Shown piece by piece: positions 1 to 64,000 of a DNA stretch of 64,000 bases. Each line of letters starts with the position of its first letter. Within the stretch, counting starts at the first letter, position 1. The notes beneath the pieces are model-generated. The model saw nothing but the letters and a program-made list of their open reading frames with translations. It was not told the DNA's origin and made no database searches. The stretch comes from Escherichia phage UPWr_E1. The translations under genes were made by a program, and so were the position numbers. Location: the sequence record PP418985.1; one strand, written 5' to 3'.

Positions 1-210
1 ATGATTAATCCAGTAGCCGCAGCACTTGCTTCCGAAGAAACTTTGAAGTATATGGTAGAACATGCAGCAAAGAAAGGAGAAATTGTTACTGCCGATGAGA
101 TCGTAGAAACCATGCTCCGCGATCCGAAGGGTAACACTGCAAAGTTTTTCGGTGATCATCTTAAACTGGCTTACAAAACAATTATGGAGACCGTGAAGAA
201 TGCAAAATGA
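1..210 (+). CDS. hypothetical protein (69 aa; may be 5' truncated at window edge)
   Basis: ORF from track; stop overlaps next start (ATGA); no recognisable motif. Confidence 0.45.
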   Translation: MINPVAAALASEETLKYMVEHAAKKGEIVTADEIVETMLRDPKGNTAKFFGDHLKLAYKTIMETVKNAK

Positions 211-538
211 TGTGATTGAAATTATTATGAATCAATACCGAAACCGGATTTGGTCTGGACGTATCAAAGAAGAAAAGGCAAAACGGATCATCGAAAAATA
301 TGCTGAAAAGACTAAGCAAGCGCCAACGGCTAACAGAGTTATGATTCTTAAATGTCTGGTGCTTTCCGGTGACGATATGCCTATTGATGCAGAGACAGCC
401 ACCGATTTTCATAAGACCTATCGCCAGTGTGATGTAATTTTTACTTCTGGCTTCGGTAGTTATGACTCTATTATGTGGAATTTAATGCACCTTGAACCGA
501 TTATTTGGGACGTGCTTTCAGAGGAGGGCTACAATTGA
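200..538 (+). CDS. hypothetical protein (112 aa)
   Basis: ORF; start overlaps upstream stop. Confidence 0.5.
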   Translation: MQNDVIEIIMNQYRNRIWSGRIKEEKAKRIIEKYAEKTKQAPTANRVMILKCLVLSGDDMPIDAETATDFHKTYRQCDVIFTSGFGSYDSIMWNLMHLEPIIWDVLSEEGYN

Positions 539-885
539 ACATTGATATTCAGCGATTAATCGATCATCTTCATGCGGGAATACCTTATCATGGCGACGTT
601 ACCCGCGATATTCTTGATGTGTTGGAATATACCCAGCAAGTGATCAACGAAAAGCAAGCATTAGAATCACGGATCGACGAGGCAATAGGAAACATTGCAA
701 CCGAAGATGAATTAGATAATCACTTTGGACCTGTTCTTGATGCTCTTATGGCTGCGCGTGATACTAAGCTAAAACAGGATAAACAAGAATTTATCCTTGA
801 TGGTTTAGCTCGTTATCACAATGCAATTGATATTATGAATAACCAGCATGATTATGCTATTAGTGTTTTGCGAGGTCTGGCATGA
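535..885 (+). CDS. hypothetical protein (116 aa, probable TTG start)
   Basis: Track ORF 505-885; only in-frame start with an RBS (GAGGAGGG 521-528) is TTG 535, which overlaps the upstream stop. Confidence 0.4.
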   Translation: MNIDIQRLIDHLHAGIPYHGDVTRDILDVLEYTQQVINEKQALESRIDEAIGNIATEDELDNHFGPVLDALMAARDTKLKQDKQEFILDGLARYHNAIDIMNNQHDYAISVLRGLA

Positions 886-1166
886 AAGACACAAACGAAT
901 TTAACGGTATTCAGGTAAGCCCGAATTTTATTGTTCCATCACTGGTGACTAAGCTGAATGGTCATATGGTCGCTTTGTCTTCCACACCGCCAGAATCAGG
1001 AAAGTTTATCACTATCGTAGTTTATGCGGGGCAAATTTTCTCTCATGATTGCTGCATGAAAAATGGTGAACTGATGGTTGCAAATTATGACTACGGCGAC
1101 CTTGAATGGGAAGTTTTAGGACTGGCTAAAAGTGCTGAAATTCTGGGCTATATTCGATTAATTTAA
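882..1166 (+). CDS. hypothetical protein (94 aa)
   Basis: ORF; ATGA overlap with upstream stop. Confidence 0.5.
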   Translation: MKDTNEFNGIQVSPNFIVPSLVTKLNGHMVALSSTPPESGKFITIVVYAGQIFSHDCCMKNGELMVANYDYGDLEWEVLGLAKSAEILGYIRLI

Positions 1167-1184
1167 AATTTTTCTTAGAAAGTG

Positions 1185-1213
1185 TTGACAGCGATCCGGT
1201 GTTATTGCATAAT
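1185..1213 (+). promoter_or_regulatory. sigma70-type early promoter (TTGACA, 17 nt, CATAAT)
   Basis: -35 1185-1190, -10 1208-1213 with TG at 1206-1207. Confidence 0.6.
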
Positions 1214-1252
1214 ACACCCATCGAAACACGACACTTTCTAGGAGAATCAAAA

Positions 1253-1474
1253 ATGGCAACTGTTAAAATTATCAAATCTTCCGCTGGCTTCGGTTTCATG
1301 CGTGGCGCTAAGTACCCGATGATTATTGAAAACGTTGCCATCGAAGATGGTATGGCTAAAGTAACCAGCCGTCAATTGTTCGAAGCTGGTGTTAAAACTG
1401 CCGAATCATGGGCGCTTCGCTATCCTAACAAAACTTGGTCCTTCTTCCTGAATGGTGAGGCGGAGATCATTTAA
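1253..1474 (+). CDS. hypothetical protein (73 aa)
   Basis: ATG 1253 preceded by AGGAGAATCAA; promoter 1185-1213 upstream; track start 1199 (GTG) lies in the promoter. Confidence 0.6.
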   Translation: MATVKIIKSSAGFGFMRGAKYPMIIENVAIEDGMAKVTSRQLFEAGVKTAESWALRYPNKTWSFFLNGEAEII

Positions 1475-1477
1475 TTG

Positions 1478-1505
1478 TTGACACGGGGAGAGATCCCCGT
1501 ATAAT
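1478..1505 (+). promoter_or_regulatory. early promoter with spacer stem-loop (PeSL-like, type I)
   Basis: TTGACA 1478-1483; hairpin CGGGGA-gaga-TCCCCG 1484-1499; TATAAT 1500-1505. Confidence 0.75.
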
Positions 1506-1535
1506 GATAACCATACCAACTAAGGAGAATCAAAG

Positions 1536-1826
1536 ATGACCACTGAACAATTAATCAAGCATATCAGAAACATCATCTGGGATCTGTCTGGCGATAAAGA
1601 GGAACAAGCTGAACGCATTTTAGCTAAACTCTATAAACGCCGTGACTGTGGAGTATCAGTAAAGAAAGTAGAAACTTTCAAAGAATTGTCTTTCATCGAA
1701 GCTAAAAAGGATGGATTAATTTATCAGTTGACGGATGGTTACTGGTGCTATGATAATACTCGCTATGACACCGCGACTGATGCATTAAAAGCATGTAATG
1801 ACCATCTTCGCAAAACTACCGTTTGA
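1536..1826 (+). CDS. hypothetical protein (96 aa)
   Basis: ATG 1536 after AAGGAGAATCAAAG; stem-loop promoter 1478-1505. Confidence 0.6.
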   Translation: MTTEQLIKHIRNIIWDLSGDKEEQAERILAKLYKRRDCGVSVKKVETFKELSFIEAKKDGLIYQLTDGYWCYDNTRYDTATDALKACNDHLRKTTV

Positions 1827-1836
1827 GGATTATATT

Positions 1837-2034
1837 ATGAAGGTTAAAACATTGGCTGATATGGATGAGATCGAGACTCAAGTACACGCGGCGCTAGTCG
1901 GTTATGAGTTTGGTCGATTCCTTAATAAGTTCCATGATTATAAATGCTTAAATTGTGGTGCTCATAACGTAATTGGTGCTTGCTGTATTAATCCTGTTAT
2001 AGTACCATATAAAAGAAATGAAACAGAAGAGTGA
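1837..2034 (+). CDS. hypothetical small Cys-rich protein (65 aa)
   Basis: ATG 1837 after GAGGATTATATT; contains CLNCG...CC. Confidence 0.5.
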   Translation: MKVKTLADMDEIETQVHAALVGYEFGRFLNKFHDYKCLNCGAHNVIGACCINPVIVPYKRNETEE

Positions 2035-2044
2035 GGAATACAAA

Positions 2045-2479
2045 ATGAAAAAGTTGATGGCTACATTTCATGATATGCGAGATCTACCAGGTTTAGCACA
2101 TATCGATTTTCCTGTTACTATGGAAGTGTCGGAATATGACGGTTATCATGATATTCTGTTCATTAAAAATACTGAGTTTATCCGCTTAGGCGCTAAACCT
2201 GCTGTGCTGTACCCAGAAGGAAACCGGACAGCGGTCAGAAAAACAAATTCTGTTAAATTGGCATTTAGTTCAGATGTTGACTTGGAACCCGCTTTCGGAT
2301 ATACTCCGGTCGAGATCACGAAGTCAAATACATCTTTCGTGAAAGTAGGTGAGAAAACGCATATTTCAACCATGCAAGACGGTACACAATATCTATGGTC
2401 CGATTTCTGCCAGCGTTATGAGCGTTTATCATGGGCTACCCGCTTATGGTGCGTTGAGTATAAGGAGATCACAAAATGA
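2045..2479 (+). CDS. hypothetical protein (144 aa)
   Basis: ATG 2045 after GAGGAATACAAA. Confidence 0.55.
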   Translation: MKKLMATFHDMRDLPGLAHIDFPVTMEVSEYDGYHDILFIKNTEFIRLGAKPAVLYPEGNRTAVRKTNSVKLAFSSDVDLEPAFGYTPVEITKSNTSFVKVGEKTHISTMQDGTQYLWSDFCQRYERLSWATRLWCVEYKEITK

Positions 2480-2724
2480 TCACCGGATACATACCATATT
2501 CAACAACAAAACATATTGTCGGATTCGAAGACATAGAAAAGTCTTGCTTTCCTCTCAAGGTTGAAGTAGACTTTATTACAGAGAACGGATGGGCTTACGT
2601 TACTGTAGCAGAAATGAAGCGAGTAGGTTGGGAAAACTGCATACACCTACCGCATCTTATCCTAGATGTTCGTGCTGGTGAAATTGATATTGATGGAAAG
2701 ATCTATGGAGACAATGTAAAATGA
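2476..2724 (+). CDS. hypothetical protein (82 aa)
   Basis: ORF; ATGA overlap. Confidence 0.5.
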   Translation: MITGYIPYSTTKHIVGFEDIEKSCFPLKVEVDFITENGWAYVTVAEMKRVGWENCIHLPHLILDVRAGEIDIDGKIYGDNVK

Positions 2725-2975
2725 AAATTGAAATTTTCTACCGACGTTATTCATTCTTGGATAAAGTTAACCTTCCAATTATTGTTGAAGGTACACCATA
2801 TTATGAGGGCTTTTTGGTAACGACCGGAGAACTGCGAAAATCTGGAGTCCCCGTTGACCCTGAGTTTCATGATAATTATGAGTGGTGTTTCAGTGGCTTA
2901 TCTGCGAGTAGAGTAAAAGAAGCACGAAAAGCATCATGGTTTGCTCGCTTTAATAACTGGTTGAGGAAACTGTGA
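2721..2975 (+). CDS. hypothetical protein (84 aa)
   Basis: ORF; ATGA overlap. Confidence 0.5.
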   Translation: MKIEIFYRRYSFLDKVNLPIIVEGTPYYEGFLVTTGELRKSGVPVDPEFHDNYEWCFSGLSASRVKEARKASWFARFNNWLRKL

Positions 2976-3313
2976 TGAACGAAATGAAAATGTATATGAT
3001 CCTAAGTGATTCAGGATACACCTTCTTACAGGGTATTGATAGTGACTCGCGTCCTATTGTTTATGGCAAGGAACACCCGACCATCCCTGGGATCATTCTT
3101 GTTACGACAACATCACTTCGTCGAGTGTCGGAAAGTCCATACCTACAAAACGTAAAGCAAGACCGAGAATGGGCTTTCGAGTTAGGTAAAGATCTTGTTG
3201 AGTGGGTAAACTGTGAAGACAAGAACCAACGAAATCATGAAAGGAAGATTGCACGAATTGTACAGAGAAGAAAACTTGATGAAATCAAAAACAGGATTCT
3301 ACAATCAATGTAA
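2975..3313 (+). CDS. hypothetical protein (112 aa)
   Basis: ATG 2975 after GAGGAAA; overlaps upstream stop. Confidence 0.5.
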   Translation: MNEMKMYMILSDSGYTFLQGIDSDSRPIVYGKEHPTIPGIILVTTTSLRRVSESPYLQNVKQDREWAFELGKDLVEWVNCEDKNQRNHERKIARIVQRRKLDEIKNRILQSM

Positions 3314-3542
3314 CAGGGTATTCATTGTCCTGATGGATTCAGAAAACTATCCAGAACTCGCTAAAACGCGTTTCCCTTGCGTTGTTGAAGCATATAAGGT
3401 AAATGCACCGGATAAACAGTTTATCGTGTTAGCGAGCGAAATAGAGAGGTTAGGGGCGATTCCTAAACATGATGAATATATGTTTCGTAAGGTGTGCTCT
3501 GTACATCATTTTGATGTAGTAGTTAATTCACTAAAATCATAA
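3279..3542 (+). CDS. hypothetical protein (start uncertain)
   Basis: Track ORF 3213-3542 overlaps previous gene by 100 nt in another frame; downstream ATG chosen, no clear RBS. Confidence 0.3.
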   Translation: MKSKTGFYNQCNRVFIVLMDSENYPELAKTRFPCVVEAYKVNAPDKQFIVLASEIERLGAIPKHDEYMFRKVCSVHHFDVVVNSLKS

Positions 3543-3550
3543 AAAAGTTG

Positions 3551-3579
3551 TTGACAGGGGATCACGTATCCCCTATACT
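3551..3579 (+). promoter_or_regulatory. early promoter with spacer stem-loop (type I)
   Basis: TTGACA 3551-3556; GGGGAT-cacgt-ATCCCC 3557-3573; TATACT 3574-3579. Confidence 0.75.
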
Positions 3580-3621
3580 ACACACATCAAAACGAAACAC
3601 ACTTTCTTAAGGAGAATCAAA

Positions 3622-3900
3622 ATGAGCAACCTGTCTTTCGCTAAAGTAGAAATCACCAAAACTCGCGGTGGCTTTAAAATCAAAACTTCCAATATCACTT
3701 CCTGCCGTGGTTGCGTCCGGTTTGCGTTCGACTTAGCAGCGAAGCTGGGTATTAAAACCTTCACCGTTGAGAGCGGATCTAACTGGACCACTCTGATTGT
3801 TACTGCCGCTTGGATCAATGGCGAGTATGTAGAAAAAGCATACTTTGACATTTTCTATGACTACGAAGAAAAATGCTTTTATGCACTGCAAGACATGTAA
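3622..3900 (+). CDS. hypothetical protein (92 aa)
   Basis: ATG 3622 after AAGGAGAATCAAA; stem-loop promoter 3551-3579. Confidence 0.6.
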   Translation: MSNLSFAKVEITKTRGGFKIKTSNITSCRGCVRFAFDLAAKLGIKTFTVESGSNWTTLIVTAAWINGEYVEKAYFDIFYDYEEKCFYALQDM

Positions 3901-3910
3901 GGAGGATAAC

Positions 3911-4222
3911 GTGACAACACAAGATATTGTTAATGTTCTTTATATCTGGCCTACTGGTGCAATGATCTCGTATCTAGTATTCTGCTTGTACGCCAGATTC
4001 GACAAGGACACCAAAGAGGTCGATACAGGAGCATTTTGTATTGCTGCAATCGTATGGCCTATAACGTGGACAGTGGTTAATATTGTTATGTGCTATAAAG
4101 GATTGAAATGTTTTGGTTTGATGATTGCTGGTAAACCGGAAGCTAAACCGCGCACACATACCGGATTCAGTCCAAAACCAGTCGATGACGACGGTCGATA
4201 TAAACCGGAAGAAGATTTTTAA
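3911..4222 (+). CDS. hypothetical membrane protein (about 103 aa, GTG start)
   Basis: GTG 3911 follows AAGGAGGA; two hydrophobic segments; track start 3845 overlaps upstream gene. Confidence 0.45.
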   Translation: MTTQDIVNVLYIWPTGAMISYLVFCLYARFDKDTKEVDTGAFCIAAIVWPITWTVVNIVMCYKGLKCFGLMIAGKPEAKPRTHTGFSPKPVDDDGRYKPEEDF

Positions 4223-4229
4223 AAAACTG

Positions 4230-4266
4230 TTGACATGAAAATGCGGTTATCCTATAATAGCCGCAT
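4230..4266 (+). promoter_or_regulatory. early promoter with hairpin enclosing the -10
   Basis: TTGACA 4230-4235; TATAAT 4253-4258; inverted repeat ATGCGG 4241-4246 / CCGCAT 4261-4266. Confidence 0.65.
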
Positions 4267-4292
4267 CAAATGAACGATGTGAGGATTATATT

Positions 4293-4601
4293 ATGTTTAT
4301 CTCTTCTGCTACTCCAGTTAAAGTTTATGGCGAAACTGTGTATCTTCCGGCTGGCTATTGCTATGTTATCGTTGACCGTCACGGTGTAGTATATGCTTTT
4401 AAAGGTCGTCCGGTTGAAATTGATTCTGAATACGGTACATGGGGATATAAGGCCGCATACATGGATATTCCTGATTTTGGGGTACGCTTAGGAAGATTTG
4501 ATAATGATGTTAAACCATGCCTGATTAAGTATGCATCCTATGGTAAAACTGTTAAACCAAATAGCGTCGGTTGGATTGATGACGGCGTTAACGTGAAATA
4601 A
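4293..4601 (+). CDS. hypothetical protein (102 aa)
   Basis: ATG 4293 after GAGGATTATATT; promoter 4230-4266. Confidence 0.6.
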   Translation: MFISSATPVKVYGETVYLPAGYCYVIVDRHGVVYAFKGRPVEIDSEYGTWGYKAAYMDIPDFGVRLGRFDNDVKPCLIKYASYGKTVKPNSVGWIDDGVNVK

Positions 4602-4615
4602 TGTGAGGTGAATTT

Positions 4616-4909
4616 ATGCTGTCTACTCGTAAAATGGTTGTTGGTGTCGCTGAAAATGCTTTAGAAATCGCTGATGAGGCTTTGACCGTCGCTTATGTTC
4701 AACGTGAAGAATTGCTATTGAAACACGCGGACATGTTGGTTGAACTGAAAGAAGCGATCAAGGCTGGTAAAAGAAGCACCGCTATTGCCATTAAACTTTC
4801 TGATAGTGAAGATGAGATCGTGGAGATCCACACTAAGATTAAGGAAGTAGAAAAATACTCTGAAATGCTGCGACATAATCTTGATGAATTGGGGGTAAAT
4901 CATGGCTAA
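4616..4909 (+). CDS. hypothetical helical protein (97 aa)
   Basis: ATG 4616 after GTGAGGTGAATTT. Confidence 0.55.
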   Translation: MLSTRKMVVGVAENALEIADEALTVAYVQREELLLKHADMLVELKEAIKAGKRSTAIAIKLSDSEDEIVEIHTKIKEVEKYSEMLRHNLDELGVNHG

Positions 4910-5123
4910 GTTACGATCTGGACGAGTTTTAACGCTGGCTGAACTGAAAGAAAAAGGTTTAGACCCTGATTCTGTCGGTATTAGACCTATTAATTACATT
5001 CTGTTTCTAGAGGGTAAACTCTTTACTAATGCTCATCCAGCATTAAATGCACCACATTTTTATAAGTGCAATGACTTTAACGGTTATATCGTTCCAGAAT
5101 ATTTCTTAGAATTTGATGATTAA
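4902..5123 (+). CDS. hypothetical protein (73 aa)
   Basis: ORF overlapping upstream stop. Confidence 0.5.
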   Translation: MAKLRSGRVLTLAELKEKGLDPDSVGIRPINYILFLEGKLFTNAHPALNAPHFYKCNDFNGYIVPEYFLEFDD

Positions 5124-5409
5124 TATAAAACATTCACCGACCGGAAAGGGGTCGGTGATCTTCAATGATGATAAACCGTTAATCTTAATTCGAAATGGTG
5201 ACTGGACATTACATGATACCCGTGTTACTATCCATTCACCGCCTAAAGAGATTCAACGGGAATTGGTTAGGATCGCCCTAACCGATAAGCATAAAGAGGC
5301 GGTAGGCTATTCTCTTTTGAAGTTGGGTGTTGACTTTCCTTTCGAGTATACGCTAACATTCAGAGAGCAGTCAGTGAAGCTAACAGAGATTCTATTCTCT
5401 GAGATATGA
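5116..5409 (+). CDS. hypothetical protein (97 aa)
   Basis: ATG 5116; a perfect 9-bp hairpin (5134-5158) lies inside the 5' coding region. Confidence 0.45.
   Translation: MINIKHSPTGKGSVIFNDDKPLILIRNGDWTLHDTRVTIHSPPKEIQRELVRIALTDKHKEAVGYSLLKLGVDFPFEYTLTFREQSVKLTEILFSEI
5134..5158 (+). other. perfect 9-bp stem hairpin inside a coding region
   Basis: TCACCGACC-ggaaagg-GGTCGGTGA; no T-run follows. Confidence 0.5.
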
Positions 5410-5419
5410 GGATTATATA

Positions 5420-5851
5420 ATGGTTTATCCAACTCCTAGTAAGATTTACATCGATGATACCCATTTTATGGTTGATATGATGGGTATCACTTTTAGCGGT
5501 AAGATTAATATTGTAGAATGGGAATTACACGGTCAACCTGTTACTGACTATGACCACTATATCCCTTTTTTGGGTGATGATAATTTTGTTTCGTTTGACC
5601 ATGAAGGTTACATGATCTTTGAACAGTCCGACGTGCCTTTGTATCTTGCAATGATGCAAATTCCTACGAAAGTTTCTGTTGCTGAGGGTGATTGCGATTG
5701 TTGCGGTTGGTATACTGTAACAGATATTAAGTTGCCATCCGGTAAAGAACTTTACAATGAAGACCATTTTGGAAACTGCAATTTTCCGTGTGATTGGGAA
5801 GAATTTTTCGAACTGGTAGAAATTGAAAGAACTTATTTGAGGAAGGGATAA
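5420..5851 (+). CDS. hypothetical Cys-rich protein (143 aa)
   Basis: ATG 5420 after GAGGATTATATA. Confidence 0.55.
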   Translation: MVYPTPSKIYIDDTHFMVDMMGITFSGKINIVEWELHGQPVTDYDHYIPFLGDDNFVSFDHEGYMIFEQSDVPLYLAMMQIPTKVSVAEGDCDCCGWYTVTDIKLPSGKELYNEDHFGNCNFPCDWEEFFELVEIERTYLRKG

Positions 5852-6663
5852 TGAAGAAAGCATTAGGTTTAATTCCCTATACTGGCAATAAGGAAAAGTT
5901 ATTGCCATGTGTTAGTAAGTATTTCCCTAAGCATTATAACCGCTTTGTTGATGCCTTTTGTGGCGGCTTGAGCGTGTCTCTGTACGTCGAAGGTGATGTG
6001 CTGGCTAATGACTATGATCACCGCTTAATTGATGCTTACAAAGCGATTGACGAGTGTCCTGATCCGGTTTCTACGATCAAGCGGATTATTTCCGAAAATG
6101 GTTTGTCTCGTGATGATAAAGATGCTTACATGGCATTCCGTAAGAAGTATAACGAGAATCCAGATCCACTATCGCTGTTTGTGTTGATTCAGCATAGTTT
6201 TAGCAACATTAACCGTCATAACCGGAAGGGAGAATTTAATGCTAATTTTGGTCGCCGGACTTTTAACGAAAACGCGGTAGAGCGTGTCCTGAATTTTAAA
6301 GAAGAAAACAAAGACGGTCGAATCAATTTTACGTCTGGTCGTTATGACGAGATCGAGATCTTGCCCGGTGATTTCGTTTATTTGGACCCGCCGTACCTTA
6401 TCACTTCTGCGGAATATAATAAGTTCTGGAGTGACGAGGAAGAGATTAAATTCTATCAGTGGGTAGAATCTATTATGGCGAGTGGTTTTCAGTTTGGTAT
6501 CAGTAATGTCACACATCATAAGGGAAAGGTAAATGATCATCTTCTTGACTTTATCAAGCGGAATGATTTAAACTGCGTCCTGTTGAATAAGACCTATTGC
6601 CTAGATCGTTCAGGTGGCAAGTCTTCTGATACGCAAGAAGTTTATGTAACTAACGTAGATTGA
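5851..6663 (+). CDS. dam: DNA adenine (N6) methyltransferase, Dam family
   Basis: 270 aa; FCGGLSV (motif I) and DPPY (motif IV); colinear by eye with remembered T4 Dam. Confidence 0.9.
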   Translation: MKKALGLIPYTGNKEKLLPCVSKYFPKHYNRFVDAFCGGLSVSLYVEGDVLANDYDHRLIDAYKAIDECPDPVSTIKRIISENGLSRDDKDAYMAFRKKYNENPDPLSLFVLIQHSFSNINRHNRKGEFNANFGRRTFNENAVERVLNFKEENKDGRINFTSGRYDEIEILPGDFVYLDPPYLITSAEYNKFWSDEEEIKFYQWVESIMASGFQFGISNVTHHKGKVNDHLLDFIKRNDLNCVLLNKTYCLDRSGGKSSDTQEVYVTNVD

Positions 6664-6671
6664 GGTATAAC

Positions 6672-6953
6672 ATGGTAGAAATTTTTGGTTTTGAAGGTTA
6701 CAACTGTAAGTATTGCCAGAATGCAAAGCGCCTTTGTGAATCGCGTAAGATCCCTTACATCTACATTCCGGTTAATGATGGTGTTGACGAAAACGGTCGC
6801 CCTGTAAAGATTGATTCTATCATTGCCGATATTCAGGATCGCGCAGGGGTAGAAGTTATTGCCACCATGCCGCAGATTTTCTATAATGGTGATTATATTG
6901 GTGGCTTTGATGAGTTCCGATCCTTTGTAGTCAAAAACAAGATTAATGGTTAA
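6672..6953 (+). CDS. nrdC: thioredoxin/glutaredoxin-like protein (NrdC-like)
   Basis: CKYC redox motif, MPQIFYNGDYIGGFDE C-terminus; matches remembered T4 NrdC; ATG 6672 after GAGG. Confidence 0.8.
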   Translation: MVEIFGFEGYNCKYCQNAKRLCESRKIPYIYIPVNDGVDENGRPVKIDSIIADIQDRAGVEVIATMPQIFYNGDYIGGFDEFRSFVVKNKING

Positions 6954-6977
6954 ATACCTTCTTTGGAGGGTGAATTT

Positions 6978-7451
6978 ATGTTACTGACTGCTAAGAGTGC
7001 TAAAGAGTACAAACAAGAACTATTCGAAAAACAGGGGGGCATTTGCCCCCTTTGTCAATTGCCACTTTTTGAGGATATGAGCAAAAACCATCTTGACCAC
7101 GACCACGATCTAGATGGGAAAGGGCAAGGCCGCGTAAGGGGATTGCTTCATTCGTGTTGCAACCGCCTAGAAGGATCGTTGACCGGAGACTTTAAACGGT
7201 TTGGTGTTGGTGCTTTAGGTGCTGATTTCGTTGTTTGGGCTACAAACTATGTTAATTACATCAAAGGGGACTACACCAACAATCATTTACATCCTCAATA
7301 TGCTGTTGATAAAGTAAAACGATTTTCACGCTTGACACGCGCGGAGATGGTTGCTATTATGGACGCAGAAGGTTTCGATTACTGCGACGCTGATACAAGA
7401 GAAGAGATCACGAAGAAGTATAAGAAACAATTCATACAAAGATTAAGATAG
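6978..7451 (+). CDS. 49: endonuclease VII (Holliday junction resolvase, gp49)
   Basis: MLLT... N-terminus, CxxC zinc site, HLDHDH and GLLHSCCN motifs as in remembered T4 gp49; ATG 6978 after GGAGGGTGAATTT. Confidence 0.85.
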   Translation: MLLTAKSAKEYKQELFEKQGGICPLCQLPLFEDMSKNHLDHDHDLDGKGQGRVRGLLHSCCNRLEGSLTGDFKRFGVGALGADFVVWATNYVNYIKGDYTNNHLHPQYAVDKVKRFSRLTRAEMVAIMDAEGFDYCDADTREEITKKYKKQFIQRLR

Positions 7452-7454
7452 TAG

Positions 7455-7489
7455 TTGACAATAAGAAATGGGAGTAGTAAAATACTCCC
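7455..7489 (+). promoter_or_regulatory. early promoter with -10 inside hairpin loop (type II)
   Basis: TTGACA 7455-7460; GGGAGTA 7470-7476 / TACTCCC 7483-7489; TAAAAT 7478-7483. Confidence 0.7.
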
Positions 7490-7514
7490 ATCTAATCAAG
7501 AAGGAGAATCAACA

Positions 7515-7787
7515 ATGCGTAAGATGTTTAAAGCTGGTGTTGCCTATGTTTTTAAATCTGAGCAAGCACGTAAAGACTTCTTAGAGGATGACTACGAAGG
7601 ATTGAAAGATACCTACGAAGCAATCAAGAATGGATTTACTGTTCTTAAAGTGTCACCCATTGGTTATGTAAGTGAAATCTCGGTTGACGGGAAAACATAT
7701 ACCGCTAAAGACTTTGATCCGCGTTGGGAATTTATGCTGCTTCCGTGTGACCGCATTCTGTTTCGTGCTGTTCAATTAGTGAAATGA
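7515..7787 (+). CDS. repeat-domain family protein (1 module, 91 aa)
   Basis: ATG 7515 after AAGGAGAATCAAC; stem-loop promoter 7455-7489; GFxVLKV...DG.TY module. Confidence 0.6.
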   Translation: MRKMFKAGVAYVFKSEQARKDFLEDDYEGLKDTYEAIKNGFTVLKVSPIGYVSEISVDGKTYTAKDFDPRWEFMLLPCDRILFRAVQLVK

Positions 7788-7801
7788 TAGAGGATTATAT
7801 T

Positions 7802-8362
7802 ATGGTACAGAAAACGTATAAATTGTATCCGGCTAAGTCTTCAAATGATACTGTTTTTGAACGAGGTCGTTATTACACTTTCCGTAATGCTGAGTCCGCA
7901 GAGGAATTTGTTAAACGCTATCCACAACATAACAAGTTCCTGTATGGTGTGCTTCACAAGGGCTTTAAAGTTCTGACGGTTAATGTTATGGGTAAAGTGT
8001 ATTTGGTAGAAACTCATGATTATGAGGGCGCGTCAATCATGATTGATGCAAGCGAGCGCAAATACTTTAAACGCATCACTAAAAAGCAGTTTGAAGAAAT
8101 GAAACCAGTTAAGAAAGAAGACTCTCTGGAAGATCTGATTAACTTGTTTGGTAAAGTTCGCTCTATCTCCTTTGCGATTGAAGATGACATTACCGACAAT
8201 AAAATCTTTATCAAGAACGCGGAAGACCTGAAAGAGTTCCTTATTGAAAATAGATCTCGGCTGGAAACCTTTCTTGAAAGTGAAATTATTCGACATGATA
8301 CCTACGCTAAATTCAGCGCCGAGAAAGTGGAAGAACTGAAAGAGATTAAAAAGTCACTTTAA
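7802..8362 (+). CDS. repeat-domain family protein (module + C-terminal helical LKEFL region)
   Basis: ATG 7802 after AGAGGATTATATT (alternative in-frame ATG 7784); GFKVL...ERKYFKRI motif. Confidence 0.55.
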   Translation: MVQKTYKLYPAKSSNDTVFERGRYYTFRNAESAEEFVKRYPQHNKFLYGVLHKGFKVLTVNVMGKVYLVETHDYEGASIMIDASERKYFKRITKKQFEEMKPVKKEDSLEDLINLFGKVRSISFAIEDDITDNKIFIKNAEDLKEFLIENRSRLETFLESEIIRHDTYAKFSAEKVEELKEIKKSL

Positions 8363-8365
8363 CGC

Positions 8366-8400
8366 TTGACATGATGAAACGGGAGTAGTAAGATACTCCC
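8366..8400 (+). promoter_or_regulatory. early promoter with -10 inside hairpin loop (type II)
   Basis: TTGACA 8366-8371; GGGAGTA 8381-8387 / TACTCCC 8394-8400; TAAGAT 8389-8394. Confidence 0.7.
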
Positions 8401-8425
8401 ATCTAAACAACGAGAGGATTACATT

Positions 8426-9604
8426 ATGGCTAAATTCTTTGAAGGGCATTACTATGCATTCCGTGAAGGCGGTAAAGATGAGTTTCTAGATTTTTCTCGC
8501 TATTCAACTATTCTGACCGATGCTTCGCGCCGTGGTCATATTCGGGTTGCTGGAATCGTAGAAAAGGGCTTTAAAGTATTAGAAAAAGATGACCACGGTC
8601 ATGTTGTTACTATTGAAGCTGGTGATGTGGTTTATTCCGCTAAGGATATTGTGGATTATTGGGCTACTATGATCATGCACAATGAGCGCAAATACTTTAA
8701 ACGTATCTCAAAAGAGACATACGAAGCAATGAATAAGAAAGAGGATGTAATGCCGACCTACTTTGAAAAAGGTAAATGTTATTCATTCACTCCAGAAGGT
8801 TTGCAAGAATTTAAGCGATTCTGGGGAGAGCATGATCCAGAACACAAAGAAGCCATGAAACTTGTTGATTTTGTTGAGTATGGCTTTTTAGTTGAAGAAG
8901 AATTTCACGGATCAGCTACCATGATCACCGCGAAAGATGAAACCGTCAAGGCAGAACGTTTTTGTGACCAATGGAATTGCTTGTTTGATGGTAGCGAATT
9001 TGAATACTTCGCAGAGATCACCCGCGCTGAATATACCCGTATGCAAGAACGTGGTCAGAGATTTAAAGTAGGCGAACGCTACAAGCCAAATCCACATAAT
9101 TTGCCTCATTGGTTTAACACTGAAACCGTATCAAGTCATGTTATTGAAATTGTTCAAACGCTGGAACATGGATTTAAGGTAACTAAAGTAGATTCTTTCG
9201 GAAGTGTTGACGCGGTTGAAGTTGATGGTGTAGAATATACTCCTAAATCTTTTGGGCTTTGCTGGTATCACCTGATCAGCAATGATGAACGTTATTACTT
9301 TGTTGAACTGCCATCTGAACCGGAAGAAGCACTAGAAGATCATGATCATCTGTCTGAACTGGTTAAACTGTTTGGTGATCTGCCGGGTGGTGTAGGGGTG
9401 GCGGTAATGGGTGAAGGTGCTGTTATTCGCAACCTGAAAGACCTTAAAAAGTTCTTGTTCGACATGCTGCCTAAACTCGATGAGAATCTAGATACAGATA
9501 TTCAGAATCGCAAAGAAATTGTTAAAGAGACTGAAAAAGAGATCGAAGAGATTCGAGCAATTCGCCAGAAGGTGAAAGCAGTAAAGAAAAAAGTTAGTGC
9601 TTGA
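8426..9604 (+). CDS. repeat-domain family protein (3 modules + C-terminal helical region, 392 aa)
   Basis: Stem-loop promoter 8366-8400; internal repeats each ending ERKYFKRI / EFEYFAEI / ERYYFVEL. Confidence 0.65.
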   Translation: MAKFFEGHYYAFREGGKDEFLDFSRYSTILTDASRRGHIRVAGIVEKGFKVLEKDDHGHVVTIEAGDVVYSAKDIVDYWATMIMHNERKYFKRISKETYEAMNKKEDVMPTYFEKGKCYSFTPEGLQEFKRFWGEHDPEHKEAMKLVDFVEYGFLVEEEFHGSATMITAKDETVKAERFCDQWNCLFDGSEFEYFAEITRAEYTRMQERGQRFKVGERYKPNPHNLPHWFNTETVSSHVIEIVQTLEHGFKVTKVDSFGSVDAVEVDGVEYTPKSFGLCWYHLISNDERYYFVELPSEPEEALEDHDHLSELVKLFGDLPGGVGVAVMGEGAVIRNLKDLKKFLFDMLPKLDENLDTDIQNRKEIVKETEKEIEEIRAIRQKVKAVKKKVSA

Positions 9605-9634
9605 CATGCAAAGGGAGTATGCTATAATACTCCC
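9601..9634 (+). promoter_or_regulatory. early promoter with -10 inside hairpin loop (type II)
   Basis: TTGACA 9601-9606; GGGAGTAT 9613-9620 / ATACTCCC 9627-9634; TATAAT 9623-9628. Confidence 0.75.
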
Positions 9635-9658
9635 ACTTAACAACGAGAGGATTATATT

Positions 9659-10153
9659 ATGTGGGTACAAGATATTTGGTATACTGTAACTAAAGAAAAC
9701 CTTGACGCATTCAGCGACCAATCTTGCGCTAATAGCTCAATTGCTGGTATCCTTACTGATGTGTTTGGGGGTGTAGATAAAATTCGTTTTAAAGTTGTTG
9801 TTAGTTCGCTGGGTCAGGTGAAAGATCTTTACACCGACGATAAAGACCTTGATCTTAAACTTCGTCTTCGTATTGAAAATGCAAGTCTAGGTTATTGGTT
9901 TGAAGATAACGAATATGAATACTTCACACCAGCAATTAAAGTTTTTGCAACTAAACTGGAAGCTGTACTGAATCTTCGACCAATTAATGTTGACGGGTAC
10001 ATTATTAAAAATCTTCAGGAGTGGGATTCATATCTAGCTCAAGTTATCCGTAACAGCAAGCAGGAAGCCGCTAATAAGAAACGACAAGAGATCAAACAGC
10101 TTAAAGCTGAACTAGAAGCGGCAGAAAAAGAATTAGCAGAACTGGTAAAATAA
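9659..10153 (+). CDS. hypothetical protein with C-terminal coiled coil (164 aa)
   Basis: Stem-loop promoter 9601-9634; terminator 10163-10185 downstream. Confidence 0.6.
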   Translation: MWVQDIWYTVTKENLDAFSDQSCANSSIAGILTDVFGGVDKIRFKVVVSSLGQVKDLYTDDKDLDLKLRLRIENASLGYWFEDNEYEYFTPAIKVFATKLEAVLNLRPINVDGYIIKNLQEWDSYLAQVIRNSKQEAANKKRQEIKQLKAELEAAEKELAELVK

Positions 10154-10162
10154 CTATCAACG

Positions 10163-10185
10163 AGCGGGAGAAATCCCGCTTTTTC
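10163..10185 (+). terminator. intrinsic terminator
   Basis: AGCGGGA-gaaa-TCCCGCT then TTTTT. Confidence 0.8.
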
Positions 10186-10197
10186 ATAGGTGATACA

Positions 10198-12060
10198 ATG
10201 GAAAAACTAATCAAAGACATTACAGAAATCGCAACGGGTAAAGAAAACGAAGTAAGCAAAGAGAACGCGAACAAAGACGCGCGAACATTCCCGACACGTC
10301 GAGATCTGATTGCTGGTGCTGTGTCTAAACAGATTGCTAAAACCGTGTTACCTGAGCACATCTATAAAGCGCATGTAGACGGTGATATTCATTATCATGA
10401 TATGGATTATGCACCCGCTATGCCGTTTACTAACTGCTGTCTTGTTAATCTCAAAGACATGTTAGAGAATGGTTTTAAATTGGGTAGTGCACAAATCGAA
10501 AGTCCGAAATCAATCGGTGTTGCATGTGCTGTAACCGCTCAAATTATCGCACAGGTGGCAAGTCATCAATATGGCGGAACTACCATAGCAAACATTGATC
10601 AGGTTTTAGCGCCATACGTTGAGAAAACATATCATAAACACCTTGCTGATGCCGAAACCTACGGAATCAAAGCTGATACTCTCTATGCACAAGAGAAGAC
10701 AGAAAAAGAAACGCTAGACGGATATCAGGCGTTGGAATATGAGATCAACACTTTGTTCTCTACCAATGGTCAAACGCCTTTTGTGACTTTAACATTTGGT
10801 ATGGGTACTAGCTGGGAAGAAAAACTGATTCAGAAAGCGATCCTGAACGTTCGAACTAAAGGTTTAGGTAAAGATGGTATCACTCCGGTGTTTCCTAAGC
10901 TGGTGATGTTCTTAGAAGAAGGATTAAACCTTAAACCGGAAGATCCGAACTACGACATTAAGCAACTTGCATTGGAATGTTCTAGTAAGCGTCTTTACCC
11001 TGATTATATCTCTGCGAAGAATAACCGTAGTATCACTGGATCTAGTGTTCCGGTTAGCCCGATGGGTTGTCGTAGCTTCCTGGGTGTGTGGCATAATGAG
11101 AAAGGCGAAGAAGTATTAGACGGACGTAATAACTTAGGTGTTGTGACTCTGAATCTTCCGCGTATTGCTCTTATTGCCGCGCGTCGTGCTGGTAAAGCGT
11201 CTGTAATGCGCAGAATTGAGCTATTCGAACAAGAGCTAGCTAATCGTATGCCTATTTGCTTTGATGCGCTCATGAGTCGCGTAGACGCTTTAAAAGGCGC
11301 TAAAGCCAATGTTGCTCCTGTACTGTATACCGAAGGTGCATTTTTCCGTATTCATCAAAACGATGAAATTTTGGAAGTGCTGAAAGATGGTCGCGCTAGT
11401 ATCTCTCTTGGTTATATTGGTTTACATGAGGTATTGAGCGTCCTGTTTGGTGTCCATCCGTTTGATTCGGAAGATGCGCAGCGATACGGTAAACATATTC
11501 TTAAGATCTTGCGTCATTATACTGAAAAATGGAAGGACGAAACCGGACTTGGGTTTAGTCTTTACGGTACGCCAGCCGAGAGCCTTTGTTATCGATTTAA
11601 TCGACTTGACCGAGAGCAATTTGGTATTATTAAGGGTGCTACCGATAAAGACTGGTACACCAACTCATTCCACCTTGACGTAGACCGGAAGGTTACACCG
11701 TTTGAGAAAATCGACTTTGAGAAAGATTATCACTGGCTGGCGTCCGGTGGCATGATCTCTTATGTTGAGTTCCCAGACATGAAAAACAACCTGAAAGGTC
11801 TTGAAACTGTAGTAGACTATGCAATGGATAAATTGCACTACTTCGGTGTTAATACCCCTTCTGATGTGTGTCATGTATGCGGATCTACTAAGGAAATGAG
11901 AGCGACCGAGTTTGGTTTTGTTTGTCCTGATTGCGGCAATGATAATCTGGAAAAAATGAATGTTATCCGTCGCGTTAGTGGATATCTTGGATCTGTTGAT
12001 CTGCGTCCATTTAACCACGGGAAACACTCTGAGATGGTAAACCGCGTTAAGCATATGTAA
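10198..12060 (+). CDS. nrdD: anaerobic ribonucleoside-triphosphate reductase (class III)
   Basis: 620 aa; C-terminal glycyl-radical region and zinc ribbon (CHVCG...CPDCG); no intron interruption. Confidence 0.92.
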   Translation: MEKLIKDITEIATGKENEVSKENANKDARTFPTRRDLIAGAVSKQIAKTVLPEHIYKAHVDGDIHYHDMDYAPAMPFTNCCLVNLKDMLENGFKLGSAQIESPKSIGVACAVTAQIIAQVASHQYGGTTIANIDQVLAPYVEKTYHKHLADAETYGIKADTLYAQEKTEKETLDGYQALEYEINTLFSTNGQTPFVTLTFGMGTSWEEKLIQKAILNVRTKGLGKDGITPVFPKLVMFLEEGLNLKPEDPNYDIKQLALECSSKRLYPDYISAKNNRSITGSSVPVSPMGCRSFLGVWHNEKGEEVLDGRNNLGVVTLNLPRIALIAARRAGKASVMRRIELFEQELANRMPICFDALMSRVDALKGAKANVAPVLYTEGAFFRIHQNDEILEVLKDGRASISLGYIGLHEVLSVLFGVHPFDSEDAQRYGKHILKILRHYTEKWKDETGLGFSLYGTPAESLCYRFNRLDREQFGIIKGATDKDWYTNSFHLDVDRKVTPFEKIDFEKDYHWLASGGMISYVEFPDMKNNLKGLETVVDYAMDKLHYFGVNTPSDVCHVCGSTKEMRATEFGFVCPDCGNDNLEKMNVIRRVSGYLGSVDLRPFNHGKHSEMVNRVKHM

Positions 12061-12066
12061 TTTTCA

Positions 12067-12098
12067 GCCGATCCGAAAGGGTCGGCTTTTTCGTTTTT
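12067..12098 (+). terminator. intrinsic terminator after nrdD
   Basis: 8-bp stem GCCGATCC / GGGTCGGC with GAAA loop, then TTTTTCGTTTTT. Confidence 0.8.
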
Positions 12099-12103
12099 AG
12101 GTG

Positions 12104-12131
12104 TTGACAATCTTGTTAGCTCATGTATAAT
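12104..12131 (+). promoter_or_regulatory. sigma70-type early promoter (extended -10)
   Basis: TTGACA 12104-12109; TGTATAAT 12124-12131. Confidence 0.7.
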
Positions 12132-12163
12132 GCACATATCGAAAACAAAGAGAGGATAACATT

Positions 12164-12700
12164 ATGTTTTGTGTACTGAATAAAGAAATTAAAATTCGCA
12201 AGTTAGAAATTGGTGATGGTGTAGTTGTTAAAATGCACGCTAGCACACTGGCTAGCTTTGGTACAAAAGAAAGTTTCTTTATTATGGGAACTGTTGTTAA
12301 TATCTGCTGGAGTAAAGGCGAAGGCACACAAATCCGTAGTTTTTGTGTCGTTGACGAAGATAATAATCTGTATGTGATTCGCTATCAGAATCAATCTGTA
12401 TTGGTTTATACCGATAATTCACGAGAACTGTATACGCTGGACTTTGCTAAACTATGTGATTGTGATAAAAAGATTCAGGCGTACCACACAGAAGGCTGTT
12501 TTGGTGTTGGCGTCGAAGAGGAAGAGTACATCCCATTGGAAGTCGGGGCAGAAATTAAACATAGTGCCACGGATCGTATTTTTACGGTTGTTGCTGTTAA
12601 TGCAACTCAATTTGTAGCACAAGCACATAATACGGGATTCGTTATCTATGACATTGGTAATGCAAGTTCTCATTTTGAGGGCGTACAATTTCGTTTATAA
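12164..12700 (+). CDS. hypothetical protein (178 aa)
   Basis: Promoter 12104-12131; ATG 12164 after AGAGGATAACATT. Confidence 0.55.
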   Translation: MFCVLNKEIKIRKLEIGDGVVVKMHASTLASFGTKESFFIMGTVVNICWSKGEGTQIRSFCVVDEDNNLYVIRYQNQSVLVYTDNSRELYTLDFAKLCDCDKKIQAYHTEGCFGVGVEEEEYIPLEVGAEIKHSATDRIFTVVAVNATQFVAQAHNTGFVIYDIGNASSHFEGVQFRL

Positions 12701-12712
12701 TGTGAGGTGATT

Positions 12713-13243
12713 ATGTCTAAGTTATTGAATCGTAAGCGTAAAGCACAACGACACAAAGAACGAGCTAAAAAGATTGCTATTGAACTCTGTGAGCGTGAGG
12801 ATAGCTATTTGTCTACTGGTCGTTTGCATACATTCCATGCATTGATTGATGGTAAGCCAGTGTTGCATAATCATGATTGCTTGGCACTGTTTCACGAAAT
12901 CGAACCAATTCATCGTGAATGGGATGACAACAAAGCAAAAGGTCAATATTTCCTTACTTGTTCGTGCGGTCATGCTGGATGTGCTGGATATTGGGAACCT
13001 GTTACTATCCGCGAGAAAAATGATACTATTCAATGGGTTGCCCGTACCCGCGATGGTTATGATAAAGGTGCTGATTGTACTGGTGATAACGTAGTTTACT
13101 TTAATCGTGATTGGTATTATATGGCGCGATGTATGATCCTGTTTTATCTTGACTCGATGCCGTATGAATATTTCAGTTTCCAGAATGGGACCGAACTTAC
13201 TGGTAGAGAATGGTCTGAATACATTCGAAAAAATTTAAAATAA
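12713..13243 (+). CDS. hypothetical protein, basic N-terminus, Cys/His cluster (176 aa)
   Basis: ATG 12713 after GTGAGGTGATT; CSCGHAGCAGYW motif. Confidence 0.55.
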   Translation: MSKLLNRKRKAQRHKERAKKIAIELCEREDSYLSTGRLHTFHALIDGKPVLHNHDCLALFHEIEPIHREWDDNKAKGQYFLTCSCGHAGCAGYWEPVTIREKNDTIQWVARTRDGYDKGADCTGDNVVYFNRDWYYMARCMILFYLDSMPYEYFSFQNGTELTGREWSEYIRKNLK

Positions 13244-13247
13244 ACGC

Positions 13248-13276
13248 TTGACGGGGATCGCGAGATCCCCTATACT
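13248..13276 (+). promoter_or_regulatory. early promoter with spacer stem-loop (type I)
   Basis: TTGACG 13248-13253; GGGGATC-gcga-GATCCCC 13253-13270; TATACT 13271-13276. Confidence 0.75.
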
Positions 13277-13318
13277 ATATTCATCAAGACGAGATACAAC
13301 TTTACAGGAGAATCAAAT

Positions 13319-13471
13319 ATGTGGACTTTACTGATTTGGGAAACTGAAAACGCACAAGTAGAAATCCGTGAATACGAATACCTAAGCCCAGCTTATCTAT
13401 TGGCATCTCGCGGTGGTTACTATAAAGCGCAGATTGTAAACGAGTTCGGGGTAATTGAATATGAGTTCTGA
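13319..13471 (+). CDS. hypothetical small protein (50 aa, not in ORF track)
   Basis: ATG 13319 after AGGAGAATCAAAT downstream of stem-loop promoter 13248-13276; overlaps nrdG start by 11 nt. Confidence 0.4.
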   Translation: MWTLLIWETENAQVEIREYEYLSPAYLLASRGGYYKAQIVNEFGVIEYEF

Positions 13472-13964
13472 TACATACGGCAAACTACGCTATGCCGATA
13501 TTAAAGATTGTGATATGGTTAACGGTGAGGGAGTGAGAGTCTCCCTTTACGTTACCGGATGTTCACACGCATGTGATGGTTGCTTTAATGCTAGCCTACT
13601 CAATCCTAAGAACGGGGAACCATTCACCGATGATACAATGGGATTGGTTTTGGATCTGCTTAGACCGGATTTTATTCAGGGGCTAACCTTCTTAGGTGGT
13701 GATCCGTTGTATAAACGAAATTTAAAGGGTGTACAACGGATCATTGATGAAGTAAAATCATGGATGCCAAATAAAGATATTTGGCTATGGTCCGGTTATA
13801 CCCTTGACCAATTGAATGATGAGCAAAGAAAAATTATAGAATCAGTTGACATGTTCATCGATGGTCGGTATATTAAAGACATGCCAACGAAGAAGCCGTG
13901 GCGGGGGTCTGACAATCAAGTACAATACAAGATTGTTGATAATATCCCAGTGAAAATTATTTGA
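13461..13964 (+). CDS. nrdG: anaerobic ribonucleotide reductase activating protein (radical SAM)
   Basis: Cys cluster CSHACDGC; size about 167 aa; track start 13455 is TTG, ATG 13461 preferred. Confidence 0.85.
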   Translation: MSSDTYGKLRYADIKDCDMVNGEGVRVSLYVTGCSHACDGCFNASLLNPKNGEPFTDDTMGLVLDLLRPDFIQGLTFLGGDPLYKRNLKGVQRIIDEVKSWMPNKDIWLWSGYTLDQLNDEQRKIIESVDMFIDGRYIKDMPTKKPWRGSDNQVQYKIVDNIPVKII

Positions 13965-13974
13965 GGTGATTATT

Positions 13975-14463
13975 ATGAAATGGGAATTGGGTAAGATGTA
14001 CACTCTTGATGGTGACGAGAAGAAAGCAGAATTTACCAAATCGGAACTGTCAATAAACCGTCAAGTTGCCGAGTTTCTTGATGGGCGTCCTTTTACCGTC
14101 GAGGCTATGAGTAATGAGGGTCATGTTCTTGAAATCTCGTTAAGTGATGGTAAATGTATTTCTGTTCTGGACACTCCAATTGGTGCACATGGCGCGTGGT
14201 TTTGGGCTGGTGAACGTCGATTCTTTAAAGAAGTTAAAGAACCGGATTTAACCTTAGAACGTCTGGGTCTGCTTATGGAAGCCTACGACATTCAGTTAAT
14301 CGACAAGACGGGTCTACAACATAGTATTGCCAAAATTACTACCCTAGAAGGTATTAAGAGCGTTCTAAATGGTATGCCTAGCCGGATCGGTGCTATCCGC
14401 GAATACAAGCAAACGCGCGACCGTATGATCCAATTAGAATCACGTATCAAAAATGAGAGATAA
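13975..14463 (+). CDS. repeat-domain family protein (MKWExGK module + helical C-terminus)
   Basis: ATG 13975 after GAGGTGATTATT; MKWELGKMY...DGRPFTV...ERRFFKEV. Confidence 0.6.
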   Translation: MKWELGKMYTLDGDEKKAEFTKSELSINRQVAEFLDGRPFTVEAMSNEGHVLEISLSDGKCISVLDTPIGAHGAWFWAGERRFFKEVKEPDLTLERLGLLMEAYDIQLIDKTGLQHSIAKITTLEGIKSVLNGMPSRIGAIREYKQTRDRMIQLESRIKNER

Positions 14464-14467
14464 TATT

Positions 14468-14953
14468 ATGAAATGGGAAGAAGGTAAGACCTATGTGTTG
14501 GTTGGCGAGTACGAAAAGCGTATTTTGCGTGATTGTTGGCGTTACGAACAAAGACCTAATATTGATGGCAGGTTTACATATCTCGATAAACCATTTATTG
14601 TTGCTACGGTAGACCGTTGGGGTAATGTGCGTTCAATCTATAATCACGAAGGGGATTATATTAGTTCTATCGATATTGGTGATAATATATGGTTTTCCGA
14701 TGGCGACCGAGCGTGCTTCAAAGAAGTTTTATTACCTGGCCATGAACATGATCTAATCGATCTTCTCAAATTGGCGATGGATAATTATAAAATTCGTTTT
14801 GAATGCAAATCACATGCGGCTATCGGTGCTAACGCCTTGCGTCATATCTCCAGTTTTGAAGAGTTGAAAGATTTTCTTGACAAAATGCCGGAAAGAGTTC
14901 AAGCTATACAGGAAGCTGAGAAAGCGTTAAACGAACTTGATAAAATCGGTTAA
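14468..14953 (+). CDS. repeat-domain family protein
   Basis: MKWEEGKTY...DKPFIV...DRACFKEV; ATG 14468. Confidence 0.6.
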   Translation: MKWEEGKTYVLVGEYEKRILRDCWRYEQRPNIDGRFTYLDKPFIVATVDRWGNVRSIYNHEGDYISSIDIGDNIWFSDGDRACFKEVLLPGHEHDLIDLLKLAMDNYKIRFECKSHAAIGANALRHISSFEELKDFLDKMPERVQAIQEAEKALNELDKIG

Positions 14954-14965
14954 GAGGATTATATT

Positions 14966-15799
14966 ATGAAATGGGAAATTGGTAAAACTTACACTTGGAA
15001 AGATGAAAACGCTAAAACTGCGTTTATTGCTAACATAGAAGGTGTTCTTTCTCCGCTTAATAGCGATATTAGCGAAGCTATTGGCGACAAGCCATTTACA
15101 ATCATCGAGATCGAGGGTAATGGTTGGATTGATGTAATAGAGCTAGACGGTGTTTATCATACGGCGAAAACTGCTACAGGAAAAGACATTTGGACATCAA
15201 CATATTTCTTTAGTCCATTCGATAGAAAATTCTTTCGTGAAGTTGAAGAAGTTCCTCCTAAATGGGAAGTTGGTAAAACTTATATTTGGAAGGATGTAAA
15301 CGCAAAAGTGACGTTTTCTCACTGTTCTAATATCAACCGTAAAATTGCTGATTGGATAGGAGATGAGACTTTTACGGTATCTTCCGTTGATTCTGTTGGT
15401 TTCGTTACTATGATCGACGTCAATAATGATAATGCTTGTGGAACATTTAATCCTCATTCAGCTGGTGTTGATGATGATGTTGATGCTGTGTGGTTTGTTG
15501 GGCTTGAACGAAAATATTTTCGTGAAGTTGAAACAGTGAAAGAACCAGAAGAAAAGGTGAACGATGATTCTAAGATCGTTGGACAGTTGAAACGTCTGTT
15601 TAGTAGTCGTTATGGCCTGACAATGGTTAAATTTGGCGAAGCAAATGAAGGTAAAACCTTTGAACGTTTCGATGATTTCATTGCAGCACTTGACAAAATG
15701 GACGAAATCATGCAAGATCGCCAGAAGATTAAAGACCTTCAAGAAGATATTAAACGTCGTGAAGTTGAATTTTTGATTGGTAAAGAGCGAGGTTGGTAA
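14966..15799 (+). CDS. repeat-domain family protein (2 tandem modules + helical C-terminus, 277 aa)
   Basis: MKWEIGKTYTW...DRKFFREV then KWEVGKTYIW...ERKYFREV; ATG after GAGGATTATATT. Confidence 0.65.
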   Translation: MKWEIGKTYTWKDENAKTAFIANIEGVLSPLNSDISEAIGDKPFTIIEIEGNGWIDVIELDGVYHTAKTATGKDIWTSTYFFSPFDRKFFREVEEVPPKWEVGKTYIWKDVNAKVTFSHCSNINRKIADWIGDETFTVSSVDSVGFVTMIDVNNDNACGTFNPHSAGVDDDVDAVWFVGLERKYFREVETVKEPEEKVNDDSKIVGQLKRLFSSRYGLTMVKFGEANEGKTFERFDDFIAALDKMDEIMQDRQKIKDLQEDIKRREVEFLIGKERGW

Positions 15800-15800
15800 T

Positions 15801-16283
15801 ATGTTTGTTGTCGGTATGACCTATCAGTGGAAAGATAATAAAACGCGCGAAGATTTTACAAACTCTAGCGTTGCAAATGATGCAATAGCAGAGTTTATCG
15901 GCGACCGTCCATTTAAAGTTATTGCGTTTGATCACCATGCACCGGATATCGAATATGTTTCTGTGATTGAAATTGATGGCACGATATACACCTGCCGCAA
16001 TGTTGATGATGTACGTGAATACGCGCACAACTGGTTTTTGCAATCAGAAGAACGTTATTTTAAAGTGGTATCGGCAGAACTGACCACCGATGCAATGTTG
16101 GAACATTTTTTCAACAACTACGAAGTTTCTGTGCGTCGATATGGTGAAGAGGAAGTGTTTAAAATTGATGACTATAATCAATTTAAACGAGTATTTGCCA
16201 CTAAGTTACAGCATGATGTTGAACGCGAACAACGCATCAAGGAACTGGAAGAAGAACTGGAACGATTAAAGGCAGAGAAATGA
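15801..16283 (+). CDS. repeat-domain family protein (1 module + coiled-coil C-terminus)
   Basis: MTYQWKD...DRPFKV...ERYFKVV; ELEEELERLKAEK tail; ATG 15801. Confidence 0.6.
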   Translation: MFVVGMTYQWKDNKTREDFTNSSVANDAIAEFIGDRPFKVIAFDHHAPDIEYVSVIEIDGTIYTCRNVDDVREYAHNWFLQSEERYFKVVSAELTTDAMLEHFFNNYEVSVRRYGEEEVFKIDDYNQFKRVFATKLQHDVEREQRIKELEEELERLKAEK

Positions 16284-16549
16284 TCGAGGTCTACGGCATA
16301 CCTAAAGAGGCTTATCATTGTTATGGCTGTATCAATGCAATGAAGCTACTCGACGATCTGGGTATTCCGTATACACTTAAACCAGTATTCAAGCAGGTCG
16401 GGGTTGACATTATTCCCGACCGTGATATGATTGAAGAACTGGCGGGGAGGCTGAACTCAAAGAGCCTCCGATTTGTATACCCCCAGATATTCATTGACAA
16501 CGAGCACATTGGAGGCTATAAAGAACTGAGGGATATTTATGATTATTGA
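16280..16549 (+). CDS. nrdH: glutaredoxin-like protein (NrdH-like redoxin)
   Basis: CYGC redox motif, PQIFIDNEHIGGY C-terminus; near nrdG as in T4. Confidence 0.7.
   Translation: MIEVYGIPKEAYHCYGCINAMKLLDDLGIPYTLKPVFKQVGVDIIPDRDMIEELAGRLNSKSLRFVYPQIFIDNEHIGGYKELRDIYDY
16396..16431 (+). promoter_or_regulatory. promoter-like element embedded in the nrdH-like coding sequence
   Basis: Hairpin GGTCGGG 16396-16402 / CCCGACC 16415-16421 enclosing TTGACA 16404-16409; TGaTATGAT 16423-16431. Confidence 0.4.
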
Positions 16550-16697
16550 GAATTTAGTTTCGGTGTTCATTATTGCTTTATTTGCTATAATGGCTTTACC
16601 GTTGAAGACGTGTAAACACTGTAAAGGAACAGGATTGCGCGGTGATGGGTGTTGTGCTCATTGTCACGGATCTGGTAAAGTAAGTATCATTAAGTAA
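16539..16697 (+). CDS. small membrane-anchored protein with DnaJ-type zinc-finger repeats (52 aa, not in ORF track)
   Basis: ATG 16539; N-terminal hydrophobic helix then CKHCKGTG and CAHCHGSG (CxxCxGxG x2); embedded promoter-like element 16396-16431 upstream. Confidence 0.4.
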   Translation: MIIENLVSVFIIALFAIMALPLKTCKHCKGTGLRGDGCCAHCHGSGKVSIIK

Positions 16698-16718
16698 TTC
16701 TTGAGTGAGGAATATATT

Positions 16719-17006
16719 ATGTTAGTACACAATGCAATCGCACACATGGTTTACTCTCGATTTGGACGCATGGAAGAAATCAATATTACCGATGCAGATT
16801 TAGATCTGATGCAAGTCGAAGGCCAGACATATCTGAAAAATAACGGCGTGAATATCGGTAAAGCGCGTGTGCGTGAATTGTTGGTTGAATATATTCTCTC
16901 TGAATTTGGCATTAGTGCTTTCGGTGTGAAAGAGATTGCACCTAAGCGCGAAATTTCTGATAAAATGATCAAGAAATGCCAGAAAGCACGACGTAAGGGT
17001 TTCTAA
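16719..17006 (+). CDS. hypothetical protein (95 aa)
   Basis: ATG 16719 after GAGGAATATATT. Confidence 0.5.
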   Translation: MLVHNAIAHMVYSRFGRMEEINITDADLDLMQVEGQTYLKNNGVNIGKARVRELLVEYILSEFGISAFGVKEIAPKREISDKMIKKCQKARRKGF

Positions 17007-18475
17007 TGAAGATTGAAACATTAATCGCATTGCCAGCGGCGGGGAAAACTGATGCTATACTTTCCCACGTCCTAGAGACAAAAGAAAAAGCGGTTATTGC
17101 TTCGCCATCTCGTGTTTTAAGTGAACAATCTTACAATAAGTTTAAAAGAATGGGCGGTCGTGCTGTCTTGATTGATAGCACCAGACTAAGAAGCCTTAAG
17201 ACAGTGCAAGCGTCGATAATGCAATCAGTTAAAGATGGTGCTGGTGTGATATTCATTACACATACAGCGTTATCTAATATGGAGCGTTCAAAAATGTTTA
17301 GTGAATATGCTCTTTACATTGATGAAGTTCCTCAACTGGTTGAATTTAATGAGTATCCGTTTAAGTCTAATCTTGAACTTATCACGAAGCATTGCGAACC
17401 AATCGCCGACGAATCGGAATGCCTACAGAACTTAGTTCTAAAAGACTCTGAGAAGGCCGCTATCAAAGAAAAGATAGAAAGTGCAAAGGATGGTACTGAT
17501 ATGATCGATTCTTCTCTTAGAGGGCTTTATGAGGCGTTATTAGAGAAGAAAATCAACGTTATGGTAAAACATAACGAAGGACACCGGAAGAACGGGTCGA
17601 AAATTGTTTTCTTGAACGATAACAAACACGGTACGTGGGGAGACTTTAAAAAGGTTACGATAGCATGTGCAAATCTCTTTGATACATATAGTGGGAAGTA
17701 TCTACGATACTATGCAAATTGCGATTTTGTTCCTAGTGCGCTAGAATCCAGACTATATTTCAAAGAGTATAAAAATACAGATAGAGTTAACATCATCCTT
17801 ATGACGGACTCTGAACGATGGTCGCGTCACCAGTCAGAAACAAACAATACCTTTGAACGTCTTGTTGATATGGTTAAAAATGAATGTGGTGATGACTTCA
17901 TTTATACCGTGAATCGGGACCGTGAAGCGTGCACAAATGGTATTGGTGAGCGGATACCTTACGGATCTTATGGTCTTAACTCTTACATTCATCATAAAAA
18001 TGTTGCTGTGATGTTCAGCTTTAACCCTCAACGATGGGAGATTGATATTTTAAAAGGTCTTGCTAATAGTTGCGATCTCCCGACAAATGAGTTTTTGAAA
18101 GCGCGTCATGTGTCTGATTATCTGGAACCAGCATTTCAATTATGTTTGCGTTGTAACCTGAGAGACAACGAGAGCAAGGAGAATGTTAATCTATATGTTC
18201 CTGATTGGGCGTTGGTAGATTATCTAAAAACGTTTCTACCTAATGCCAATGTAATAACAGACCGAATGATTCCGCTAGAATGTGGTGAGCGTAAAGGGCG
18301 AAAATCATTTAAAAAGATGTTCGACTTTAACGAGCAAGAGAATGCAAGATTTAACGGATTTAAGTACCGCATGAAGAAAAAAGGAAAAACTCTTGATCCG
18401 TCTGACGGTGAATCAGTAGAGATGGTTAGAGTGTGGATAACTAAGCAAAGAAAGTATAATGGTAATGGGGAATAG
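17006..18475 (+). CDS. P-loop NTPase of unknown function (489 aa)
   Basis: Walker A ALPAAGKT near N-terminus, Walker B-like YIDEV; no T4 counterpart recognised. Confidence 0.6.
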   Translation: MKIETLIALPAAGKTDAILSHVLETKEKAVIASPSRVLSEQSYNKFKRMGGRAVLIDSTRLRSLKTVQASIMQSVKDGAGVIFITHTALSNMERSKMFSEYALYIDEVPQLVEFNEYPFKSNLELITKHCEPIADESECLQNLVLKDSEKAAIKEKIESAKDGTDMIDSSLRGLYEALLEKKINVMVKHNEGHRKNGSKIVFLNDNKHGTWGDFKKVTIACANLFDTYSGKYLRYYANCDFVPSALESRLYFKEYKNTDRVNIILMTDSERWSRHQSETNNTFERLVDMVKNECGDDFIYTVNRDREACTNGIGERIPYGSYGLNSYIHHKNVAVMFSFNPQRWEIDILKGLANSCDLPTNEFLKARHVSDYLEPAFQLCLRCNLRDNESKENVNLYVPDWALVDYLKTFLPNANVITDRMIPLECGERKGRKSFKKMFDFNEQENARFNGFKYRMKKKGKTLDPSDGESVEMVRVWITKQRKYNGNGE

Positions 18476-18500
18476 CCCGAAAGGGTTATTTCCTAAATAA
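18471..18500 (+). terminator. possible weak terminator
   Basis: AATAGCCC-gaaa-GGGTTATT (includes a G-U pair), then TCCTAAAT. Confidence 0.35.
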
Positions 18501-18515
18501 TAGCGAGGGTGCGAA

Positions 18516-19049
18516 GTGTCTGATTATGTAAACAATAAAGAGCTTTACGAAGAAATTTGTCGTTGGAAACAACGAATTGCAGCCGAAGGTCGACAAGTGC
18601 CAATGAGCGATCAAATCGGCCTAGCAATTATGCAAATCTCTAAAAATCTATCACGGCGTTTTAACTTTTCTGGCTATAGTCAAACATGGCGCGAAGAAAT
18701 GATCGACGATGGAATCGAAGCGGCGGTCAAGGGTTTGATTAATTTTGACGAGACAAAGTATAAAAATCCTCATGCTTACATCACGCAAGCGTGCTTTAAT
18801 GCTTTTGTGCAGCGCATTAAAAAAGAAAGAACAGCAACCGCCGCAAAATACAAATATTTTGTGCATCATGTATATGACGAACGCGACGCTGATATGTGCC
18901 AGATTGCTGATGAGGCATTCATACAGGACATTTACGATAAGATCAACAACTACGAGGAATCGGTCAATAAACCGAAAGCGCCAAAGGTTGAAGATGTATT
19001 GACCGAGGAATTGCCTAGCCTGGACCAATTTTATGAGATTGAAAATTAA
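18516..19049 (+). CDS. 55: late-transcription sigma factor gp55
   Basis: Long colinear stretch with remembered T4 gp55 (FNFSGY..., [29 protein letters not shown]); GTG start 18516 after GAGGGTG. Confidence 0.9.
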
Positions 19050-19266
19050 CATTTCCCGTTTGCTGGAAGAAGCAGAGTTTGAAACTGACCTTGTGCCGTA
19101 TTTCGCCAAATTATTTTTGAGAGATTGCGGCGTTCCGGTGGTTATCGATCCGTGCAATATCAAATCACCGGATCTTGAGGTCTTTACGGGTACAATCTCA
19201 CATAGCTATAATGTATCAGAAGATGAATTTTCTTTAATCATCGACTATATCCCAGAGGTAGAATAA
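19033..19266 (+). CDS. hypothetical protein (77 aa)
   Basis: ORF overlapping end of gene 55. Confidence 0.45.
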
Positions 19267-19267
19267 T

Positions 19268-19555
19268 ATGACTTACGATGAACAACATGACCAGATTGCA
19301 GTGAATGAAGTAGACAAAGTACAAGCAGAACTAGAGGCGAAAGCCGCTAAGAAAGCGGAAAAGATCTTGCGTAAGAACTCGCGAGAGATTGCACGCCTTA
19401 AGCGGTGGGCTGAACAAGCTATCATCGATGATAACCGTGATGCGTATATCTACGCTATCGGAAAATTACGTGATATCTACAAACAGCCACACACGCCAGA
19501 ACTGCTTTCTGCTATGTGGGTTAGTACACGGCAAACGGTATTAAGTATGCTGTAA
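19268..19555 (+). CDS. hypothetical protein (95 aa)
   Basis: ATG 19268; weak terminator follows. Confidence 0.55.
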   Translation: MTYDEQHDQIAVNEVDKVQAELEAKAAKKAEKILRKNSREIARLKRWAEQAIIDDNRDAYIYAIGKLRDIYKQPHTPELLSAMWVSTRQTVLSML

Positions 19556-19576
19556 TGGCTTTATAAGGGAGACTCT

Positions 19577-19600
19577 GAAAGGGGTTTCCCTTTTTATTTT
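19577..19600 (+). terminator. possible terminator
   Basis: Short GC stem around GGGGTTTCCC followed by TTTTTATTTT. Confidence 0.4.
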
Positions 19601-19604
19601 TCTG

Positions 19605-19613
19605 TGATATAGT
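19605..19613 (+). promoter_or_regulatory. extended -10 promoter element (TGaTATAGT) upstream of gene 47
   Basis: TG 19605-19606, TATAGT 19608-19613; no good -35. Confidence 0.4.
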
Positions 19614-19645
19614 GAGAGCATCGAAAACGAAGAGAGGAAGAGAAT

Positions 19646-20671
19646 ATGAAAATTTTGCTTTTGGGTGATCTGCATACTGGTATCGGTGGCGATGATCCGT
19701 GGGTGCATGAGTATATTCTTGATACCATCAAGAAAGCGGTTGAATACTCCAAAGAGCATAATATTAAGACATGGATTCAAACAGGGGATTGGTTTGATTG
19801 CCGAAAAGCAATTACCCATGAAACCATGAAATTTAACCGTACTAAGGTCATCCCGCTACTGGAAGAGGCTGGTATTACTTGTTATACCACAGTCGGGAAT
19901 CATGATATGTTTAAACGAAACAAGATCCAGCCTAACGCACCGCGTGAAGTGTTAAGCCAGTATGATTGCATTAAGGTTATTGATAAACCGGAAACAGTCA
20001 CCTTTGATGGTGTATCATTTGATCTGTTCCCGTGGTTTTGTGATGACAATAAATCAGAGATTTTAGAGTTTATTCAAAACTCATTCAGCGAATATTGTGT
20101 AGGCCATTGGGAATTGTCTGGCTACTATTTCTATAAAGGGCTAAAATCCGAAGGTTATAGCGCGGACTTCCTCAAGAAATACCGTGAAGTGTTTTCCGGT
20201 CACTTTCATACTATCAGTGATGGCGGTAACGTAACATATATTGGTACACCATACACACTAACGGCGGGTGACGAAAACGATCCGCGTGGTTTTTGGGTAT
20301 TCGATACCGATACACACAAAAAAGAGTTTATTCAGAATGACAAAACTTATCATGTGCGTATCACTTACCCGTCAGATGATAAAATCGATGTAGAACGCTT
20401 TAAGGGGCTTAGTGTGCGTCTTATTGCAACGGTTGCTGATAATGGGTTAACTAAGTTAGAAAGCGCGTTAGAGGCCGTTGTACACAAGCTAAAAGTGGTC
20501 CATAAGCTGGAGAGTAGCGCATCACAGGAAACAGGTGTTATTGAAGTTAAAAGCACTATTCAGATGGTCTATGAATATCTGGAAGAACAAAACCTAGAAC
20601 CGGAAGAACTTGCGGCGGTCAAGCGTATTTCTGATGAACTTTTAGCCGAAGTAAATAGCGCAAAAAGTTAG
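19646..20671 (+). CDS. 47: recombination/repair nuclease subunit gp47 (SbcD/Mre11-like)
   Basis: MKIL.LGD.H phosphoesterase N-terminus, GNHD, GHFH motifs; colinear with remembered T4 gp47. Confidence 0.9.
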   Translation: MKILLLGDLHTGIGGDDPWVHEYILDTIKKAVEYSKEHNIKTWIQTGDWFDCRKAITHETMKFNRTKVIPLLEEAGITCYTTVGNHDMFKRNKIQPNAPREVLSQYDCIKVIDKPETVTFDGVSFDLFPWFCDDNKSEILEFIQNSFSEYCVGHWELSGYYFYKGLKSEGYSADFLKKYREVFSGHFHTISDGGNVTYIGTPYTLTAGDENDPRGFWVFDTDTHKKEFIQNDKTYHVRITYPSDDKIDVERFKGLSVRLIATVADNGLTKLESALEAVVHKLKVVHKLESSASQETGVIEVKSTIQMVYEYLEEQNLEPEELAAVKRISDELLAEVNSAKS

Positions 20672-20700
20672 TTGACGCGGGGAGAAATCCCCGTTATACT
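20672..20700 (+). promoter_or_regulatory. early promoter with spacer stem-loop (type I)
   Basis: TTGACG 20672-20677; CGGGGA-gaaa-TCCCCG 20678-20693; TATACT 20695-20700. Confidence 0.75.
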
Positions 20701-20726
20701 CTCTAAAAAATTGATTGGAGGTTGTT

Positions 20727-20972
20727 ATGATTGCTAATGCACTGAAAGAAATCAACGAAGGTTTATCGAAATTCACTAAGATCCATGTATTTGAGGTTGT
20801 GCGAGATGGTCAGTATATGCTATCATTTCGGTCTAACTATGGTTTATGGACTCATGACGAAATCCCATTTGATCGTGAACATATCACCAAAGAGGGGCTA
20901 ACAAACATCGTATCCCGTAAGGTTGCTGATATTACCCAGAATGTGATTGCCCGTGAATCGTGGAGTATGTAA
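20727..20972 (+). CDS. hypothetical protein (81 aa)
   Basis: Stem-loop promoter 20672-20700; ATG 20727 after GGAGG. Confidence 0.55.
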   Translation: MIANALKEINEGLSKFTKIHVFEVVRDGQYMLSFRSNYGLWTHDEIPFDREHITKEGLTNIVSRKVADITQNVIARESWSM

Positions 20973-20973
20973 A

Positions 20974-21291
20974 ATGAAAACACTTGCACAAAAAGTAGTA
21001 GAATTTAATGCAGCTTTGCCTATGTTTGCTCGACGTAAGGGGATCTCCGTTGATGTATGGTATTCTAAAGAGCATGAAGAAGTTCGGATGATGGTCGAAA
21101 AGCGACTCACTGATACTACCGTTAAGTGTAAGATTCGCTCTATTCCTCGCGCGGAAATAGAATTTGATGAAAGCTATTATTTTACGCTACGTCATACACT
21201 GAAACAAGCAGTGGATGAACTTTTAGAAGACCTGAAACAATATGAAATTGAACGAGGAACATATTATGAATACGACTATGGTCGCGGCTGA
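20974..21291 (+). CDS. hypothetical protein (105 aa)
   Basis: ATG 20974 after GGAGT. Confidence 0.5.
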   Translation: MKTLAQKVVEFNAALPMFARRKGISVDVWYSKEHEEVRMMVEKRLTDTTVKCKIRSIPRAEIEFDESYYFTLRHTLKQAVDELLEDLKQYEIERGTYYEYDYGRG

Positions 21292-21838
21292 TTCTGATTC
21301 GCTGGTAATGGAACATTTTATTGAATTGGTGCACACATACACACTAAAACAATCACATTGCAAGAATCCGATCTATGGCTATCTGAAAGCGCGTATTGCT
21401 AAAATGTGGGGTCAGCCAGTGGTTAAGATGTGGTATGATGACGGTTATCGTCGTTACCTTAAAGTGATTCATCCACAGGATTTGATGGTAACTATGGACA
21501 TTGGCGTATTTGTAAAAGACAAAGTAGAAGCCATTATTAAGAGTGTGGTCGGTGAATATAATCCGATTGTGTATGGTGCTTTCGTCCAGTGGAAACAATC
21601 CAGCAAATATTATTTTCCTAATACACCTTTGACGTTAACAGGGTGGATCTCTGTTATGCATAGTGGGGTATTCCTGGAAGCGTCAGAGACGATGTATAAA
21701 GGGTATATTCTCCCACATCGACTGGTGAAATGTGATCACCGCTTGACGGTAGGTGAATTTCGCGATATTCTGGAACAACAAGCGGAAGACCTGCAAGGTG
21801 AAATTGATGAATTTTTAGAGGAACATAAACTAAAATGA
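21266..21838 (+). CDS. hypothetical protein (190 aa)
   Basis: ATG 21266 after GAGGAACATATT. Confidence 0.5.
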   Translation: MNTTMVAADSDSLVMEHFIELVHTYTLKQSHCKNPIYGYLKARIAKMWGQPVVKMWYDDGYRRYLKVIHPQDLMVTMDIGVFVKDKVEAIIKSVVGEYNPIVYGAFVQWKQSSKYYFPNTPLTLTGWISVMHSGVFLEASETMYKGYILPHRLVKCDHRLTVGEFRDILEQQAEDLQGEIDEFLEEHKLK

Positions 21839-22098
21839 TTCTATCGATGACCTACCTTAGACACAGGGTTATAGAAGGTCTTCGCGAATATCTGGCATTG
21901 AATAAAGGGGTTTATATTGACCCCTTTATGACATATGATCCGGCGACACTGGATTATGTTGTCATGCTGCCAGATCGCAGAGACACACTAGTTAAAGTGA
22001 AGGCAGCAAGTGTTTACAACTTTGATGAAGATGTGTTAGCATTTAATATTATGGAATGTGTGATCGCGGAGTGGCTTAATGGCAAAGTTAAATTTTAA
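21835..22098 (+). CDS. hypothetical protein (87 aa)
   Basis: ORF; ATGA overlap. Confidence 0.5.
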   Translation: MILSMTYLRHRVIEGLREYLALNKGVYIDPFMTYDPATLDYVVMLPDRRDTLVKVKAASVYNFDEDVLAFNIMECVIAEWLNGKVKF

Positions 22099-23761
22099 AA
22101 CCTTGCGCTATCAAAATATAATGAGCGTGGGTGCTGAACCTGTTGAGATTCAGTTAGACGGATTCAAAAAGACGTTGATCACTGGCGTTAACGGTGCTGG
22201 TAAATCAACGATGATCGAGGCTTTATGCTTTGTGTTGTTCGGTAAACCTTTTCGTAGTATCAAGAAAGGCCAATTGATTAACAGCGTCAACAAAAAGAAA
22301 CTGTTAGTCGAAGTCTGGTTTGAACTGGACGGGAAAGAGTTTTATATCAAACGTGGTCAAAAACCGGAAGTATTCGAAGTGCATCGCGACGGTCAAAAGA
22401 TCGACGAGAGCGCAAGCACCAAAGACTTTCAGGAATATTTTGAAGGTATCATAGGCATGAACCTAGCCAGCTTTAAACAGATCGTTGTTTTAGGTACTGC
22501 TGGTTATGTTCCGTTTATGAGTCTTCCGGCAGCGGGTCGCCGTAAACTGGTCGAGGATTTGCTTGATATTGCTACGCTAGGCGAAATGGATAAACTGAAT
22601 AAAGCGTATGTGCGCGAGATTACCCAGAATATCCAAATGCAGGAAATGAAAGCTAATCACGTTCAGCAACAAATCAACACTCATAAAAAGTACATAGAGG
22701 ACGCGAGCAAGGCTAGTGCCGAGAATCTACAGCGTTTGCAGAATATGTATGATAAAGAGGTAGAATCGGCTAAAGCATTTAAAGCCGAAGAAACGCGCTT
22801 GACCGATGAGCTATTGGCTGTTGTTATGCCGGAAGATCCTAGCGCGGCATTGGCTAAAATTAATACGGCTATCGCACAGATTGGTGCGCAGATCCAGAAC
22901 TTTGACCGTGTTATCCATATGCACGAGAAAGGCGGGATCTGTCCTACGTGCACACAACCGATCATTCAGGGTAATGATCAGGCTGTACGCGAACAAAAAG
23001 CACAAGCAGAACATAAACTGTCTCTTATTGACGAGAAACGCGTAGAATACGCAGAGAAAGCCAATTCTTTCCAGACAGCACAAACTAAGGTCTTGGAAAT
23101 TAAACGCGCTATAGAGTCACAGAGAGCGAATTTAACGGCATCTGTAGGTCGTGCTAAACAGATCCAGAAAGCAATTCAGGAATTACAAAAAGAAAGGGTT
23201 GACAATTCCAAAGAACTTGCTAAACTGGAACACGAACTGGTAGAGATTACTAATGAAAAATCAAAGCTAGTTCTTGAAAAATATCATCGTGGATTTGTAA
23301 CAGAAATGTTGAAGGATTCCGGTGTTAAGGCGTCTATCGTCAAGAAATATATTCCATATTTCAATGATCGGATTGCGTATTATCTTGATATCATGGAAGC
23401 GGATTATATCTTTACGTTAGATGAAGAGTTTAACGAAACAATCAAATCACGGGGGCGTGAATCGTTTTCGTATACATCATTCAGTCAAGGCGAAAAAGCA
23501 CGTATTGATCTTGCGATGCTCTTTACATGGCGCGATGTTGCTGGTAAGGTATCTGGTACTAATATTTCTTTGTTGGTACTCGACGAAATTTATGATGGGG
23601 CTACGGACGTTCAAGGCGTAAAAGCACTTGATTCCATCATTGACAAGTTAGATGATAACGTGTATATTATCAGCCATCGTGACCATAACCCTGATGATTT
23701 TAGCCGTCATCTCAAGATGGTTAAACGTGGGCGATTCACTGAAATGAATGTTAACATTTGA
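22079..23761 (+). CDS. 46: recombination/repair ATPase subunit gp46 (SbcC/Rad50-like)
   Basis: 560 aa; Walker A GVNGAGKST, long central coiled coil, C-terminal signature/Walker B (VLDEI). Confidence 0.9.
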   Translation: MAKLNFKTLRYQNIMSVGAEPVEIQLDGFKKTLITGVNGAGKSTMIEALCFVLFGKPFRSIKKGQLINSVNKKKLLVEVWFELDGKEFYIKRGQKPEVFEVHRDGQKIDESASTKDFQEYFEGIIGMNLASFKQIVVLGTAGYVPFMSLPAAGRRKLVEDLLDIATLGEMDKLNKAYVREITQNIQMQEMKANHVQQQINTHKKYIEDASKASAENLQRLQNMYDKEVESAKAFKAEETRLTDELLAVVMPEDPSAALAKINTAIAQIGAQIQNFDRVIHMHEKGGICPTCTQPIIQGNDQAVREQKAQAEHKLSLIDEKRVEYAEKANSFQTAQTKVLEIKRAIESQRANLTASVGRAKQIQKAIQELQKERVDNSKELAKLEHELVEITNEKSKLVLEKYHRGFVTEMLKDSGVKASIVKKYIPYFNDRIAYYLDIMEADYIFTLDEEFNETIKSRGRESFSYTSFSQGEKARIDLAMLFTWRDVAGKVSGTNISLLVLDEIYDGATDVQGVKALDSIIDKLDDNVYIISHRDHNPDDFSRHLKMVKRGRFTEMNVNI

Positions 23762-23978
23762 CAGAGTAACGCAGCCGGAGTTAGAATTGTATACCTTAAT
23801 CAATCTATATTCCGGTGAAGAATATGTAGTTAGTATGGGGGATATGAAAAACAGCATATACAGCGATGAAGACATAACAAAAATGTTGTCTTGTCGTCAT
23901 CATGAGTTCATGCTGGTCCCAAACTTTGATAAACTTGATTACCCTGATGCTGGGGTTGCAACAAACTTTAGAACGTGA
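23748..23978 (+). CDS. hypothetical protein (start uncertain)
   Basis: ORF overlapping end of gene 46. Confidence 0.35.
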   Translation: MLTFDRVTQPELELYTLINLYSGEEYVVSMGDMKNSIYSDEDITKMLSCRHHEFMLVPNFDKLDYPDAGVATNFRT

Positions 23979-23984
23979 TATACT
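23956..23984 (+). promoter_or_regulatory. sigma70-type promoter (TTGCAA, extended -10 TGaTATACT)
   Basis: -35 23956-23961; TG 23976-23977; TATACT 23979-23984. Confidence 0.6.
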
Positions 23985-24008
23985 GATTTTATTTTGGAGA
24001 TTAATATT

Positions 24009-24386
24009 ATGACTACTTCCGCAAACCTGGCTAAAATTACTGTAGCAGACATTCAGAACAAGAAAACCAGCCTCGAATTTGACCGAGCAATGAACAAGAT
24101 CCGTAAAGCGTGGGTACTACAAATGCCGGAAAGTGAGAAAGCTAAAATGAAGGTTATCCCGCAGCAAGCACGCTTTGAACTGTACGCACATATTGATGAT
24201 ATGGTGCAAAAAGAATGGATCGCGGCAATGCGCAAGTATTACGATGATTCAATTGCTAAAGGCGCTAAAACTATTCGAGGTAAAGATATTCTCGAAAAGG
24301 GTTATCAGATTGACACTGATGAACTGCTGATTGAAGCCGCTAGCGTAGTAGTAACTCGTCTGATCGCAATTGCTGATGGGAAGTGA
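24009..24386 (+). CDS. hypothetical protein in rpbA/45.2 position (125 aa)
   Basis: Promoter 23956-23984 (TTGCAA, TGaTATACT); ATG 24009; assignment is positional only. Confidence 0.5.
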   Translation: MTTSANLAKITVADIQNKKTSLEFDRAMNKIRKAWVLQMPESEKAKMKVIPQQARFELYAHIDDMVQKEWIAAMRKYYDDSIAKGAKTIRGKDILEKGYQIDTDELLIEAASVVVTRLIAIADGK

Positions 24387-24390
24387 TAGA

Positions 24391-24768
24391 ATGAAACGTA
24401 TGAGCTTAAAAGAACAATTAATGTTTATCGAACTTGACTATAAACTATTCCCGATACCGTTTGATTATGTCAAACGTGGCAGTGTGGTTAATTTTGATAT
24501 TGGAACCGATAGCAACATTTGGCATTTTGTTGTTGATGAGTTTGTTGATAATGTGATTCGTCGTAAACTTGCTTTTGAACCTTGCGGTGATCTGGTATAT
24601 CTCGAAGGCAAGAAGACCGCAAAGAATCCTGTTACTGTCTATGCTCTGCAACAATACTTGACAGCATATATTGGATTCAGATATACTCATACTATTGATG
24701 AGAAAGCTGCGGAAAACTTCCAAAACAAAATGCTCAAGATTCGTAACGAACACGAAGTAAACCCGTAA
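24391..24768 (+). CDS. hypothetical protein (125 aa)
   Basis: ATG 24391. Confidence 0.5.
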   Translation: MKRMSLKEQLMFIELDYKLFPIPFDYVKRGSVVNFDIGTDSNIWHFVVDEFVDNVIRRKLAFEPCGDLVYLEGKKTAKNPVTVYALQQYLTAYIGFRYTHTIDEKAAENFQNKMLKIRNEHEVNP

Positions 24769-24798
24769 TTAATTGATTAACATGATAAAGGTGATTTG

Positions 24799-25485
24799 AT
24801 GAAACTGACTAAAGAAACCATTGCTACCCTGAAAAACTTTTCCGCTATTAACCCAGGTATCATCCTGAAAAAAGGAAACGTCCTGATCACCAAAAACATG
24901 ACAAACGTTGTATATGGTGAAGCGACTCTGAATCAAGAACTGGAACACGAAATCGGGATCTATGATCTTAACTCTTTCCTGGGTATTCTGAATCTGGTAG
25001 GTGATGAAGCAGATATTACGGTTGATAACCGCACTGGTAACATTCGTGTGTCTAACGATCGTCTGAAAATTAATTATCCTGGTGCTAGTGCTGCCGCTAT
25101 CGTATCACCGAAAGGCCGAGTTACTCCACCTGCAAGCGATGTAGATTACGAACTGAGCAACGACGATCTGAAACAGCTTATGAAAATGAGCAACCAGCTT
25201 AAAGTGGACCGACTTGAGTTTCTACCGATTGATGGTCGTCTGATGATCAAAGGCTGGGAAGAGATTGACAAAAATAATCCGAATGAGATGTTTTGTCTTG
25301 ATATGGGCGAATATGCCGGAACCGCAGACTTCCATTTCTTTATTCGTAAAGATAACATGAAACTGGTTGCTACTGACTTCGGCGATTACAAACTGAGCTT
25401 CACTCGCCGTAAGGCTGTATGGCTGGCAAGTGAAACCGTATCTTATATGATCGCGTGTGACCTTGACTCCAGCTACACCGACTAA
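24799..25485 (+). CDS. 45: sliding clamp gp45
   Basis: 228 aa; colinear with remembered T4 gp45 (MKL.K.T...LKNF..IN.GI.LK, AIYDLN.FLGIL.LV). Confidence 0.92.
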   Translation: MKLTKETIATLKNFSAINPGIILKKGNVLITKNMTNVVYGEATLNQELEHEIGIYDLNSFLGILNLVGDEADITVDNRTGNIRVSNDRLKINYPGASAAAIVSPKGRVTPPASDVDYELSNDDLKQLMKMSNQLKVDRLEFLPIDGRLMIKGWEEIDKNNPNEMFCLDMGEYAGTADFHFFIRKDNMKLVATDFGDYKLSFTRRKAVWLASETVSYMIACDLDSSYTD

Positions 25486-25491
25486 TATAAT
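25463..25491 (+). promoter_or_regulatory. sigma70-type promoter overlapping the end of gene 45
   Basis: TTGACT 25463-25468; TATAAT 25486-25491 (17-nt spacer). Confidence 0.6.
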
Positions 25492-25498
25492 GTTTGTT

Positions 25499-25522
25499 GG
25501 GAGTGTAAATACTCCCCGTTTT
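25499..25522 (+). terminator. hairpin plus T-run after gene 45 (terminator-like; type II hairpin word)
   Basis: GGGAGT-gtaaat-ACTCCC 25499-25516 then CGTTTT; lies just downstream of promoter 25463-25491. Confidence 0.5.
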
Positions 25523-25550
25523 AATGATGTAATTTGTGAGAGGTGATTAT

Positions 25551-26525
25551 ATGCTGAGTGTTAATGAAAATGAGTTTCAGTGGGAACAGAAATACCGTCC
25601 GAAATCAATTTCTGAATGTATTCTGCCGGAAGCAGATAAAAAGATCTTCGCGCAGATTGTTAAGCAAGGCCGAATCCCTTCAATGATTCTGCATAGCCCA
25701 TCGCCGGGTACTGGTAAAACAACCGTTGCTAAGGCGCTTTGCGAAGATGTGGGTGTTGATTATCTGTTTGTTAACGGCGCAGATTGTAAGATTGATTTTA
25801 TCCGCGATGAGATTACACGCTTTGCGCAGAGTGTATCACTCGATGAAGAAAAACGAGAAAAAGGCAAAGTTGTTATTATCGATGAGTATGACCGAGCGGG
25901 GTTAGCTGACGCTCAAAGACACTTGCGTAGTTTCTCTGAGGCATACTCAAACAACGTGACATTCATTATCACAGCAAACGATCTAGAAGGTATTATCCCG
26001 GCGTTACGATCTCGATTTGATCCCATCACGTTTGGATCTCCGACTAAAGATGATCAGCTTCGCATGATGAAAGAAATGATCGTCCGGTGTAAAGCAATTC
26101 TTGATAAAGAAGGTGTGCCAGTAGAAGAAATGCGCGTATTGGCGGAACTGGTTAAGCAGAACTTCCCAGATTTCCGGCGCGTAATGAAACTTTTGGACCG
26201 CTACGCTAAACATGGTAAAATTGATGCTGGCGTATTGAGCATGGTTATCGAAAGTAGCAATACCGAAGTAACTGATGTGGTGGAAGCACTTAAAACTAAA
26301 CAGTTTGCTAATGTGCGTAAACTAGCACCGCGATATACCAATACATACGCTCAATTTGTCAAGAAACTTTATAATGAGTTGTATACTCAAGTTAAGCCAG
26401 CGTCGATTATTCGTCTGACCGAGATTATCGGTGAAAATAATCAGATGTTTGCACACGCGGCTGATAAAGAGATTCACATTGTCTTTTTGTTAATGCAATT
26501 AATGGTTGAATTGGAGTTCGTATAA
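25551..26525 (+). CDS. 44: clamp loader large subunit gp44 (AAA+)
   Basis: EQKYRP, HSPSPGTGKTTVAKAL Walker A, VIIDEYDR Walker B; colinear with remembered T4 gp44. Confidence 0.92.
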   Translation: MLSVNENEFQWEQKYRPKSISECILPEADKKIFAQIVKQGRIPSMILHSPSPGTGKTTVAKALCEDVGVDYLFVNGADCKIDFIRDEITRFAQSVSLDEEKREKGKVVIIDEYDRAGLADAQRHLRSFSEAYSNNVTFIITANDLEGIIPALRSRFDPITFGSPTKDDQLRMMKEMIVRCKAILDKEGVPVEEMRVLAELVKQNFPDFRRVMKLLDRYAKHGKIDAGVLSMVIESSNTEVTDVVEALKTKQFANVRKLAPRYTNTYAQFVKKLYNELYTQVKPASIIRLTEIIGENNQMFAHAADKEIHIVFLLMQLMVELEFV

Positions 26526-27103
26526 TGTTAGGTCAATTTTTCGGTGAAGATGATACACAATTAAACGAGCATGAAATTGCATGGCGCTCTCGTGATTGGG
26601 AAAAGGTGTCTGAATTAGCGGATACATTCACCGAGAAAACCGACAATGCATTATTTGCTCTGATGGATCATATCACCTTAGATAAACAGCGCGTTAATGT
26701 TGGGAATAATTCTGCATACAATCAGAGATGGATTAATACCGCTCTTTCCCAGCACGCAGATTGCCTATATAGCGCGTATGTGATGAATTTAATCGGTCAT
26801 GGCCTCCCAGATCAAATGCATTTTGATTATCTCTTACAGAGTATTTCTAAGGGGAAACGATACGGTAAATGGGCTAAACTAACAGAAGAATTAGACCAAA
26901 AATTGGTTTTAATGGCAGTGGCGAAAGCATATTGTGTAAATATGGATGACGCCCGATTTTATCTCGATTTGGCTAATGAAAAGGGATATATGGACAAGTT
27001 ATTGAAGCACATTAAACCGTATGCGACCGATGAACTTTTGGCGGGTGTTACTAAGAATCAGACAGAAAGGAAACGACTTAAAAAGATTATAGAAAGGTGG
27101 TAA
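26525..27103 (+). CDS. 62: clamp loader small subunit gp62
   Basis: 192 aa ORF between 44 and regA; start overlaps gene 44 stop. Confidence 0.8.
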   Translation: MLGQFFGEDDTQLNEHEIAWRSRDWEKVSELADTFTEKTDNALFALMDHITLDKQRVNVGNNSAYNQRWINTALSQHADCLYSAYVMNLIGHGLPDQMHFDYLLQSISKGKRYGKWAKLTEELDQKLVLMAVAKAYCVNMDDARFYLDLANEKGYMDKLLKHIKPYATDELLAGVTKNQTERKRLKKIIERW

Positions 27104-27104
27104 A

Positions 27105-27467
27105 ATGATTGAAATTAATTTGATTAATCCTGAAAACTTCCTTAAAATTAAGGAGACTTTAACCCGCTGCGGCATTGCCAACAATCGAGACAAGACACTG
27201 TATCAGTCTTGTCATATTCTCCAGAAGAAGGGGCGCTATTACATCGTTCATTTCAAGGAGTTGTTGAAATTAGATGGTCGTAGTGTTAAGATGACGTGGG
27301 AAGATGAATTGCGCCGTAATAATATTGCAAAACTTCTTGCGCAGTGGAATCTATGCACCCTGATTGATAGTGATTTTGAAACTACAGAAGTTAATAATTT
27401 CCGTGTACTGTCTTTTAAACAGAAAGAAGAGTGGACGCTGATCGAGAAATATCAGATCGGGCGATAA
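27105..27467 (+). CDS. regA: translational repressor RegA
   Basis: 120 aa; ETLTR.GIANN.DK.LYQSCHILQKKG.YYIVHFKE as in remembered T4 RegA. Confidence 0.9.
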   Translation: MIEINLINPENFLKIKETLTRCGIANNRDKTLYQSCHILQKKGRYYIVHFKELLKLDGRSVKMTWEDELRRNNIAKLLAQWNLCTLIDSDFETTEVNNFRVLSFKQKEEWTLIEKYQIGR

Positions 27468-27481
27468 GATACTGATGGGAT

Positions 27482-27517
27482 AGGGGTATTGACAAACTAA
27501 GTCGATTCCCCTATAAT
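27482..27517 (+). promoter_or_regulatory. sigma70-type promoter upstream of gene 43
   Basis: TTGACA 27489-27494; TATAAT 27512-27517; weak 5-bp stem AGGGG 27482-27486 / CCCCT 27508-27512 around the -35. Confidence 0.65.
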
Positions 27518-27549
27518 GAGTGTCTTTCGTAAGTGAAGGAGTTTATATT

Positions 27550-30228
27550 ATGTATTTTCTGTCATGTGAGCGAGTAGGTGATAAGATCTACGAGCGTTAT
27601 ATTGATGATGCTGGACAAGAACAAGAGCGTTACGTTGAATATACGCCAACTTTATTTCATCATGCCGCGCCTGGTATGGTTACAAATTATAAAGATATCT
27701 ATGGCAAGCCTTGCATTGCTAAAAAATTCCCATCTATGAACGAGGCCAACAAATGGCGTAAAAAGATGGGGGAAATGGGGCAAGAGGCACTAGGGATGGA
27801 TGATTTTATCATCTCCTATCTGTCCGATACGTATAAAGGAGAGATTCGATATGACCGAAATAAAATCCGTGTAGCATGGGTTGATATTGAGGTCACTGCC
27901 CCAGAATTTCCTAAACCAGAAGAAGCGAAATATCCTATCGATGCAATTACGCATTATGATTCCGTACATGATCGTTTCTTTGTATTTGATTTGAAAGGAA
28001 AAAACGGTGAATCTTGGGAAGCAAGCAAGTCTATTCTTCGCCCAGATATTGTAGAACGTGTTGTTTATAACGTCTATGATACAGAAGATGAATTGCTGTT
28101 AGAATACATCCGATTCTTTGAGGAAAACCGACCCGTTGGTTTCACTGGCTGGAACACAGAAACATTCGATATTCCATATATCATTAAACGTATCAGTAAT
28201 AAGTTCGGAAGTAGAACCGCTAACCGTCTAAGCCCGTGCGGTAAGATTAAATCCCGAATCTCACAGGATGATTTTGGCAACGAGCGTGAAGCATTTACGA
28301 TCATGGGGATCGAAAGCCTTGACTACATTGACTTATACAAGAAATTTAGCTTTACGACTCAACCAACATATGCATTAGATTATGTTGCTGAATATGAGAC
28401 AGGAATCGGTAAGGTTGATTATGATGGTCCGTTAAAGAAATTGCGTGATGACAACCATCAACTTTACATCGATTATAACATCGGCGACGTTGATCGTGTG
28501 CTGGCGATTGATAAAAAGCGTGGATTTATCGATCTTGTGTATAGTCTATGTTTCTATGCAAAGATTAAATTTAACCATGTTTATAACCCGATGAAAGTGT
28601 GGGATGCTATTATCTTCGGATCTCTGAAAGCTGAGGGTAAAGTAGTACCGGAAAATAAGATACAGCCTAAGCAGACATATCCTGGCGCATTCGTAAAAGA
28701 GCCAGTGCCTAATGCTTACCGTTGGATGATGAGCTTTGACTTAACAAGTCTGTATCCATCTATTATTCGACAGGTTAATATTTCGCCTGAAACAATCGCT
28801 GGATCTTTTGATGCTGCACCGATGCACGAGTATATCAATAAAACTGCACCACGTCCGAGTGATGAGTATTCTTGCTCGCCTAACGGATGGATGTATCGAA
28901 AAGATATTCATGGTATCGTACCGATTGAGATTAAAAAGGTATTCGATCAGCGTAAGCAGTACAAAAACATGATGTTGGCGTGTGATCGCAATGCTGAACT
29001 CTGTAAAGCGATTCTACACGATGAAAATCATGTTTATGGGGGAACCATTAGCTATAGCGTTGAAGTGCGTCACGACTTCGATGAAGCGTTTAAATCTATG
29101 CTTTCGGAATTAAGCAAAGATGCCTTAGAGAAATTGCTGGAAGAATGTAAAGACGAGTCGATCTTGTGCAATACAAACCAGCTTTCTCGAAAAGTTTTGA
29201 TCAACTCCCTTTATGGTGCGTTGGGGAATCCTAAATTCCGTTTTTATGATCTCCGTAACGCTAGTGCGATCACACTGTTCGGTCAGCTTGCAATTCAGTG
29301 GATTGAGCGTAAGATTAACGAATACTTAAACGAGCTTTGCGGAACAACCGATTTTGCATATGTTCGTTATTGTGATACTGACTCCGTTTATGTGCTGGTT
29401 AACAATGTTGTTGATAAGGTTGGCGGGGAAGATCGTTTCGACGATACCGAAAAACTTGTTGACTTCCTTGATAATTTCGGTAAACATCGAATGGAACCTA
29501 TTATCGACAAGGGATATCGCGAGTTATGCGAGTACATGAACAACTACGAGCACTTGATGTTTATGGACCGTGAGGCAATTGCTGGTCCTCCGTTGAAATC
29601 TGCGGGTATCGGTGGATTCTGGACTGGTAAAAAGCGTTATGCTCTTAATGTTTGGGATATGGAAGGAACGCGCTTTGCTGAACCTAAGCTAAAAATCATG
29701 GGCTTGGAAACGCAACGTAGCTCCACCCCTAAAGCATGTCAGAAATCACTGAAAGAATGTATTCGCCGTATGTTGCAGGAAGGGGAAGAATCGCTACAGG
29801 AATACTACGGTATTTTTGAGCAAGAATTTAGAAAACTTGACTATCTTGAGGTTGCTGCGGTATCATCTGCAAACAACCTACAGAAATACAGCGATTCAAA
29901 CGGGTATCCGATTAAGGGGTGTCCGTATGCGGTTAAGAGTGTGTTGTGTTATAATCGTAATGCTCGAAAATTCGGACTAGATCCGATTCGTGAAGGCGAG
30001 AAGGTTATGATTGTACCGCTTAAAGATCGAAATCCGTTTGGAGAAATCTGTTTTGGTTGGTTGTCCGGTACTCGTATTCCTCCAGAAATTGAATCAGAGG
30101 TGTTAAAGTGGTTAGACTGGCCTTTGTTGTTTAATAAGACTTTCGTCAAACCACTGGAGAACATTACCACGGCTGCAAAGCTGCAATATGAAAAAGTGGC
30201 ATCTCTTACAGACCTGTTTGACATTTAA
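27550..30228 (+). CDS. 43: DNA polymerase gp43 (family B, with 3'-5' exonuclease)
   Basis: About 892 aa; exo motif region, SLYPSII (pol motif A), DTDS (motif C); colinear with remembered T4 gp43; ATG 27550 after GTGAAGGAG; no intein or intron. Confidence 0.95.
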   Translation: MYFLSCERVGDKIYERYIDDAGQEQERYVEYTPTLFHHAAPGMVTNYKDIYGKPCIAKKFPSMNEANKWRKKMGEMGQEALGMDDFIISYLSDTYKGEIRYDRNKIRVAWVDIEVTAPEFPKPEEAKYPIDAITHYDSVHDRFFVFDLKGKNGESWEASKSILRPDIVERVVYNVYDTEDELLLEYIRFFEENRPVGFTGWNTETFDIPYIIKRISNKFGSRTANRLSPCGKIKSRISQDDFGNEREAFTIMGIESLDYIDLYKKFSFTTQPTYALDYVAEYETGIGKVDYDGPLKKLRDDNHQLYIDYNIGDVDRVLAIDKKRGFIDLVYSLCFYAKIKFNHVYNPMKVWDAIIFGSLKAEGKVVPENKIQPKQTYPGAFVKEPVPNAYRWMMSFDLTSLYPSIIRQVNISPETIAGSFDAAPMHEYINKTAPRPSDEYSCSPNGWMYRKDIHGIVPIEIKKVFDQRKQYKNMMLACDRNAELCKAILHDENHVYGGTISYSVEVRHDFDEAFKSMLSELSKDALEKLLEECKDESILCNTNQLSRKVLINSLYGALGNPKFRFYDLRNASAITLFGQLAIQWIERKINEYLNELCGTTDFAYVRYCDTDSVYVLVNNVVDKVGGEDRFDDTEKLVDFLDNFGKHRMEPIIDKGYRELCEYMNNYEHLMFMDREAIAGPPLKSAGIGGFWTGKKRYALNVWDMEGTRFAEPKLKIMGLETQRSSTPKACQKSLKECIRRMLQEGEESLQEYYGIFEQEFRKLDYLEVAAVSSANNLQKYSDSNGYPIKGCPYAVKSVLCYNRNARKFGLDPIREGEKVMIVPLKDRNPFGEICFGWLSGTRIPPEIESEVLKWLDWPLLFNKTFVKPLENITTAAKLQYEKVASLTDLFDI

Positions 30229-30245
30229 GATAAAGTGTGTATAAT
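30218..30245 (+). promoter_or_regulatory. sigma70-type promoter overlapping the stop of gene 43
   Basis: TTGACA 30218-30223; TATAAT 30240-30245 (16-nt spacer). Confidence 0.65.
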
Positions 30246-30272
30246 GGCGGGTGTTGGGTGACGATACCCGCC
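30246..30272 (+). other. 5'-leader hairpin downstream of promoter 30218-30245
   Basis: GGCGGGT 30246-30252 / ACCCGCC 30266-30272, 13-nt loop. Confidence 0.5.
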
Positions 30273-30289
30273 AACGTGAGAAATATACT

Positions 30290-30478
30290 ATGAGAGACAT
30301 TGAAAAGATTAAACGTGAACGTGAGGAAGGCATAGAGCATTTCAAGAAAGTTCACGGAAATCACAGCAACGAAGTATTTGTGACGATCGATGTTGGTGCG
30401 ATGAAAAAGTTAATTCAAGAGCACTACAAAGATCGAATAACAATGAAGCAATTAAAGTATTACGGATTAACTGAATAG
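30290..30478 (+). CDS. hypothetical protein (62 aa)
   Basis: Promoter 30218-30245 overlaps gene 43 stop; 5'-UTR hairpin 30246-30272; ATG 30290. Confidence 0.5.
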   Translation: MRDIEKIKREREEGIEHFKKVHGNHSNEVFVTIDVGAMKKLIQEHYKDRITMKQLKYYGLTE

Positions 30479-30489
30479 AGGTATTAATA

Positions 30490-31560
30490 ATGTCTGTACT
30501 GGAAAAACTGAAAAAGAACTCTACCCTGAAAACTACTGCGGTACTGTCTAAATCCAGCTTCTTTAACGAAAAAACAAATACTCGCACTAAGATCCCGATG
30601 CTGAATATTGCGTTTTCTGGCGATCTTAAAAAAGGCTTTCAATCTGGTCTGATTTTCTTTGCTGGTCCGTCTAAGCACTTTAAATCAAACATGGGATTAA
30701 CTTGTGTTAGTGCATACATGAAACAGAATCCCGATGCGGCTTGTTTGTTCTTTGATTCTGAGTTCGGTATTACTTCCGCATATCTGGAATCTATGGGTGT
30801 AGATCCTGATCGCGTGGTGCATGTTCCAATCAAGAACATCGAAGAACTTAAATTTGAAATTATGAACCAGCTTGAGCAAATTACCCGCGAAGATAAAGTG
30901 ATTATCTTTATCGACTCAATCGGTAACTTGGCAAGTAAAAAAGAAGTTGAAGACGCGATTAATGAGAAATCCGCACAGGATATGACGCGAGCTAAAGCAC
31001 TTAAAGGCTTGTTCCGTATGGTTACGCCGTATCTGACTATGAATGATATCCCGTGCATCGCTATTAACCACACTTACGAAACGCAAGAAATGTTTAGTAA
31101 GACCGTTATGTCCGGCGGTACGGGCGCGATGTATTCAGCCAATGAAGTTTTCATTATTGGTCGTCGTCAGCAGAAAGAAGGAACCGAAATTACTGGTTAT
31201 GATTTTATTCTGAATGCGGAAAAATCACGAACCGTTAAAGAAAAATCTAAGTTCCCGATTAGCGTAACATTTAGCGGTGGCATCGATCCTTATTCCGGTT
31301 TGCTGGAGTTGGCTGTAGAGTTAGGCTGGGTAGTGAAACCGTCAAACGGCTGGTATTCTCGTTCAATCCTGAATACTGAGACCGGAGAGATGGAAACCGA
31401 AGAACGCAAGTTCCGTGCTAAAGAAACCAATAGCATTGAGTTCTGGAAACCACTTCTGACAAACGATAAGTTTAACGAAGCAATCAACGATCATTATAAG
31501 CTGGGGCAAGTGATCAGCGACGAAGCAGTTGACAAAGAAATCGAAGATATGTTAGCATAA
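30490..31560 (+). CDS. uvsX: recombinase UvsX (RecA-like)
   Basis: 356 aa; GPSKHFKSN Walker A, CIAINHTYETQEMFSKTVM; colinear with remembered T4 UvsX. Confidence 0.92.
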   Translation: MSVLEKLKKNSTLKTTAVLSKSSFFNEKTNTRTKIPMLNIAFSGDLKKGFQSGLIFFAGPSKHFKSNMGLTCVSAYMKQNPDAACLFFDSEFGITSAYLESMGVDPDRVVHVPIKNIEELKFEIMNQLEQITREDKVIIFIDSIGNLASKKEVEDAINEKSAQDMTRAKALKGLFRMVTPYLTMNDIPCIAINHTYETQEMFSKTVMSGGTGAMYSANEVFIIGRRQQKEGTEITGYDFILNAEKSRTVKEKSKFPISVTFSGGIDPYSGLLELAVELGWVVKPSNGWYSRSILNTETGEMETEERKFRAKETNSIEFWKPLLTNDKFNEAINDHYKLGQVISDEAVDKEIEDMLA

Positions 31561-31572
31561 CAATGGTAGTAA

Positions 31573-31595
31573 AGGGGCTACGTGCCCCTTTTTCA
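31573..31595 (+). terminator. intrinsic terminator after uvsX
   Basis: GGGGC-tacgt-GCCCC then TTTTT. Confidence 0.75.
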
Positions 31596-31615
31596 TATCT
31601 AGAGAGGATTATATT

Positions 31616-31933
31616 ATGGATAAGAAACCAACAAGTTTAGAAGAAGCACACGGCTTGATTCAAGAAGCAATGAAGACAGTTATTCAGGAACTGATAATTG
31701 TTGATGAAGAGGGAGAGCATCATATTGTCTATATTCATAATGTTGAATACGATCCAGACACTAAAGGTATTGTGGTCGACTACTCCACGCCGTCAGATCG
31801 TGATGTGGTATATCCTCACGTCATTAAGGCGTTAACAGCGCAGATCAAAGAAGCAGAAGAAAAGTTGAAAAAAGAAACTTTCTGGTATAAACTCAAGACC
31901 TTTGTTATGCGTGTAGTTGGGGGCTATGTATGA
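31616..31933 (+). CDS. hypothetical protein in gene 40 position (105 aa)
   Basis: ATG 31616 after AGAGGATTATATT; terminator 31573-31595 upstream; positional only. Confidence 0.5.
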   Translation: MDKKPTSLEEAHGLIQEAMKTVIQELIIVDEEGEHHIVYIHNVEYDPDTKGIVVDYSTPSDRDVVYPHVIKALTAQIKEAEEKLKKETFWYKLKTFVMRVVGGYV

Positions 31934-33342
31934 TTAAAACTATCTTTTCACAGTTGATTTACAATGGCGCATTCTTTACGAATGTATGGCCTCACCTTAA
32001 AGCGGACTACTTCACCGAAGACGAAGAAAAACTGATTTATAAGCTGATTAAAAAGCACGTAGACGAATATTCCAATATTCCTACGCCAACTGCATTACAG
32101 ATTGCTTTAGACAAGGAGAGAGGCAATCAGACAACATATGAAGGGGCTAAAACTCTTCTTGATTCGCTTGAGAATACACCGGAAGACCTTGATTGGTTAA
32201 TGAAGGAAACCGAAAAATTTATTCGTGACCGTGCCATGTATAATGCAATGTCACGGGCGCTAGAGATTCAAGCGAACGCACAACTACCAAAAGAGAAACA
32301 GAATAAGAAATTGCCTGGCGAGGGAGCTATTCCTGAGATCATGCAGGAAGCACTATCCATTACGTTTGATTCTGATGTAGGTCATGACTGGTTTAATGAC
32401 TTTGAAAAACGATTCTTGCTATATCAGACTAAGGCGAATAAGATCCCGTTTAAGCTGCCGATGTTGAATAAAATCACGAAAGGTGGGGCAGAGAAAAAGA
32501 CATTGAATGTTTTACTCGCTGGTGTAAACGTTGGCAAATCATTGGGTTTGTGTTCTCTTGCTGCGGACTATATGGAATGCGGTTATAATGTTCTGTATAT
32601 CTCAATGGAGATGGCAGAGCACGTAGTAGCAAAACGTATTGACGCAAATTTGCTTGACATTACCTTAGATGAATTGGATAATGGCAATGTTTCCTTTGCT
32701 GAATATTCCGCACGCATGAAACGTGTCAAGAATAAGAAAGCAGGAGAACGTCCAATCGGCAAGCTGATGATCAAGCAGTATCCGACTGGTGGCGCGAACT
32801 CCAACCACTTTGAGGCGTTAATGAATGAATTGCGACTCAAGAAACAGTTTAAACCTGATGTTGTGATTGTTGACTATCTGGGGATTTGCGCATCGTCTCG
32901 TTTGCGTGTATACTCTGAAAATAGTTACACACTAGTTAAAGCTATTGCGGAAGAATTGCGCGGATTTTTTGTTAAGTGGGATGTTGTTGGTTGGACTGCG
33001 GCACAGACTACCCGTGCTGGTTGGGACGCATCGGATCTTAACATGAGTGATACCGCTGAATCAGCAGGTCTTCCGGCTACAGCCGATTTTATGTTGGGTG
33101 TAATTGAAACCGAAGACCTTGCAAAAATGGGTGTTCAATTACTCAAGCAGATTAAATCTCGTTACGGTGATAAGAACTACTATTCACGGTTTAACGTTGG
33201 TGTGAAAAAAGGAAATCAGCGTTGGTATGAAGTTCCAAACCAGATCGCAGATCAGGAGAATGCACAAGTTAAACCACAAAGCGCACAGCAAGCAGAGAAA
33301 CGAGAAAAACTCGACGAGCTAGCAAATAACATGACTTTCTAA
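31930..33342 (+). CDS. 41: replicative DNA helicase gp41 (DnaB-like)
   Basis: 470 aa; Walker A GVNVGKS in C-terminal RecA-like domain; position after uvsX. Confidence 0.9.
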   Translation: MIKTIFSQLIYNGAFFTNVWPHLKADYFTEDEEKLIYKLIKKHVDEYSNIPTPTALQIALDKERGNQTTYEGAKTLLDSLENTPEDLDWLMKETEKFIRDRAMYNAMSRALEIQANAQLPKEKQNKKLPGEGAIPEIMQEALSITFDSDVGHDWFNDFEKRFLLYQTKANKIPFKLPMLNKITKGGAEKKTLNVLLAGVNVGKSLGLCSLAADYMECGYNVLYISMEMAEHVVAKRIDANLLDITLDELDNGNVSFAEYSARMKRVKNKKAGERPIGKLMIKQYPTGGANSNHFEALMNELRLKKQFKPDVVIVDYLGICASSRLRVYSENSYTLVKAIAEELRGFFVKWDVVGWTAAQTTRAGWDASDLNMSDTAESAGLPATADFMLGVIETEDLAKMGVQLLKQIKSRYGDKNYYSRFNVGVKKGNQRWYEVPNQIADQENAQVKPQSAQQAEKREKLDELANNMTF

Positions 33343-33348
33343 TAAAAT

Positions 33349-33364
33349 GCGCCCTACGGGGCGC
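33349..33364 (+). other. intergenic hairpin after gene 41 (no T-run)
   Basis: GCGCCC-tacg-GGGCGC. Confidence 0.45.
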
Positions 33365-33392
33365 TGGTGAATGATTTGATAGGAGATATAAC

Positions 33393-34028
33393 ATGATCGC
33401 TAATGCTTTACCGCCAAAATGGATCGTAAGTCGTTTTTATACTCTAAAGGAAGGTAACGCGCCTGATGGTCGTCCGATCCGAGATCTGTTTCTGGAGATG
33501 ACTACAGCCGAAGCACAGTTTTATAATGATCTGACAGACGATAAGCCATTTCTCGTAAATTCGGTGGACCTTGATGGCAATGTCACATCAATCATCACAC
33601 ATGGTGGGGGAGTGAAAAATATTACTTCTCTGCGTGATCACGGTTGGGAAATTTCTTGTGTATTTCCTGCGGATGTACGCGGATTCTTTGATGAGGTATC
33701 TGATATTAAAGTAAATGCACTGGAACCATATGACGAGATCCCACCACTGAAAGAAGAAAAAGAGTTGACACCGGAAGATGTAGGTAGTACACTACACCCT
33801 GACCTATTTAAGAAGATTAGCGGTTTATGGACTGTTACCCTGTATCCAACCGTATTAGGTTTAGAATTGGGTATGCCAACTTATTCTGATATTGATAATT
33901 GGACTAAGCACATCGATAAAGATGTTGAAAAACAGCGAAACAATGCTAAAATGCAACTTAAAGAGAAACGCAAAGATCTTGAACGACAACTGAAAGAAAC
34001 AAAACATTTGCTTTCTACGTTCGCTTGA
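33393..34028 (+). CDS. repeat-domain family protein (divergent copy, 211 aa)
   Basis: PKWIVSRFYTL...DDKPFLV...DG.V...VRGFFDEV; ATG 33393 after AGGAGATATAAC. Confidence 0.55.
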   Translation: MIANALPPKWIVSRFYTLKEGNAPDGRPIRDLFLEMTTAEAQFYNDLTDDKPFLVNSVDLDGNVTSIITHGGGVKNITSLRDHGWEISCVFPADVRGFFDEVSDIKVNALEPYDEIPPLKEEKELTPEDVGSTLHPDLFKKISGLWTVTLYPTVLGLELGMPTYSDIDNWTKHIDKDVEKQRNNAKMQLKEKRKDLERQLKETKHLLSTFA

Positions 34029-34036
34029 CCTATAAT
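34007..34036 (+). promoter_or_regulatory. promoter-like element (TTGCTT -35 or MotA-box-like TTTGCTTTC, then TATAAT)
   Basis: TTGCTT 34007-34012; TATAAT 34031-34036; TTGACC 34025-34030 abuts the -10 with zero spacer. Confidence 0.4.
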
Positions 34037-34058
34037 GAAACTCTAAGGAGACTATATT

Positions 34059-34433
34059 ATGAAAAATATGATTACACCGGAAGATGTAGCATTTAAAACC
34101 GCAAATAACGGAGACATTCTTATCTTTATTAACGGTAAACATGCTGGTATGGTTGAACCGGAAGGACGCTGGGGAGTCGCCGAACTTTATGATGTGGCTG
34201 GTGTAGATCCGAAAACTGCAATTGTTTTTCTGGCGGATAAAGATCAAATGCGTCGAAAAATTTCTGCGCTCTATAATGAAGCAGTATATTTCTACGAACC
34301 GTTTCATCGTATTAAAACGATCTCCCGCGTGACTCGAAAAGACGTTAACGCTTGTGTTATCAAGATTGTAGAGAATCAGGATAAACTGACGAAAGACCAG
34401 ATTGTTGACTTACTGAAAGAGATTATTCTATGA
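34059..34433 (+). CDS. hypothetical protein (124 aa)
   Basis: Promoter-like TTGCTT...TATAAT 34007-34036; ATG 34059. Confidence 0.55.
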   Translation: MKNMITPEDVAFKTANNGDILIFINGKHAGMVEPEGRWGVAELYDVAGVDPKTAIVFLADKDQMRRKISALYNEAVYFYEPFHRIKTISRVTRKDVNACVIKIVENQDKLTKDQIVDLLKEIIL

Positions 34434-34606
34434 TTGGCTTTAAGCAGTTTGTTGAAGAAAATAAACTCAAAGAAGATATGACCGCTGGCGATGCTGGCGG
34501 CAATCCTGAGAAGATCGCAGCAGGGGAAACGAGCGGATCTATTACCAATCGTGGACCTAGCGTGGTGGGTAAAGAAAAACGCAAGAAGGAGAAAGACGGT
34601 GCTTAG
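34430..34606 (+). CDS. hypothetical small protein (58 aa, not in ORF track)
   Basis: ATG 34430 overlapping upstream stop; Gly/Lys-rich. Confidence 0.3.
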   Translation: MIGFKQFVEENKLKEDMTAGDAGGNPEKIAAGETSGSITNRGPSVVGKEKRKKEKDGA

Positions 34607-34757
34607 TATCATCATGTTTATCGTTGGCTTGCTGTCCGCTATTATCGGTGTTGTTGTTTTCGGATTATCTGGACACAAAACAAAAACAGAAAAGTTATCC
34701 GAGATCACAATGTATGTTGGTGTAGTTCTCATTTTGTTGTCGGTGGCGCTTAAATGA
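34599..34757 (+). CDS. hypothetical small membrane protein (about 52 aa, GTG start)
   Basis: GTG 34599 after AAGGAG; two hydrophobic helices; track ORF 34491-34757 has a long unlikely N-extension. Confidence 0.35.
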   Translation: MLSIIMFIVGLLSAIIGVVVFGLSGHKTKTEKLSEITMYVGVVLILLSVALK

Positions 34758-34957
34758 TTACGATGAAATGTCTTAAAAGCACATATGCACTTTTTGAAGC
34801 CGGAAAAGAATATGAATTTACAGAACTTGATCCGGTAGGCCGTTTTCGTGTATTCTCTTACACATCGCCAGATGGTAGTGTCTATAAATTTGGCTTAGAT
34901 GAAAACGGAGAGAATGAAAATGAAAGTGTAGGAACTTTCATGAAATTTGAGCTATAA
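34754..34957 (+). CDS. hypothetical protein (67 aa)
   Basis: ORF; ATGA overlap. Confidence 0.45.
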   Translation: MITMKCLKSTYALFEAGKEYEFTELDPVGRFRVFSYTSPDGSVYKFGLDENGENENESVGTFMKFEL

Positions 34958-34966
34958 GAGGTTATT

Positions 34967-35995
34967 ATGATTTACTACGCAGATTATGAAATAGCGGAAA
35001 AAGCCATATACGGCGAACGAAATTTTAAACGGTTGCATACTAGCTCATTTACGCTGGTCTGTAGTTGTCCGATCTGCGGTGACTCAAAGAAAAATCATAC
35101 TCAAGCGCGATTCCGTATCTATACCTATAAGGATAGTTTGCGTTGTGGCTGTTTCAACTGTAACTACAATCAGCCGTTAGGTGAATTTCTCAAACAGTAT
35201 AAGCCGGACCTATTCAGGGAATGGCTTATGGAGAGACGGAAGGAACAAGGCGACCACAAGAACACCACGTTCAAGCCACTGAAAAAGGTAGAAAAGCCGG
35301 AGATTAAGAAAGTGCAAACATTGCCTTTCTGTGAAAGATTAGATACTCTTCCGGCTAATCATCCTATAATAAAGTATGTCAGTGATCGTTGCATTCCCCA
35401 CGATAAATGGGATCTTCTGTATTTCACGAGAGAATGGCAAAAGGTAGCAAATCACATTAAGGCTGATACTTTTAAGAATCCGCAACCTGAACCGCGTTTA
35501 GTGATTCCTATCTTTAACCGTGAGAACAAGATAGAATCCATTCAGGGGCGAGCATTGAGAAAGGATTACGGAAAGACCAAATATATGACGATTAAAACTC
35601 ACGAGTTAGCGAGTAAGGTCTATGGTCTTGAACGCGCCGATCCGAGAAAGCCAGTGTATTTCTTAGAAGGTCCGATCGATTCATTGTTTATTGATAACGG
35701 GTGTGCAATTACTGGCGGTACTTTGGGATTAGATGAAATCCCTTTCCCAGACCAGCGAGTGTTTGTACTTGATGCGGAACCACGGTCAGCCGATACAATG
35801 CACCGACTGGAAAAGTTTATCAATGCAGGGGAAAAGATTGTTTTGTGGGATCGTTGTCCGTGGCATTCTAAAGACGTTAACGCCATGATTCAGGACGAGG
35901 GCGCTACACGCGACCAGATCATGGAATATATCAAAGAGAACACCGTACAAGGTCTGATGGCTAAAATGCGGTTTATGAAATATTGTAAATTTTAA
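34967..35995 (+). CDS. 61: DNA primase gp61
   Basis: 342 aa (T4 gp61 is about 342 aa); N-terminal zinc ribbon CPICGDSKKN...C..C; position after 41. Confidence 0.85.
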   Translation: MIYYADYEIAEKAIYGERNFKRLHTSSFTLVCSCPICGDSKKNHTQARFRIYTYKDSLRCGCFNCNYNQPLGEFLKQYKPDLFREWLMERRKEQGDHKNTTFKPLKKVEKPEIKKVQTLPFCERLDTLPANHPIIKYVSDRCIPHDKWDLLYFTREWQKVANHIKADTFKNPQPEPRLVIPIFNRENKIESIQGRALRKDYGKTKYMTIKTHELASKVYGLERADPRKPVYFLEGPIDSLFIDNGCAITGGTLGLDEIPFPDQRVFVLDAEPRSADTMHRLEKFINAGEKIVLWDRCPWHSKDVNAMIQDEGATRDQIMEYIKENTVQGLMAKMRFMKYCKF

Positions 35996-36009
35996 TTAAT
36001 GAGGTGAAT

Positions 36010-36528
36010 ATGTCAGAATTTAATTCTTGTGCTGGTCTGGTTAACGAAAAAGATATTAACGCGGCTATCGCCGCATATCATCACGCGATTGCAGAAGGTA
36101 AAGATCCGTTTCAGGTGATGCTAGAAATGCAAACTGGTTTGCAGGTTGCATTATCCGAAAAATTTGATTGGGTCCCAAATCCAACTAAGCTAGAGACTTG
36201 CGGTGAAATGCTGGATTGGATGCAACGGATGGATGACGCTATCGCAGACGAAACACGAGAGCTTTACACATCGCTGGGTGGAATGTCCAATGGTAAAGAT
36301 GCAAGTGCAATCTGGAAAATGTGGAAAAAGAACCACGGGGAAGCGCGAGCGCGTAAATTCTCTGAACTGTCACCAGAAGATCAGCTTGAAGTGAAATTTG
36401 AATTTGTGGACGCGATCCACTTCATTCTGTCAAAGATGATCCCGCTGGGTATTGACGCTCAAGAACTCTTTATTCTGTACTATCTGAAAAATGCTGAAAA
36501 CTTCGCCCGTCAAGAACGCGGCTACTAA
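36010..36528 (+). CDS. 56: dCTP pyrophosphatase gp56 (MazG-like)
   Basis: Colinear with remembered T4 gp56 (KDPFQVMLEMQ, SPEDQLEVKFEFVD, LYYLKNAENFARQERGY); ATG 36010. Confidence 0.88.
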   Translation: MSEFNSCAGLVNEKDINAAIAAYHHAIAEGKDPFQVMLEMQTGLQVALSEKFDWVPNPTKLETCGEMLDWMQRMDDAIADETRELYTSLGGMSNGKDASAIWKMWKKNHGEARARKFSELSPEDQLEVKFEFVDAIHFILSKMIPLGIDAQELFILYYLKNAENFARQERGY

Positions 36529-36555
36529 AAATTAGTTGACCCTACTCTATAATGG

Positions 36556-36600
36556 TTTTATTATGCCTCCCGTCGAAAGATTGGAGGCTTTTTTATTATG
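36556..36600 (+). repeat. 10-bp direct repeat TTTTATTATG flanking a 25-bp hairpin segment
   Basis: TTTTATTATG at 36556-36565 and 36591-36600; second copy supplies the ATG of ORF 36598. Confidence 0.6.
36565..36595 (+). terminator. hairpin plus T-run immediately before ORF 36598
   Basis: GCCTCC 36565-36570 / GGAGGC 36583-36588, then TTTTTT. Confidence 0.6.
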
Positions 36601-37101
36601 CAATTTACACCAGAAGAACTTAACATCATTGATGAAGTGATGAACTCTAAAGAAAATATCGATATGTCGATCCTTAATGGATTGATTGAAAAGACTGAAC
36701 GGTTAGTGCATCATGAAGCCTTGTATCGCGGTGTGAGCAAAAGAGAAGGCCGTAAGCTGGATACCTTAATTGTAGGTGATTCTTTCGTTGTAGAGCGTCC
36801 TATGAGCTTTACGCCACTGCAATCAACAGCAGAGGACTTTGCAACCGATGTTTATGCAACAGGAAAGATTATTGCAATAAAACCTACCAAGCCTTGCATG
36901 AATTATTACGAACATGCTATTGATCGAGTGGTGTCTAAAGAGTATGACAATCCGACTACTCGACTGTCTTTGTATGCTATGTTGGCGGATGAGCGCGAGT
37001 GCATATACAAGACAGGGACGACCATGATCCTTGATGAGATCGAGGAAGTTTACGCATGTAACGGCGATCTGATAGAGATTTACAAATTTTCTTTAATTTA
37101 A
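36598..37101 (+). CDS. hypothetical protein, possible Mod-like ADP-ribosyltransferase
   Basis: Position matches T4 modA/modB between 56 and dda; YRG, S-T and ERE motifs loosely fit R-S-ExE; weak. Confidence 0.45.
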   Translation: MQFTPEELNIIDEVMNSKENIDMSILNGLIEKTERLVHHEALYRGVSKREGRKLDTLIVGDSFVVERPMSFTPLQSTAEDFATDVYATGKIIAIKPTKPCMNYYEHAIDRVVSKEYDNPTTRLSLYAMLADERECIYKTGTTMILDEIEEVYACNGDLIEIYKFSLI

Positions 37102-37104
37102 GTG

Positions 37105-37133
37105 TTGACAGCACAAACCAGATAGACAATAAT
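37105..37133 (+). promoter_or_regulatory. sigma70-type early promoter
   Basis: TTGACA 37105-37110; AATAAT 37128-37133. Confidence 0.55.
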
Positions 37134-37162
37134 ACACACATACCAACTAAGGAGAATCAATT

Positions 37163-37918
37163 ATGAAACTGTTTGCTTTTAAATCTAACGAAGAATTGGC
37201 GCTGGTTGTTTTCCGTCTGAACTCTATCATGGCTGGCGCTTCTCGTCGTAACAAAGACTTCTCTATGAGCTTAGTCACTGTGCGTAACATCTATCGCCAG
37301 ACTCATTGCGCATATTCCGGTGAGGCTTTCGGTGAAGGTGATGACGGACTCTCCTTAGAGCGCATTGATTGCAATCTGGGATATGTTGATGGCAATGTAA
37401 TTCCGGTTAAACTGAAATACAATTCTTTCCGTGGTAATCATACTATCGAATCTCTTAAAGAGATCCAGGAACTAGGAACTAACGGTAAACTTTCTGATGA
37501 TGAAATTGCCCTACGTGCGAAGTACATCGAGTGGATCGAACTTAACGAGAATCGCATCAAAAATCAGGAAATGGCAATCGAAGAAAAGAAATTAGCAATC
37601 GAGCGCCACAAAAAGCACAACGAACCGGAGAAAGCAGATGCAGCCGAGCGAGCGATTAAAAATACTCTCTTCCGTATGGAAGAACGTTATCAGAAAATTG
37701 CAGATCTCAAGCAAGCCCTTAGCGAAATCAACAAGAAAGAGGAAAAACTTAAGGCTATTGCAAACAATACCGAAATCGTGCTAAAATATACCAGCGTTTT
37801 GATTGAATCTCTTTCTAAGTATGAGAACTTAACGCCAGCACAAAAAGAACGCGTGAAATACGGGCTTCCGATTGATGCGTCGTGGATTGAATTGATGAAA
37901 GCGAAGGTAGGTTTATAA
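37163..37918 (+). CDS. hypothetical protein in srd position (251 aa)
   Basis: Promoter 37105-37133; ATG 37163 after AAGGAGAATCAATT; C-terminal coiled coil; positional only. Confidence 0.55.
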   Translation: MKLFAFKSNEELALVVFRLNSIMAGASRRNKDFSMSLVTVRNIYRQTHCAYSGEAFGEGDDGLSLERIDCNLGYVDGNVIPVKLKYNSFRGNHTIESLKEIQELGTNGKLSDDEIALRAKYIEWIELNENRIKNQEMAIEEKKLAIERHKKHNEPEKADAAERAIKNTLFRMEERYQKIADLKQALSEINKKEEKLKAIANNTEIVLKYTSVLIESLSKYENLTPAQKERVKYGLPIDASWIELMKAKVGL

Positions 37919-38232
37919 TGCATGTATTTGCTGTATGTTATCGTGATAAAGACGGATTCTTTCAATACTCAGTGGACGCGAAAGGTCGCGTCCTAACTTG
38001 CGAAACACATGATGCTGCGTTAGCGTCAATGTGTGATCAGATAGATTATTGTGAGAGTCTATTGGCAGGTGAACCGAAATACAAGGTTGTACCTAAACGA
38101 AAATTTGGTATAATCCGATCTTCTGAAATTGTTCGGGATGGTATAGAATACAAAATTCCTGAATATGAAAAAGAACGGGTACGGCGAGAACTCAATACTA
38201 TCTGTGTTCGCAAGGTGAGGATTTTAGGATAA
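37918..38232 (+). CDS. hypothetical protein (104 aa)
   Basis: ORF; start overlaps upstream stop. Confidence 0.5.
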   Translation: MHVFAVCYRDKDGFFQYSVDAKGRVLTCETHDAALASMCDQIDYCESLLAGEPKYKVVPKRKFGIIRSSEIVRDGIEYKIPEYEKERVRRELNTICVRKVRILG

Positions 38233-39623
38233 TGAGCAGAGTATTAACTTTCGATATGTTGACAGACGGACAAAAACATGCTTTTGATGTTCTAATGAAA
38301 CGCATTGAACAAAAGAAGCATACCACTGTCCGGGGTGCGGCGGGTACTGGTAAAACCGCAATGATGAAATTCATTGTTCAGGAAATGGTCCGCCGTGGTG
38401 TAACTGGTGTGGTTTTGGCAACGCCTACCCACCAGGCTAAAAAAGTTTTGAGTAAGGCGGTAGGTCGTCAAGCATTTACTTTACATGCACTACTGCGACT
38501 AAACCCGACTAACTATGAAGATACTCAAGTATTTGAGCAAAAAGATACTCCTAAACTAGATGATGTTCAGATCATCATTGTTGATGAAGCGAGTATGGTC
38601 GATAAGAAACTATTTGATATTCTCATGAAGAGTATCAACGGTCGAATTGTTGTTATTGCAGTTGGCGATCCGCACCAGTTACGACCAGTTGATCCGAGTG
38701 GTGCAACGTCAATTTCTCCTTTCTTCACGGATGAAAATTTTCAAAACGTGGAGTTGACAGAAATTAAACGATCTAATGCACCGATCATTGATGTGGCGAC
38801 CGCTGTCCGTAACGGTAAATGGGTATTCGAAAAGCAGTGCGGTAACGAGGGTGTATTCCATAGCTCAACTCTGCCGGAGTTTATGAAGCATTATTTCGAA
38901 ACCGTTAAAACGCCGGAAGACCTTCTAGAAAACCGTATTCTGGCCTACACTAACAAGAGCGTCGAAAAACTAAATGAAATTGTACGTAAGCGCGTTTATA
39001 ACACCGATGAACCAGTGATTGTAGATGAAATTCTGGTTACTCAGGAACCGTTGATCGAATATATGCGAGATGAACGCGGGAAGAAGATTCCCAATGTTAT
39101 TTTTAACAATGGTGAGATGATCCGAGTTAAAGAGGTCATCCCGCGTGAATTTACATTACGTTGCACGGGGGTAGATCCGCAACCAGTTTTAGGCTATACT
39201 CTGAAAGTGGAAAGCGTCGATGATGACGAAGACAAAGAAATCCTAAATCAGAAAGTAGGTTTAGATGCAGTCGGAATCACTACAGATAAACCGGATTTAG
39301 TAGAAATCAACATTCTGACAGAACAACGTCAGAAGAACATTTTCTCTATCTATCTGAATACGGTCGCCGGACAATATCGCGAAATGAAGAAAGAGAATCC
39401 AAAATTTAAACCAGATTGGGATTCCTTCTGGACGATGAAGCGTATGTTCTTGAATGTAAAAGCATTACCAGCTTGCACCATTCATAAGTCACAAGGGATC
39501 AGCGTAGACCGCGTGTTCCTGTACACTCCTTGCATGTGTACAGACAATGTTGACTTTGAATTGGCAATGCAGTTATTATATGTTGGTGTTACCCGTGCGC
39601 GGTATCGAGTAGACTATATTTGA
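38232..39623 (+). CDS. dda: DNA helicase Dda (SF1B)
   Basis: Walker A GAAGTGKT, IIVDEASM; colinear with remembered T4 Dda incl. C-terminal LYVGVTRARYRVDYI. Confidence 0.92.
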   Translation: MSRVLTFDMLTDGQKHAFDVLMKRIEQKKHTTVRGAAGTGKTAMMKFIVQEMVRRGVTGVVLATPTHQAKKVLSKAVGRQAFTLHALLRLNPTNYEDTQVFEQKDTPKLDDVQIIIVDEASMVDKKLFDILMKSINGRIVVIAVGDPHQLRPVDPSGATSISPFFTDENFQNVELTEIKRSNAPIIDVATAVRNGKWVFEKQCGNEGVFHSSTLPEFMKHYFETVKTPEDLLENRILAYTNKSVEKLNEIVRKRVYNTDEPVIVDEILVTQEPLIEYMRDERGKKIPNVIFNNGEMIRVKEVIPREFTLRCTGVDPQPVLGYTLKVESVDDDEDKEILNQKVGLDAVGITTDKPDLVEINILTEQRQKNIFSIYLNTVAGQYREMKKENPKFKPDWDSFWTMKRMFLNVKALPACTIHKSQGISVDRVFLYTPCMCTDNVDFELAMQLLYVGVTRARYRVDYI

Positions 39624-39633
39624 GGAAATTATT

Positions 39634-39801
39634 ATGATTATGCGAAGTATCCCAGAATTTAATGATGTGACGGTAAGCCGTCACAATGGAACTGTTACCA
39701 TGTGCTTTAGATGGGGTCTGTACGGCTGGAACGTGTCCGGCGATAGTGAAGCTGCATGTATCAATAAAATGATCGAACATTTCACTAAGCGAGGTTTTTG
39801 A
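39634..39801 (+). CDS. hypothetical small protein (55 aa, not in ORF track)
   Basis: ATG 39634 after GAGGAAATTATT. Confidence 0.4.
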   Translation: MIMRSIPEFNDVTVSRHNGTVTMCFRWGLYGWNVSGDSEAACINKMIEHFTKRGF

Positions 39802-39802
39802 T

Positions 39803-40045
39803 ATGGTTGTTATTAACGATATCTCTAAGGTAATTCATCTTGAATCAATTGTCGCGTGGAACCGTCAAAAGATTCATTGTGACTATACACAACATGTAAT
39901 GAATTTTAACCACAAGGTACGCGCATACATGGCAACGGATCGACTGTTAACCGATAATTACGGTAAAGGAATTATTGATTGTAGCGGTTTCATTCTGGAT
40001 AAAAACGATCTGGAGTTATTCCGACACATCGCGGAGGATATTTAA
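39803..40045 (+). CDS. hypothetical protein (80 aa)
   Basis: ORF; ATG overlaps upstream stop. Confidence 0.5.
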   Translation: MVVINDISKVIHLESIVAWNRQKIHCDYTQHVMNFNHKVRAYMATDRLLTDNYGKGIIDCSGFILDKNDLELFRHIAEDI

Positions 40046-40046
40046 A

Positions 40047-40715
40047 ATGCTTCCAGTGGATTTAATGATTGACTTTGAAAGTTTAGGTTATCCGCCTGAT
40101 GGGGCGGTAATCAATATGGCGGCAATCGGATTTAAAGAAGACCCACATAATCCACCGACTTTTAAAGAACTGGTTGACAATTCCTTTCTGGTAAAATTTG
40201 ATATTCCTTCCCAGAAAGGTGTAAGGATCTTTGATCATGGTGTGGTTGAATGGTGGAAGAATACCGCCTCAGAAGGCATGAGAAAGCAATTAATCACAAA
40301 TGGTACGGAAGTATCAACTAAAGAAGGTTTAGCGCGTTTTAACGCATTCTGTGAATCTGTAGGAGTAGATCCGGTTAAATCCGTAATGTGGTCACGCGGT
40401 AATGCGTTTGATATTCCGTTACTAGTTGATATGATTCGACGTGCTCATAATACCCGTGAGACGTTCAGCCTTGAACCTGTGCGATTCTGGAACATCCGAG
40501 ATGTTCGCACCGCCATTGAGCGTACATTGATGCATCGTGGTATGTGTGAATGCCCGTTACCAATGGGTACGCTAGACGGATTTATCGCGCATGATGCAAT
40601 TCATGATTGCGCTCGCGATATTCTTATGCTAATCTATGCACAACGTTATGCTATGGGTCTGGAAGACCTACCAGAAAATCCAGATCCAAATTCAGTTAAG
40701 AAACAAAGGGGATAA
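40047..40715 (+). CDS. dexA: exonuclease A (DexA, 3'-5' DNA exonuclease)
   Basis: Colinear with remembered T4 DexA (IDFE..G, WWKN, GTLDGFIAHDAIHDCARDILM, YAMGLED); ATG 40047 after GGAGGATATTTAAA. Confidence 0.9.
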   Translation: MLPVDLMIDFESLGYPPDGAVINMAAIGFKEDPHNPPTFKELVDNSFLVKFDIPSQKGVRIFDHGVVEWWKNTASEGMRKQLITNGTEVSTKEGLARFNAFCESVGVDPVKSVMWSRGNAFDIPLLVDMIRRAHNTRETFSLEPVRFWNIRDVRTAIERTLMHRGMCECPLPMGTLDGFIAHDAIHDCARDILMLIYAQRYAMGLEDLPENPDPNSVKKQRG

Positions 40716-40716
40716 T

Positions 40717-40890
40717 ATGCCATTATATGATTATTCTTGTGAAGAACACGGTCAATTTCAGAAAATCCGCAAAATTTCCGAGCGTGAAAATGCAGAATGC
40801 CCTGAATGCGGTAAAGAATGCAAACAGGGATTGACTGCCCCGCGCGGGATTAATGGCGGGTATTACGATAAAAATGTGCGCGTGTCATGA
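40717..40890 (+). CDS. FmdB-type zinc-ribbon protein (57 aa)
   Basis: MPLYDYSCEEHG...CPECG: two CxxC pairs typical of FmdB zinc ribbon; ATG 40717. Confidence 0.5.
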   Translation: MPLYDYSCEEHGQFQKIRKISERENAECPECGKECKQGLTAPRGINGGYYDKNVRVS

Positions 40891-40997
40891 GTCATATACT
40901 TGACAATCACTCAATTTTTAATATGATTGTTGCAGCCGTCTTTGTGGCGGTTGCAGTAAGTTATGGTTATGTTATGAAGAGGTTTAATAATGAGTGA
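40887..40997 (+). CDS. hypothetical transmembrane peptide (36 aa)
   Basis: ATG 40887 overlapping upstream stop; single hydrophobic helix; stop overlaps gene 39 start. Confidence 0.25.
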   Translation: MSHILDNHSIFNMIVAAVFVAVAVSYGYVMKRFNNE

Positions 40998-42813
40998 GTT
41001 CCGCATTTTATCTGATCGTGAACATGTCCTTAAGCGTGCAGGAATGTATATAGGATCAACAACTTACGAAGAACATCAACGTTTCCTGTTCGGTAAGTGG
41101 ACAAAAATTTCATACGTTCCTGGACTGGTTAAAATCATTGATGAGATCATCGACAACTCTGTAGACGAGGCGATCCGCACTAACTTTGAATTTGCCAATG
41201 TGATTAGCGTCGATATCCAAAACAATATTGTTACGGTAACAGACAATGGTCGCGGTATTCCTCAACATATGGTTACTACCCCAGAGGGTACGCAGATTCC
41301 GCAACCTGTAGCCGCATGGACACGAACAAAAGCAGGGTCTAACTTTGATGATACAAATCGACTAACGCAAGGGATGAACGGCGTAGGATCGTCGTTGTCA
41401 AACTTCTTTAGCGATTGGTTTACTGGTGTGACCTGTGACGGTGAAACAGAAATGACCGTTCAATGTACAAACGGTGCTGAAAATATCACATGGTCATCGA
41501 AACCATCAAAATTGAAGGGAACGAAGGTTACATTTTGTCCAGACTTCGACCACTTCGAAGGTTATATGATGGACAACTCTGTTTTAGATATTGTTCATGA
41601 TCGTCTGCAATCATTGAGCGTAATCTTTCCTAAGATCACGTTTAAGTTTAATGGTAAACGTATTGTTAGTAAGTTCAAGGATTATGCTAAACTATACAAT
41701 GATGATCCGTTTGTCATTGAAGATAAAAACTTTTCACTTGCCCTAGTTCCTGCGGTTGAAGGTGAAGGTTTTAAATCAGTATCATTTGCTAATGGTCTGT
41801 TTACCAAAAACGGGGGAACACACGTAGACTACGTGACAGATGATCTTTGTGAAGAGATTGTAAAACGAATCAAGAAAGAATATAAGGTTGATGTTACTAA
41901 AGCTGCGGTTAAGTCTGGATTGACCTGTATTTTGATTGTTCGTGAATTGCCTAACCTTCGTTTTGATTCACAGACAAAAGAACGCTTGACTAATCCAACT
42001 GGTGATATCAAGCGACACATTGATCTGGACTTTAAAAAACTGGCTAAAGTCATTGCGAAGAAAGAAAACATTATCATGCCTATTATTGCTGTAGTCCTGG
42101 CACGCAAAGAGGCAGCAGATAAAGCGGCAGCGACTAAGGCAGCAAAGGCAGCAAAACGGGCTAAGGTAGCAAAACACGTTAAAGCTAACCTTATTGGAAC
42201 TGACGCAGAAACTACCCTGTTTTTGACGGAAGGTGATTCCGCAATCAACTATCTGATCTCTGTACGTGACCAAGATTTACATGGCGGTTTCCCGTTGCGA
42301 GGTAAAACTCTTACAACGTGGGAGCAACCAGAGGCAAAGATCGTTAAGAACGCCGAAATTTTTAACATCATGGCGATCACTGGTTTGCAATTTGGTGTTG
42401 ATGCATTGGAAGTTATGCAATACAAAAATATTGCTATTATGACAGACGCTGATACTGACGGCATAGGGTCTATTAAACCTAGTCTGATCTCTTTCTTTGC
42501 ACGTTGGCCTGAATTGTTCGAAGATGGACGAATCCGGTTTATCAAAACACCTATTATCATTGCTGAACCAAAGAAAGGTGATGATGTTCGATGGTATTAT
42601 GACCTAGAAGATTTCGAGAACGACCGAGATAATATCAAAGGTTACAACATTCGATATATCAAAGGTTTAGCATCGCTCACAGAATCAGACTATCATCGCG
42701 TGATCAACGATCCTGTCATGGAGATCATCACGTTACCGGAAAACTATAAAGAGCTATTCGATTTGCTCTATAGTGAAGATGCAGATCAGCGCAAAATTTG
42801 GATGCAATCATAA
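40990..42813 (+). CDS. 39: DNA topoisomerase II large subunit gp39 (GyrB-like ATPase), unsplit
   Basis: 607 aa, the length I recall for unsplit T2/T6-type gp39; GHKL ATPase and TOPRIM-like regions; Lys/Ala-rich linker; no separate gene 60. Confidence 0.9.
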   Translation: MSEFRILSDREHVLKRAGMYIGSTTYEEHQRFLFGKWTKISYVPGLVKIIDEIIDNSVDEAIRTNFEFANVISVDIQNNIVTVTDNGRGIPQHMVTTPEGTQIPQPVAAWTRTKAGSNFDDTNRLTQGMNGVGSSLSNFFSDWFTGVTCDGETEMTVQCTNGAENITWSSKPSKLKGTKVTFCPDFDHFEGYMMDNSVLDIVHDRLQSLSVIFPKITFKFNGKRIVSKFKDYAKLYNDDPFVIEDKNFSLALVPAVEGEGFKSVSFANGLFTKNGGTHVDYVTDDLCEEIVKRIKKEYKVDVTKAAVKSGLTCILIVRELPNLRFDSQTKERLTNPTGDIKRHIDLDFKKLAKVIAKKENIIMPIIAVVLARKEAADKAAATKAAKAAKRAKVAKHVKANLIGTDAETTLFLTEGDSAINYLISVRDQDLHGGFPLRGKTLTTWEQPEAKIVKNAEIFNIMAITGLQFGVDALEVMQYKNIAIMTDADTDGIGSIKPSLISFFARWPELFEDGRIRFIKTPIIIAEPKKGDDVRWYYDLEDFENDRDNIKGYNIRYIKGLASLTESDYHRVINDPVMEIITLPENYKELFDLLYSEDADQRKIWMQS

Positions 42814-42816
42814 CAC

Positions 42817-42855
42817 TTGACATAAAAGGGAGATTCTCTATAATGGGAGTCTCCC
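42817..42855 (+). promoter_or_regulatory. early promoter inside a hairpin that also has terminator architecture
   Basis: TTGACA 42817-42822; TATAAT 42839-42844 in the loop of stem GGGAGA 42828-42833 / TCTCCC 42850-42855; T-run 42856-42859. Confidence 0.65.
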
Positions 42856-42878
42856 TTTTCTTTTATGAGGATTTAATA

Positions 42879-43178
42879 ATGAGCAAAAAGAATAACATGA
42901 TGATGAGTATGGCAAAGTTCATGGAAGCAGACCTGATCAAAAATACAGTACAACATGAACGCCAGCGAGAAGCCGCAGTGATTGCAGAACAAGGTTTTCA
43001 GGTTATCCGCAATCCACCTAAAGATACGATTAAATCGAAATACAGAGACGATCTGAAAGACCATGAAGTACGGGAACTGGTTAATGATCTGCGTGACATT
43101 GCCATCAAATATCATGGTTATCAGTGCTTACGAGAACTGATCGCAGAGCGAGTAATGGATGCACTGAAAAAAGATTAA
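42879..43178 (+). CDS. hypothetical protein (100 aa)
   Basis: Hairpin promoter/terminator 42817-42860; ATG 42879 after GAGGATTTAATA. Confidence 0.55.
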   Translation: MSKKNNMMMSMAKFMEADLIKNTVQHERQREAAVIAEQGFQVIRNPPKDTIKSKYRDDLKDHEVRELVNDLRDIAIKYHGYQCLRELIAERVMDALKKD

Positions 43179-43185
43179 AAAGTTG

Positions 43186-43220
43186 TTGACACTGGATCGG
43201 GGATATATCATAATGTCCCC
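43186..43220 (+). promoter_or_regulatory. early promoter with hairpin enclosing the -10
   Basis: TTGACA 43186-43191; CATAAT 43209-43214; stem GGGGA 43199-43203 / TCCCC 43216-43220. Confidence 0.65.
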
Positions 43221-43244
43221 ATCGAAAACAAAAGGTTGACTTAT

Positions 43245-43439
43245 ATGAAACCGTTTAAGAATGAAGAAACTCAAAAATTTTGTGAAAAAATTGCAGAAAT
43301 CTACTTGACAGGGGAGAAGGAAAAAGCTAATATTATGTTCAAAGAGGCAGTTTCCTTGATGAAAGTATCACGCTGGGAACTGATCGCAATGCAAGACCAA
43401 ATTCGTTATCTAGTAACAAAGGAGAATCAAAATGCGTAA
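43245..43439 (+). CDS. hypothetical protein (64 aa)
   Basis: Promoter 43186-43220; ATG 43245. Confidence 0.5.
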   Translation: MKPFKNEETQKFCEKIAEIYLTGEKEKANIMFKEAVSLMKVSRWELIAMQDQIRYLVTKENQNA

Positions 43440-43626
43440 CCATTACATCGAACTGGCAAGCCGTAGAGTTTCCGATCTGAAAGGCGTAATTGCTTACTAT
43501 GAAGAAGTCCTGAAAAACGAAATTGCTGATTGGGAACGTAAAGAATACAGCAAGTGCTTAGAGAAAAGCCGCGCTGAACTGGTTGACGCAGAAGCCCATC
43601 TGCAATGGGTGATTGAAAATGTATAA
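43432..43626 (+). CDS. hypothetical protein (64 aa)
   Basis: ATG 43432 after AAGGAGAATCAAA. Confidence 0.55.
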   Translation: MRNHYIELASRRVSDLKGVIAYYEEVLKNEIADWERKEYSKCLEKSRAELVDAEAHLQWVIENV

Positions 43627-43636
43627 GGAGTAGAAA

Positions 43637-43894
43637 ATGAGTCGAAGTTTTGATTTTATGTTCGCCAAGTGTCATCGAGAAAAGAAATCGATGGACCTGT
43701 TTATGAAATGTTTGAGGTATGAATATGCGCACCTTCGGAAGAACAAAATTGATCCGCAAGTTTCCTACGAAAACATCAAGAAATATGCGAAAGAAGTGAT
43801 TGACAACGATTGCACCGTGACATATAATGCGTTTATTGATTTATGGGCGTGGGATGTAATCTACGCAGAGATGGACAAAGAAGATTTTAATTAA
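43637..43894 (+). CDS. hypothetical protein (85 aa)
   Basis: ATG 43637 after AAGGAGTAGAAA; contains consensus promoter 43800-43828 in its 3' part. Confidence 0.55.
   Translation: MSRSFDFMFAKCHREKKSMDLFMKCLRYEYAHLRKNKIDPQVSYENIKKYAKEVIDNDCTVTYNAFIDLWAWDVIYAEMDKEDFN
43800..43828 (+). promoter_or_regulatory. consensus sigma70 promoter inside the upstream ORF, 80 nt before rIIA
   Basis: TTGACA 43800-43805; 17-nt spacer; TATAAT 43823-43828. Confidence 0.6.
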
Positions 43895-43908
43895 GTGAGG
43901 ATTATATT

Positions 43909-46017
43909 ATGAAAATGCATATTGATAATGAAGAAGTATTTGGTAGTGACCTGAGCGGTGCGGTTGATTTTTCTCTGAAAGCAAGTAGCAAGGCTTTTAT
44001 GGTGCTTTCTAAGAACACGTATCAATATTGTGAGCGTGCTTGCGTCCGTGAGTATTCATGCAATGCTACAGACACTCACAAAGAAGCCGGAACCTTAGAT
44101 CGTCCGTTTGATATTCATTTACCGACTGCAATCGAACCGTATTTCTCTGTGCGTGATTATGGTACGGGTATTCCGTCTAAGAAAGAATTAGAACAACTGT
44201 TTACTGTTTACTTTGAATCAACCAAAGACCAGACTAATGATTATATCGGATCTTTTGGTTTAGGTGCGAAGTCTGCTTATAGCTATACTGACACCTTTAC
44301 AATCGTAAACTACTACAATGGTCGCGCTTATGGCTTTACTGCATTCGTGCAAAACTCTATGCCGAAAATGGTGCAGATTTTCGACGAACCGACCTATGAA
44401 GACAATGGTCTGAAAATCACTATTCCAGTGAAAGAGAAAGATATTCAGACATGGCATCGAGAAGCACAATTTGTACTGCGTCATTTTGGGGAACACAAAC
44501 CTAATATCAATGCCATCGAAATTAATTATTTCCCTAGCTTTGATAATTATTATGTGTGTAATGGACGTGATAACGATTCCTATGTGGTATATGCAATCAT
44601 GGGTAAGATCCAGTATCCGATCCCGTATGAATATGTTCGCGGAACATGGTTAGAAGCGGTAAACCGCCAGCACCAGACCATTTACATCAATTTCGAGTTA
44701 GGTGATCTGGACCTGATGCCATCGCGTGAAGAAGTTCACTTGTCAATTGAGACTAAAGCGAACATCGAAAAACGCATTGCAGAAATCAATGAAATGATGT
44801 TGGAAAAGGTTAAAGAAAAGATCGCCAGCATTGAAACAGAGCGTAAACTTGCGCAATTTATGAGCGAGTATTCATCGACTCAACGCAATATTATTAGCAA
44901 AATGGGTAAGATCGGACAGTGGGATGATCCGGTAGCAATCTATAATAAGTTTGTGAATGCGGGTAAAGATTCGCCAAATGACGTAGAAGGACAGGTGTAT
45001 ACTCTGTATCGCACTCGACACACAATCAGCAAATTGCGCCCTGCTTTCGTTAGCAGTCAATACAACATTACGCACTTTGTATGGATTCATAAAGAAGATA
45101 TTCTGTGTGTAATTGATGATACAGATAAACCGAAACTGCGTGCACTGACTCTTAACGGCATGGTCCAGGAATACGGCATCAATAAAAAGGTACTGGTGTT
45201 CCGTCAGAACAACGAAAAACATATGGAGACTTTCGAGTACATCAAACAGTATTATGATGAATCGGAAATGACCGTGATTAAAGTGTCCGAGGCCGACGAC
45301 CTGCGTGCTAAAGCAGTTAAGCCGGAGAAGACCGAGCGTACACAACGTGAAGCTACTCCTAAGCTACCTAACGTGTATATCATGGAAAAGATTGGTGACA
45401 GTTGGCATAAAACCAGCCATCACATGAAAGCGGCAGAGATTCGCGAGTTATCAGGCTTGCACATGTTCCGCGTGGGGGATGCATTCGAAAGCCGTATCCG
45501 TCAATCGATCTATAATGAAAATACATTACACACGGCGCTTGACTACTTCGGGGTAACAAAGTATATTATTACCCGTAATGAGACACAAAAATATCTCGTT
45601 GACGAACAACTGGAATGTGCGCTAGAATTTGTTCGCGGTAAGCTGGCGGGTCTGGCTAAGAAGGTTAAGACCAATCATCTGGGGTATGGCGAATATCTGG
45701 GTGTGATCACTATGTTGTTTCATGACGATGAACTAGAACGCTGTATTCCAGAATTTATTGACAGACTGTACGGTCGTCATTATAATAAAGAGGTTTCCAA
45801 GTTACTCCTTCGTACTCGTTGGATTATGGACGAAGAAACTAAAAAGATCTGTGATGAAAAATTCACGGCAGCAAACGAACGAATTAAAGCAGTTTGTGCG
45901 AAGTTTAAAGAGAATAGCCCGTTACTGTATGATATTGTAGATAACTGGTATCGTATTCTGCATAACGACAAACGCGCACAAGACTTTATGAAACTGGTTA
46001 AGAATGTTAAATTTTAA
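43909..46017 (+). CDS. rIIA: rIIA protein
   Basis: 702 aa (T4 rIIA about 725 aa); N-terminal ATPase-like region (DYGTGIP); position between 39 and rIIB. Confidence 0.75.
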   Translation: MKMHIDNEEVFGSDLSGAVDFSLKASSKAFMVLSKNTYQYCERACVREYSCNATDTHKEAGTLDRPFDIHLPTAIEPYFSVRDYGTGIPSKKELEQLFTVYFESTKDQTNDYIGSFGLGAKSAYSYTDTFTIVNYYNGRAYGFTAFVQNSMPKMVQIFDEPTYEDNGLKITIPVKEKDIQTWHREAQFVLRHFGEHKPNINAIEINYFPSFDNYYVCNGRDNDSYVVYAIMGKIQYPIPYEYVRGTWLEAVNRQHQTIYINFELGDLDLMPSREEVHLSIETKANIEKRIAEINEMMLEKVKEKIASIETERKLAQFMSEYSSTQRNIISKMGKIGQWDDPVAIYNKFVNAGKDSPNDVEGQVYTLYRTRHTISKLRPAFVSSQYNITHFVWIHKEDILCVIDDTDKPKLRALTLNGMVQEYGINKKVLVFRQNNEKHMETFEYIKQYYDESEMTVIKVSEADDLRAKAVKPEKTERTQREATPKLPNVYIMEKIGDSWHKTSHHMKAAEIRELSGLHMFRVGDAFESRIRQSIYNENTLHTALDYFGVTKYIITRNETQKYLVDEQLECALEFVRGKLAGLAKKVKTNHLGYGEYLGVITMLFHDDELERCIPEFIDRLYGRHYNKEVSKLLLRTRWIMDEETKKICDEKFTAANERIKAVCAKFKENSPLLYDIVDNWYRILHNDKRAQDFMKLVKNVKF

Positions 46018-46028
46018 GAGGTGATATT

Positions 46029-46160
46029 ATGACTAAACTGACCGCTATCCAGAAAGAAACCATCCGTAAACAATACGCTCGCGGCTTGACTAAAGGCGAA
46101 CTGGCACGAATCTATAATGTATCAGACCGCACAATCCGCAAGGTTGTAGAAGCAAAATAA
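46029..46160 (+). CDS. small helix-turn-helix protein (43 aa, not in ORF track)
   Basis: ATG 46029 after GAGGTGATATT; GLTKGELARIYNVSDRTIRKV resembles an HTH. Confidence 0.4.
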   Translation: MTKLTAIQKETIRKQYARGLTKGELARIYNVSDRTIRKVVEAK

Positions 46161-46172
46161 TTCTGGTATAAT
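46144..46172 (+). promoter_or_regulatory. extended -10 promoter upstream of rIIB
   Basis: TTGTAG 46144-46149; TGgTATAAT 46164-46172; leader hairpin 46183-46200. Confidence 0.55.
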
Positions 46173-46222
46173 GATGTGAATCGGGCGGCGAGAGTCGCCC
46201 AACTAATAGAGGAATGAATAAT

Positions 46223-47215
46223 ATGACTAAAGCAAAAATCACCGTCTCTGACCGTAACGTTCAATGTCTGGACTCCGCAAAACAAATCAAACTGGCTAAA
46301 CAGTGGGGCGAAGGTAAGTTTACTACCCGCGAAGCACTTGCGGCAGCATTTGGTGTATCTCGTCGCACTGCCTCCCGTGTATTACTGATTCAGAAAGACG
46401 CAGTAGCGGAAGGTCGCAAGGCACTAGAAAACCGTAAAGCACGCCGTAAAACCAGTAAAGGAAAAGGCGGTGAACGCGCAAAAAAGCCCGTGACTACTTC
46501 CTCAAAAATCGTAGCAATAGCCTCATCTAAATTTATTACTATTACATGTGGTGACATTGTTTATACTGCTGATCCATCACATGTTAACTTTAATGAAGCA
46601 CTGGAAGCGATTAAACATAATGATTTCATCAAAGCTATTACGCTGATTGACATTAAGAAAGCGGTTGAAGTATATTATCACGGTGCTTTCCGTATCGAAA
46701 ATGGTATTGTGTATTATCATAATATTGTTCTTGATAATAATCTGACTCGTCGAGTTGTGGAGTCGATTAAAGAGAATAAGCCATATACGCACTATCTGAA
46801 CTTCTTTGAGAAGTGTAAGAAGAATCCTAGCCGTAAGGCGGTAGATCGTCTGTTTGACTTCTTAGAGCACAACGACATTGAGATCGGGGAAGACGGTTGT
46901 TTCTATGCATGGAAACGTGTTGATGTTGATTATAAAGATTTCTTTACGCATACGTTTGATAATAGCCCAGGGCGCACGGTTAAAATGAAGCGTAAAGACG
47001 TGGACCCGGATGATGATCGTACTTGCTCTAATGGCCTCCACGTTGCAGCGAAACACTATATTCCGCACTATGGCGGTGGGCGAGGCCGAATCATTAAATG
47101 CAAAGTTGATCCGCGTCACGTTGTAAGTATCCCGAAAGATTATGCGAATGCCAAAATGCGCTGTCATCGTTACTATGTGGTTGAAGATGTAACCGAAGGT
47201 TTTAGCCATTACTAA
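46223..47215 (+). CDS. rIIB: rIIB protein
   Basis: About 330 aa (T4 rIIB about 312 aa); follows rIIA; promoter 46144-46172; alternative in-frame ATG 46214. Confidence 0.7.
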   Translation: MTKAKITVSDRNVQCLDSAKQIKLAKQWGEGKFTTREALAAAFGVSRRTASRVLLIQKDAVAEGRKALENRKARRKTSKGKGGERAKKPVTTSSKIVAIASSKFITITCGDIVYTADPSHVNFNEALEAIKHNDFIKAITLIDIKKAVEVYYHGAFRIENGIVYYHNIVLDNNLTRRVVESIKENKPYTHYLNFFEKCKKNPSRKAVDRLFDFLEHNDIEIGEDGCFYAWKRVDVDYKDFFTHTFDNSPGRTVKMKRKDVDPDDDRTCSNGLHVAAKHYIPHYGGGRGRIIKCKVDPRHVVSIPKDYANAKMRCHRYYVVEDVTEGFSHY

Positions 47216-47229
47216 TAGAGGAATTAATT

Positions 47230-47547
47230 ATGATTGATATGAAAGTTACTTGCGAAAGTGCACATGTTGAAGTAGAACAGGTATTATATCCATCTCGACG
47301 CGTTACGGTGACTTTAGACGATGTGGATCTGGCTAATAATGTTACCGTTGAAGATATTGCTAACGAGTATGACCATGATGAACTGTTAGATGCAATCCCT
47401 GAACATGTTGTGATCCAGCACGTAGTAAGCAATAATGATCCATCGACTTTCATTAAAGAATATGGCGCTGATGAAATGCTCGATGAAATTGGTGAAAAGA
47501 TTGTTATTGCATGGCTTGAAAACAACGGCTATACTGTAGAACAATAA
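47230..47547 (+). CDS. hypothetical acidic protein (105 aa)
   Basis: ATG 47230 after AGAGGAATTAATT; terminator 47556-47578 follows. Confidence 0.55.
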   Translation: MIDMKVTCESAHVEVEQVLYPSRRVTVTLDDVDLANNVTVEDIANEYDHDELLDAIPEHVVIQHVVSNNDPSTFIKEYGADEMLDEIGEKIVIAWLENNGYTVEQ

Positions 47548-47555
47548 TAAACATA

Positions 47556-47578
47556 GGCCGCTTTGCGCGGCCTTTCTT
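47556..47578 (+). terminator. intrinsic terminator
   Basis: GGCCGC-tttg-CGCGGCC then TTTCTT. Confidence 0.7.
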
Positions 47579-47592
47579 AGAGGGAATACATT

Positions 47593-47904
47593 ATGACGGT
47601 CACGATTATTACCAAATACGACGACGAAAATGTGATTTACGGTGATGTGGTTGTTGTTCACGGTCGTAGCATGAAAGTTACTGGTAATTGTAAAGATGGT
47701 GCTATTATTTGCGGTGAATTGGTGAGAACCGTCAATCCTATCACCGACGAACAAAAGCGAGACATTATCAGAAAACTTAAAGACAGTGGATATTGTAACG
47801 TTGTGGTGATTCAGGAAAAATTTGAAGTAGGCCACTTATACACAAATCAGAAAACAATTCCGGTATCAATGGTTAAAGGCGGTTATAATGCTAGGTCATT
47901 CTAA
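47593..47904 (+). CDS. hypothetical protein (103 aa)
   Basis: ATG 47593 after AGAGGGAATACATT. Confidence 0.55.
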   Translation: MTVTIITKYDDENVIYGDVVVVHGRSMKVTGNCKDGAIICGELVRTVNPITDEQKRDIIRKLKDSGYCNVVVIQEKFEVGHLYTNQKTIPVSMVKGGYNARSF

Positions 47905-48250
47905 AATAGAAGATTGCTCATTCAGAGCAATGAAAGATGATTTTTCGGTCCTGTACGCGTCTATCCGAGAATTGTTTGTAGATTTTAAGCAATTCAGGGA
48001 ATACAAAGGCGTTAAGATGCGGGAGTGGGTATTCTGGCCTTTCTATATCATTACTCTGTTTTCTATGGTATTTTGTTTTGTCGGGATCACTATCGCTAGT
48101 TTTGTCACTTGCGTTTTCCTGATTATCCGGTGTATCATGTTTGCTTTGATTGCTGCCCCGTTTATTGTTTCAATCCTTCCGTTAAAATGGCTATTGGATT
48201 GGGCTGATAAATCTGATAAAGTAAAGAATGTGATTTGTAAGCGTGTATGA
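47888..48250 (+). CDS. hypothetical membrane protein (120 aa)
   Basis: Two or three hydrophobic helices; immediately upstream of gene 52. Confidence 0.45.
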   Translation: MLGHSKIEDCSFRAMKDDFSVLYASIRELFVDFKQFREYKGVKMREWVFWPFYIITLFSMVFCFVGITIASFVTCVFLIIRCIMFALIAAPFIVSILPLKWLLDWADKSDKVKNVICKRV

Positions 48251-48257
48251 GGTGAAG

Positions 48258-49604
48258 ATGAATAAATCAGTTACTTACCGCAGCCTTGAAAGCATTGTAC
48301 ATAATGAAGCTAAGGAATATGCGATCTATTCCGCCGAGGAACGCGGTATTCCTCAATTAGTAGATGGTCTTAAACCAGTGCAACGCTTTGTTATGGAATG
48401 TGCTTTGCAAAAGAGTAAAGGCGACCGTAAGAAATTCCGTAAGATGGCAGATATTGGATCTGGTGTTGCTGAGTTGGGTTATCACCACGGGGAAACTAAT
48501 GCCGTAGAAGCCGGATCACTTATGGCGAATACATGGAGCAATAATACTCCACTGCTTGACGGTCAAGGTAACTTCGGATCGCGTTTAGTCCAGAAAGCGG
48601 GTGCAGCACGTTATATCTTTGCTCGTGTGCATGAAAACTTCTTTAAAATCTATAAAGATATGAATTGCGCACCTAAGCACGAAGATCTGGAACACATCCC
48701 GCCATCGTTCTACTTGCCAGTTGTGCCAATGGTATTAGCTAATGGTATTAGTGGTATTGCTACAGGGTATAAAACTGACATTTTACCGCATTCACTGGAA
48801 AGCCTTATTGAATGCACAGAGCTAGCACTTGCCGGAAAACTGGATAAAGAACCTAGTGTTCAATTCCCAAAATTCACGGGTAAAGTTATCCCGCGCGATG
48901 ACCGCGATGGTGTTATTCTTGAGGGTACATATGAACTAAACGGCAAGACTAAGCTGACAATATCAGAAGTTCCTTATAAGTTCGACCGTGAAGAATATGT
49001 AGCTGTACTGGATGCACTGGAAGAAAAAGATCTGATTGTATCGTATAATGACCGTTGCTCTAAGGACGGATTCAGATTTGAGGTAACACTGAAACGTGAT
49101 TATTTCAAAAGCGAAGATGAATCCGCTCGACATGAGCAGATCATGAAGGATTTTAAGCTAACGCAGTTAGTAGCCCAGAATATCGTAGTAGTTAACGAAC
49201 GTGGTTTAGTAGAAGTATTCGAGAAAGCGAGCGATTTGATCCGTCGATTCGTCGAAATCCGATTAGGCTATGTAGATAAACGCATTGAATTGATGCAAGC
49301 CGAAACACTGGAAGCATACAATTATGCAATGGCTAAAGCAGAATTTATCGACCGTGTGATTAAGGGCGAAATCGAGCTACAGGGCAAGAAAAAGGCCGAG
49401 GTAATGCAATCCATCAATGAACATGAAAAACTTCGCCCATATGCCGATAAGCTCGTTTCTATGCCATTGTATAGCGTTACTCAAGAAGAGTACGATCGAC
49501 TGGTCAAAGATGCCGATAAACATCATAGTGAATATGAGTATTGGACAAAGACGACCGCAATGAAGGAATATAAGAAAGATCTTAAAGAACTTAAGAAGGC
49601 TTGA
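48258..49604 (+). CDS. 52: DNA topoisomerase II medium subunit gp52 (GyrA-like)
   Basis: DGLKPVQR start motif, GNFGSR region; about 448 aa (T4 gp52 about 442 aa); ATG 48258 after TGAGGTGAAG. Confidence 0.9.
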   Translation: MNKSVTYRSLESIVHNEAKEYAIYSAEERGIPQLVDGLKPVQRFVMECALQKSKGDRKKFRKMADIGSGVAELGYHHGETNAVEAGSLMANTWSNNTPLLDGQGNFGSRLVQKAGAARYIFARVHENFFKIYKDMNCAPKHEDLEHIPPSFYLPVVPMVLANGISGIATGYKTDILPHSLESLIECTELALAGKLDKEPSVQFPKFTGKVIPRDDRDGVILEGTYELNGKTKLTISEVPYKFDREEYVAVLDALEEKDLIVSYNDRCSKDGFRFEVTLKRDYFKSEDESARHEQIMKDFKLTQLVAQNIVVVNERGLVEVFEKASDLIRRFVEIRLGYVDKRIELMQAETLEAYNYAMAKAEFIDRVIKGEIELQGKKKAEVMQSINEHEKLRPYADKLVSMPLYSVTQEEYDRLVKDADKHHSEYEYWTKTTAMKEYKKDLKELKKA

Positions 49605-49810
49605 TTATGAAAGAATATCCAGAAGGCGGTTATATTGCATTTGTGTACAACAATGAAAAGATTGTACCGATGGTCGTTGAGACTATGGAAGAAGCCAACC
49701 GGATCACTATTGAATCTCTGAACAAGTTAGCAGAGATAACAAACACACCAGAACACAGAGCAACGATAGATTATTTGATGAAAGAATTTTTGGAGGGAAA
49801 GTATGACTGA
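49601..49810 (+). CDS. hypothetical protein (69 aa)
   Basis: ORF; ATGA overlap. Confidence 0.5.
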   Translation: MIMKEYPEGGYIAFVYNNEKIVPMVVETMEEANRITIESLNKLAEITNTPEHRATIDYLMKEFLEGKYD

Positions 49811-50198
49811 ACGACGCATCACTTCAAATGGTTTAGGTATCCATCATACATGGATGGTTGATCCAGACAAAAATCCTTATAAACTGTACGATAAAACCGT
49901 TAAACCGTGGAATAATAGCGTATGGGAAACATCACCAACAACAGCACCTATTATGACTGATCCGAAACCGATTAGCCCGATGGCAGATCCAGTACAGATT
50001 AAGCCGTTACCTTACCAGATAACGACCAATAGCATCGCCAACAAACAAGAAAATGATATTGATATGATCTACGAGATGATTAAACTTTGGCGTGATGTTT
50101 ATCTGGGTGTTCTCTATAACACAGATAAAAGTGCACATGAGGCGGCGTTACTGGCATCTCATGCGGTAGACGAAGCCAAAAAGAAATTTAGTAAGTAA
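49803..50198 (+). CDS. hypothetical protein (131 aa)
   Basis: ORF; terminator 50208-50236 follows. Confidence 0.5.
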   Translation: MTERRITSNGLGIHHTWMVDPDKNPYKLYDKTVKPWNNSVWETSPTTAPIMTDPKPISPMADPVQIKPLPYQITTNSIANKQENDIDMIYEMIKLWRDVYLGVLYNTDKSAHEAALLASHAVDEAKKKFSK

Positions 50199-50207
50199 CT
50201 GATTATT

Positions 50208-50230
50208 AAGCCGATCCTCGTGGTCGGCTT
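50208..50230 (+). repeat. 23-nt terminator hairpin repeat, copy 1
   Basis: AAGCCGATCCTCGTGGTCGGCTT; identical in inverse orientation at 61354-61376; same stem with a different loop at 12066-12088. Confidence 0.8.
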
Positions 50231-50236
50231 TTTTAT
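50208..50236 (+). terminator. intrinsic terminator (repeated element, copy 1)
   Basis: AAGCCGATC-ctcgt-GGTCGGCTT then TTTTTT. Confidence 0.8.
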
Positions 50237-50248
50237 TTTAAAAAGTTG

Positions 50249-50277
50249 TTGACTTCAAGAATCTAGCATTGCATAAT
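50249..50277 (+). promoter_or_regulatory. sigma70-type early promoter
   Basis: TTGACT 50249-50254; TGCATAAT 50270-50277. Confidence 0.65.
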
Positions 50278-50308
50278 ACACACAACTAAACAAAAAGGAG
50301 ACTCAAAA

Positions 50309-50515
50309 ATGAAAGTACGTTGCATTGAAACAGATCACATCAATTATAGCTTTAGTGTCGGGTGTGATTATGATGTTGATGTATTCACAGACAATAGCGG
50401 AAACACATTTGATGTAGTCCACGGCGACTATATTTGGTTTTACTTTGACAAACAACAACTTACTGCAACCAAACGAAACGGTGATCCGGTAGCAAAATTT
50501 GAAATAATCGAATAA
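50309..50515 (+). CDS. hypothetical protein (68 aa)
   Basis: Promoter 50249-50277; ATG 50309 after AAAGGAGACTCAAA. Confidence 0.55.
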   Translation: MKVRCIETDHINYSFSVGCDYDVDVFTDNSGNTFDVVHGDYIWFYFDKQQLTATKRNGDPVAKFEIIE

Positions 50516-50520
50516 AGTAT

Positions 50521-50555
50521 ATTGACACCAGAACAAGGGAGTAGTAACATACTCC
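50521..50555 (+). promoter_or_regulatory. early promoter with -10 inside hairpin loop (type II)
   Basis: TTGACA 50521-50526; GGGAGTA 50536-50542 / TACTCCC 50549-50555; TAACAT 50544-50549. Confidence 0.7.
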
Positions 50556-50580
50556 CACACCAAACAAAAGGAGAATCAAA

Positions 50581-50854
50581 GATGAACAACGAAAACAGCA
50601 AGGTGTTAGCAATTGCCGATAAAGTAGGCTATTGGAAATGCTGGGATGATATGGAGAAATTAGGCGGTCGCTATCTCGATAACTTAGAGTTGCATTATTG
50701 CCAAGCGCGTAATGCGGAAGTCGCGGGAGTAGCAATTGAAGATATTCCGTCTAAGATCTTCGGATTCTCGAAAGATGATACTTTAGAATATGTTTTCAAG
50801 GCTGTTATGGATCAAGCATGGGAAGACGCAGAGACACGCGCTCTTGATTGGTGA
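50581..50854 (+). CDS. hypothetical protein (91 aa)
   Basis: Stem-loop promoter 50521-50555; ATG 50581 after AAGGAGAATCAAAG. Confidence 0.55.
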
Positions 50855-50858
50855 TAAT

Positions 50859-51032
50859 ATGAACTGGTATAAAATTTGGAAAAATCAGGTGGAGGCTTAT
50901 CTAGGGTATAAGCCCACCGACGAAGAATTACTTGAAGCAATGTACGAAGACGGCCTAAATCCGAAAGTAGCCGCGCAAGAATACGCGGAATGGGTGAAGG
51001 TCGAAGATAATTTAAAATTCCATAAAAATTAG
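50859..51032 (+). CDS. hypothetical protein (57 aa)
   Basis: ATG 50859 after GGTGATAAT. Confidence 0.45.
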   Translation: MNWYKIWKNQVEAYLGYKPTDEELLEAMYEDGLNPKVAAQEYAEWVKVEDNLKFHKN

Positions 51033-51067
51033 TTGACGCCAAAGGTCGTCGGTAGTAAGATACTCCC
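51033..51067 (+). promoter_or_regulatory. early promoter with degenerate type II hairpin
   Basis: TTGACG 51033-51038; TAAGAT 51056-51061; 3' arm TACTCCC 51061-51067 kept, 5' arm degenerate. Confidence 0.6.
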
Positions 51068-51094
51068 ATACCGAAACGAAAGAAGGAGAATCAC

Positions 51095-51307
51095 ATGAAA
51101 TCTATTGAGCAAGTAGTGACTGAATTTATGAGCTACGAAGGAAACCGCATCTTTGGACGTTCTCAAGTTCGCGAGATCGTAGAAGAAGTTGCGGGAGAGT
51201 TTGCGGAATCTGGTCACGTTATCACACAAGAACGTAAAGAAGAAGCAGTAAGCCAGATCATGGCTATTCAGAAAATGCGTATTAATGCACGAGCGGGTAA
51301 AAATTAA
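51095..51307 (+). CDS. hypothetical protein (70 aa)
   Basis: Promoter 51033-51067; ATG 51095 after AGGAGAATCAC. Confidence 0.55.
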   Translation: MKSIEQVVTEFMSYEGNRIFGRSQVREIVEEVAGEFAESGHVITQERKEEAVSQIMAIQKMRINARAGKN

Positions 51308-51317
51308 AAAATAGTTG

Positions 51318-51346
51318 TTGACAGGGGATCGCCGATCCCCTACAAT
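51318..51346 (+). promoter_or_regulatory. early promoter with spacer stem-loop (type I)
   Basis: TTGACA 51318-51323; GGGGATC-gcc-GATCCCC 51324-51340; TACAAT 51341-51346. Confidence 0.75.
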
Positions 51347-51377
51347 GAACTCATCAAGACAACGAAGGAGAATCAAA

Positions 51378-51533
51378 ATGAAACATACTCACAAATTAAT
51401 GGTTAAATTTGAAGGCGCTAAAGGATATGAACGTTATGGTGTATTCTTCTCTGAGGATGATGCGTGGGATGCTGGTCTGGCAACGTTCTCTGAGCACAAC
51501 AACATTGAAGACTTTACTGTAGAAGAAATTTAA
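51378..51533 (+). CDS. hypothetical protein (51 aa)
   Basis: Stem-loop promoter 51318-51346; ATG 51378 after AAGGAGAATCAAA. Confidence 0.5.
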   Translation: MKHTHKLMVKFEGAKGYERYGVFFSEDDAWDAGLATFSEHNNIEDFTVEEI

Positions 51534-51541
51534 AAAAGTAG

Positions 51542-51576
51542 TTGACACCGGATTAAGGGAGTAGTAAGATACTCCC
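51542..51576 (+). promoter_or_regulatory. early promoter with -10 inside hairpin loop (type II)
   Basis: TTGACA 51542-51547; GGGAGTA 51557-51563 / TACTCCC 51570-51576; TAAGAT 51565-51570. Confidence 0.7.
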
Positions 51577-51604
51577 ATCAAGACAAAACACTGAGGAATA
51601 TATT

Positions 51605-52372
51605 ATGAAAAACCTGATCGCTGCTATCATTCTTTCTGCTACTGCTTTCGGTGCTAATGCTGCGTCCTTCGATTGCGCTAAAGCTACTACCAAATCAGAG
51701 AAGTTTATTTGCGCGAATGAGTCTATCTCCGAACTGGATTCTAAACTTCATGAAGTATATGTTAAAGCTGTTAAGATTGATCCGTCTCTGAAACAAGAGC
51801 AACGCAACTGGAATAAAACTGTTCGTGATACAATGATCAATATCGGGCAGATTCAGCCACTGGAGGCTGTATATAACGCTCAAATTCAAAACTTGATGAA
51901 TGTATTGCCTAAAGAAGAAACCTCGTCAGAAAGAGAATCAGAGGCTTCTGTGAAGGTTGAAGAACAACAACCGAAACAGGAAGAAAAAGTTGTAGTTCAA
52001 CCGAAGAAAGAAAAGAAACCACAAACCAGCGAGTTTACCTTGCAATGTGAATCTCACTTTAAATGGAAAAATATCGACGGAGCAAACACTAAGCCGAAAG
52101 CACAGCCATTTTATAAAGAGTACAATCCAGGTGAATTGACTCTGAAAGTAAAAGATGGTCAGATTATCCATTTTACATACATCGACAATAATGATGTGCA
52201 TAAGGCAAACACAAAACGAGTAGTTGATGACAACGGAATGATCGTTTTTAGCGGCTGGAAAGAAAATAAAAAGTATTATGTGTGGCGTGAACAGGATAGC
52301 GATATCATTCGCTTAGAAGTCCGCGAACAAGGATACTCTAAAATCTATGTTGACCAGTACGGGTGCAGATAA
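51605..52372 (+). CDS. secreted protein with N-terminal DUF1311 (LprI/YecT-like) domain
   Basis: Signal peptide MKNLIAAIILSATAFGANA; FDCAKATTKSEKFICANESISELDSKLHEVY fits the C..A....E..IC....L...D..L...Y DUF1311 signature; Lys/Glu-rich linker; stem-loop promoter 51542-51576. Confidence 0.65.
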   Translation: MKNLIAAIILSATAFGANAASFDCAKATTKSEKFICANESISELDSKLHEVYVKAVKIDPSLKQEQRNWNKTVRDTMINIGQIQPLEAVYNAQIQNLMNVLPKEETSSERESEASVKVEEQQPKQEEKVVVQPKKEKKPQTSEFTLQCESHFKWKNIDGANTKPKAQPFYKEYNPGELTLKVKDGQIIHFTYIDNNDVHKANTKRVVDDNGMIVFSGWKENKKYYVWREQDSDIIRLEVREQGYSKIYVDQYGCR

Positions 52373-52374
52373 TT

Positions 52375-52662
52375 ATGAAATTCAACAGCATGAAGATTAC
52401 AAAAGATTGGTGGAAGGCGATGCAAGATACTCCAGAAACCAAATTAAGCGAGACAACAACCACAATACAAGTTGATTACGAAGATCCTAAAGACATATAC
52501 AGAGAGATTTTAATCAGAGAGCTTATAAAAGCTGGAAACTATCAAACACCAGATGGCCTTATTGACATGATGGTTAAAGGTCTGTATAGTGGTAAAAATC
52601 CAGATGTTTTACCGTGGTACGAGGGATATTTTAAAACATATCGTGACCACAACCGAAAATAA
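52375..52662 (+). CDS. hypothetical protein (95 aa)
   Basis: ATG 52375 overlapping upstream stop. Confidence 0.5.
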   Translation: MKFNSMKITKDWWKAMQDTPETKLSETTTTIQVDYEDPKDIYREILIRELIKAGNYQTPDGLIDMMVKGLYSGKNPDVLPWYEGYFKTYRDHNRK

Positions 52663-52685
52663 GTTGTTGACGTGAGGATTATATT

Positions 52686-52877
52686 ATGGTAATTTTTAAT
52701 CGTGATGGTATTATAGTTCGACAGCATCCATTCCTTGAATACTATCAGGTTGAACAATGGGGATATGGGGATTGCTCGCGCTCATACGGTCAAAGCTGGG
52801 GATACCGTACAGTTTTTGAATCAACTAATATTGACAAAGTACGACAGAAAGTTTTAGAAATTCTTAACGATAAGTGA
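52686..52877 (+). CDS. hypothetical protein (63 aa)
   Basis: ATG 52686 after GAGGATTATATT. Confidence 0.5.
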   Translation: MVIFNRDGIIVRQHPFLEYYQVEQWGYGDCSRSYGQSWGYRTVFESTNIDKVRQKVLEILNDK

Positions 52878-52887
52878 GGATTACATC

Positions 52888-53256
52888 ATGGAAATTCAAA
52901 ACAATTACGAAAAATGTGTTATTATCAATGATCTGCAACGTCAATTGCACCACTACGAAACCGATTATAAAACAGCAACCAAAACTGGAAAGCTGAAAGT
53001 GTGGGAAGTCTGGTATAACCGGAACTATCTGGGGAGCATCCACAAACTTGATCGCAGTGATGTTTATACAATGCATGTAGGCGCTTGTGGTGAATCGGAT
53101 GTAGCATTTAATTTCATGGAAGCACTTGCATTCTATGTAGAATATCTGGTAGACTATATCGAGTTGGAAGAGGAAGTGGTAGAATTGCTTCCTCCACCGG
53201 AAGAAGCGCCGGAAGCAACGATCCTGAAAGCATTAAAGAAAATCTTTGTTAAGTGA
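52888..53256 (+). CDS. hypothetical protein (122 aa)
   Basis: ATG 52888 after GTGAGGATTACATC. Confidence 0.5.
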   Translation: MEIQNNYEKCVIINDLQRQLHHYETDYKTATKTGKLKVWEVWYNRNYLGSIHKLDRSDVYTMHVGACGESDVAFNFMEALAFYVEYLVDYIELEEEVVELLPPPEEAPEATILKALKKIFVK

Positions 53257-53264
53257 GGTGAACT

Positions 53265-53597
53265 ATGAAAAACGTACTGATTGTGTGGGAACTGATTCCA
53301 GAAACTACTGAATTATACATGGTACAGGTTGACAATAAAGAATTTGAAATTCTGAAACACGTCAACTGCAAATATATTAACATTGATGACATGACCCCAG
53401 AAATGGACTATGTAAACTATGCTCTCATGCAGCCTAGCTGGATTAGTGATGAAACTAAAGCAGACGCCGAATCGCTGGGTGTACCGGAAGAAGTATTAGC
53501 GAAATGGCATCAATTCAAAGTTGAAATAAAAGAGGGTGAACCGTTTATTCCTAGCGGTATGATCGATGCGGTGATTGTAACAGGTTTTCATATGTAA
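53265..53597 (+). CDS. hypothetical protein (110 aa)
   Basis: ATG 53265 after GTGAGGTGAACT. Confidence 0.5.
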   Translation: MKNVLIVWELIPETTELYMVQVDNKEFEILKHVNCKYINIDDMTPEMDYVNYALMQPSWISDETKADAESLGVPEEVLAKWHQFKVEIKEGEPFIPSGMIDAVIVTGFHM

Positions 53598-53609
53598 GGA
53601 CATTATACA

Positions 53610-53942
53610 ATGTTTAACTATGACAAATATGAATCATGGAAAGCGACCGAATTGAAAGAGGCAGCGCGGTTAATCACACCGCGTCTTTATCCGGTGTTGT
53701 TTAGCGCCGATAAAGTAACAAGGGAAGTAAACGAGGCGCTATCGGTTTTAGGTTATCTGATCGATAAAGTAGAGAAAACATCGGTATTCACAAATAGCGT
53801 AGAATATACCCGGTATAGAGTGTTTTTAGATTCCTTGCTCGTTGTTATTAAAGCACTAAATGATCATAACTACACCATGAACATGACGAAAATAATCGAC
53901 GAAGCAAGAATTATGACAGAGAATATTTTCGGTAAATTTTGA
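53610..53942 (+). CDS. hypothetical protein (110 aa), paralog of 54057-54380
   Basis: ATG 53610; C-terminus ...MTENIFGKF. Confidence 0.5.
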   Translation: MFNYDKYESWKATELKEAARLITPRLYPVLFSADKVTREVNEALSVLGYLIDKVEKTSVFTNSVEYTRYRVFLDSLLVVIKALNDHNYTMNMTKIIDEARIMTENIFGKF

Positions 53943-54056
53943 TTATGAAAGATGATGAATCATTGAAAATTGCACTGGTTATGCTATTACAATGTATAGA
54001 ATTAGCAAACCACGAAAAAATGTTGATACAGCAGCGTGAAACTATGAGAGGTGATT

Positions 54057-54380
54057 ATGATCGAGTTTGAAATTGACAACTTTCACGAAAAAGCAGAAGA
54101 CCTAACCAAAATTTTGATTAGTCGAGGTGCATATAATACGAAAGATATTATAAAAGAAGTTAATGTAGCGATGGACGCGATCCGAAAGGAATTTAAACAT
54201 ATTTCAGCGATTGGAGAAAATGGTCATCTTGAAGATGTTGAGCTGGTAGCACTGCGACGCTATTACTTCTTTGTTGATTGCATCATTGATCTAGCTAAAA
54301 ATTATAGCCATTACATGAAAGATATTGTAAAAGATGCACGTAAGCTGGCAGAGAATGTTTACGGGAAGTTTCCAGAATGA
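54057..54380 (+). CDS. hypothetical protein (107 aa), paralog of 53610-53942
   Basis: ATG 54057 after GAGAGGTGATT; C-terminus ...LAENVYGKFPE. Confidence 0.5.
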   Translation: MIEFEIDNFHEKAEDLTKILISRGAYNTKDIIKEVNVAMDAIRKEFKHISAIGENGHLEDVELVALRRYYFFVDCIIDLAKNYSHYMKDIVKDARKLAENVYGKFPE

Positions 54381-54625
54381 AATTAGAACAAGCGATTGTA
54401 TACTTTGAGATGGGCTATGATATTGCTCGTGTAGAGTGGGAAGATGGTGATTTTGTCCGATTGATTGATCTTCCAGAAACAGCTATTGCACTGGTCAAAG
54501 TAGAAAACGGCATACAACGAAATTATGCGTTCTCTGACGAAGACAAACAAGCCGATGACTGGTACGCTACCTGTTTTCATCATACAGCGTCAAAATGTGA
54601 TTCAGGGGCTTCTATGCGCCAATAA
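54377..54625 (+). CDS. hypothetical protein (82 aa)
   Basis: ORF; bidirectional terminator 54631-54657 follows. Confidence 0.5.
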   Translation: MKLEQAIVYFEMGYDIARVEWEDGDFVRLIDLPETAIALVKVENGIQRNYAFSDEDKQADDWYATCFHHTASKCDSGASMRQ

Positions 54626-54630
54626 AAAAG

Positions 54631-54657
54631 AAGGGGAGGCCGAAAGGCTTCCCCTTT
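54631..54657. terminator. bidirectional terminator between convergent early (+) and late (-) units
   Basis: AAGGGGAGGC-cgaaag-GCTTCCCCTT flanked by AAAAAAG upstream and TTT downstream. Confidence 0.75.
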
Positions 54658-54660
54658 AAG

Positions 54661-55317
54661 TTATCTAATCCTTCCGAGGATTCTGGCAGATTGATTGCAA
54701 AGAGTATCTAAATTCTCAATGTCAATATCTGGTTTATTCTTCCATGCAATGGCGATACTACCAGAATAGACATTATCGAGATTGAATATAGGACAAGAAT
54801 ACATGAATCCTATATCGATATTCTCTAATTTTTTCTCCCTCGACGGAATATACTGGAAATCTTTATCGGTAAAATAGGATTTACCTAAAAGATGCCTACG
54901 ATATTCTTCGCTCGTTTTATTGATAGGGAAGCCGCCTAAATTCTTTTCATCAATTGTATGTGGCAATTTTCCTTCGTATGCCACCAAATCAACGAAATAG
55001 TTTAGGTTTTTTGGACGAAAGCTAAAAACAGCAGAAAAATCGGCATCTGCCGACACATGAACTATCTGTAACTGCTCCTGTGCTGCATTATCAAAATTGC
55101 GGTCTTTTTCTACCTGGAGAACGTGAGCATAAGTCTCATAACGAGTTTCTTTATAAAGCGCAAACAACTCGTTTTTGCTATAAACGACAAATGCTAATAT
55201 AGACAACACAACGGCAGCAAAAACACGAAGTACGAGCAACTCCGTGCTTTTAGTTGTGAAAATAGCGCGCAGGACATTTGAGATAGCAAAGTCTTTCTCT
55301 TTTTCAGAAACTTGCAT
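54661..55317 (-). CDS. t: holin T (T4-type class III holin)
   Basis: 218 aa (same as T4 T); single N-terminal TM helix; LQIVH.S..ADFSAV.SFRPKNLNYFVD..AYEGKLP, RILGR as in remembered T4 T. Confidence 0.9.
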   Translation of the reverse strand: MQVSEKEKDFAISNVLRAIFTTKSTELLVLRVFAAVVLSILAFVVYSKNELFALYKETRYETYAHVLQVEKDRNFDNAAQEQLQIVHVSADADFSAVFSFRPKNLNYFVDLVAYEGKLPHTIDEKNLGGFPINKTSEEYRRHLLGKSYFTDKDFQYIPSREKKLENIDIGFMYSCPIFNLDNVYSGSIAIAWKNKPDIDIENLDTLCNQSARILGRIR

Positions 55318-55351
55318 ATAATGCCCTAAAAATAACTATGACAGTGTACCA

Positions 55352-55591
55352 TTATTTAGGTACTTGACTATCACCCGTTTTATTCTGCTCGTTGCTATCT
55401 TCCGTCTGTTCTTTATTAAACTCCTTATAAAGTTCTTCCACAAAACGGTCATCAATTGGCGTATTGGTATATGCCGCAAGACGACGAGCGCAATAGAAGA
55501 AAATTTTAGTGAGCATCTTTTCACTAATTAACTTTGATAATAATTTCATTCCGAAACTAGACAAAGCACCAATGACGATATTATAGACCAT
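55352..55591 (-). CDS. hypothetical protein (79 aa)
   Basis: ATG 55591 preceded on - strand by AAGGAG; N-terminal hydrophobic segment, acidic C-terminus. Confidence 0.55.
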   Translation of the reverse strand: MVYNIVIGALSSFGMKLLSKLISEKMLTKIFFYCARRLAAYTNTPIDDRFVEELYKEFNKEQTEDSNEQNKTGDSQVPK

Positions 55592-55642
55592 AGCCGTTTC
55601 TCCTTAGTAGTTCCCTTCCGTGGGAGCTTTCCTTAATTCTTT

Positions 55643-55945
55643 TTAGCGGTTGCTCAAACGTCTATAGCGAAGATGGGAAATACCCCTGTTTGTAGTTACC
55701 GTGATCGTTACTCCCTGCGGCACAATACAAGAATGGATCTGTCCCCAATCATGACCCTTATGACTCCCAGACACACAAAAGCCATGCAAAAGCAATTCAG
55801 AGTCACCGCCACCACCACCAGAAGAATGAGCACCAAATGAAACCGTACCGAAAGCGTCTGGTGTCCATCCATTAGGGATATCAAACCAACCCTGATTCGC
55901 TTTACCAGCTTTATTACCTAAAACACCATCTACCCACCATCCCAT
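55643..55945 (-). CDS. small glycine-rich paralog C (100 aa)
   Basis: GWWVDG...GWFDIPNGW...GGGGGD; start overlaps paralog B stop (TAATG). Confidence 0.6.
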   Translation of the reverse strand: MGWWVDGVLGNKAGKANQGWFDIPNGWTPDAFGTVSFGAHSSGGGGGDSELLLHGFCVSGSHKGHDWGQIHSCIVPQGVTITVTTNRGISHLRYRRLSNR

Positions 55946-56244
55946 TAATGCATTCTCCTAAATTGGAAGTGGTTTAAACTTCCTTTGCCAATACTAAAGC
56001 TGACAGTAGCGCCAGCACCAACTAAAGAACTAGCTCCCCAACTTCCTGCACTACCGGCGTGATGACCAGATTCAAGAGTACCGTTTACATATAGCTCTGC
56101 ATCTAGGTCATTACCAGCGGCTTCGGCATGAACAGATACAATACCGCATGAATCTGCCACCCAACCATTAGGAATACCAAACCATCCACCATTAGCATAA
56201 ATGCTAATAGCATTTGCCATTCTTCCAGCAATCCACCCAGCCAT
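55945..56244 (-). CDS. small glycine-rich paralog B (99 aa)
   Basis: AGWIAG...GGWFGIPNGW; 2 nt after paralog A stop. Confidence 0.6.
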   Translation of the reverse strand: MAGWIAGRMANAISIYANGGWFGIPNGWVADSCGIVSVHAEAAGNDLDAELYVNGTLESGHHAGSAGSWGASSLVGAGATVSFSIGKGSLNHFQFRRMH

Positions 56245-56246
56245 AA

Positions 56247-56543
56247 TTAAAACTCCATAAATTTAAAGTATTCAATCCCACCGACACCACCATGACCAAA
56301 TGTAACAGTACATCCAGCAGGAACAAACGCATTAACGGTAAATCCCCAATCCCCGCCACCACGACGACGAGCGGCAACTACACCATCAACGGAAATATGC
56401 ATATCACCCCAACCATCATTAGCATTATGCCGCAAAACAGCAACCCCTGCACGACTGGGTACATATCCATTTGGAATATCAAAAACATGCCATTTTAAAG
56501 CATCAATTTTAGTATTAATTTCACTACCGACCCAATATCCCAT
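56247..56543 (-). CDS. small glycine-rich paralog A (98 aa)
   Basis: MGYWVG...WHVFDIPNGY...GGGDWG...GHGGVGG; 38 nt downstream of gp37 stop, RBS TAAGGA. Confidence 0.6.
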   Translation of the reverse strand: MGYWVGSEINTKIDALKWHVFDIPNGYVPSRAGVAVLRHNANDGWGDMHISVDGVVAARRRGGGDWGFTVNAFVPAGCTVTFGHGGVGGIEYFKFMEF

Positions 56544-56554
56544 TTAAGATCCTT

Positions 56555-56573
56555 AGCGGGGAGAAATCCCCGC
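56555..56573 (-). other. intercistronic hairpin between gene 37 and glycine-rich paralog A
   Basis: + strand AGCGGGGA-gaaa-TCCCCGCT; same stem word as the type I promoter hairpins; T-run only on + strand side. Confidence 0.55.
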
Positions 56574-56581
56574 TATTTTAA

Positions 56582-59500
56582 TTAACCAAATAATTTAGCC
56601 TCAATTGCAGCAAGACGTTCACGAAGAATTTTATTTTCTTCTTTAAGAAGTGCAATTTCTTCTGTGTGTTCGTTGATTGCAGCAGTAATTAAACCAATAA
56701 CACCGTTATAGTTCAAACGAAGAAGGTTTTCACCAACCGGATCGCCTTCAACTAGTTCCGGTAAAATGGCTTGAACTTCTTGAGCAATCAAACCAGCATT
56801 AGGCTCCCATCGTTCGCTACCGTCTTCATTTACTCCGCGTTTTTGAAGATACATATAACCGTTAATTTTTGAAAGTGTCTGTGATGCATTTTCAAATTTA
56901 ACTAAATCCTTCTTCACGCGAATATCAGAACGGATATAAATGTCACGAACATATGTCGAATAGTTGTCATTCGCCTGAATCAAATGACCATGAGAAATAA
57001 TAGCTTTGTCAACTTCGGTCCATAAAGCAGCACCAACACTCCATAATCCAGGATGTTCTTGATGGAAGATACCCCATGAGGCAATATGTTGTCCGTTTGC
57101 CATCAGGTTAATACGTCCATCACCACCATGCGCTAAACCAGTGTCATTATCACCAATAGCAATTGATGCGCCTCCCCAAACCGGAACCGTACCAACACCA
57201 ATTCTAGGAGTTTGAATCAAAGGGCAATAAAACTGTCCGTTAGCATGAAACTCAAACACACCTTGTGGATGGTTAGCCCCTGGTGTAGCTTCCGCAGATC
57301 CAACACGAATAACAGCTTGTCCCCATGTTCCGGGAGTACGACGTAAGCCAAAGTCAGCCTTAGTAGAATATCCTTGACCTGTGATCTGGCTATGTCCTTT
57401 AATAAGTGGATAATAGCTATCTTGTCCAACACTACCCTGATCAATAAAGATAGGTGCTTCTTCGCGCCACTGTCCGTCCCATGAACCGGAATGATTAGCA
57501 ACCCACTGTGTAGCGTTTATATAGATGCGGTCTTTGCTAATACTAACATTATTAAAATTTTGTGGCGCAAGTGCTATCTCGCCATTATTCGTGATGTGTA
57601 TACCAGCCTGAGTTGCATAGCTATAAAATGCTAGCGAATTATCCGCACCACCTTTACCAATATACCAGTTATTATTTCCGCCTATATCACCGCGAATATG
57701 CAAAGAATTGCTAGCGGTAGTCGATAGTACAATCGCATCACCCGGACGTTTAATGGTTAGTCGACCGTCGGATTCAACTTCACCAAAGAACTTAGTTTTA
57801 ATTGCACCCGTCGCTAAAGTACGTTCAGTGGAAAAATGAGCGCCTTTGCTATCTTCTAACTGAATAATGTTATCACGAGCATTATTGCTATCACCCCAAT
57901 GATTAAACCGGAAATAATCGCGTGATTGCTTACCACCCGCTTCAAACGTCAGCGTACCTTTACTTAAATTAACATCACCACCAAAGGTAGCAGCAAGCGA
58001 ACTACTTTTTAATCTTAAAATATCAGCACCGCTAGTTCCACCTAAAGTAACATCACCAGTTTTGAATTGATAACGGAAAGGTCTATTTGTGTTAAAGTTT
58101 CCATCTTGATCATTTTCGTCGGTGGAAAGAATATAAAGACTTTCACCATCATTACGGAAAATTGTACCAAAATTACCGCCATACATTTTAAATGCATTGG
58201 ATGAACGGAATTTAACTTCTGTGTTAAAAGTTGTAGTTGATTTAAACGTTGTTGAACTACCGAAGTTAACAACACCATTAAAATCTTGTTGTGCTGTCCA
58301 TGTGTGGCGACCATCTTCCACAACAATACGGCGAACGGTATTAGTTCTATTTCCCGGATTACCAGCTACACGAACGACAAAATAACGGTAGTTAGCTTGT
58401 GACACAGTACCACGCCAAACCTGAACGGTGCGACCTGTTCCGGTATGCTCACTAGGTCCAACGGATAACATAATTAAGTTACCGTCAATCGTTCCCCAAT
58501 CCATATTTGCTGGCATGTTCTTGACTTTATTCAGCGGTACGCTATACATCCCGCCAGGAACAAAATCAAATGTTTGCCAGTCTAGCTCTGTTAATTGAGC
58601 TTTAACACCACCCATACCCAAAGTAATTGGCAGAGAATAAGATGTATATACTTCGTTCCATGTACCCCAAACGCCATTAGTATATGCGCGCTCAAAAATA
58701 CGTCCGCGAGTAGTTGCACCTGTTCCGGCAGTAGTAAATTTTTGGAAAATAGCACCACCAGAAGCACGCTGTTTAACTTCCAGCAAACCAACAATAACAG
58801 GCGGCAAACCTTCACCTGTAGGGCAGTTAATAACGGCATCAGTGCCTAAAATATTATATAAACCTGGAGTTTTAAAATCATTCAGGTTTCCGTCATAGAA
58901 AGTCGCTGGTGTGACATTACCTACTTGTTGCCACGGTCCCCATTTAGGCGCAGAAGCATCCCACGCAGCAGCAAGACAACGAGTATAAACAACACCAAAT
59001 CTGGTCGTATATCTCTGTGTGCGAGAATATTTTCCACCTTCATATACTTCTAAAAGTCCTTGAGCGGACGATCCTTCTTCTGGGAAATTTCTGTCAAAGG
59101 TAGCAATGGTATTTGAACTATTCCGCCACAAACCAAAATGTTCCGCGCCACCTAGATCATTAAGATCAATTGTGGTTGACAATGGACGAGTACCGGATTG
59201 AATATTTCTCCACACACCCCACGGACCATCAACACCATTCCATTTAGCAGACAAAGAACGAATATAAACATTTCCGTATCTAGTTGTATATCTCTGAGTT
59301 CCAGCAAATTGCCCAGCCGTAAACACTTCCAATACACCAACAGCATTTTCTTCTGGGAATTTATTTGCAGGTTGCGCATTTGTTGAAGTAGATTTAGACC
59401 AAATGCCAGTAAATTTACCAGTCGGTCCATAATTATCTAAATTTGCATCAGTTGGCAATTCGCCGCGAAAGTGTCCCAAAGTAATTACATTATTGCTGTC

Positions 59501-59626
59501 ATCTTTTGTATATAGTTCTCGATCCGCTAGGTTAATAGCAAGTTCACCCGGAGTTAGAATATTCGCATCCGGCTTGCGACCTGCCGTACTTGTTCTTTTA
59601 AATTGGATTCTCTGTAAATCTGCCAT
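56582..59626 (-). CDS. 37: long tail fibre distal subunit gp37 with C-terminal intramolecular chaperone domain
   Basis: 1014 aa (T4 gp37 about 1026 aa); between 36-like gene and holin; C-terminal about 120 aa contain SDIRVKKDL plus coiled coil, typical of peptidase S74 auto-cleaving chaperone domains. Confidence 0.85.
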   Translation of the reverse strand: MADLQRIQFKRTSTAGRKPDANILTPGELAINLADRELYTKDDSNNVITLGHFRGELPTDANLDNYGPTGKFTGIWSKSTSTNAQPANKFPEENAVGVLEVFTAGQFAGTQRYTTRYGNVYIRSLSAKWNGVDGPWGVWRNIQSGTRPLSTTIDLNDLGGAEHFGLWRNSSNTIATFDRNFPEEGSSAQGLLEVYEGGKYSRTQRYTTRFGVVYTRCLAAAWDASAPKWGPWQQVGNVTPATFYDGNLNDFKTPGLYNILGTDAVINCPTGEGLPPVIVGLLEVKQRASGGAIFQKFTTAGTGATTRGRIFERAYTNGVWGTWNEVYTSYSLPITLGMGGVKAQLTELDWQTFDFVPGGMYSVPLNKVKNMPANMDWGTIDGNLIMLSVGPSEHTGTGRTVQVWRGTVSQANYRYFVVRVAGNPGNRTNTVRRIVVEDGRHTWTAQQDFNGVVNFGSSTTFKSTTTFNTEVKFRSSNAFKMYGGNFGTIFRNDGESLYILSTDENDQDGNFNTNRPFRYQFKTGDVTLGGTSGADILRLKSSSLAATFGGDVNLSKGTLTFEAGGKQSRDYFRFNHWGDSNNARDNIIQLEDSKGAHFSTERTLATGAIKTKFFGEVESDGRLTIKRPGDAIVLSTTASNSLHIRGDIGGNNNWYIGKGGADNSLAFYSYATQAGIHITNNGEIALAPQNFNNVSISKDRIYINATQWVANHSGSWDGQWREEAPIFIDQGSVGQDSYYPLIKGHSQITGQGYSTKADFGLRRTPGTWGQAVIRVGSAEATPGANHPQGVFEFHANGQFYCPLIQTPRIGVGTVPVWGGASIAIGDNDTGLAHGGDGRINLMANGQHIASWGIFHQEHPGLWSVGAALWTEVDKAIISHGHLIQANDNYSTYVRDIYIRSDIRVKKDLVKFENASQTLSKINGYMYLQKRGVNEDGSERWEPNAGLIAQEVQAILPELVEGDPVGENLLRLNYNGVIGLITAAINEHTEEIALLKEENKILRERLAAIEAKLFG

Positions 59627-59660
59627 TTTATAAAATCCTTAACGGTTATTAGAATAATAT

Positions 59661-59690
59661 TATTTAGAAAAGCGGGGATAATCCCCCGCT
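59661..59690 (-). terminator. - strand terminator between the gene 36-like gene and gene 37
   Basis: + strand AGCGGGG-ataatc-CCCCGCT 59671-59690; on - strand followed by TTTCTAAATA. Confidence 0.55.
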
Positions 59691-59694
59691 AGAA

Positions 59695-61185
59695 TTAGAA
59701 AGTACCAAAATCAATTACCGCATTAAGCGGAACAGCGCCAACATCATCAGGAGTTGGTTTGTGTCCTTCGTGGTATAATTCAAATGTATCTGTGTCCTGA
59801 GTATTGTTTCGGGATTTAACGAAAATAATTTTAGAATCATGTGTGATGCCTAGTTTCTCGTGCGCTTTAATATCACTAACACGATGAATCATTGCTGTGC
59901 CATCTAAGCTATTAAGTCCAGCGTAGCAATTGTCACCATTATAGTTAGCTTTTGCTGTACGAACGCCGTTTGCAGCAGGAACTGTCAACGCACCTGTCAT
60001 GGTATCGCCAGTCACATTAACATAGCGAGCATCAGCCAATTTACGGTGATCTACATAGTTCCATGCGGTCCATGATTCATTAGAACAAGAACGCCAGCAC
60101 ATCGGATGATCAATAGATTCAGGATAATATACCTGAACAATTCGACGAGTACCGACCGCATCTTCTGGGCGATATACCATCAAAACGCCGTTATAATAGC
60201 TATCAGACGGTTTATTAGTACCTGATCCAGCATTTTCCACACGATAGATACCGCGATTAATAAGAGTGTTCCAATCAACGTTTCCAATGATTGTTGGATT
60301 TGCTACCATTGATTTTTTCTCAAAGTAGCTCAAACGAACCAATTCATTCGGACCAGCAGGATCGTTTGTCGCCAACATTCTAGGCGCTTGCAAGTTACCT
60401 TCCATAATATCACCAGCACGTTTAACCTGTGCATCATTGGTGACATTACCTAGTCCAACATCGGCTTTAGTTGGTTTATTGTTGGTGTGATAAAAACGAC
60501 CTTCTTTGCCATTAACAAAAATGGTAGGCTCATCTTTGCTACGGAATACCAACGTATCAAGAACGTTACCATAATAGATCTTAGTCGCATCAAAATTAAT
60601 TAAATCACGTCCCCTTGCAATTAATTTCGAATCAACCGATAGTTTAACAGTGACAGTGTTTAAATTATATGTTCCTGTGAGAGTATCACCGCGACGAGAC
60701 ACCAAATCTAAATCATTATTCGTCGGCTTATTAACAGGGCTATAGACGCGTTGACCAGTGTCTTTAATGGTTGTCCCTTCGATGGTCCCTTTAGTTTTAA
60801 AATCACCTGTGGTAGTGTCAATATAAGCCATGATAACATCATCACGAGCATTAACAAAGCCGATGGATTTCCACGAATGCAAACCCCAACTTACACCATC
60901 AAAGTTAGCAGCATCACTCTTGCCTTTAAAGATCCCGTTCTTTTTGGTTTCTCCACCGGATGCGCTACCTACGCTTAAACCTTCCTCAAAATGGACCAGT
61001 TTCTGAAATGTACCACCTTCGGTTGCACTGACGGAATCAGAATCTTCCGCCGTCGGCTTGTCAAACGCAGTATAGATTTTATGACCTTTATAGAAAAGCT
61101 GGTCCCCCGCTGGCTGGATCGTCAAGTTTCCTTGCGTCCAAATGGGAGATCCGCCTACAGTAGATCCATGTTTCAAATCTGCCAT
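59695..61185 (-). CDS. 36: tail fibre protein (gp36-like by position, 496 aa)
   Basis: Between 35-like and 37; late promoter TATAAATA 61219-61226 upstream; larger than T4 gp36 (about 221 aa), so assignment is positional. Confidence 0.55.
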   Translation of the reverse strand: MADLKHGSTVGGSPIWTQGNLTIQPAGDQLFYKGHKIYTAFDKPTAEDSDSVSATEGGTFQKLVHFEEGLSVGSASGGETKKNGIFKGKSDAANFDGVSWGLHSWKSIGFVNARDDVIMAYIDTTTGDFKTKGTIEGTTIKDTGQRVYSPVNKPTNNDLDLVSRRGDTLTGTYNLNTVTVKLSVDSKLIARGRDLINFDATKIYYGNVLDTLVFRSKDEPTIFVNGKEGRFYHTNNKPTKADVGLGNVTNDAQVKRAGDIMEGNLQAPRMLATNDPAGPNELVRLSYFEKKSMVANPTIIGNVDWNTLINRGIYRVENAGSGTNKPSDSYYNGVLMVYRPEDAVGTRRIVQVYYPESIDHPMCWRSCSNESWTAWNYVDHRKLADARYVNVTGDTMTGALTVPAANGVRTAKANYNGDNCYAGLNSLDGTAMIHRVSDIKAHEKLGITHDSKIIFVKSRNNTQDTDTFELYHEGHKPTPDDVGAVPLNAVIDFGTF

Positions 61186-61218
61186 AAAGTAACCTCAAAA
61201 ATTAGTTATAGTTCCGAG

Positions 61219-61226
61219 TATTTATA
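61219..61226 (-). promoter_or_regulatory. T4-type late promoter (TATAAATA) for the gene 36-like tail fibre gene
   Basis: + strand TATTTATA 61219-61226 = TATAAATA on - strand, about 34 nt upstream of ATG 61185 with GAGGT RBS between. Confidence 0.65.
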
Positions 61227-61344
61227 GAATGTTAACAAAATATCGCTTTGCGACGTGCCGTAGGCACTGATTATTTTTTAACCGAAACAAATTTTCTATA
61301 TTCTAAAGATCTTTCTTCGTTTTGGTTATGTTTTAACCAACTGC

Positions 61345-61376
61345 ATAAAAATAAAGCCGACCACGAGGATCGGCTT
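61345..61376 (-). terminator. - strand terminator after the gene 35-like gene (repeated element, inverted copy)
   Basis: + 61354-61376 is the exact reverse complement of 50208-50230; on - strand followed by TATTTTTAT. Confidence 0.75.
61354..61376 (-). repeat. 23-nt terminator hairpin repeat, copy 2 (inverted)
   Basis: Reverse complement is identical to 50208-50230. Confidence 0.8.
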
Positions 61377-61386
61377 GTTAAAAATG

Positions 61387-62526
61387 TTAATCAACATCAA
61401 ACTCTTTAAAGTTGTTGGATGTGATGTGTTTATTATCTCTAGGCAGCTTAAGAAGACTCATAACAGGGTTATCGAAATTGCCGTTATCCTGAATGTGAGT
61501 TGTTCTAATACCGTTAACACCAAAGGAAGTAGGTCCGGTAGTTTTGACGACACCGCTTATAGGAGTAATCAGGATGTTTCTAACCTTAACAACACCTTCA
61601 TTGGAGTTGGTTGGATATCTGATACAACCAGTTACTACACTATCGACACCTTCCGGTACAGTATAAACAGCTTCGAATTTTTCCCATTGATCTTTCTGGC
61701 TGGCATTGTAGCGAACGCCAGTTTTATATTGTCCCTCCATAAAATAGTTATGGAAGAATCGCGCTGTTACGTTGGCTGCTGCTGCGGCACTATCACGGAA
61801 CAATTCAAAAGATATTGATAGTTTGTCACCTGCCTTGATGTTAAAATCTTCAAGTGGTGCGCTGATCTCATCATGAGGCCATTGTATTAGCTCGAAATGT
61901 TCGGCATCTTCGCTAACATACTCGACCGGATAATCTAAAAATCGTTGTGGTGTTCCTGTAATTGCAAGATCATCTATAGTATCATAGACTTTCTCAATCT
62001 GTATAGATGAATCTTGCCCTTCTCCGTGAGTTGCTTGCATACCTTCACAAACAATTTTACCCATTTTAGTAGAGTAAATTGCTGCATACGATACACGAGG
62101 CATTTGCTGTAATAGAATATAATTAGGGAAAGACACAGATCCTAACTTAGCAAATATACCATCACTTACAACATCTGCAAATAGTTCTCCATGTGATGCC
62201 ATTGCGATAATATAATCCCCTTTCAGTAAAGAAAGATAATCACGCATTGCCAATACAGCACCACGACCATAGAATACCTTTTCTTCGTGTAATTGTCCAG
62301 TTGGAGTAAGAACTTTAAAGTTTAGGCCAGTCTCATAGCCAGTCCCGACGATCTCCACTCCATTAAATCTAATCCTTGCTGGTTTGGAAGAATCCGCATT
62401 AGATCCGCGCACTTCCAGCTTATACATCACAGAGTTGTTTTCTGAAATGCTTGTAAATGTCGCGGAGTCTTCGTCGAAATGCGCAAACTTAATTCCAGTA
62501 TTGCGTAATTCTATCTCTTGTGTCAT
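61387..62526 (-). CDS. 35: tail fibre hinge protein (gp35-like by position, 379 aa)
   Basis: Size close to T4 gp35 (372 aa); directly downstream of gene 34. Confidence 0.55.
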   Translation of the reverse strand: MTQEIELRNTGIKFAHFDEDSATFTSISENNSVMYKLEVRGSNADSSKPARIRFNGVEIVGTGYETGLNFKVLTPTGQLHEEKVFYGRGAVLAMRDYLSLLKGDYIIAMASHGELFADVVSDGIFAKLGSVSFPNYILLQQMPRVSYAAIYSTKMGKIVCEGMQATHGEGQDSSIQIEKVYDTIDDLAITGTPQRFLDYPVEYVSEDAEHFELIQWPHDEISAPLEDFNIKAGDKLSISFELFRDSAAAAANVTARFFHNYFMEGQYKTGVRYNASQKDQWEKFEAVYTVPEGVDSVVTGCIRYPTNSNEGVVKVRNILITPISGVVKTTGPTSFGVNGIRTTHIQDNGNFDNPVMSLLKLPRDNKHITSNNFKEFDVD

Positions 62527-62538
62527 AATAACCCCATA

Positions 62539-62554
62539 GGGGGCTTTCGCCCCC
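62539..62554 (-). other. intercistronic hairpin between gene 34 and the gene 35-like gene
   Basis: + strand GGGGGC-tttc-GCCCCC (GAAA loop on - strand); T-run only on + strand side. Confidence 0.5.
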
Positions 62555-62560
62555 TTTTAA

Positions 62561-64000
62561 TTAGTCTTCCCAGATAAAATCTACGGTACGAGTCAGATTA
62601 TTGGCAATAATTTTAACATTACCAACCTTGATCCAGTCACGAACCGTCATAGAGTTCATCAAACCACCTTCGGCAACCACTGCCCCGATTTCCTGAGCAG
62701 TAGGCTTGTTCTGTTTGGTGTAAATTTCGCCCCATGCGGTCCATTGACCATCTGTACCGGAACGGATATAATGCTTATGAGTACCATCAGGCGACCAGAT
62801 TTGGGTAAGGCCGTTTTCATCAGTACCCCATTGCATCAATGTACCATTTTTCTTTTCTGGGTAGGTTTCTTTGATGTTTTGGGTAGTTACTCGCATGTTC
62901 CAGAAGCCAATGTTACCAATTGCTGGTGCAGTAGTAGCGATCGCTTCATGCTTAACTGATACAATAGACGCATTATCCATAATCAATTTACCAGTCATTG
63001 TATCGCCAGCATTCTTAACAAACTGACGATTAAGAACTTCGTCTGCGTTTCCTGCGTGGACGATCTGATATTTCTGTCCGGCAATCTCTGTAGTAAGCGT
63101 CTGATAACCTGCTTTGATGTTAACACTTCCACCGTGACCGATATTCAACATACCATCTGGGGAACGAGTCATTGCCGGATTAGACTGGTCAACAATGTAT
63201 AAACCGCCTTGTTTCGCATACAGGTTACGACCTGCAATAAAGTCTCTATATGCTGCCGCGTCGCCATTATGTTCCATAGCAAAGGCGTAATGCTCTACGA
63301 ATCCACCATCATTAATTTTACCGAAAGCGATAGCATCACTATCAACTACTTGCGCCGTACCAGTACCACCAACGATAATAGACCATGAGTTTTCCATACC
63401 TTCTGACAGGGTTGTGCCATGCAATGTAATTCCGGTGTGACCATCAACTCCACGCTCACCCAATACCAGATGACCATTACTTGGATCGTCAGTAGAGTTT
63501 TTAGTCACATACAGAGTTTCAAAGGAACCTGATTTTAAGCACTCTAAATCGCCCTTCACGTTAACGTTTTTATTAAACGTGTAATTGCTCTCGATGGTCT
63601 GATCAATGTCTCTACGCGCCCATTTAGCGGCCTCTACGTTACCCAATTTCAAACTATTCTGGGCGGTTGCCATCTTAGGTAAGAAATTAGCAAGTGCGTA
63701 GTTTAATCCTTTCGGAGTTACCGCAATCCCATCATGCTGATAGTTATCGAGATCTTGAGTAGAACCTTGCAGATTGTCACCAACAAAACAGTTTTCTTGT
63801 GTTGCTACTTTCAGGAATCCGCGACGGGCTTCCGTTGCTTGCCATGACTCTTCTGTCTGCGCAACATACTTGAAGTTTTTAGGCGAAATTGCTACATTGT
63901 CCATAGTACCAGCGACGGTTTCGGCTTGAGTACCAATTCGGATAATACCTTCTTTACCTTCGGTGGCCTTTTTGCCTTGCAGCTTTTTAGGAGTAATGAT
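62561..64000 (-). CDS. 34: long tail fibre proximal subunit gp34, C-terminal part (5' end beyond window)
   Basis: Reading frame stays open to the window edge; C-terminus colinear with remembered T4 gp34 (SPKN.K..AQ.E..W.AT...RGF, RDWIKVGNVKII...VDFIWED). Confidence 0.85.
   Translation of the reverse strand: MITPKKLQGKKATEGKEGIIRIGTQAETVAGTMDNVAISPKNFKYVAQTEESWQATEARRGFLKVATQENCFVGDNLQGSTQDLDNYQHDGIAVTPKGLNYALANFLPKMATAQNSLKLGNVEAAKWARRDIDQTIESNYTFNKNVNVKGDLECLKSGSFETLYVTKNSTDDPSNGHLVLGERGVDGHTGITLHGTTLSEGMENSWSIIVGGTGTAQVVDSDAIAFGKINDGGFVEHYAFAMEHNGDAAAYRDFIAGRNLYAKQGGLYIVDQSNPAMTRSPDGMLNIGHGGSVNIKAGYQTLTTEIAGQKYQIVHAGNADEVLNRQFVKNAGDTMTGKLIMDNASIVSVKHEAIATTAPAIGNIGFWNMRVTTQNIKETYPEKKNGTLMQWGTDENGLTQIWSPDGTHKHYIRSGTDGQWTAWGEIYTKQNKPTAQEIGAVVAEGGLMNSMTVRDWIKVGNVKIIANNLTRTVDFIWED

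Follow-up and report, generated by a model that had tools for sequence, protein, structure and literature searches.

The open reading frame (ORF) just 5' of gene 55 in the window, by which we mean the whole 64-kb stretch of phage DNA that was analysed, is a real, conserved gene under strong purifying selection. Judged by its sequence, its 489-aa product is a complete SF2 helicase-type ATPase with its motifs intact, and its predicted structure resembles that of the XPD/DinG helicases, from which it differs by having no iron-sulfur domain. We give a probability of roughly 60% to the reading that this protein is an active SF2 DNA motor, expressed early, which serves as an accessory or initiation helicase on phage DNA.

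Gene call and SF2 motifs

An earlier note, made from the sequence alone, had described a large P-loop NTPase of unknown function in the nrdH-55 interval. The ORF list and its translation place the 489-aa frame exactly where that note had put it. The frame starts with ATG, its product begins with MKIETLIALPAAGKT, and the strand opposite is full of stops. The ATG shares the sequence TAATG with the stop codon of the upstream gene, and an AAGGG ribosome-binding site lies 6 nt 5' of it. The genes and candidate signals at the locus are as follows.

16661..16690, + strand: candidate sigma-70-like promoter, TTGTCA-18-TATCAT (10/12), a consensus match only
16719..17006, + strand: 55.2-like gene, a T4 gp55.2 homologue (DUF7570), upstream of the helicase-like gene and translationally coupled to it
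17006..18475, + strand: helicase-like gene (Phi1 ORF044, PHROG 2467), a single ORF of 489 aa encoding an SF2 helicase-like ATPase
18516..19049, + strand: gene 55 (late sigma factor), on the same strand, 40 nt 3' of the helicase-like gene
19565..19592, + strand: first + strand terminator-like hairpin downstream, a consensus match only

The promoter candidate, which sits just 5' of the 55.2-like gene, together with the first downstream hairpin, suggests an early transcription unit made up of the 55.2-like gene, the helicase-like gene, 55, a-gt.5 and a-gt.4. The T4 late promoter TATAAATA was considered as a driver and rejected: it occurs once in the 64-kb window, against 5.6 copies expected by chance, and this sole copy is distant from the gene and on the other strand.

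We aligned 24 family sequences, which are 32-74% identical to the 489-aa protein. Every canonical SF2 motif has invariant residues in this alignment, and the core residues remain invariant once relatives of about 800 aa join it. The motifs, with their positions in the DNA and in the protein, are listed below.

17027..17050, + strand: motif I (Walker A), aa 8-15, ALPAAGKT; G13, K14 and T15 invariant
17096..17131, + strand: motif Ia-like stretch, aa 31-42, IASPSRVLSEQS; S33, L38, Q41 and S42 invariant
17246..17272, + strand: motif Ib-like stretch, aa 81-89, VIFITHTAL; V81, F83, T85, H86 and L89 invariant
17312..17332, + strand: motif II (Walker B), aa 103-109, LYIDEVP; L103, D106, E107 and P109 invariant
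17651..17674, + strand: motif III-like stretch, aa 216-223, VTIACANL; T218 invariant, N223 nearly so
17972..18028, + strand: putative motif V region in RecA-like domain 2, aa 323-341, GLNSY...NVAVMFSFNP; G323, N325 and N340 invariant family-wide
18128..18163, + strand: motif VI, aa 375-386, PAFQLCLRCNLR; conserved glutamine and arginine fingers

The claim of a P-loop NTPase, which had been drawn from LPAAGKT, holds: the heptapeptide is at residues 9-15, and ALPAAGKT (A8-T15) fits [AG]x4GK[ST] and is paired by hhalign with AQTGTGKT of RhlE. The motif Ia-like and Ib-like stretches are paired in the same way with PTRELAAQ and with the TPGRL region of RhlE. The Walker B-like YIDEV is likewise present, at residues 104-108, although its distance from the Walker A is about 90 residues and not about 100. 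Motif II reads DEVP in place of DEAD or DEAH, and its invariant residues are kept in the 800-aa relatives. We read VTIACANL as a likely motif III, of the SAT type in the form xAN, and aa 323-341 as a probable motif V; N303, in the motif IV-V group, is invariant as well. Motif VI follows the pattern FQLCxRxxxR, in which Q378, R382 and R386 do not vary among the family members, whether short or long.

The protein scores 25.7 bits against the Pfam DEAD model (PF00270), whose gathering cut-off is 26; 13 of the 24 family members match this model (best E 2e-8), and a PF00270 assignment is precomputed for some cluster representatives. The hhalign comparison with E. coli RhlE is not significant (probability 4%), with motifs I, Ia, Ib and II lined up. 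Searches of PDB sequences with the single protein and with the family profile returned nothing significant, and NCBIfam gave no match to the protein. The description as a protein of unknown function can be sharpened: the DEAD matches among the family members and a predicted fold closest to XPD/DinG allow a more precise placement as a complete SF2 helicase-type ATPase.

Predicted architecture

AlphaFold2, run on the family alignment, gave a confident model (mean pLDDT 86.6, pTM 0.76) with two tandem RecA-like alpha/beta domains, an insertion between motifs II and III and, beyond a disordered linker, a helical tail of basic character. The two additions to the motor core map as follows.

17333..17650, + strand: alpha/beta insertion of about 105 aa in RecA-like domain 1, between motifs II and III, from the secondary structure of the model
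18260..18472, + strand: basic, mostly helical C-terminal tail, aa 419-489, with 18 K/R against 11 D/E

The model of P0043, one of the long relatives described below, carries the same insertion between motifs II and III. In the models this insertion appears to occupy the position of the Arch domain of XPD/DinG, to which it would then be equivalent. The tail contains a low-confidence linker at 426-431 and two invariant residues, E445 and W477, and may bind DNA or a partner protein.

The fold comparison gave the following values (structure, the first figure as reported, which carries no label, and the number of aligned residues).

S. tokodaii XPD (2vl7): 16.3, 312 residues
XPD/Rad3-related helicase (3crv): 15.4, 327 residues
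F. magna DinG: 14.9, 347 residues
E. coli DinG: 14.3, 369 residues
Rad3: 14.2, 345 residues
Type IV-A3 CRISPR DinG: 14.1, 326 residues

Other two-domain SF2 helicases (HsdR, Mfd, Rad25, CSB and Ino80) aligned over at most about 255 residues, and the longer alignments to XPD and DinG fit an insertion that lies at the position of XPD's Arch domain. An independent Foldseek search of the PDB with the predicted structure also placed CasDinG, DinG and XPD within the top 15, with DdmD as a further neighbour.

Conservation, genomic position and wider family

The protein matches PHROG 2467, a group of T4-like phage proteins annotated "unknown function", at E 1.3e-173, with residues 1-489 on profile positions 8-502 of 502, and tblastn recovered full-length homologues in 243 phage records. 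These records are Straboviridae whose hosts are Aeromonas, Escherichia (Krischvirus only), Cronobacter, Enterobacter, Citrobacter, Klebsiella, Serratia, Proteus, Erwinia and Yersinia; no T-even genus is among them. Amino-acid identity is 99% within Krischvirus and 34-42% beyond it, and the 5.7-kb stretch around the gene is 96-97% identical to Krischvirus DNA (the RB49/Phi1-like coliphages FL04, JK32, ECD7 and others). Against Phi1 the gene shows 18 synonymous and 3 non-synonymous differences, with a dN/dS of 0.042. The PHROG match, the 243 homologue records, the low dN/dS and the invariant motifs thus identify a real gene and not a chance ORF. Krischvirus copies are already auto-labelled "DEAD/DEAH box helicase (family/domain-containing) protein" in public sources; phage GenBank records call them "hypothetical", as they do Phi1 ORF044. 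A contig scan for the short form found two loci in bacterial or MAG assemblies, both on contigs of T4-like phages, so that these give no bacterial context for the short form.

The gene order bears out the placement in the nrdH-55 interval. In Phi1, nrdG is followed by four paralogous ORFs, nrdH, a small ORF, 55.2, ORF044 and gene 55, and then by a-gt.5, a-gt.4, gene 47, four small ORFs and gene 46. Comparison of synteny places gene 55 directly 3' of the helicase-like gene in Phi1 (Krischvirus), Aeromonas phage 31 (Biquartavirus) and Aeromonas phage 65 (Emmerichvirinae); in Citrobacter phage Miller the helicase-like gene comes after nrdH and 55.2, with a rearrangement downstream. The start of the gene overlaps the end of the upstream gene in all four phages. 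The interval itself varies among phages, with ORFs inserted in Aeromonas phage 31. In Pseudoalteromonas phage PH357, all neighbours of the helicase-like gene are annotated as hypothetical.

The product of the 55.2-like gene is about 42% identical to gp55.2 of RB14, and 1,092 phage records, those of T-evens among them, have a 55.2 homologue. In T4, gp55.2 is transcribed early and inhibits the topoisomerase I of E. coli (PMC4396842). Since T-even records contain 55.2 and lack the helicase-like gene, the T-evens have kept 55.2 and 55 without the helicase-like gene between them. A fixed partnership with either a DprA-like or a gp55.2-like protein was considered and dismissed: the DprA-like gene is absent from the window, and in Aeromonas phage 31 several ORFs, including the DprA-like gene, separate the 55.2-like from the helicase-like gene. 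A link to unmodified cytosine was likewise set aside because the helicase-like gene is present in Proteus phage Pm5461, one of the phages discussed in PMC8056088 as having genes with a presumed link to base modification.

The suggestion that the protein has no T4 counterpart agrees with the lack of T-even genera among the 243 records and with its distinctness from the gp41, Dda, UvsW and UvsW.1 that Phi1 also encodes; no clear orthology to a conserved phage replication or packaging protein emerged. It cannot replace a missing T4 helicase, as Phi1 holds 41, dda and uvsW, which makes the gene an addition and not a substitute. It is thus probably a fourth helicase-type gene, additional to these three, in T4-like phages outside the T-even group.

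We searched the family profile against 1.84 billion representative proteins; 1,943 clusters matched with E no higher than 1e-3, and of these 1,301 reached 1e-10 or better. The family falls mainly into two length classes, of about 450-550 and about 750-900 aa, and the match starts at the N-terminus in nearly all of the 150 best hits. In the long class (about 800 aa; P0043, P0193 and P0201, with a phage version in PHROG 31024) the helicase module is homologous over its full length, at E down to 1e-76 against the family profile; PHROG 31024 aligns to the 489-aa protein through its N-terminal part only (E 2e-9, positions 11-473 of 893). Whereas the 489-aa protein ends in its 70-aa basic tail, the long proteins continue into an extra C-terminal domain of about 330 aa that is primase-like. 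This extension had no Pfam match when the whole long proteins were scanned. When it was rescanned alone in 20 long members, 19 matched PHROG 9765 "DNA primase" (best E 6e-11), 10 and 3 matched two further "DNA primase" groups (PHROG 2135 and PHROG 17236, respectively), 16 matched the N-terminal part of PHROG 256, and 3 matched Pfam PriCT_1. In our reading, its motifs WLDxDxGD and G-x-D-x-S-K resemble the metal-binding motifs of primases.

In metagenomic and genomic contigs, the long forms, or split forms with the helicase followed by a second ORF, come after a tyrosine integrase gene (Arm-DNA-bind_3 plus Phage_integrase) and an AlpA/HTH_17 gene. In integrative elements and satellites, this is the slot of the replicase. 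Variable cargo, including the defence-like Mrr_cat, PLDc and Metallophos, lies downstream of the long-form genes in these islands, and a chromosomal copy in Bradyrhizobium adjoins a DNA ligase gene. Because the phage form is without the primase domain, the argument from the fusion carries over to it only indirectly.

Proposed role, alternatives and known systems

We propose that the two RecA-like domains would bind and hydrolyse ATP in their cleft (K14, D106/E107, Q378, R382/R386), in a motor that would also carry the insertion of about 105 residues in domain 1 and the basic helical tail, and whose closest architecture would be that of the XPD/Rad3/DinG 5'-3' DNA helicases minus the iron-sulfur domain. 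Expressed early together with the 55.2-like homologue of a topoisomerase-I inhibitor and with gene 55, it would work on phage DNA as an accessory or initiation helicase that unwinds or remodels intermediates of replication and recombination (such as forks, D-loops and R-loops), and would do so next to gp41, Dda and UvsW. We infer the substrate (DNA and not RNA), the 5'-3' polarity, when the gene is expressed and what exactly its product does in the phage. DinG-type helicases remove R-loops, which, together with the adjacency of the 55.2-like gene, invites a link to R-loops or underwound DNA; this adjacency is not universal (Aeromonas phage 31). Against a proposal based on XPD and DinG stands the fact that their Fe-S wedge domain is missing from the 489-aa protein. 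Furthermore, since Phi1 has gp41, Dda and UvsW and the T-evens do without the gene, its role may be dispensable or lie outside core replication.

Work on phage replication and recombination takes T4 as its reference system, in which three helicases are well studied. A fourth helicase-type motor in many T4-like phages outside the T-even group would, if true, be a further component of that machinery, and the RB49/Phi1-type phages offer a practical system for studying it. The relatives with primase-like domains in integrative elements would point to a widespread replicase built on an SF2 and not a ring helicase. A modest practical consequence concerns annotation, where "SF2 (XPD/DinG-like) helicase" should take the place of "hypothetical". 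What was already known amounts to the DEAD/DEAH-like auto-labels in some databases and, probably, a passing mention in 2018. To this our analysis adds a predicted XPD/DinG-like architecture free of Fe-S, a conserved position beside gene 55 in T4-like phages outside the T-even group, the probable status of an extra helicase, and the putative helicase(N)-primase(C) relatives in integrase-AlpA islands.

Four rival explanations are less supported than the SF2 DNA motor. The first is a dedicated origin or initiation helicase, comparable in function to herpesvirus UL9 or to the helicase part of a helicase-primase replicase, which would open DNA at specific sites for the loading of gp41/gp61 and so replace T4-specific origin mechanisms outside the T-evens. 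Long members in which helicase and primase are fused and which take the replicase position in int-alpA elements, a basic helical C-terminal tail that could bind DNA, and the absence of the gene from T-even genera would suit such a protein, as would the tie made in the literature between pVOG1685/9714 helicases and UL9-like proteins (PMC5862659), supposing that pVOG1685 is this family. However, there are no iterons, inverted repeats or other origin-like repeats around the gene beyond short repeats at chance level, and Pfam Herpes_ori_bp matches neither the 489-aa protein nor the family members; we regard this explanation as unlikely. A broader proposal, which we hold to be just as unlikely, is that a distinct clade of monomer-type, XPD-like helicases without Fe-S, found in viruses and mobile elements, would supply the unwinding half of a replicase of integrase-AlpA islands that has not been described before, with the order helicase(N)-primase(C), and that the stand-alone copy in T4-like phages would be their missing origin or initiation helicase. 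It might act there together with the co-translated gp55.2-like topoisomerase-I inhibitor, the two generating R-loops or underwound DNA where replication starts and processing them afterwards.

At somewhat longer odds, the protein could be an ATP-driven motor in conflicts, directed against a defence of the host or against a rival mobile element; it might, for example, strip R-loops or effector complexes off phage DNA, or it might exclude satellites with a related replicase. A patchy distribution among T4-like genera, structural neighbours that include CRISPR-associated DinG and DdmD, and long relatives in islands with defence-like cargo would be expected of such a protein, but PADLOC gave no significant match (best E 0.0088 over 60 residues), and distantly related phage groups all keep the gene at one place amid genes of DNA metabolism. 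In addition, selection is purifying and not diversifying, with near-identity across Krischvirus, and the relative in the islands is the gene at the replicase position and not the cargo.

We consider it decidedly improbable that the protein is a DEAD-box type of RNA helicase or RNA-protein remodeller with phage transcripts or the transcription apparatus as its target. The position beside the late sigma factor gene is in line with this reading, but the structures that match best over the whole protein are those of DNA helicases (XPD/DinG), a Q motif is absent, DEVP stands instead of DEAD, the domain fused to the helicase in relatives resembles a DNA primase, and the match to RhlE is not significant. 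Least probable of all is the "variable cargo" implied by the earlier note, a dispensable, horizontally acquired gene without a role in the phage life cycle: the nrdH-55 interval does vary (ORF insertions in phage 31, rearrangement downstream in Miller) and the T-even phages lack the gene, but a position by gene 55 that is kept across distant phage groups at such low identity, purifying selection and the retention of all catalytic motifs argue that it is not cargo.

The SF2 DNA motor can be compared with known systems. UvsW (SF2) and Dda (SF1) of T4 are encoded by separate genes, and UvsW aligns with our protein over one domain only (147 residues). SF2 helicases have precedents in the initiation of viral replication, alone or fused to a primase, in the herpesvirus origin-binding protein UL9 and in the replicative helicase RepA of N15/PY54 (PMC4889955, PMC5862659); the likeness to these is a lead from the literature, set against the absence of a Herpes_ori_bp match here. 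Kazlauskas et al. (2018) noted uncharacterised, remotely SF2-like proteins of 'some T4-like phages' and SPbeta (PMC5862659), which are fused to archaeo-eukaryotic primases in mobile elements, and predicted a new helicase family of viruses and plasmids (PMC5862659). That family is probably the one to which the 489-aa protein belongs. In their fusions the helicase is C-terminal to the primase (PMC5862659), whereas in the relatives found here it is N-terminal. The best SPbeta match of the long-form profile is YonV, at 29.7 bits over motifs I-II only, which is no stronger than the matches to unrelated SF2 helicases.

Helicases of the XPD/Rad3/DinG type carry a 4Fe-4S domain with four cysteines in helicase domain 1, have DEAH as motif II and, CasDinG included, measure 459-887 aa, most of them about 600. 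The 489-aa protein is smaller than is usual for them and has neither this domain nor a vestige of it: there is only a cysteine-free gap of about 40 residues between motifs Ia and Ib, with C130 and C380 as its sole invariant cysteines, and DEVP as motif II; hhalign of the family profile with E. coli DinG gave no signal (probability 0.4%). These three differences speak against true membership of the XPD/DinG family, and we have not filed the protein there. It is better called an SF2 helicase whose modelled architecture is XPD/DinG-like than a DinG.

Open reading frames upstream of the helicase-like gene, and a single late-promoter core in the window

The helicase-like gene of the window (17006-18475, + strand; 489 aa) and the 55.2-like gene directly upstream of it are preceded by these open reading frames (ORFs), among others:

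13966-16283, + strand: four paralogous ORFs in tandem (165, 166, 277 and 168 aa)
16539-16697, + strand: ORF of 52 aa, with a match to PHROG 3931 (unknown function)

The four paralogues, flanked by nrdG and nrdH and corresponding to Phi1 ORF051-048, are members of PHROG 5347 (unknown function) and also match, more weakly, PHROGs annotated as "goF mRNA metabolism modulator". Each carries MKWE.GKTY at or near its N-terminus, and the N-terminal module is duplicated internally in the 277-aa member. In the 52-aa ORF, a hydrophobic helix at the N-terminus precedes CKHCKGTG...CAHCHGSG, two DnaJ-type CxxCxGxG motifs that resemble zinc fingers.

Only one copy of the T4 late-promoter core TATAAATA is present in the window (1-64000), at 61219-61226 on the - strand, compared with 5.6 +/- 2.2 copies expected from shuffled sequences. 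This single copy fits with early and middle genes making up almost the whole window.

Homologues in other phages and in bacterial assemblies

In Citrobacter phage Miller (NC_025414.1; locus L009 4001-5428), the annotated start of the homologue lies at 4166. In tblastn, similarity to the window protein already begins at 4001, with an overlap onto the 3′ end of the upstream 55.2-like gene, so the true start probably lies about 55 codons ahead of the deposited one. In Aeromonas phage 31 (locus L002), the position of the upstream partner is taken, in place of 55.2, by a homologue of a DprA-like recombination mediator (PHROG 768; 4441-5004), which is translationally coupled to the helicase-like gene; a dispersed repeat, "31repeatA" (6571-6641), lies between the latter and gene 55. 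Pseudoalteromonas phage PH357 (KX822733.1; locus L018) has about 2.2 kb without an annotated gene (5731-7899) in an otherwise densely packed early region, just upstream of a small ORF that runs into the beginning of the helicase-like homologue.

The only matches in the bacterial and archaeal genome collection were two contigs encoding a 35%-identical homologue:

L005: NZ_JBHSCL010000010.1, Flagellimonas marina, contig of 178,077 bp
L004: metagenome-assembled genome of Bacilli, contig of 43 kb

One of them is as large as a whole RB43-like phage genome, and both are most likely T4-like phage sequence inside bacterial assemblies.

SPbeta YonV and the long form in integrative elements

Kazlauskas et al. 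2018 (PMC5862659) grouped one SPbeta protein together with T4-like phage helicases. This may be YonV, the sole SPbeta ORF that matches the profile of the long-form helicase-primases (29.7 bits, motifs I-II), with a second, faint stretch close to motif VI:

L017 18251-19483 (NC_001884.1 67250-68482): yonV, annotated as hypothetical

The long form itself, of about 800 aa, is found in integrative elements:

L007 8168-12445
L008 6023-10300
L013 4401-10350

In all three, a tyrosine integrase gene is followed by an AlpA/HTH_17 gene and then by that for the ~800-aa protein, which is divided between two ORFs in L013 and in a further locus, L014. Defence-like cargo (Metallophos, PLDc, Mrr_cat) lies downstream. 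The ~800-aa protein combines an SF2 helicase module at the N-terminus with a C-terminal primase-like plus PriCT-like domain. The long form places the helicase first and the primase last, whereas the usual primase-helicase arrangement has the opposite order.

Follow-up and report, generated by a model that had tools for sequence, protein, structure and literature searches.

The window, that is, the whole 64-kb stretch of DNA analysed here out of a phage genome of roughly 165 kb, belongs to Krischvirus, the RB49-like relatives of T4, and shows 95-98% nucleotide identity and full synteny to RB49, JK32 and ECD7. It was matched by 58 Krischvirus-type records, none of them identical to it (95-98%). 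The colinear blocks shared with RB49 (90-97% identity) leave only about 4.5 kb of the 64 kb uncovered, and the stretches without an RB49 match consist of tail-fibre and ORFan sequence, with no segment big enough for a modification module. The A+T content of the genome is about 60%. The features considered are the following:

5851..6663, + strand: Dam-type N6-adenine DNA methyltransferase (45% identity to T4 Dam; PF02086, E 1.2e-30)
19033..19266, + strand: a-gt.5 homologue, between genes 55 and 47
19268..19555, + strand: a-gt.4 homologue, between genes 55 and 47
27550..30228, + strand: gene 43, DNA polymerase (ORF matching the RB49 43 CDS)
30218..30245, + strand: predicted early promoter, sigma-70 TTGACA-16-TATAAT (12/12 consensus matches), overlapping the end of gene 43
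30246..30272, + strand: stem-loop with an 11-bp stem, directly 3' of the -10 box
30290..30478, + strand: 62-aa ORFan (RB49ORF025c), ATG start
30490..31560, + strand: uvsX recombinase (63% identity to T4 UvsX; PF21134, PF00154)
31616..31933, + strand: gene 40, head vertex assembly chaperone (PF11113, E 6e-25; RB49 annotation)
31930..33342, + strand: gene 41, replicative helicase (RB49 and JK32 annotation)
33393..34028, + strand: Dc2, Krischvirus-specific protein (RB49 annotation; phrog_16187), with no Pfam match
34059..34433, + strand: Dc1 (RB49 annotation; phrog_16174)
34430..34606, + strand: gp61.1 homologue (48% identity to T4 gp61.1, E 3e-13; phrog_1823)
34614..34757, + strand: 47-aa ORF (RB49ORF018c; phrog_18360)
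34754..34957, + strand: 67-aa ORF (RB49ORF017c; phrog_9181)
34967..35995, + strand: gene 61, DNA primase (RB49 and JK32 annotation)
36010..36528, + strand: gene 56, full-length d(C/U)TPase homologue of the all-alpha dimeric-dUTPase family (T4 gp56 orthology, PF08761)
47230..48250, + strand: three ORFans at the site of T4 denB/ndd (both absent), flanked by rIIB and gene 52

The gap between gene 43 (end 30228) and uvsX (start 30490) is 261 bp, and the 62-aa ORFan is the sole ORF in it, as a sequence-only reading of this DNA had noted; its statement that no dCMP hydroxymethylase or glucosyltransferase lies there was likewise borne out by the ORFs, by tblastn and by a gp42-family HMM. The ORFan (JK32_00026 in JK32; phrog_12120, E 3.5e-41) encodes a charged protein with no membrane segment, in which no Pfam domain was found, and is 98-99% identical to RB49 and JK32 at the nucleotide level, while the adjacent uvsX differs from that of RB49 by 20 synonymous and 0 nonsynonymous codons. 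The promoter is carried in the RB49 annotation as a hypothetical early promoter. The stem-loop has a free energy of -21.5 kcal/mol (z -5.0), none of 200 shuffled sequences being equally stable. The promoter-early stem-loop (PeSL) of RB49 and phi1 has been described as a strong sigma-70 promoter with a stable G/C-rich stem-loop upstream of an ORFan (PMC2839356). The promoter, stem-loop and ORFan in the 43-uvsX gap are thus arranged as a PeSL-type cassette, with predicted promoter and terminator roles.

The other two genes on which that reading relied, a clear gene 56 and dam, were both found. The Dam protein carries a D12-class domain with the DPPY catalytic motif at residue 179; its gene lies outside the interval 30229-36528, adjoining nrdC, whereas the T4 dam gene adjoins gene 56. 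The enzyme would methylate GATC, independently of the cytosine chemistry and of the role of gp56.

The hydroxymethylcytosine (hmC) and glucosylation pathway was searched for in the 64-kb window and in the complete genome of RB49 (164,018 bp). By tblastn at E<=10, no homologues of gp42, alpha-gt, beta-gt and imm were found, and for the two glucosyltransferases no match was better than E 0.1. Homologues of denB, ndd and arn and of the RB69 arabinosylation genes were absent as well. The gp42-family HMM, run against all six-frame fragments of both sequences, detected no gp42; its sole match was the RB49 td at E 4e-9, which indicates that the search was sensitive enough. The RB49 td product scores 284 bits against Pfam Thymidylat_synt; its 'LGLPFN' motif carries the Asn typical of thymidylate synthases specific for dUMP, at a position taken by Asp in T4 gp42. 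The sole thymidylate-synthase-family gene in RB49 is thus, by its predicted dUMP-type Asn, a genuine td. The slot for alpha-gt beside a-gt.4 and a-gt.5 is empty in the window, and the largest unannotated window ORFs lack a glycosyltransferase Pfam domain, although a highly divergent member would escape such searches. The published surveys agree with these results. The gene 42 was reported as absent and gene 56 as present in the RB49 and RB43 types (PMC2993671), the absence of gene 42 is genus-wide in Krischvirus (PMC2993671 Table 4; PMC12115623 Table 4; PMC13390438), and the profile of the genus is given as 56+, hmC-, denB-, denA+, ndd- and alc- (PMC12115623). As only 64 kb of about 165 kb is in view, the absence of gene 42 beyond the window is inferred from these relatives. 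The T-even cytosine-replacement network (with alc taken from the published surveys) is missing from the lineage and has not been relocated in the genome.

The product of gene 56 is 100% identical to RB49 gp56; with T4 gp56 it shares 49% identity along its full length (171 aa, E 2.5e-50). It matches PF08761 (dUTPase_2) at 24.8 bits, with a cut-off of 22.9, at the same level as T4 gp56, and phrog_173 at E 5e-37; the membership of both proteins in the dimeric dUTPase family agrees with the reading of gp56 as a general enzyme. Its profile also matches the dUTPase of Campylobacter jejuni (1W2Y) in motifs IV and V, with a marginal PDB profile E of 0.04, and residues 69-86 and 155-187 of 1W2Y align with it directly. 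The gp56 alignment has 39 invariant columns, among them the metal-binding acidic residues, the His-Phe couple and the K, N, R and Y near the C terminus; in 12 reference sequences, there is no variation at D80, E81, E84, E127, E131, D134, H137, F138, K160, N164, R167 and Y172. The predicted metal-binding residues of motifs II and IV, the His-Phe pair that clamps the deoxyribose and the residues of motif V are all intact. A single-sequence AlphaFold model was all-helical, yet unreliable (mean pLDDT 43). A departure concerns Asn141, four residues after His137, which is present in 64 of the 79 aligned gp56 sequences and replaced by Ser in the window protein, by Ser, Ile or Cys throughout the gene-42-less Krischvirus/Pseudotevenvirus/Slopekvirus clade, and outside this clade only in L098, a 30%-identical outlier. 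The dUTP-specific enzyme of C. jejuni has Ser at the corresponding position. The loss of Asn next to the His-Phe motif in the RB49/RB43-type gp56 may mean a reduced dCTPase activity; however, this signature and that of the WVP loop are confined to one clade and, therefore, confounded with phylogeny, and Q41 and Q45, the putative base-contacting residues of motif I, do not differ from those of T4 gp56, so that no clear-cut change in base specificity is evident.

The apparent paradox of a dCTPase without hmC arises from the assumption that gp56 serves the exclusion of cytosine. This assumption, made in the sequence-only reading by reference to T4, is not transferable, since gene 56 is a near-universal 'quasicore' gene of T4 relatives, with or without gene 42, and its 'essential dUTPase function' is taken over by a host-like dUTPase in the few phages without it (PMC2993671). 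The gp56 of the window would work without gp42 and, therefore, would not act as the arm that excludes cytosine in an hmC pathway. Two outcomes had been left by that reading, a gene 42 situated elsewhere or a dCTPase paired with a different or absent cytosine modification. The former is refuted for the 97%-identical RB49 by its complete genome and for the genus by the surveys, while the pairing with an absent modification is supported by the cutting of RB49 DNA with HpaII and NheI (PMC4041780) and by HPLC-MS of the Krischvirus TB34, whose DNA is canonical (PMC13390438) and is restricted by BREX.

It is, accordingly, very probable that the window presents the normal RB49-type (Krischvirus) layout, with ordinary cytosine, the hmC and glucosylation genes missing, and gene 56 kept for the general nucleotide pool. 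The absence of the hmC genes together with the retention of gene 56 in RB49-type phages is already in the literature and is not novel. Gene 56 would have been kept for a lineage-wide management of the pyrimidine pool, in which gp56 would convert dUTP and dUDP to dUMP, keeping uracil out of the DNA and feeding Td, and may also provide Cd with some dCMP. In its use of dCTP, the RB49-type gp56 is probably attenuated or altered, so that the dCTP pool would not be stripped as it is by T4 gp56. A further point against this explanation is that RB49 keeps the dCMP deaminase (cd), which needs a source of dCMP; this fits some retained dCTPase/dCDPase activity.

In an alternative, possible though distinctly less probable, cytosine is canonical and a gp56 with substantial dCTPase/dCDPase activity would form, with Cd and Td, a route from cytosine nucleotides to dTMP. 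Such a route would play the part that Dcd and Dut play in the host, and the dCTPase activity would be a feature of the enzyme and not a relic. The retention of cd, td, frd and gene 1 in RB49, a genome of about 60% A+T and the identity of Q41 and Q45 to those of T4 gp56 are in line with such a route, as is the role listed for gp56 by Petrov et al., 'increases dCMP pool; provides dUMP' (PMC2993671). However, cytosine-containing T4 DNA is made only with gene 56 inactivated (the amE51 genotype of T4GT7; PMC12115623), and a dCTPase activity of the T4 level is, therefore, incompatible with cytosine DNA; moreover, it is exactly the clade without gene 42 that has lost the conserved Asn141 next to the His-Phe couple.

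It is very unlikely that gp56 is a vigorous cytosine-excluding dCTPase in a phage with non-canonical cytosine made by a pathway unrelated to thymidylate synthase, as has been reported for the Krischvirus SAP. The intact catalytic motifs of gp56 would permit this, and both hmC and gentiobiosyl-hmC were reported in SAP DNA, which was cleaved by BrxU, while the authors could find no pathway genes for hmC (PMC13390438; 2026). However, SAP has the same nucleoside profile as seven Tequatrovirus phages isolated along with it, and TB34, 99.96% identical to SAP, has canonical cytosine (PMC13390438), as is also indicated for RB49 by the HpaII and NheI cutting. The SAP-type bases would need three enzymes, of which SAP has no homologues. 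In the published comparison, SAP and TB34 differ by indels of one base and by 15 SNPs, each of them C>T or G>A. Eight of the SNPs were checked, and every one hits the middle position of a CCSGG site; of six SAP indels checked, five abut short homopolymer runs, and six equivalents in the window lie in A7-8 or G5 runs. This pattern is typical of base-calling artefacts and thus gives no genetic basis for the difference between SAP and TB34. The report of hmC in SAP looks like an artefact, the simplest reading being, in our view, that the DNA sample was mixed or mislabelled. It is very unlikely that some Krischvirus phages replace cytosine with hmC-type bases by enzymes unlike gp42 and the known DNA glycosyltransferases, with gp56 removing dCTP; if this were true, the window would encode a part of an undiscovered cytosine-replacement pathway.

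It is also very unlikely that the part of the genome out of view, some 100 kb, contains gene 42 and the glucosyltransferases, the DNA being glucosyl-hmC as in T4. This can draw on only 64 kb being in view and on the phage being identical to no sequenced record, but such genes are missing from the complete RB49 and from the genus-wide surveys. The syntenic slot of denB and ndd, which the window covers, is without either gene, no arn homologue was found, and gene 42 stands beside gene 43 in the gene-42-positive phages examined, a slot that is only 261 bp here.

The RB49-type layout preferred here is most closely shared by RB49, Phi1 and JSE (Krischvirus, 'pseudo-T-even'), which have the identical order of genes between nrdD and rIIA, the 62-aa ORF of the 43-uvsX gap among them, and resemble the window in the position of dam next to nrdC and in lacking 42, a-gt, b-gt, denB, ndd, motA and asiA. 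The differences lie in the distal tail-fibre/adhesin sequences, a few ORFan segments and an HNH endonuclease gene that RB49 has between 47 and a-gt.4 and the window lacks; in JK32, gene 43 is split by a homing endonuclease, whereas it is intact in the window.

The T4 gp56 is like that of the window in length (171 versus 172 aa), in the position of its gene next to primase gene 61 and in five motifs, QxxxQ, DExxE, the latch GGMS...K.W, ExxxExxDxxHF and K...N..R....Y. The window protein differs from it by Ser141 in place of the Asn conserved in the T-even type, Ala77 in place of Tyr or Cys, W54-V55-P56 in the alpha1-alpha2 loop and a two-residue insertion after residue 11. The RB43/Slopekvirus types, like the window phage, have gene 56 and denA and lack 42; in their gp56 the WVP loop and Ala77 recur and residue 141 is likewise not Asn. 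However, this protein is only 51-53% identical to that of the window, with Cys at position 141, and these phages carry ndd (PMC12115623). The dimeric dUTPases (PF08761), namely those of C. jejuni (1W2Y/2CIC), trypanosomatids and staphylococcal phages, align with gp56 in motif IV (E..D..HF) and motif V (K..N..R..GY), although the C. jejuni enzyme is much longer (229 versus 172 aa) and the match of gp56 to the family is only marginal, in its Pfam score of 24.8 bits as in the PDB profile. The motif I of strict dUTPases is Gln-Asn, whereas that of the window gp56 is Gln-Gln.

As to the 43-uvsX interval, it holds imm.1, imm, 42, b-gt and segA in T4, of which the sequence-only reading correctly named imm, 42 and b-gt and left out the other two. 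The gene 42 stands beside 43 in T4, RB69 and Aes508, while in RB43 and the Klebsiella phage RCIP0009 gene 43 abuts uvsX with no ORF between them, and among 78 IMG/VR loci, all those that have an RB49/RB43-type gp56 with both 43 and uvsX in view are without a gene-42-family gene. Thus, the 43-uvsX junction is a plastic site, which is occupied by gene 42 and its companions in the gene-42-positive phages, empty in the RB43/Slopekvirus-like ones, and filled with a PeSL-type cassette and its ORFan in the phage described here.

The gene 42 that is missing beside gene 43 has not moved to another place in the RB49-type genome. No homologue of gp42 (dCMP hydroxymethylase) or of alpha- or beta-glucosyltransferase was found in the window or in complete RB49, which refutes for the lineage the suggestion that gene 42 lies elsewhere; the other alternative of the sequence-only reading, an absent cytosine modification, is supported by the missing pathway genes, by the cutting of RB49 DNA, treated as unmodified, with HpaII and NheI (Yaung et al. 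2014, PMC4041780), and by the canonical cytosine found by HPLC-MS in Krischvirus TB34 (2026 study, PMC13390438). In the survey of Petrov et al. 2010 (PMC2993671), gene 42 is confined to the T-even, JS98, RB69, CC31, Acinetobacter and 44RR-type phages, and gene 56 is classed as quasicore. RB49 and Krischvirus have been described with dCTPase-dUTPase and denA and without the genes for hydroxymethylcytosine (hmC), denB, ndd and alc (Nikulin and Zimin 2021, PMC8056088; 2025 survey, PMC12115623). Thus, from the published surveys and DNA chemistry, gene 56 without gene 42 is a known and explained feature, and the result re-derives a textbook-level fact on pseudo-T-even phages, with nothing new in it. 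Gene 56 is no marker of cytosine replacement and, therefore, the label "dCTPase" should not imply hmC DNA, a warning that applies to annotation pipelines and readers alike.

By megablast, the region under study and both its flanks matched 58-78 Krischvirus records at 95-98% identity, all of them colinear (JK32 97.8%, RB49 97.0%, ECD7 95.3%), and, since no record among the database matches was identical to the window, UPWr_E1 adds one more phage to the RB49 group. The window was aligned throughout by local blastn to the reassembled RB49 genome, where its equivalent runs from 47,674 down to 1 and then from 164,018 down to 147,340, except for ~4.5 kb made up of tail-fibre sequence and ORFans. RB49 differs by the HNH homing endonuclease gene RB49p040 between 47 and a-gt.4, which is missing from the window (19555-19646), while JK32 has its gene 43, intact in the window, split by a NUMOD3 endonuclease gene. 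The T4 gp61.1 peptide, with a homologue at window 34430-34606, also matches RB49 gp23 near the N-terminus (RB49 93440-93562, E 7e-7), and a motif of the G-x-TSGAV-x-x-GP type is common to gp61.1 and this major capsid protein.

The searches drew on the whole RB49 genome together with the T4 and RB69 genes of interest; two features that figure below are:

17006-18475, between gene 55 and 55.2: 489-aa ORF (RB49p044), DEAD-box helicase N-terminal match of 25.7 bits, just under the cut-off
12870-14102 of the RB49 record (L004), outside the window: RB49 thymidylate synthase gene td, 410 aa, catalytic and dUMP-specificity motifs intact

With tblastn at E<=10, neither the window nor RB49 gave a match to gp42, alpha-gt, beta-gt or imm, apart from RB49 td, which the gp42 query reached at E 0.008. 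A gp42-family HMM (T4 gp42, Aes508 gp42, RB69 5-hydroxy-dCMP synthase) was scanned against the 2,206 six-frame fragments from the window and RB49, and its one hit was td at E 4e-9, by which a cryptic gene of the thymidylate synthase family is ruled out; the recovery of td means that the search was sensitive enough for a paralogue at ~23% identity. That td itself is a disguised dCMP enzyme was rejected from its PFN Asn signature and the 284-bit thymidylate synthase Pfam score: its "QRSVDSFLGLPFN" shows the dUMP-type Asn at the position of the gp42 Asp, and by these motifs td is a genuine thymidylate synthase, whose length is due to a ~130-140-aa insertion splitting the domain. No homologues of denB, ndd, arn or the RB69 arabinosylation genes were present in the window or RB49, and none was found of the ORF replacing gene 42 in VR26; both the arabinosylation cluster and the VR26 ORF were, therefore, rejected. 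Modification enzymes among the unannotated window ORFs were likewise rejected, the ten largest of which have no relevant Pfam domain, the sole match being the weak helicase N-terminus of the 489-aa ORF. The genes a-gt.4 and a-gt.5 are retained beside the empty alpha-gt slot, and the rIIB-52 interval holds three ORFans where T4 has denB and ndd. Homologues of motA and asiA were found neither in the window nor in RB49, and hence the T4 middle-transcription apparatus is absent.

Gene 56 is present as had been read from the sequence (36010-36528), its 172-aa product having the same sequence as RB49 gp56 and 49% identity with T4 gp56 over the full length. Both the T4 and the window protein score just above the threshold of the dimeric dUTPase family PF08761 (T4 25.4 bits, window 24.8 bits); gp56 alone gave no match to PDB by phmmer, and only a 12-sequence profile reached the C. 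jejuni dUTPase 1W2Y, to which motif IV (E..E..D..HF) and motif V (K..N..R..GY) align. The 12 reference gp56 show no variation in the acidic residues that bind metal, in the His-Phe couple clamping the deoxyribose or in the residues that bind phosphate, with the motif roles as described (PMC5608427, PMC12524310), which argues that the window enzyme is almost certainly active. The single-sequence AlphaFold2 model was too low for use (pLDDT 43).

Cytosine DNA arises in T4 only with gene 56 knocked out (genotype summary, PMC12115623), and, therefore, a cytosine-DNA phage cannot afford the T4 level of dCTPase activity. Gene 42 status was compared with gp56 sequence in the 12 reference proteins and 78 IMG/VR loci. 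Of the 79 aligned gp56, 64 have Asn at residue 141 (codon 36430-36432), four after His137, among them homologues with as little as 37% identity and that of Gaprivervirus, which lacks gene 42 but has alc and denB. In the gene-42-less clade of Krischvirus, Pseudotevenvirus and Slopekvirus, residue 141 is Ser (window), Ile (KFS-EC type) or Cys (RB43/Slopekvirus type), the single non-Asn exception outside the clade being Ser in a 30%-identical outlier (L098); the dUTP-specific C. jejuni dUTPase has Ser at the equivalent position. The same clade also has in common Ala77, beside motif II, and the sequence W-V-P in the loop between alpha1 and alpha2, and the putative base-binding Q41 and Q45 are unchanged in the window protein. 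Residue 6 (Ser vs Glu) was rejected as a discriminator of gene 42 status, as Ser6 occurs together with a gene of the gene 42 family in one IMG/VR locus (L029), and Val6 is found at other loci. The pattern of residue 141, W-V-P and Ala77 would fit a shift away from dCTP, with the signal confounded with descent, since the non-Asn carriers make up one clade.

The conversion of dUTP/dUDP to dUMP as the conserved essential role of gp56 is well supported, and the chances that the dCTPase activity of the RB49-type enzyme would be attenuated are about equal to those that it would not. Alternatively, gp56 and Cd would deliberately turn some dCTP/dCDP into dTMP precursors, in favour of which cd, td, frd and gene 1 are all retained. 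To our knowledge, there is as yet no characterised gp56 among the cytosine-DNA phages, and the disappearance from the RB49/RB43 lineage of this otherwise invariant Asn, next to the His-Phe clamp, offers a specific handle on dCTP vs dUTP preference in this enzyme family. Apart from this, two gp56 alleles occur in Krischvirus, with 95-100% identity to the window protein in ~39 records and only 60-80% in ~20 (KFS-EC 69%), the divergent ones in genomes otherwise ~95% identical; in the KFS-EC region (L008, its record, 2410-3519), genes 61 and 56 are separated by 590 bp that bear no annotation. The allele split and the gap may be the trace of gene conversion driven by a homing endonuclease, comparable with T4 segF.

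The Dam gene is present too, outside the coordinates given with the sequence-only reading (5851-6663; 45% identity to T4 Dam, PF02086 E 1e-30, DPPY motif), its neighbour being nrdC in place of gene 56 in T4. The 64-kb window counts 359 GATC, 25 CCWGG and 11 CCSGG sites. A dissenting report concerns Krischvirus SAP, 99.96% identical to TB34, for which hmC and gentiobiosyl-hmC are reported, with a nucleoside profile equal to that of seven Tequatrovirus phages obtained from those same classes of isolation; according to its authors, the pathway genes could not be found and SNP analysis gave no lead, and in their Table S5 the differences from TB34 are all single-base indels, apart from 15 C>T or G>A changes (PMC13390438). 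Short homopolymer runs abut five of the six indel positions examined, and six equivalents mapped onto the window lie within A7-8 or G5 runs. Each of the eight SNPs in SAP 1-34,000 (L019) affects the middle position of a CCSGG site, where TB34 reads CCWGG; they occupy half of the 16 CCSGG sites there, and RB49 agrees with SAP at seven of them. This suggests base-calling or assembly artefacts rather than real divergence, possibly arising at a motif with site-specific cytosine methylation, and the two assemblies probably describe one genome. A genuinely new cytosine-modification pathway in SAP is hardly credible; the simplest explanation, we infer, is a mixed or mislabelled DNA preparation. The sole published hmC claim for a Krischvirus thus rests on two assemblies with artefact-like differences and should be re-tested before acceptance.

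Between the end of gene 43 (30228) and the start of uvsX (30490), the window has, as noted from the sequence, a single ORF:

30218-30245: sigma-70 promoter TTGACA-16-TATAAT, 12/12 consensus, with the -35 box within the last gene 43 codons
directly after the promoter, the two together spanning 30218-30272: 11-bp G/C-rich stem-loop, -21.5 kcal/mol, z -5
30290-30478: 62-aa ORF, annotated in RB49 (ORF025c) and JK32, phrog_12120

The ORF has no Pfam domain. By its sequence, the promoter and stem-loop ahead of this ORFan are a mobile regulatory cassette of the PeSL (promoter-early stem-loop) type, such cassettes with their ORFans having been described as the unit in which modules are shuffled in RB49 and phi1 (Arbiol et al., PMC2839356). 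The T4 interval does hold imm, 42 and b-gt as listed in the sequence-only reading, with imm.1 and segA in addition to that list. In T4, RB69 and Aes508, a gene-42-family gene adjoins 43, whereas 43 abuts uvsX in RB43 and in RCIP0009, a Slopekvirus-like phage of Klebsiella, neither of which has gene 42. Gaprivervirus VR26 keeps imm and 42.1, with an unrelated 167-aa ORF (L011, the VR26 record, 6061-6564) exactly at the position of gene 42, which could be a lead to an undescribed cytosine modification in this genus; VR26 also keeps segF and a T4-like gp56 with Asn141. With contents that differ across the T4 relatives, the 43-uvsX junction is a site of variable cargo, whose "empty or ORFan" state is that of the cytosine-DNA lineages.

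Follow-up and report, generated by a model that had tools for sequence, protein, structure and literature searches.

The window analysed here, a stretch of 64,000 nt, comes from a Krischvirus, an RB49-like T4-type phage of the family Straboviridae. The ORF at 33393..34028 (+ strand) starts with ATG and, according to the ORF list, encodes 211 amino acids plus a stop. Its RB49 counterpart is dc2, whose product (Dc2, AAL87840) is 99.1% identical at the protein level and annotated as "hypothetical protein"; phrog_16187 from PHROGs matches Dc2 over its full length (E = 4.5e-147). Genes of this segment are arranged in the order uvsX, 40, 41, dc2, dc1, 61.1, two small ORFs, 61 and 56, and JK32, RB49 and relatives match the 41-61 region with 96-97% identity. 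The position between genes 41 and 61 noted in an earlier, sequence-only reading of this DNA holds: gene 41 (31930..33342, +; RB49 annotation), coding for the replicative helicase and representing the invariant upstream neighbour of dc2-type genes, precedes dc2, while dc1 (34059-34433, phrog_16174) and gene 61 (34967-35995) follow downstream. Because codon differences between dc2 and its RB49 counterpart include 9 synonymous and 2 non-synonymous changes, and because Dc2 is 91-99% identical in 58 of 58 Krischvirus records, dc2 is judged to be a real gene under purifying selection. A literature search on RB49 dc2 and dc1 returned dendritic-cell papers only.

Two T4 genes from the same 41-61 interval were considered as equivalents and rejected. 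A phmmer search with gp61.2 (208 aa) against the six-frame translation of the window did not retrieve dc2, and gp61.4 has no similarity to Dc2.

The site occupied by dc2 is highly regular. In each of the 58 Krischvirus records the gene lies immediately 3' of gene 41. The Dc2 subfamily comprises six further clusters at 50% identity, and contigs were recovered for five of them (P0056, P0028, P0035, P0081 and P0079). The dc2-type gene was located directly 3' of gene 41 in all five metagenomic lineages (L004-L010), and wherever a contig extends far enough it also precedes gene 61; DnaB_C was called in the gene upstream of the dc2-type gene in L006, L008 and L010. A tblastn search with Dc2 and P0028 against isolated phages gave Krischvirus only, and the wider synteny comes from the metagenomic contigs.

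The spacer between gene 41 and dc2 carries a GC-rich hairpin, GCGCCC-UACG-GGGCGC, with a UNCG-type tetraloop (33349..33364, +), 7 nt after the gene 41 stop. No T-run follows it on the + strand, and the hairpin therefore does not qualify as a canonical intrinsic terminator of the gene 41 transcript. The centroid structure of the spacer has -14.2 kcal/mol, mostly contributed by the hairpin, and this folding energy is not exceptional with respect to shuffled sequences (z = -1.45), so the case for the hairpin is based on conservation and not on energy. The hairpin is identical in L006 and nearly so in L005, both arms are changed in L010 (GCCCC-UUCG-GGGGC), and the loop reads UGCG in phage Ec_Makalu_002; L004 and L008 are without it, and the spacer is there about 10 nt long. 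Its probable role is that of an attenuator, or of an element that defines the 3' end of the mRNA or affects its stability. A Shine-Dalgarno motif GGAG, read from the sequence, is located at 33382..33385 (+), 7 nt before the dc2 ATG. The candidate early promoter closest to dc2 on its upstream side lies inside gene 41 (32654..32682, +), in the form of a near-consensus sigma70-type sequence TTGACA-17-GATAAT with matches in 11 of 12 consensus positions, and the equivalent site is annotated in RB49 as 'hypothetical early promoter'. Early transcripts started there could comprise the 3' part of gene 41 together with dc2, dc1 and 61. Expression of dc2 is most likely with or just behind gene 41, and transcription would either continue through the hairpin or start at the sigma70-like promoter within gene 41.

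Dc2 was claimed in the sequence-only reading to share PKWIVSRFYTL, DDKPFLV and VRGFFDEV with the module of a gene cluster about 17 kb away. All three motifs are present, at aa 8-18, 49-55 and 95-102, respectively. The cluster in question (cluster 2; 13975..16283, +) is composed of four tandem family genes between nrdG and nrdH (13975-14463, 14468-14953, 14966-15799 with two N-modules, and 15801-16283), which correspond to RB49 ORF048c-051c. Four further family genes (cluster 1; about 7455-10153, +) are placed between the genes for endonuclease VII (6978-7451) and nrdD (10198-12060), at 7515-7787, 7784-8362, 8426-9604 and 9659-10153; the product of the third, 392 aa long, contains three N-modules in a row. 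According to profile searches, the family content of the 64-kb window amounts to nine ORFs with 12 N-modules, Dc2 being the most divergent member. The window paralogs (phrog_5347 group) have the same domain order as Dc2 and are placed by profiles in the same family, at identities of 15-27%. They differ from it in forming tandem arrays, with two or three N-modules in some genes, whereas Dc2 is single-copy, with one module. In addition, cluster 2 is strain-variable and Dc2 positionally invariant.

Smith-Waterman comparisons of Dc2 with cluster 2 proteins gave z = 7.2 (ORF 13966), 9.3 (ORF 14453) and 9.8 (ORF 14966), and none of 500 shuffles reached the observed score in any of the three; the fourth comparison, with ORF 15777, was not significant (z = 1.3, 500 shuffles). 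A family HMM constructed from 109 N-modules, from which every Dc2-type sequence had been excluded, scores Dc2 with 43.9 bits (E = 1e-15), while the best of 2000 shuffles attains 7.3 bits. Reciprocally, a profile of Dc2-type proteins alone finds the cluster ORFs with E = 4e-9, 1e-8, 2e-5 and 6e-3. The family of the cluster, phrog_5347, cross-matches Dc2 (E = 0.0022). Similarity extends beyond the three motifs throughout the full architecture, including N-module, linker, small middle region and charged C-terminal helix. In favour of a resemblance by chance or composition, with the ORF unrelated to the cluster, one can cite the single non-significant comparison among four and the Pfam search, in which no model matches the ORF and Dc2 together with the cluster proteins yields sub-threshold coiled-coil noise only. 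Such an explanation is nevertheless close to negligible in probability when set against the shuffle controls, the agreement of independent reciprocal profiles, the PHROG cross-match, the match in full-length architecture and the structural matches in the same phage family described below. The proposal that Dc2 is a dispersed, divergent copy of the cluster family is confirmed at the level of sequence comparison.

The same modules lead to T4 proteins. The N-module HMM derived from the window finds T4 GoF over the full module (E = 3.6e-14) and MotB.1 weakly, and hhalign of window modules against GoF gives a probability of 97% and E = 5e-11. The profile of Dc2-type proteins alone also reaches GoF, with E = 3e-5 across 86 columns and with the GFFDEV motif common to both, and produces weak matches to MotB.1 (E = 2.4e-4 over 28 columns) and Frd.2 (E = 0.008). 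In pairwise BLAST, Dc2 and GoF are paired with E = 0.007 only, and are about 27% identical over 77 residues. [quoted passage not shown] 2025, PMC12152347). Proteins of this family are non-essential in the laboratory, where deletions show no phenotype, and GoF and MotB.1 run as monomer and dimer; RB49, Dc2 and the paralog arrays are not mentioned in that work (PMC12152347).

An exhaustive HMMER search through 1.8 billion representatives disclosed only 115 clusters (50% identity) at E <= 1e-3. Nearly all of these relatives are 80-280 aa long and contain the N-terminal module in one to three copies. When Dc2 is added to give 116 sequences, 96 match phrog_622, 52 match the GoF family phrog_13003, and four match Pfam FRD2. 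A few long non-phage matches (524-1896 aa, with Ank, RCC1 and Big domains) turned out to be partial, restricted to repeats or short stretches, and were judged spurious. Short relatives of Dc2 match phage PHROGs, and this search revealed no relatives of the family outside phages.

The founding member, T4 GoF (ComC-alpha, 141 aa), has a barrel of ~ 90 residues that aligns with Dc2 over its whole length, and the GFFDEV motif of the barrel, common to both proteins, contains GoF residue G84. Both carry a small C-terminal part behind an acidic, flexible linker, and for both the nearest solved structure is FeoA and the origin is a T4-type phage. Dc2 differs in being 70 residues longer and in having a long C-terminal helix. 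The same barrel is predicted for T4 MotB.1 and Frd.2 (PF03197, FRD2), although their matches are much weaker than that of GoF, and the Pfam FRD2 model does not match Dc2. Considering sequence, predicted fold, architecture and host range together, Dc2 is assigned to the GoF/MotB.1/Frd.2 family as a very divergent member. Genomic locations of the two genes differ as well: goF is found in T4 between gene 39 and motB, and the place behind gene 41 is taken by dmd in T4 and by dc2 in Krischvirus. In the window, the gap between the dexA-like gene and gene 39 is 274 nt long (40715-40990) and holds no goF; T4 goF, cef, motB, motB.1 and motB.2, situated between dexA and gene 39, have no counterpart at that site. 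The gene for the large subunit of topoisomerase II in the window codes for 607 aa and is apparently unsplit.

The N-terminal GoF-type domain of Dc2 (aa 8-105; 33414..33707, +) is predicted to form a five-stranded SH3-like / 'LSm-like' beta-barrel. Two AlphaFold2 models were built, one using an alignment with paralogs and the other using Dc2-type proteins only, and both show the same five strands in residues 11-105, with pLDDT of about 75-88. Landmarks of the domain are W10, Y16, F33, DKPF(52-53)xV55, G62, V64, F91 and RGFFDEV (96-102). It is followed by an acidic, proline-containing linker (aa 106-134; 33708..33794, +), predicted as disordered with pLDDT < 50 in both models, and its length and sequence differ among Dc2-type proteins. 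The small middle/C-terminal region (aa 135-171; 33795..33905, +) has pLDDT of 45-72 and a poorly predicted fold, and in the model based on Dc2-type proteins only it is still not confidently folded. This region aligns with the matching region of cluster members, and residues G144, W146, V148, L150, P152 and G156 occupy invariant or nearly invariant alignment columns. The C-terminal end is predicted as a long charged helix (aa 172-210; 33906..34022, +), with a DSSP helix at 167/172-210 and pLDDT of 74-90; cluster paralogs carry an equivalent charged C-terminal tail.

The best PDB neighbour of the predicted N-domain is FeoA, as reported for GoF. In a Foldseek search against viral models, Dc2 of phage ECD7 was found first, followed almost exclusively by uncharacterised proteins of T4-type phages (Proteus, Aeromonas, Edwardsiella, Acinetobacter and Yersinia), and annotated GoF was among the matches. 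The small five-stranded, bent antiparallel beta-barrel topology of Dc2 is shared with FeoA / DtxR-type C-terminal SH3-like domains and with Tudor, KOW and Hfq/Sm barrels. Classification as a true Hfq/Sm (LSm) protein, for which Sm1/Sm2 motifs and a ring-forming barrel recognizable as a close structural neighbour were required, was rejected.

The dispersed location had suggested that the module moves as a cassette, in which case dc2 would be a recent arrival, brought from the 13975-16283 cluster by transposition or recombination. The family is indeed dispersed, with two tandem arrays and dc2 in the window and three separate loci in T4, and the nrdG-nrdH interval that holds cluster 2 (12700-17100) is patchy among isolates. 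A shuffling mechanism is documented in RB49-type phages in the form of PeSLs, mobile promoter/stem-loop cassettes (Arbiol et al. 2010, PMC2839356). The PeSL + ORFan cassettes of RB49 and phi1 (PMC2839356) come from the same phage group, and dc2 likewise has a GC-rich stem-loop upstream; it differs from them, however, in having no sigma70-consensus promoter at that stem-loop, no stem-loop downstream and no presence/absence variation. No flanking direct or inverted repeats were found around dc2. Searching the window for its other copies by blastn revealed no DNA similarity, the best matches (E >= 0.02) being elsewhere, and identity to proteins of the cluster is only 19-27%. Furthermore, the gene occupies the same place behind gene 41 in 58 isolates and in lineages where identity to the window proteins is 27-45% for Dc2, compared with 67-88% for gp41, 62-81% for gp61 and 74-84% for UvsX. 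The synteny comparison is the decisive argument against movement, and we consider a mobile cassette highly improbable. Because the same site has been kept while Dc2 diverged so much more than gp41, dc2 is, as judged by these comparisons, a fast-evolving gene with old vertical inheritance at one site since before the lineages split. The nrdG-nrdH interval is covered in the 58 Krischvirus records to 65-100%, in 1-5 pieces and with 92-95% identity; the 41-61 interval has full coverage in the same records. The cluster 2 array looks like a recombination-prone hyperplastic region, and present-day plasticity in the family, if there is any, resides in the tandem arrays rather than in dc2.

A second possible sign of exchange was seen in the first six residues, MIANAL, which Dc2 indeed has in common with the unrelated ORF 20727-20972, and for which recombination within the translation initiation region or coincidence had been offered. 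With the 96 genes of the window, the expected number of pairs sharing six initial residues is about 0.018 (column shuffling gives P of about 0.011, for a pair picked post hoc), and if one base is allowed to slip, TTGAT(A/T)GGAG precedes both starts. These two observations would suit recombination. Against it stand synonymous differences in four of the six codons, with 14 of 18 nucleotides identical, and unrelated flanks: in register, 8 of 40 nt upstream and 9 of the next 42 nt are identical. Starts also vary independently between strains. In phage Ec_Makalu_002, Dc2 reads MIANAL and the ortholog of ORF 20727 reads MITDAL, other Dc2 orthologs begin with MIANTL or MFIN, and distant ones start quite differently. 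A recent recombination event is refuted by these differences, and an ancient one would be indistinguishable from chance; overall, a recombination origin of MIANAL is very improbable. We therefore adopt the other option and treat the shared start as chance, though unusual.

Taken as a whole, we regard it as probable that dc2 is a paralog of the GoF family produced by old duplication and inherited vertically at a fixed site, with a putative binding role. The gene would have arisen by duplication within the family and would then have been passed on directly 3' of gene 41, diverging much faster than its neighbours; on present comparisons it is not currently a mobile cassette. Homology, fold class, fixed position and purifying selection are shown by the analysis, whereas the functional part of this proposal is tentative. 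No catalytic signature could be recognized in Dc2, and by analogy with T4 GoF it may be a small non-enzymatic binding protein acting post-transcriptionally, whose barrel would make contact either with RNA or with a host protein that handles RNA. The C-terminal helix may mediate self-association, possibly as a dimerisation helix. As for the analogy itself, a measured effect is reported for GoF(D25Y) only, namely post-transcriptional stabilisation of RNA with the gene 41 leader (PMC12152347). Position D25 of GoF aligns with a conserved Met in Dc2-type proteins (Met36 in Dc2), so the gain-of-function site is no guide for Dc2.

It is also conceivable, with doubt of similar extent, that Dc2 belongs to the GoF family but serves in protein binding during host takeover or counter-defence, the barrel being a fast-evolving recognition module. 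Most barrels of the SH3-like, Tudor and FeoA types serve in protein interaction, and the divergence of Dc2 far outpaces that of the proteins encoded next to it. Tandem arrays of family members, variable between strains, occupy hyperplastic regions, a pattern typical of genes engaged in an arms race. In the family's only functional assay, moreover, little effect on RNA was seen for wild-type GoF and MotB.1 (PMC12152347). Two points count against a protein-binding role: RNA stabilisation by GoF(D25Y) is the only functional datum for the family (PMC12152347), and strict adjacency to gene 41 is unexpected for a defence-related accessory gene. A more specific proposal, which we put forward as improbable, is that within the GoF family the Dc2-type proteins form the native arm linked to gene 41, and that they are retained directly behind this gene because they act in cis-proximity on the 41-61 replication-gene transcript. 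Through the conserved UNCG hairpin between 41 and dc2, for example, they would set stability or read-through of this transcript. If such an arm existed, the long-puzzling link between GoF(D25Y) and gene 41 mRNA would reflect ancestral function instead of a gain-of-function accident.

Results of this analysis assign RB49 Dc2, a "hypothetical protein" for 20 years, to a family and provide it with a predicted fold. The 2025 description of the GoF family was based on three T4 genes; in Krischvirus the family has grown to at least nine genes with 12 modules within 64 kb. What is new is modest: Dc2 now has a family, the size of this family in Krischvirus has become visible, and one of its branches is strictly tied to gene 41. 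Adjacency to gene 41 offers a testable entry into wild-type function, because the effect of GoF(D25Y) on gene 41 mRNA is the only functional clue for the family. In other respects dc2 is an ordinary old paralog and no mobile element.

Some additional observations concern the surroundings of dc2. The neighbouring gene dc1 is likewise conserved behind dc2-type genes in L004, L006 and L008, with identity of 36-76%; in L006 and L008, one or two unrelated ORFs separate it from the dc2-type gene. In the window, the 16-nt sequence ACACCGGAAGATGTAG, which encodes TPEDV, occurs as an exact match between the dc2 linker (33768-33783) and the first codons of dc1 (34074-34089), where the chance expectation for such a match is about 3e-4 in 1.7 kb. 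The idea drawn from it, that Dc1 is homologous to the C-terminal half of Dc2, was rejected by alignment scores (z = 0.4-0.6). Metagenomic relatives contain extra genes between gene 56 and modB/dda (L008/L009, 9255-11190; L010, 8465-8746) that are absent from the window. Among them are a Mom-like gene, an N6/N4 methyltransferase gene and a gene with a weak match to Tad2-like (anti-defence) proteins.

Follow-up and report, generated by a model that had tools for sequence, protein, structure and literature searches.

Elements in which an early promoter is combined with a stem-loop were described in the phages RB49 and phi1 under the name PeSL (promoter-early stem-loop), and they number about 50 per genome, with 51 in RB49 and 52 in phi1 (Arbiol et al. 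2010, PMC2839356). Their layout comprises an upstream stop, a sigma-70 consensus promoter, a stem-loop of the G-run/C-run type, a Shine-Dalgarno sequence and an ATG, and the stem-loop was found at five positions, that is between the promoter boxes, overlapping the -35 or the -10, or on either side of the promoter, the commonest being between the boxes or overlapping the -10 (PMC2839356). In reporter assays, one PeSL stem-loop lowered lacZ expression about as rrnB T1 does (an assay performed on PeSL211/210), and one intact PeSL promoter reached about 13,000 Miller units (promoter assays performed on PeSL193/192 and PeSL206/205); these promoters were so strong that most reporter clones carried point mutations in the -35 or the -10 (PMC2839356). 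PeSLs are also termed “composite terminator/promoter sequences” (Comeau et al. 2014, PMC4122927), and they were proposed to drive modular shuffling and the formation of mini-circles (Arbiol et al. 2010; PMC4122927).

In bacteria, promoter-coupled terminators are widespread, and a polymerase bound at the promoter raises the efficiency of termination (Fletcher et al., bioRxiv 2026, 10.64898/2026.08.19.745784). Termination in this class takes place about 10 bp upstream of the transcription start; the stem-loop is located at the -35, and the promoter spacer contains the T tract. Neither phages nor PeSLs are mentioned in the preprint (10.64898/2026.08.19.745784).

The element analysed here lies between gene 39 and ORF005 in the window, by which we mean the whole 64-kb stretch of DNA that was analysed. 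The window belongs to an RB49-like coliphage of the genus Krischvirus; the region is 98-99% identical to MIZ6, RB49 and Phi1, the 58 matching records, among them RB49 and Phi1, all come from RB49-type phages and are 90-99% identical, and Krischvirus is the genus in every matching record whose taxonomy was read. From its sequence, the element is very probably a PeSL of the -10-overlapping subclass, in which an intrinsic terminator and an early sigma-70 promoter would be combined. It has in common with the published PeSLs the phage group (an RB49/phi1-type genome), the intergenic and co-directional layout, a sigma-70 promoter (here a 12/12 match), a stem-loop over the -10, a small hypothetical gene downstream and a location at which relatives differ by insertion or replacement, represented here by an HNH gene and a hypervariable 3′ end of gene 39. 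The hairpin site is already annotated in public records and the class is already described, and nothing about the element is new in kind. In RB49, the orthologue carries a TransTerm terminator at 3163-3190 with a confidence of 100, listed as “RB49ORF005c<--60plus39” (Nolan et al. 2006 supplement), and the exactly orthologous bases of the GEC-3S RefSeq record are annotated as a promoter, with -35 and -10 marked, and as a terminator that overlaps it. Only the terminator is annotated at the site in the records of G5211, Makalu and TB34, and the main text of the study that described PeSLs does not mention the gene 39/ORF005 site (PMC2839356).

Upstream of the element lies gene 39 (40990..42813, + strand), an ORF fused as 60+39 that encodes the large subunit of DNA topoisomerase II (607 aa; PHROG 543, E = 7e-253); a 60+39 topoisomerase is likewise annotated in the RB49, Phi1 and GEC-3S records. 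Its TAA stop codon occupies 42811-42813. Downstream lies a homologue of ORF005 (42879..43178, + strand), a hypothetical protein of 99 aa (PHROG 15065, E = 4e-67), whose counterparts in named genomes are RB49p005 and phi1p005 and which a viral contig scan found at 97-98% identity in two viral contigs; rIIA follows about 1 kb beyond it. The start codon of ORF005 is the ATG at 42879, preceded by the Shine-Dalgarno sequence GAGGA (42867..42871, + strand), which belongs to a stereotyped GAGGAT... ribosome-binding module. From stop codon through Shine-Dalgarno sequence to ATG, the whole element of 65 nt is intergenic and co-directional with the genes of the + strand.

A preliminary description of this DNA had placed TTGACA and TATAAT directly past the gene 39 stop, and the two hexamers indeed form an exact 12/12 match to the sigma-70 consensus, with a spacer of 16 nt. 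The -35 hexamer (42817..42822, + strand) lies 3 nt past the gene 39 stop and 1 nt ahead of the stem, while the -10 hexamer (42839..42844, + strand) is exactly the 6-nt hairpin loop; the promoter had been described as lying in the loop, which is right for the -10 and has to be corrected for the -35, one base upstream of the stem. The hairpin itself, depicted earlier as an imperfect GGGAGA...TCTCCC structure, is present, but it is larger than described and uninterrupted: it spans 42824-42859 with 15 contiguous pairs (42824-42838 with 42845-42859) and with neither mismatch nor bulge, two of the pairs being G.U (T42834-G42849 and T42837-G42846). Its 5′ arm AAAAGGGAGATTCTC (42824..42838, + strand) fills the promoter spacer, and its 3′ arm GGGAGTCTCCCTTTT (42845..42859, + strand) spans the discriminator GGGAGT and the first bases predicted to be transcribed, the arms being of the G-run/C-run type (GGGAG.../...CTCCC). 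The G+C-rich core GGGAGAUUCUC/GGGAGUCUCCC comprises 11 bp with 6 G-C pairs and is followed by UUUUCUUUU, with 8 U of 9, which corresponds to the U tract TTTTCTTTT at 42856..42864 on the + strand.

The terminator architecture that had been proposed after gene 39 is borne out by RNA folding, with a stable stem ahead of the U tract. The full hairpin folds at -23.2 kcal/mol (z = -4.5), with none of 200 shuffles as stable, and the 11-bp core by itself reaches -19.4 kcal/mol (z = -4.9); in stability the hairpin ranks first among the perfect-stem hairpins on both strands of the entire window. Its pair probability is 0.99-1.0 in all three contexts folded, with 60 to 180 nt of upstream sequence. The anatomy is that of an intrinsic terminator, with a G+C-rich stem, a short loop, an adjoining U tract and a gene upstream on the same strand, and RNA release is predicted at about 42862-42865, 7-9 nt past the G+C-rich stem. 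On the - strand the fold is weaker by 7.6 kcal/mol (-15.6 vs -23.2 kcal/mol), because two of the pairs are G.U, and this asymmetry points to a role at the RNA level on the + strand. An Rfam search returned two chance-level matches only (E about 0.5-0.6). A bidirectional terminator was considered and rejected, as the fold of -15.6 kcal/mol on the - strand is followed only by UUUUAUGU; termination on that strand would also be of no obvious use, since all local genes lie on the + strand. The terminator of the TB34 record is placed on the - strand.

Perfect promoters of the form TTGACA-N16-18-TATAAT occur nine times in the window, all of them on the + strand, against 0.06 expected over 128 kb of strand. 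Two of the nine are intragenic, at 43800-43828 in the ORF before rIIA and at 45758-45786 inside rIIA, and neither has an associated strong hairpin. At the gene 39 site, transcription is predicted to start at about 42851, from the usual distance of 7 nt after the -10, and the GGGA directly 3′ of the -10 constitutes a favourable discriminator (sigma-70 region 1.2). The 20 nt upstream of the -35 are part of the gene 39 coding sequence and have 65% A+T, whereas the corresponding stretches of most sibling promoters of the window have 75-90% and end in GTTG. No clear A-rich tract precedes the 42817 promoter, the GTTG before the -35 and a CCAT/CAT start context are absent there, the predicted +1 is a pyrimidine, and the initial transcribed region is T-rich. 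The orthologous promoter is missing from the HMM-based list of 51 RB49 early promoters (Nolan et al. 2006), probably because it has no A-rich tract or GTTG before the -35. Judging from these sequence features, the 42817 element appears to be the best terminator among the cassettes of the window but a context-atypical promoter, and this is the main residual doubt. Between the terminator and the ORF005 start there is no promoter-like site, the next one downstream being at 43186, past ORF005; given an efficient terminator upstream, ORF005 would therefore need the 42817 promoter. Literature searches found no 5′/3′-end sequencing, Term-seq or 3′ mapping for Krischvirus; 5′ ends of RB49 were reportedly mapped by Desplats et al. 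in 2002.

An in-frame ATG at 42843-42845, made of the last two bases of the -10 and the next G, is taken as the start of ORF005 in the W115, JEP8, Whisky and ECD7 records (excerpt position 1242 in W115 and 584 in JEP8, Whisky and ECD7), giving proteins of 111-131 aa instead of 99. This start is probably a misannotation, as it is part of the hairpin and precedes the predicted start of transcription.

Conservation was assessed in an alignment of 15 relatives, 13 of them annotated phage records and two viral contigs; the annotated records were used because the viral contig scan with ORF005 gave two loci only. From TTGACA to the ATG, all 15 relatives are identical to the window save at position 42825, where the window has A and all 15 have C. 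The A adds two A-U pairs that reach into the U tract, owing to which the stem measures 15 bp in the window and 13 bp in the relatives. In the 12 insertion-free genomes, 1 of the 65 positions of the element is variable; the coding sequence on its flanks has 99 variable positions of 814 (about 12%), and the intergenic region that follows has 13 of 57. An invariance of the element beyond that of its flanks is suggested by these counts, at roughly p = 0.002 by estimate, among relatives that are at most about 6% divergent at the locus. Both the loop and the -35, which is outside the hairpin, are invariant, and conservation starts sharply at the -35.

Directly upstream, the last 113 nt of gene 39 (42701-42813) are the most variable stretch, with 24 variable sites among 12 relatives, and the final 30 nt or so of the gene are replaced in phages that carry an HNH gene. 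Such a variable 3′ end would fit the target of a homing endonuclease or a co-conversion tract. The insertion that separates the cassette from the gene 39 stop was found in eight records, four of which were read (JSE, G5211, W115 and FL15), and consists of a free-standing HNH endonuclease gene of 564 nt that starts 1 nt past the gene 39 stop (656-1219 of the JSE excerpt and the same position in G5211, W115 and FL15, equivalent to 42814-42816 of the window). Bases 2-4 of the -35 TTGACA serve as the TGA stop of the HNH gene, and the hexamer is still kept. As the HNH gene has no promoter of its own, it would share the transcript and the terminator of gene 39; and, with the insertion at its 5′ edge, the cassette behaves as a module boundary, as was proposed for PeSLs. 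A dispersed or mobile repeat was also considered and rejected, since a search of the window for the 28-nt core gave a single copy even when 3 mismatches were allowed; elsewhere it was found only at the same locus in the two viral contigs.

Taken as a PeSL, the hairpin most likely has two roles, to end the transcript of gene 39 and to start a new transcript for ORF005. Host RNA polymerase coming from gene 39 would transcribe both arms and UUUUCUUUU, and its RNA would be released at the predicted point past the stem. The transcripts that arrive there would likely originate from a promoter-like site ahead of gene 39 (40900..40959, + strand), in which TTGACA-16-TATGAT is followed by a 12-14-bp hairpin at 40927-40959 and whose function is putative. 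Host sigma-70 holoenzyme, on the other hand, would recognise TTGACA/TATAAT in duplex DNA and start inside the 3′ arm, so that the new RNA, with the 5′ arm missing, would form no hairpin, escape termination and run on into ORF005. Folding of RNA from 42849 onward yields nothing significant (-5.5 kcal/mol, z = +0.4). The gene 39 unit would thus be ended, and ORF005 given its own early promoter, in an intergenic stretch of 65 nt, and the conserved cassette would in addition mark a boundary of module exchange between related phages. The logic of termination and restart put forward in the preliminary description agrees in its anatomy with the published rationale for PeSLs, the start being predicted past the 5′ arm; the 5′ ends expected there at about 42850-42855 fit this start, whereas the 3′ ends, expected at about 42856-42860, are predicted somewhat further downstream, at about 42862-42865. 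The element looks like a fixed, constitutive stop-and-restart insulator and not like a switch, since no alternative RNA structure was found. If so, one element of 45 nt would close one transcription unit and open the next, a compact design that can be recovered from raw sequence. In RB49-like phages, dozens of small early genes are insulated by cassettes of this kind, which also mark where genes are swapped between phages. Gene 39 is bracketed by cassettes on both sides, and the same has been reported for gene 43 in RB49 and phi1.

The atypical surroundings of the promoter have to be weighed here, as the lack of an A-rich tract and of a CAT context, the pyrimidine at +1, the T-rich initial transcript, the absence from the RB49 early-promoter list and the several records that annotate just a terminator would all suit a site that is a terminator only, with a weak or inactive TTGACA/TATAAT and with ORF005 expressed via read-through. 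We consider this unlikely, since a 12/12 match at a given place is very improbable in view of the expected number, the -35 is invariant in spite of its position outside the hairpin and is kept even where the HNH gene ends within it, there is no evident reason why the loop should be exactly and invariably TATAAT, and the GGGA after the -10 is a favourable discriminator. Sibling PeSL promoters, moreover, were very strong in reporter clones (PMC2839356). For a mere coincidence of promoter-like match and hairpin one could cite how often weak promoter-like sequences turn up in A+T-rich DNA generally, of which 40 were observed vs 27 expected at a loose threshold; chance is nevertheless extremely improbable, being refuted by the nine perfect matches, all on one strand, by a hairpin with z of -4.5 to -4.9 that is top-ranked in the window, by the recurrence of the architecture at about ten sites of the window and by the conservation of the element.

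The preliminary description went further and saw in the site a terminator/promoter switch, that is an attenuator or antiterminator with a conditional hairpin, at which read-through and initiation would alternate. In bacteria, the efficiency of a terminator can indeed be altered by a polymerase bound at a promoter that overlaps it (10.64898/2026.08.19.745784), and apart from this the idea goes back to that description's own reasoning. It did not survive the folding analysis, in which the hairpin kept its near-certain pairing in every context and neither a competing structure nor an antiterminator appeared with 60 to 180 nt of upstream sequence; no leader peptide, ligand-type fold or Rfam match was found either, and the 10 nt between the gene 39 stop codon and the stem leave no room for a leader. 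A regulated switch is thus highly improbable. Very improbable, too, is an element that acts mainly on DNA, as a cruciform or a recombination site for the exchange of modules or the formation of mini-circles, with little role in transcription. The proposal that PeSLs mediate modular shuffling and mini-circle formation (PMC4122927), the insertion of the HNH gene exactly at the 5′ edge of the cassette in JSE-like phages and the hypervariable sequence just upstream would be consistent with it, but the two G.U pairs would be mismatches in a cruciform (G.T on one strand and A.C on the other), the - strand fold is the weaker one, the U tract and the site just past a stop codon are features of a terminator, and the 28-nt core is not dispersed in the window or in other viral contigs. 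A role as a recombination boundary is, in any case, compatible with a role in transcription. The more specific notion of a DNA cruciform that exposes a single-stranded -10 loop was set aside as unlikely, on account of the two G.T/A.C pairs and the weaker - strand fold.

The combined terminator and early promoter that we favour can be set beside the same junction in other T4-like phages, where gene 39 is followed by a hairpin in all five sampled (other genera where recorded). As the hairpin is found in each phage, a stop signal would be present throughout the sample, and the mode of restart varies. In 44RR2.8t (excerpt 1041-1160), a canonical terminator is followed about 30 nt later by an early promoter; in T2 (excerpt 1035-1088), a T4-type early promoter, GTTTAC...TATAAT, lies right past the gene 39 stop, with a small 5-bp stem-loop between the promoter boxes; and in Roth79 and AlbertHofmann the hairpin after gene 39 is present without a promoter. 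The gene 39 junction is, by this sequence comparison, a predicted transcription boundary in distant T4-like genera too.

With canonical intrinsic terminators of the E. coli/T4 type, the element has in common the 11-bp G+C-rich stem, the 6-nt loop, the 8 U of 9, a position 10-14 nt past the stop codon and an upstream A tract; it differs from them in that its loop and spacer double as a consensus promoter. Another comparison is offered by the lambdoid moron, a gene flanked by its own promoter and its own terminator. Here as well a small accessory gene would have its own promoter and be insulated from neighbouring transcription (partly PMC1524935), but in morons the promoter and the terminator lie at opposite ends of the inserted gene and are not nested in 45 nt; novel ORFs of T4-like phages are, moreover, without the deviant G+C of morons (PMC1524935). 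Bacterial promoter-coupled terminators share with the site the terminator and promoter DNA within 35 bp, the co-directional tandem genes and the idea of coupled functions, with a possible mutual interference of polymerases. The order of the parts is reversed, however: here the loop holds the -10 and the T tract occupies about +6 to +14, so that about 11-14 nt separate the predicted start from the predicted release downstream of it, unlike in the bacterial class, and the site falls outside that class.

Perhaps, the interleaved geometry couples the two functions in a way that has been described neither in PeSLs nor in promoter-coupled terminators of bacteria, an idea that we regard as tentative and decidedly unlikely. 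A polymerase that ends the gene 39 RNA would then be released on the ORF005 promoter and recycled after sigma re-binding; conversely, a holoenzyme sitting at this promoter would stop the polymerases arriving from gene 39 before they have made the hairpin. If this is true, the output of ORF005 would depend on the traffic over gene 39.

About ten cassettes in which this architecture recurs are present in the window, all on the + strand. The stem lies between the boxes at 1478, 3551 and 51318, overlaps the -10 at 4230, 7455, 8365, 9601 and 43186, which is the type of the gene 39 site, and encloses the -35 at 27489. The gene 39 cassette is the sole one in the window with a canonical U tract, and no sibling stem is as long: the siblings measure 7-10 bp, compared with 15 bp at gene 39 (13 bp in its relatives). 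In the other -10-overlapping cassettes, the stem has 8-10 bp and the loop is shifted by 1-2 nt relative to the -10, whereas the gene 39 loop coincides with it exactly; and the 3′ arm extends beyond the predicted +1 at gene 39, whereas at 4230, 7455, 9601 and 43186 the stem stops within a base of it. In these siblings (stems at 4241-4266, 7468-7491, 9613-9634 and 43199-43220, + strand) the U tract is absent, and CATCGAAA-type start regions are found instead. With a perfect promoter, the strongest hairpin and a true U tract, the gene 39 copy comes closest in the window to a textbook case, and for this reason it would be a good test object for the mutual influence of overlapping promoters and terminators, a question to which the 2026 preprint on bacteria has drawn attention again. 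The canonical model of termination gives no account of either termination or attenuation by the sibling stems without a U tract.

Two of the cassettes, at 7455-7495 and 8365-8405, are about 910 nt apart and have a near-identical core, TTGACA...GGGAGTAGTAA(A/G)ATACTCCCATCTAA; the pair is of the direct-repeat type that was proposed to yield PeSL mini-circles. The start regions of the window also carry stereotyped ribosome-binding modules. The module GGAGAATCA occurs ten times on the + strand (1241, 1524, 3611, 7503, 13307, 37151, 43421, 50570, 51085 and 51367) and not at all on the - strand; it includes GGAG, which the T4-type RegB endoribonuclease is known to target. A second module, GAGGAT(T/A)A.A.TATG, which is the type of ORF005, likewise has ten sites on the + strand (1825, 4281, 7790, 8414, 9647, 12152, 14954, 31604, 43897 and 52674).

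Finally, a second class of strong hairpins in the window has GAAA tetraloops (12066-12087, 19565-19592, 54630-54657, 56554-56575, 18466-18495 and 10162-10181), most of them followed by T-rich sequence; they look like plain terminators, with no embedded promoter. The hairpin at 12066-12087 lies 17 nt ahead of a separate perfect promoter at 12104, the two being arranged in tandem and not nested.
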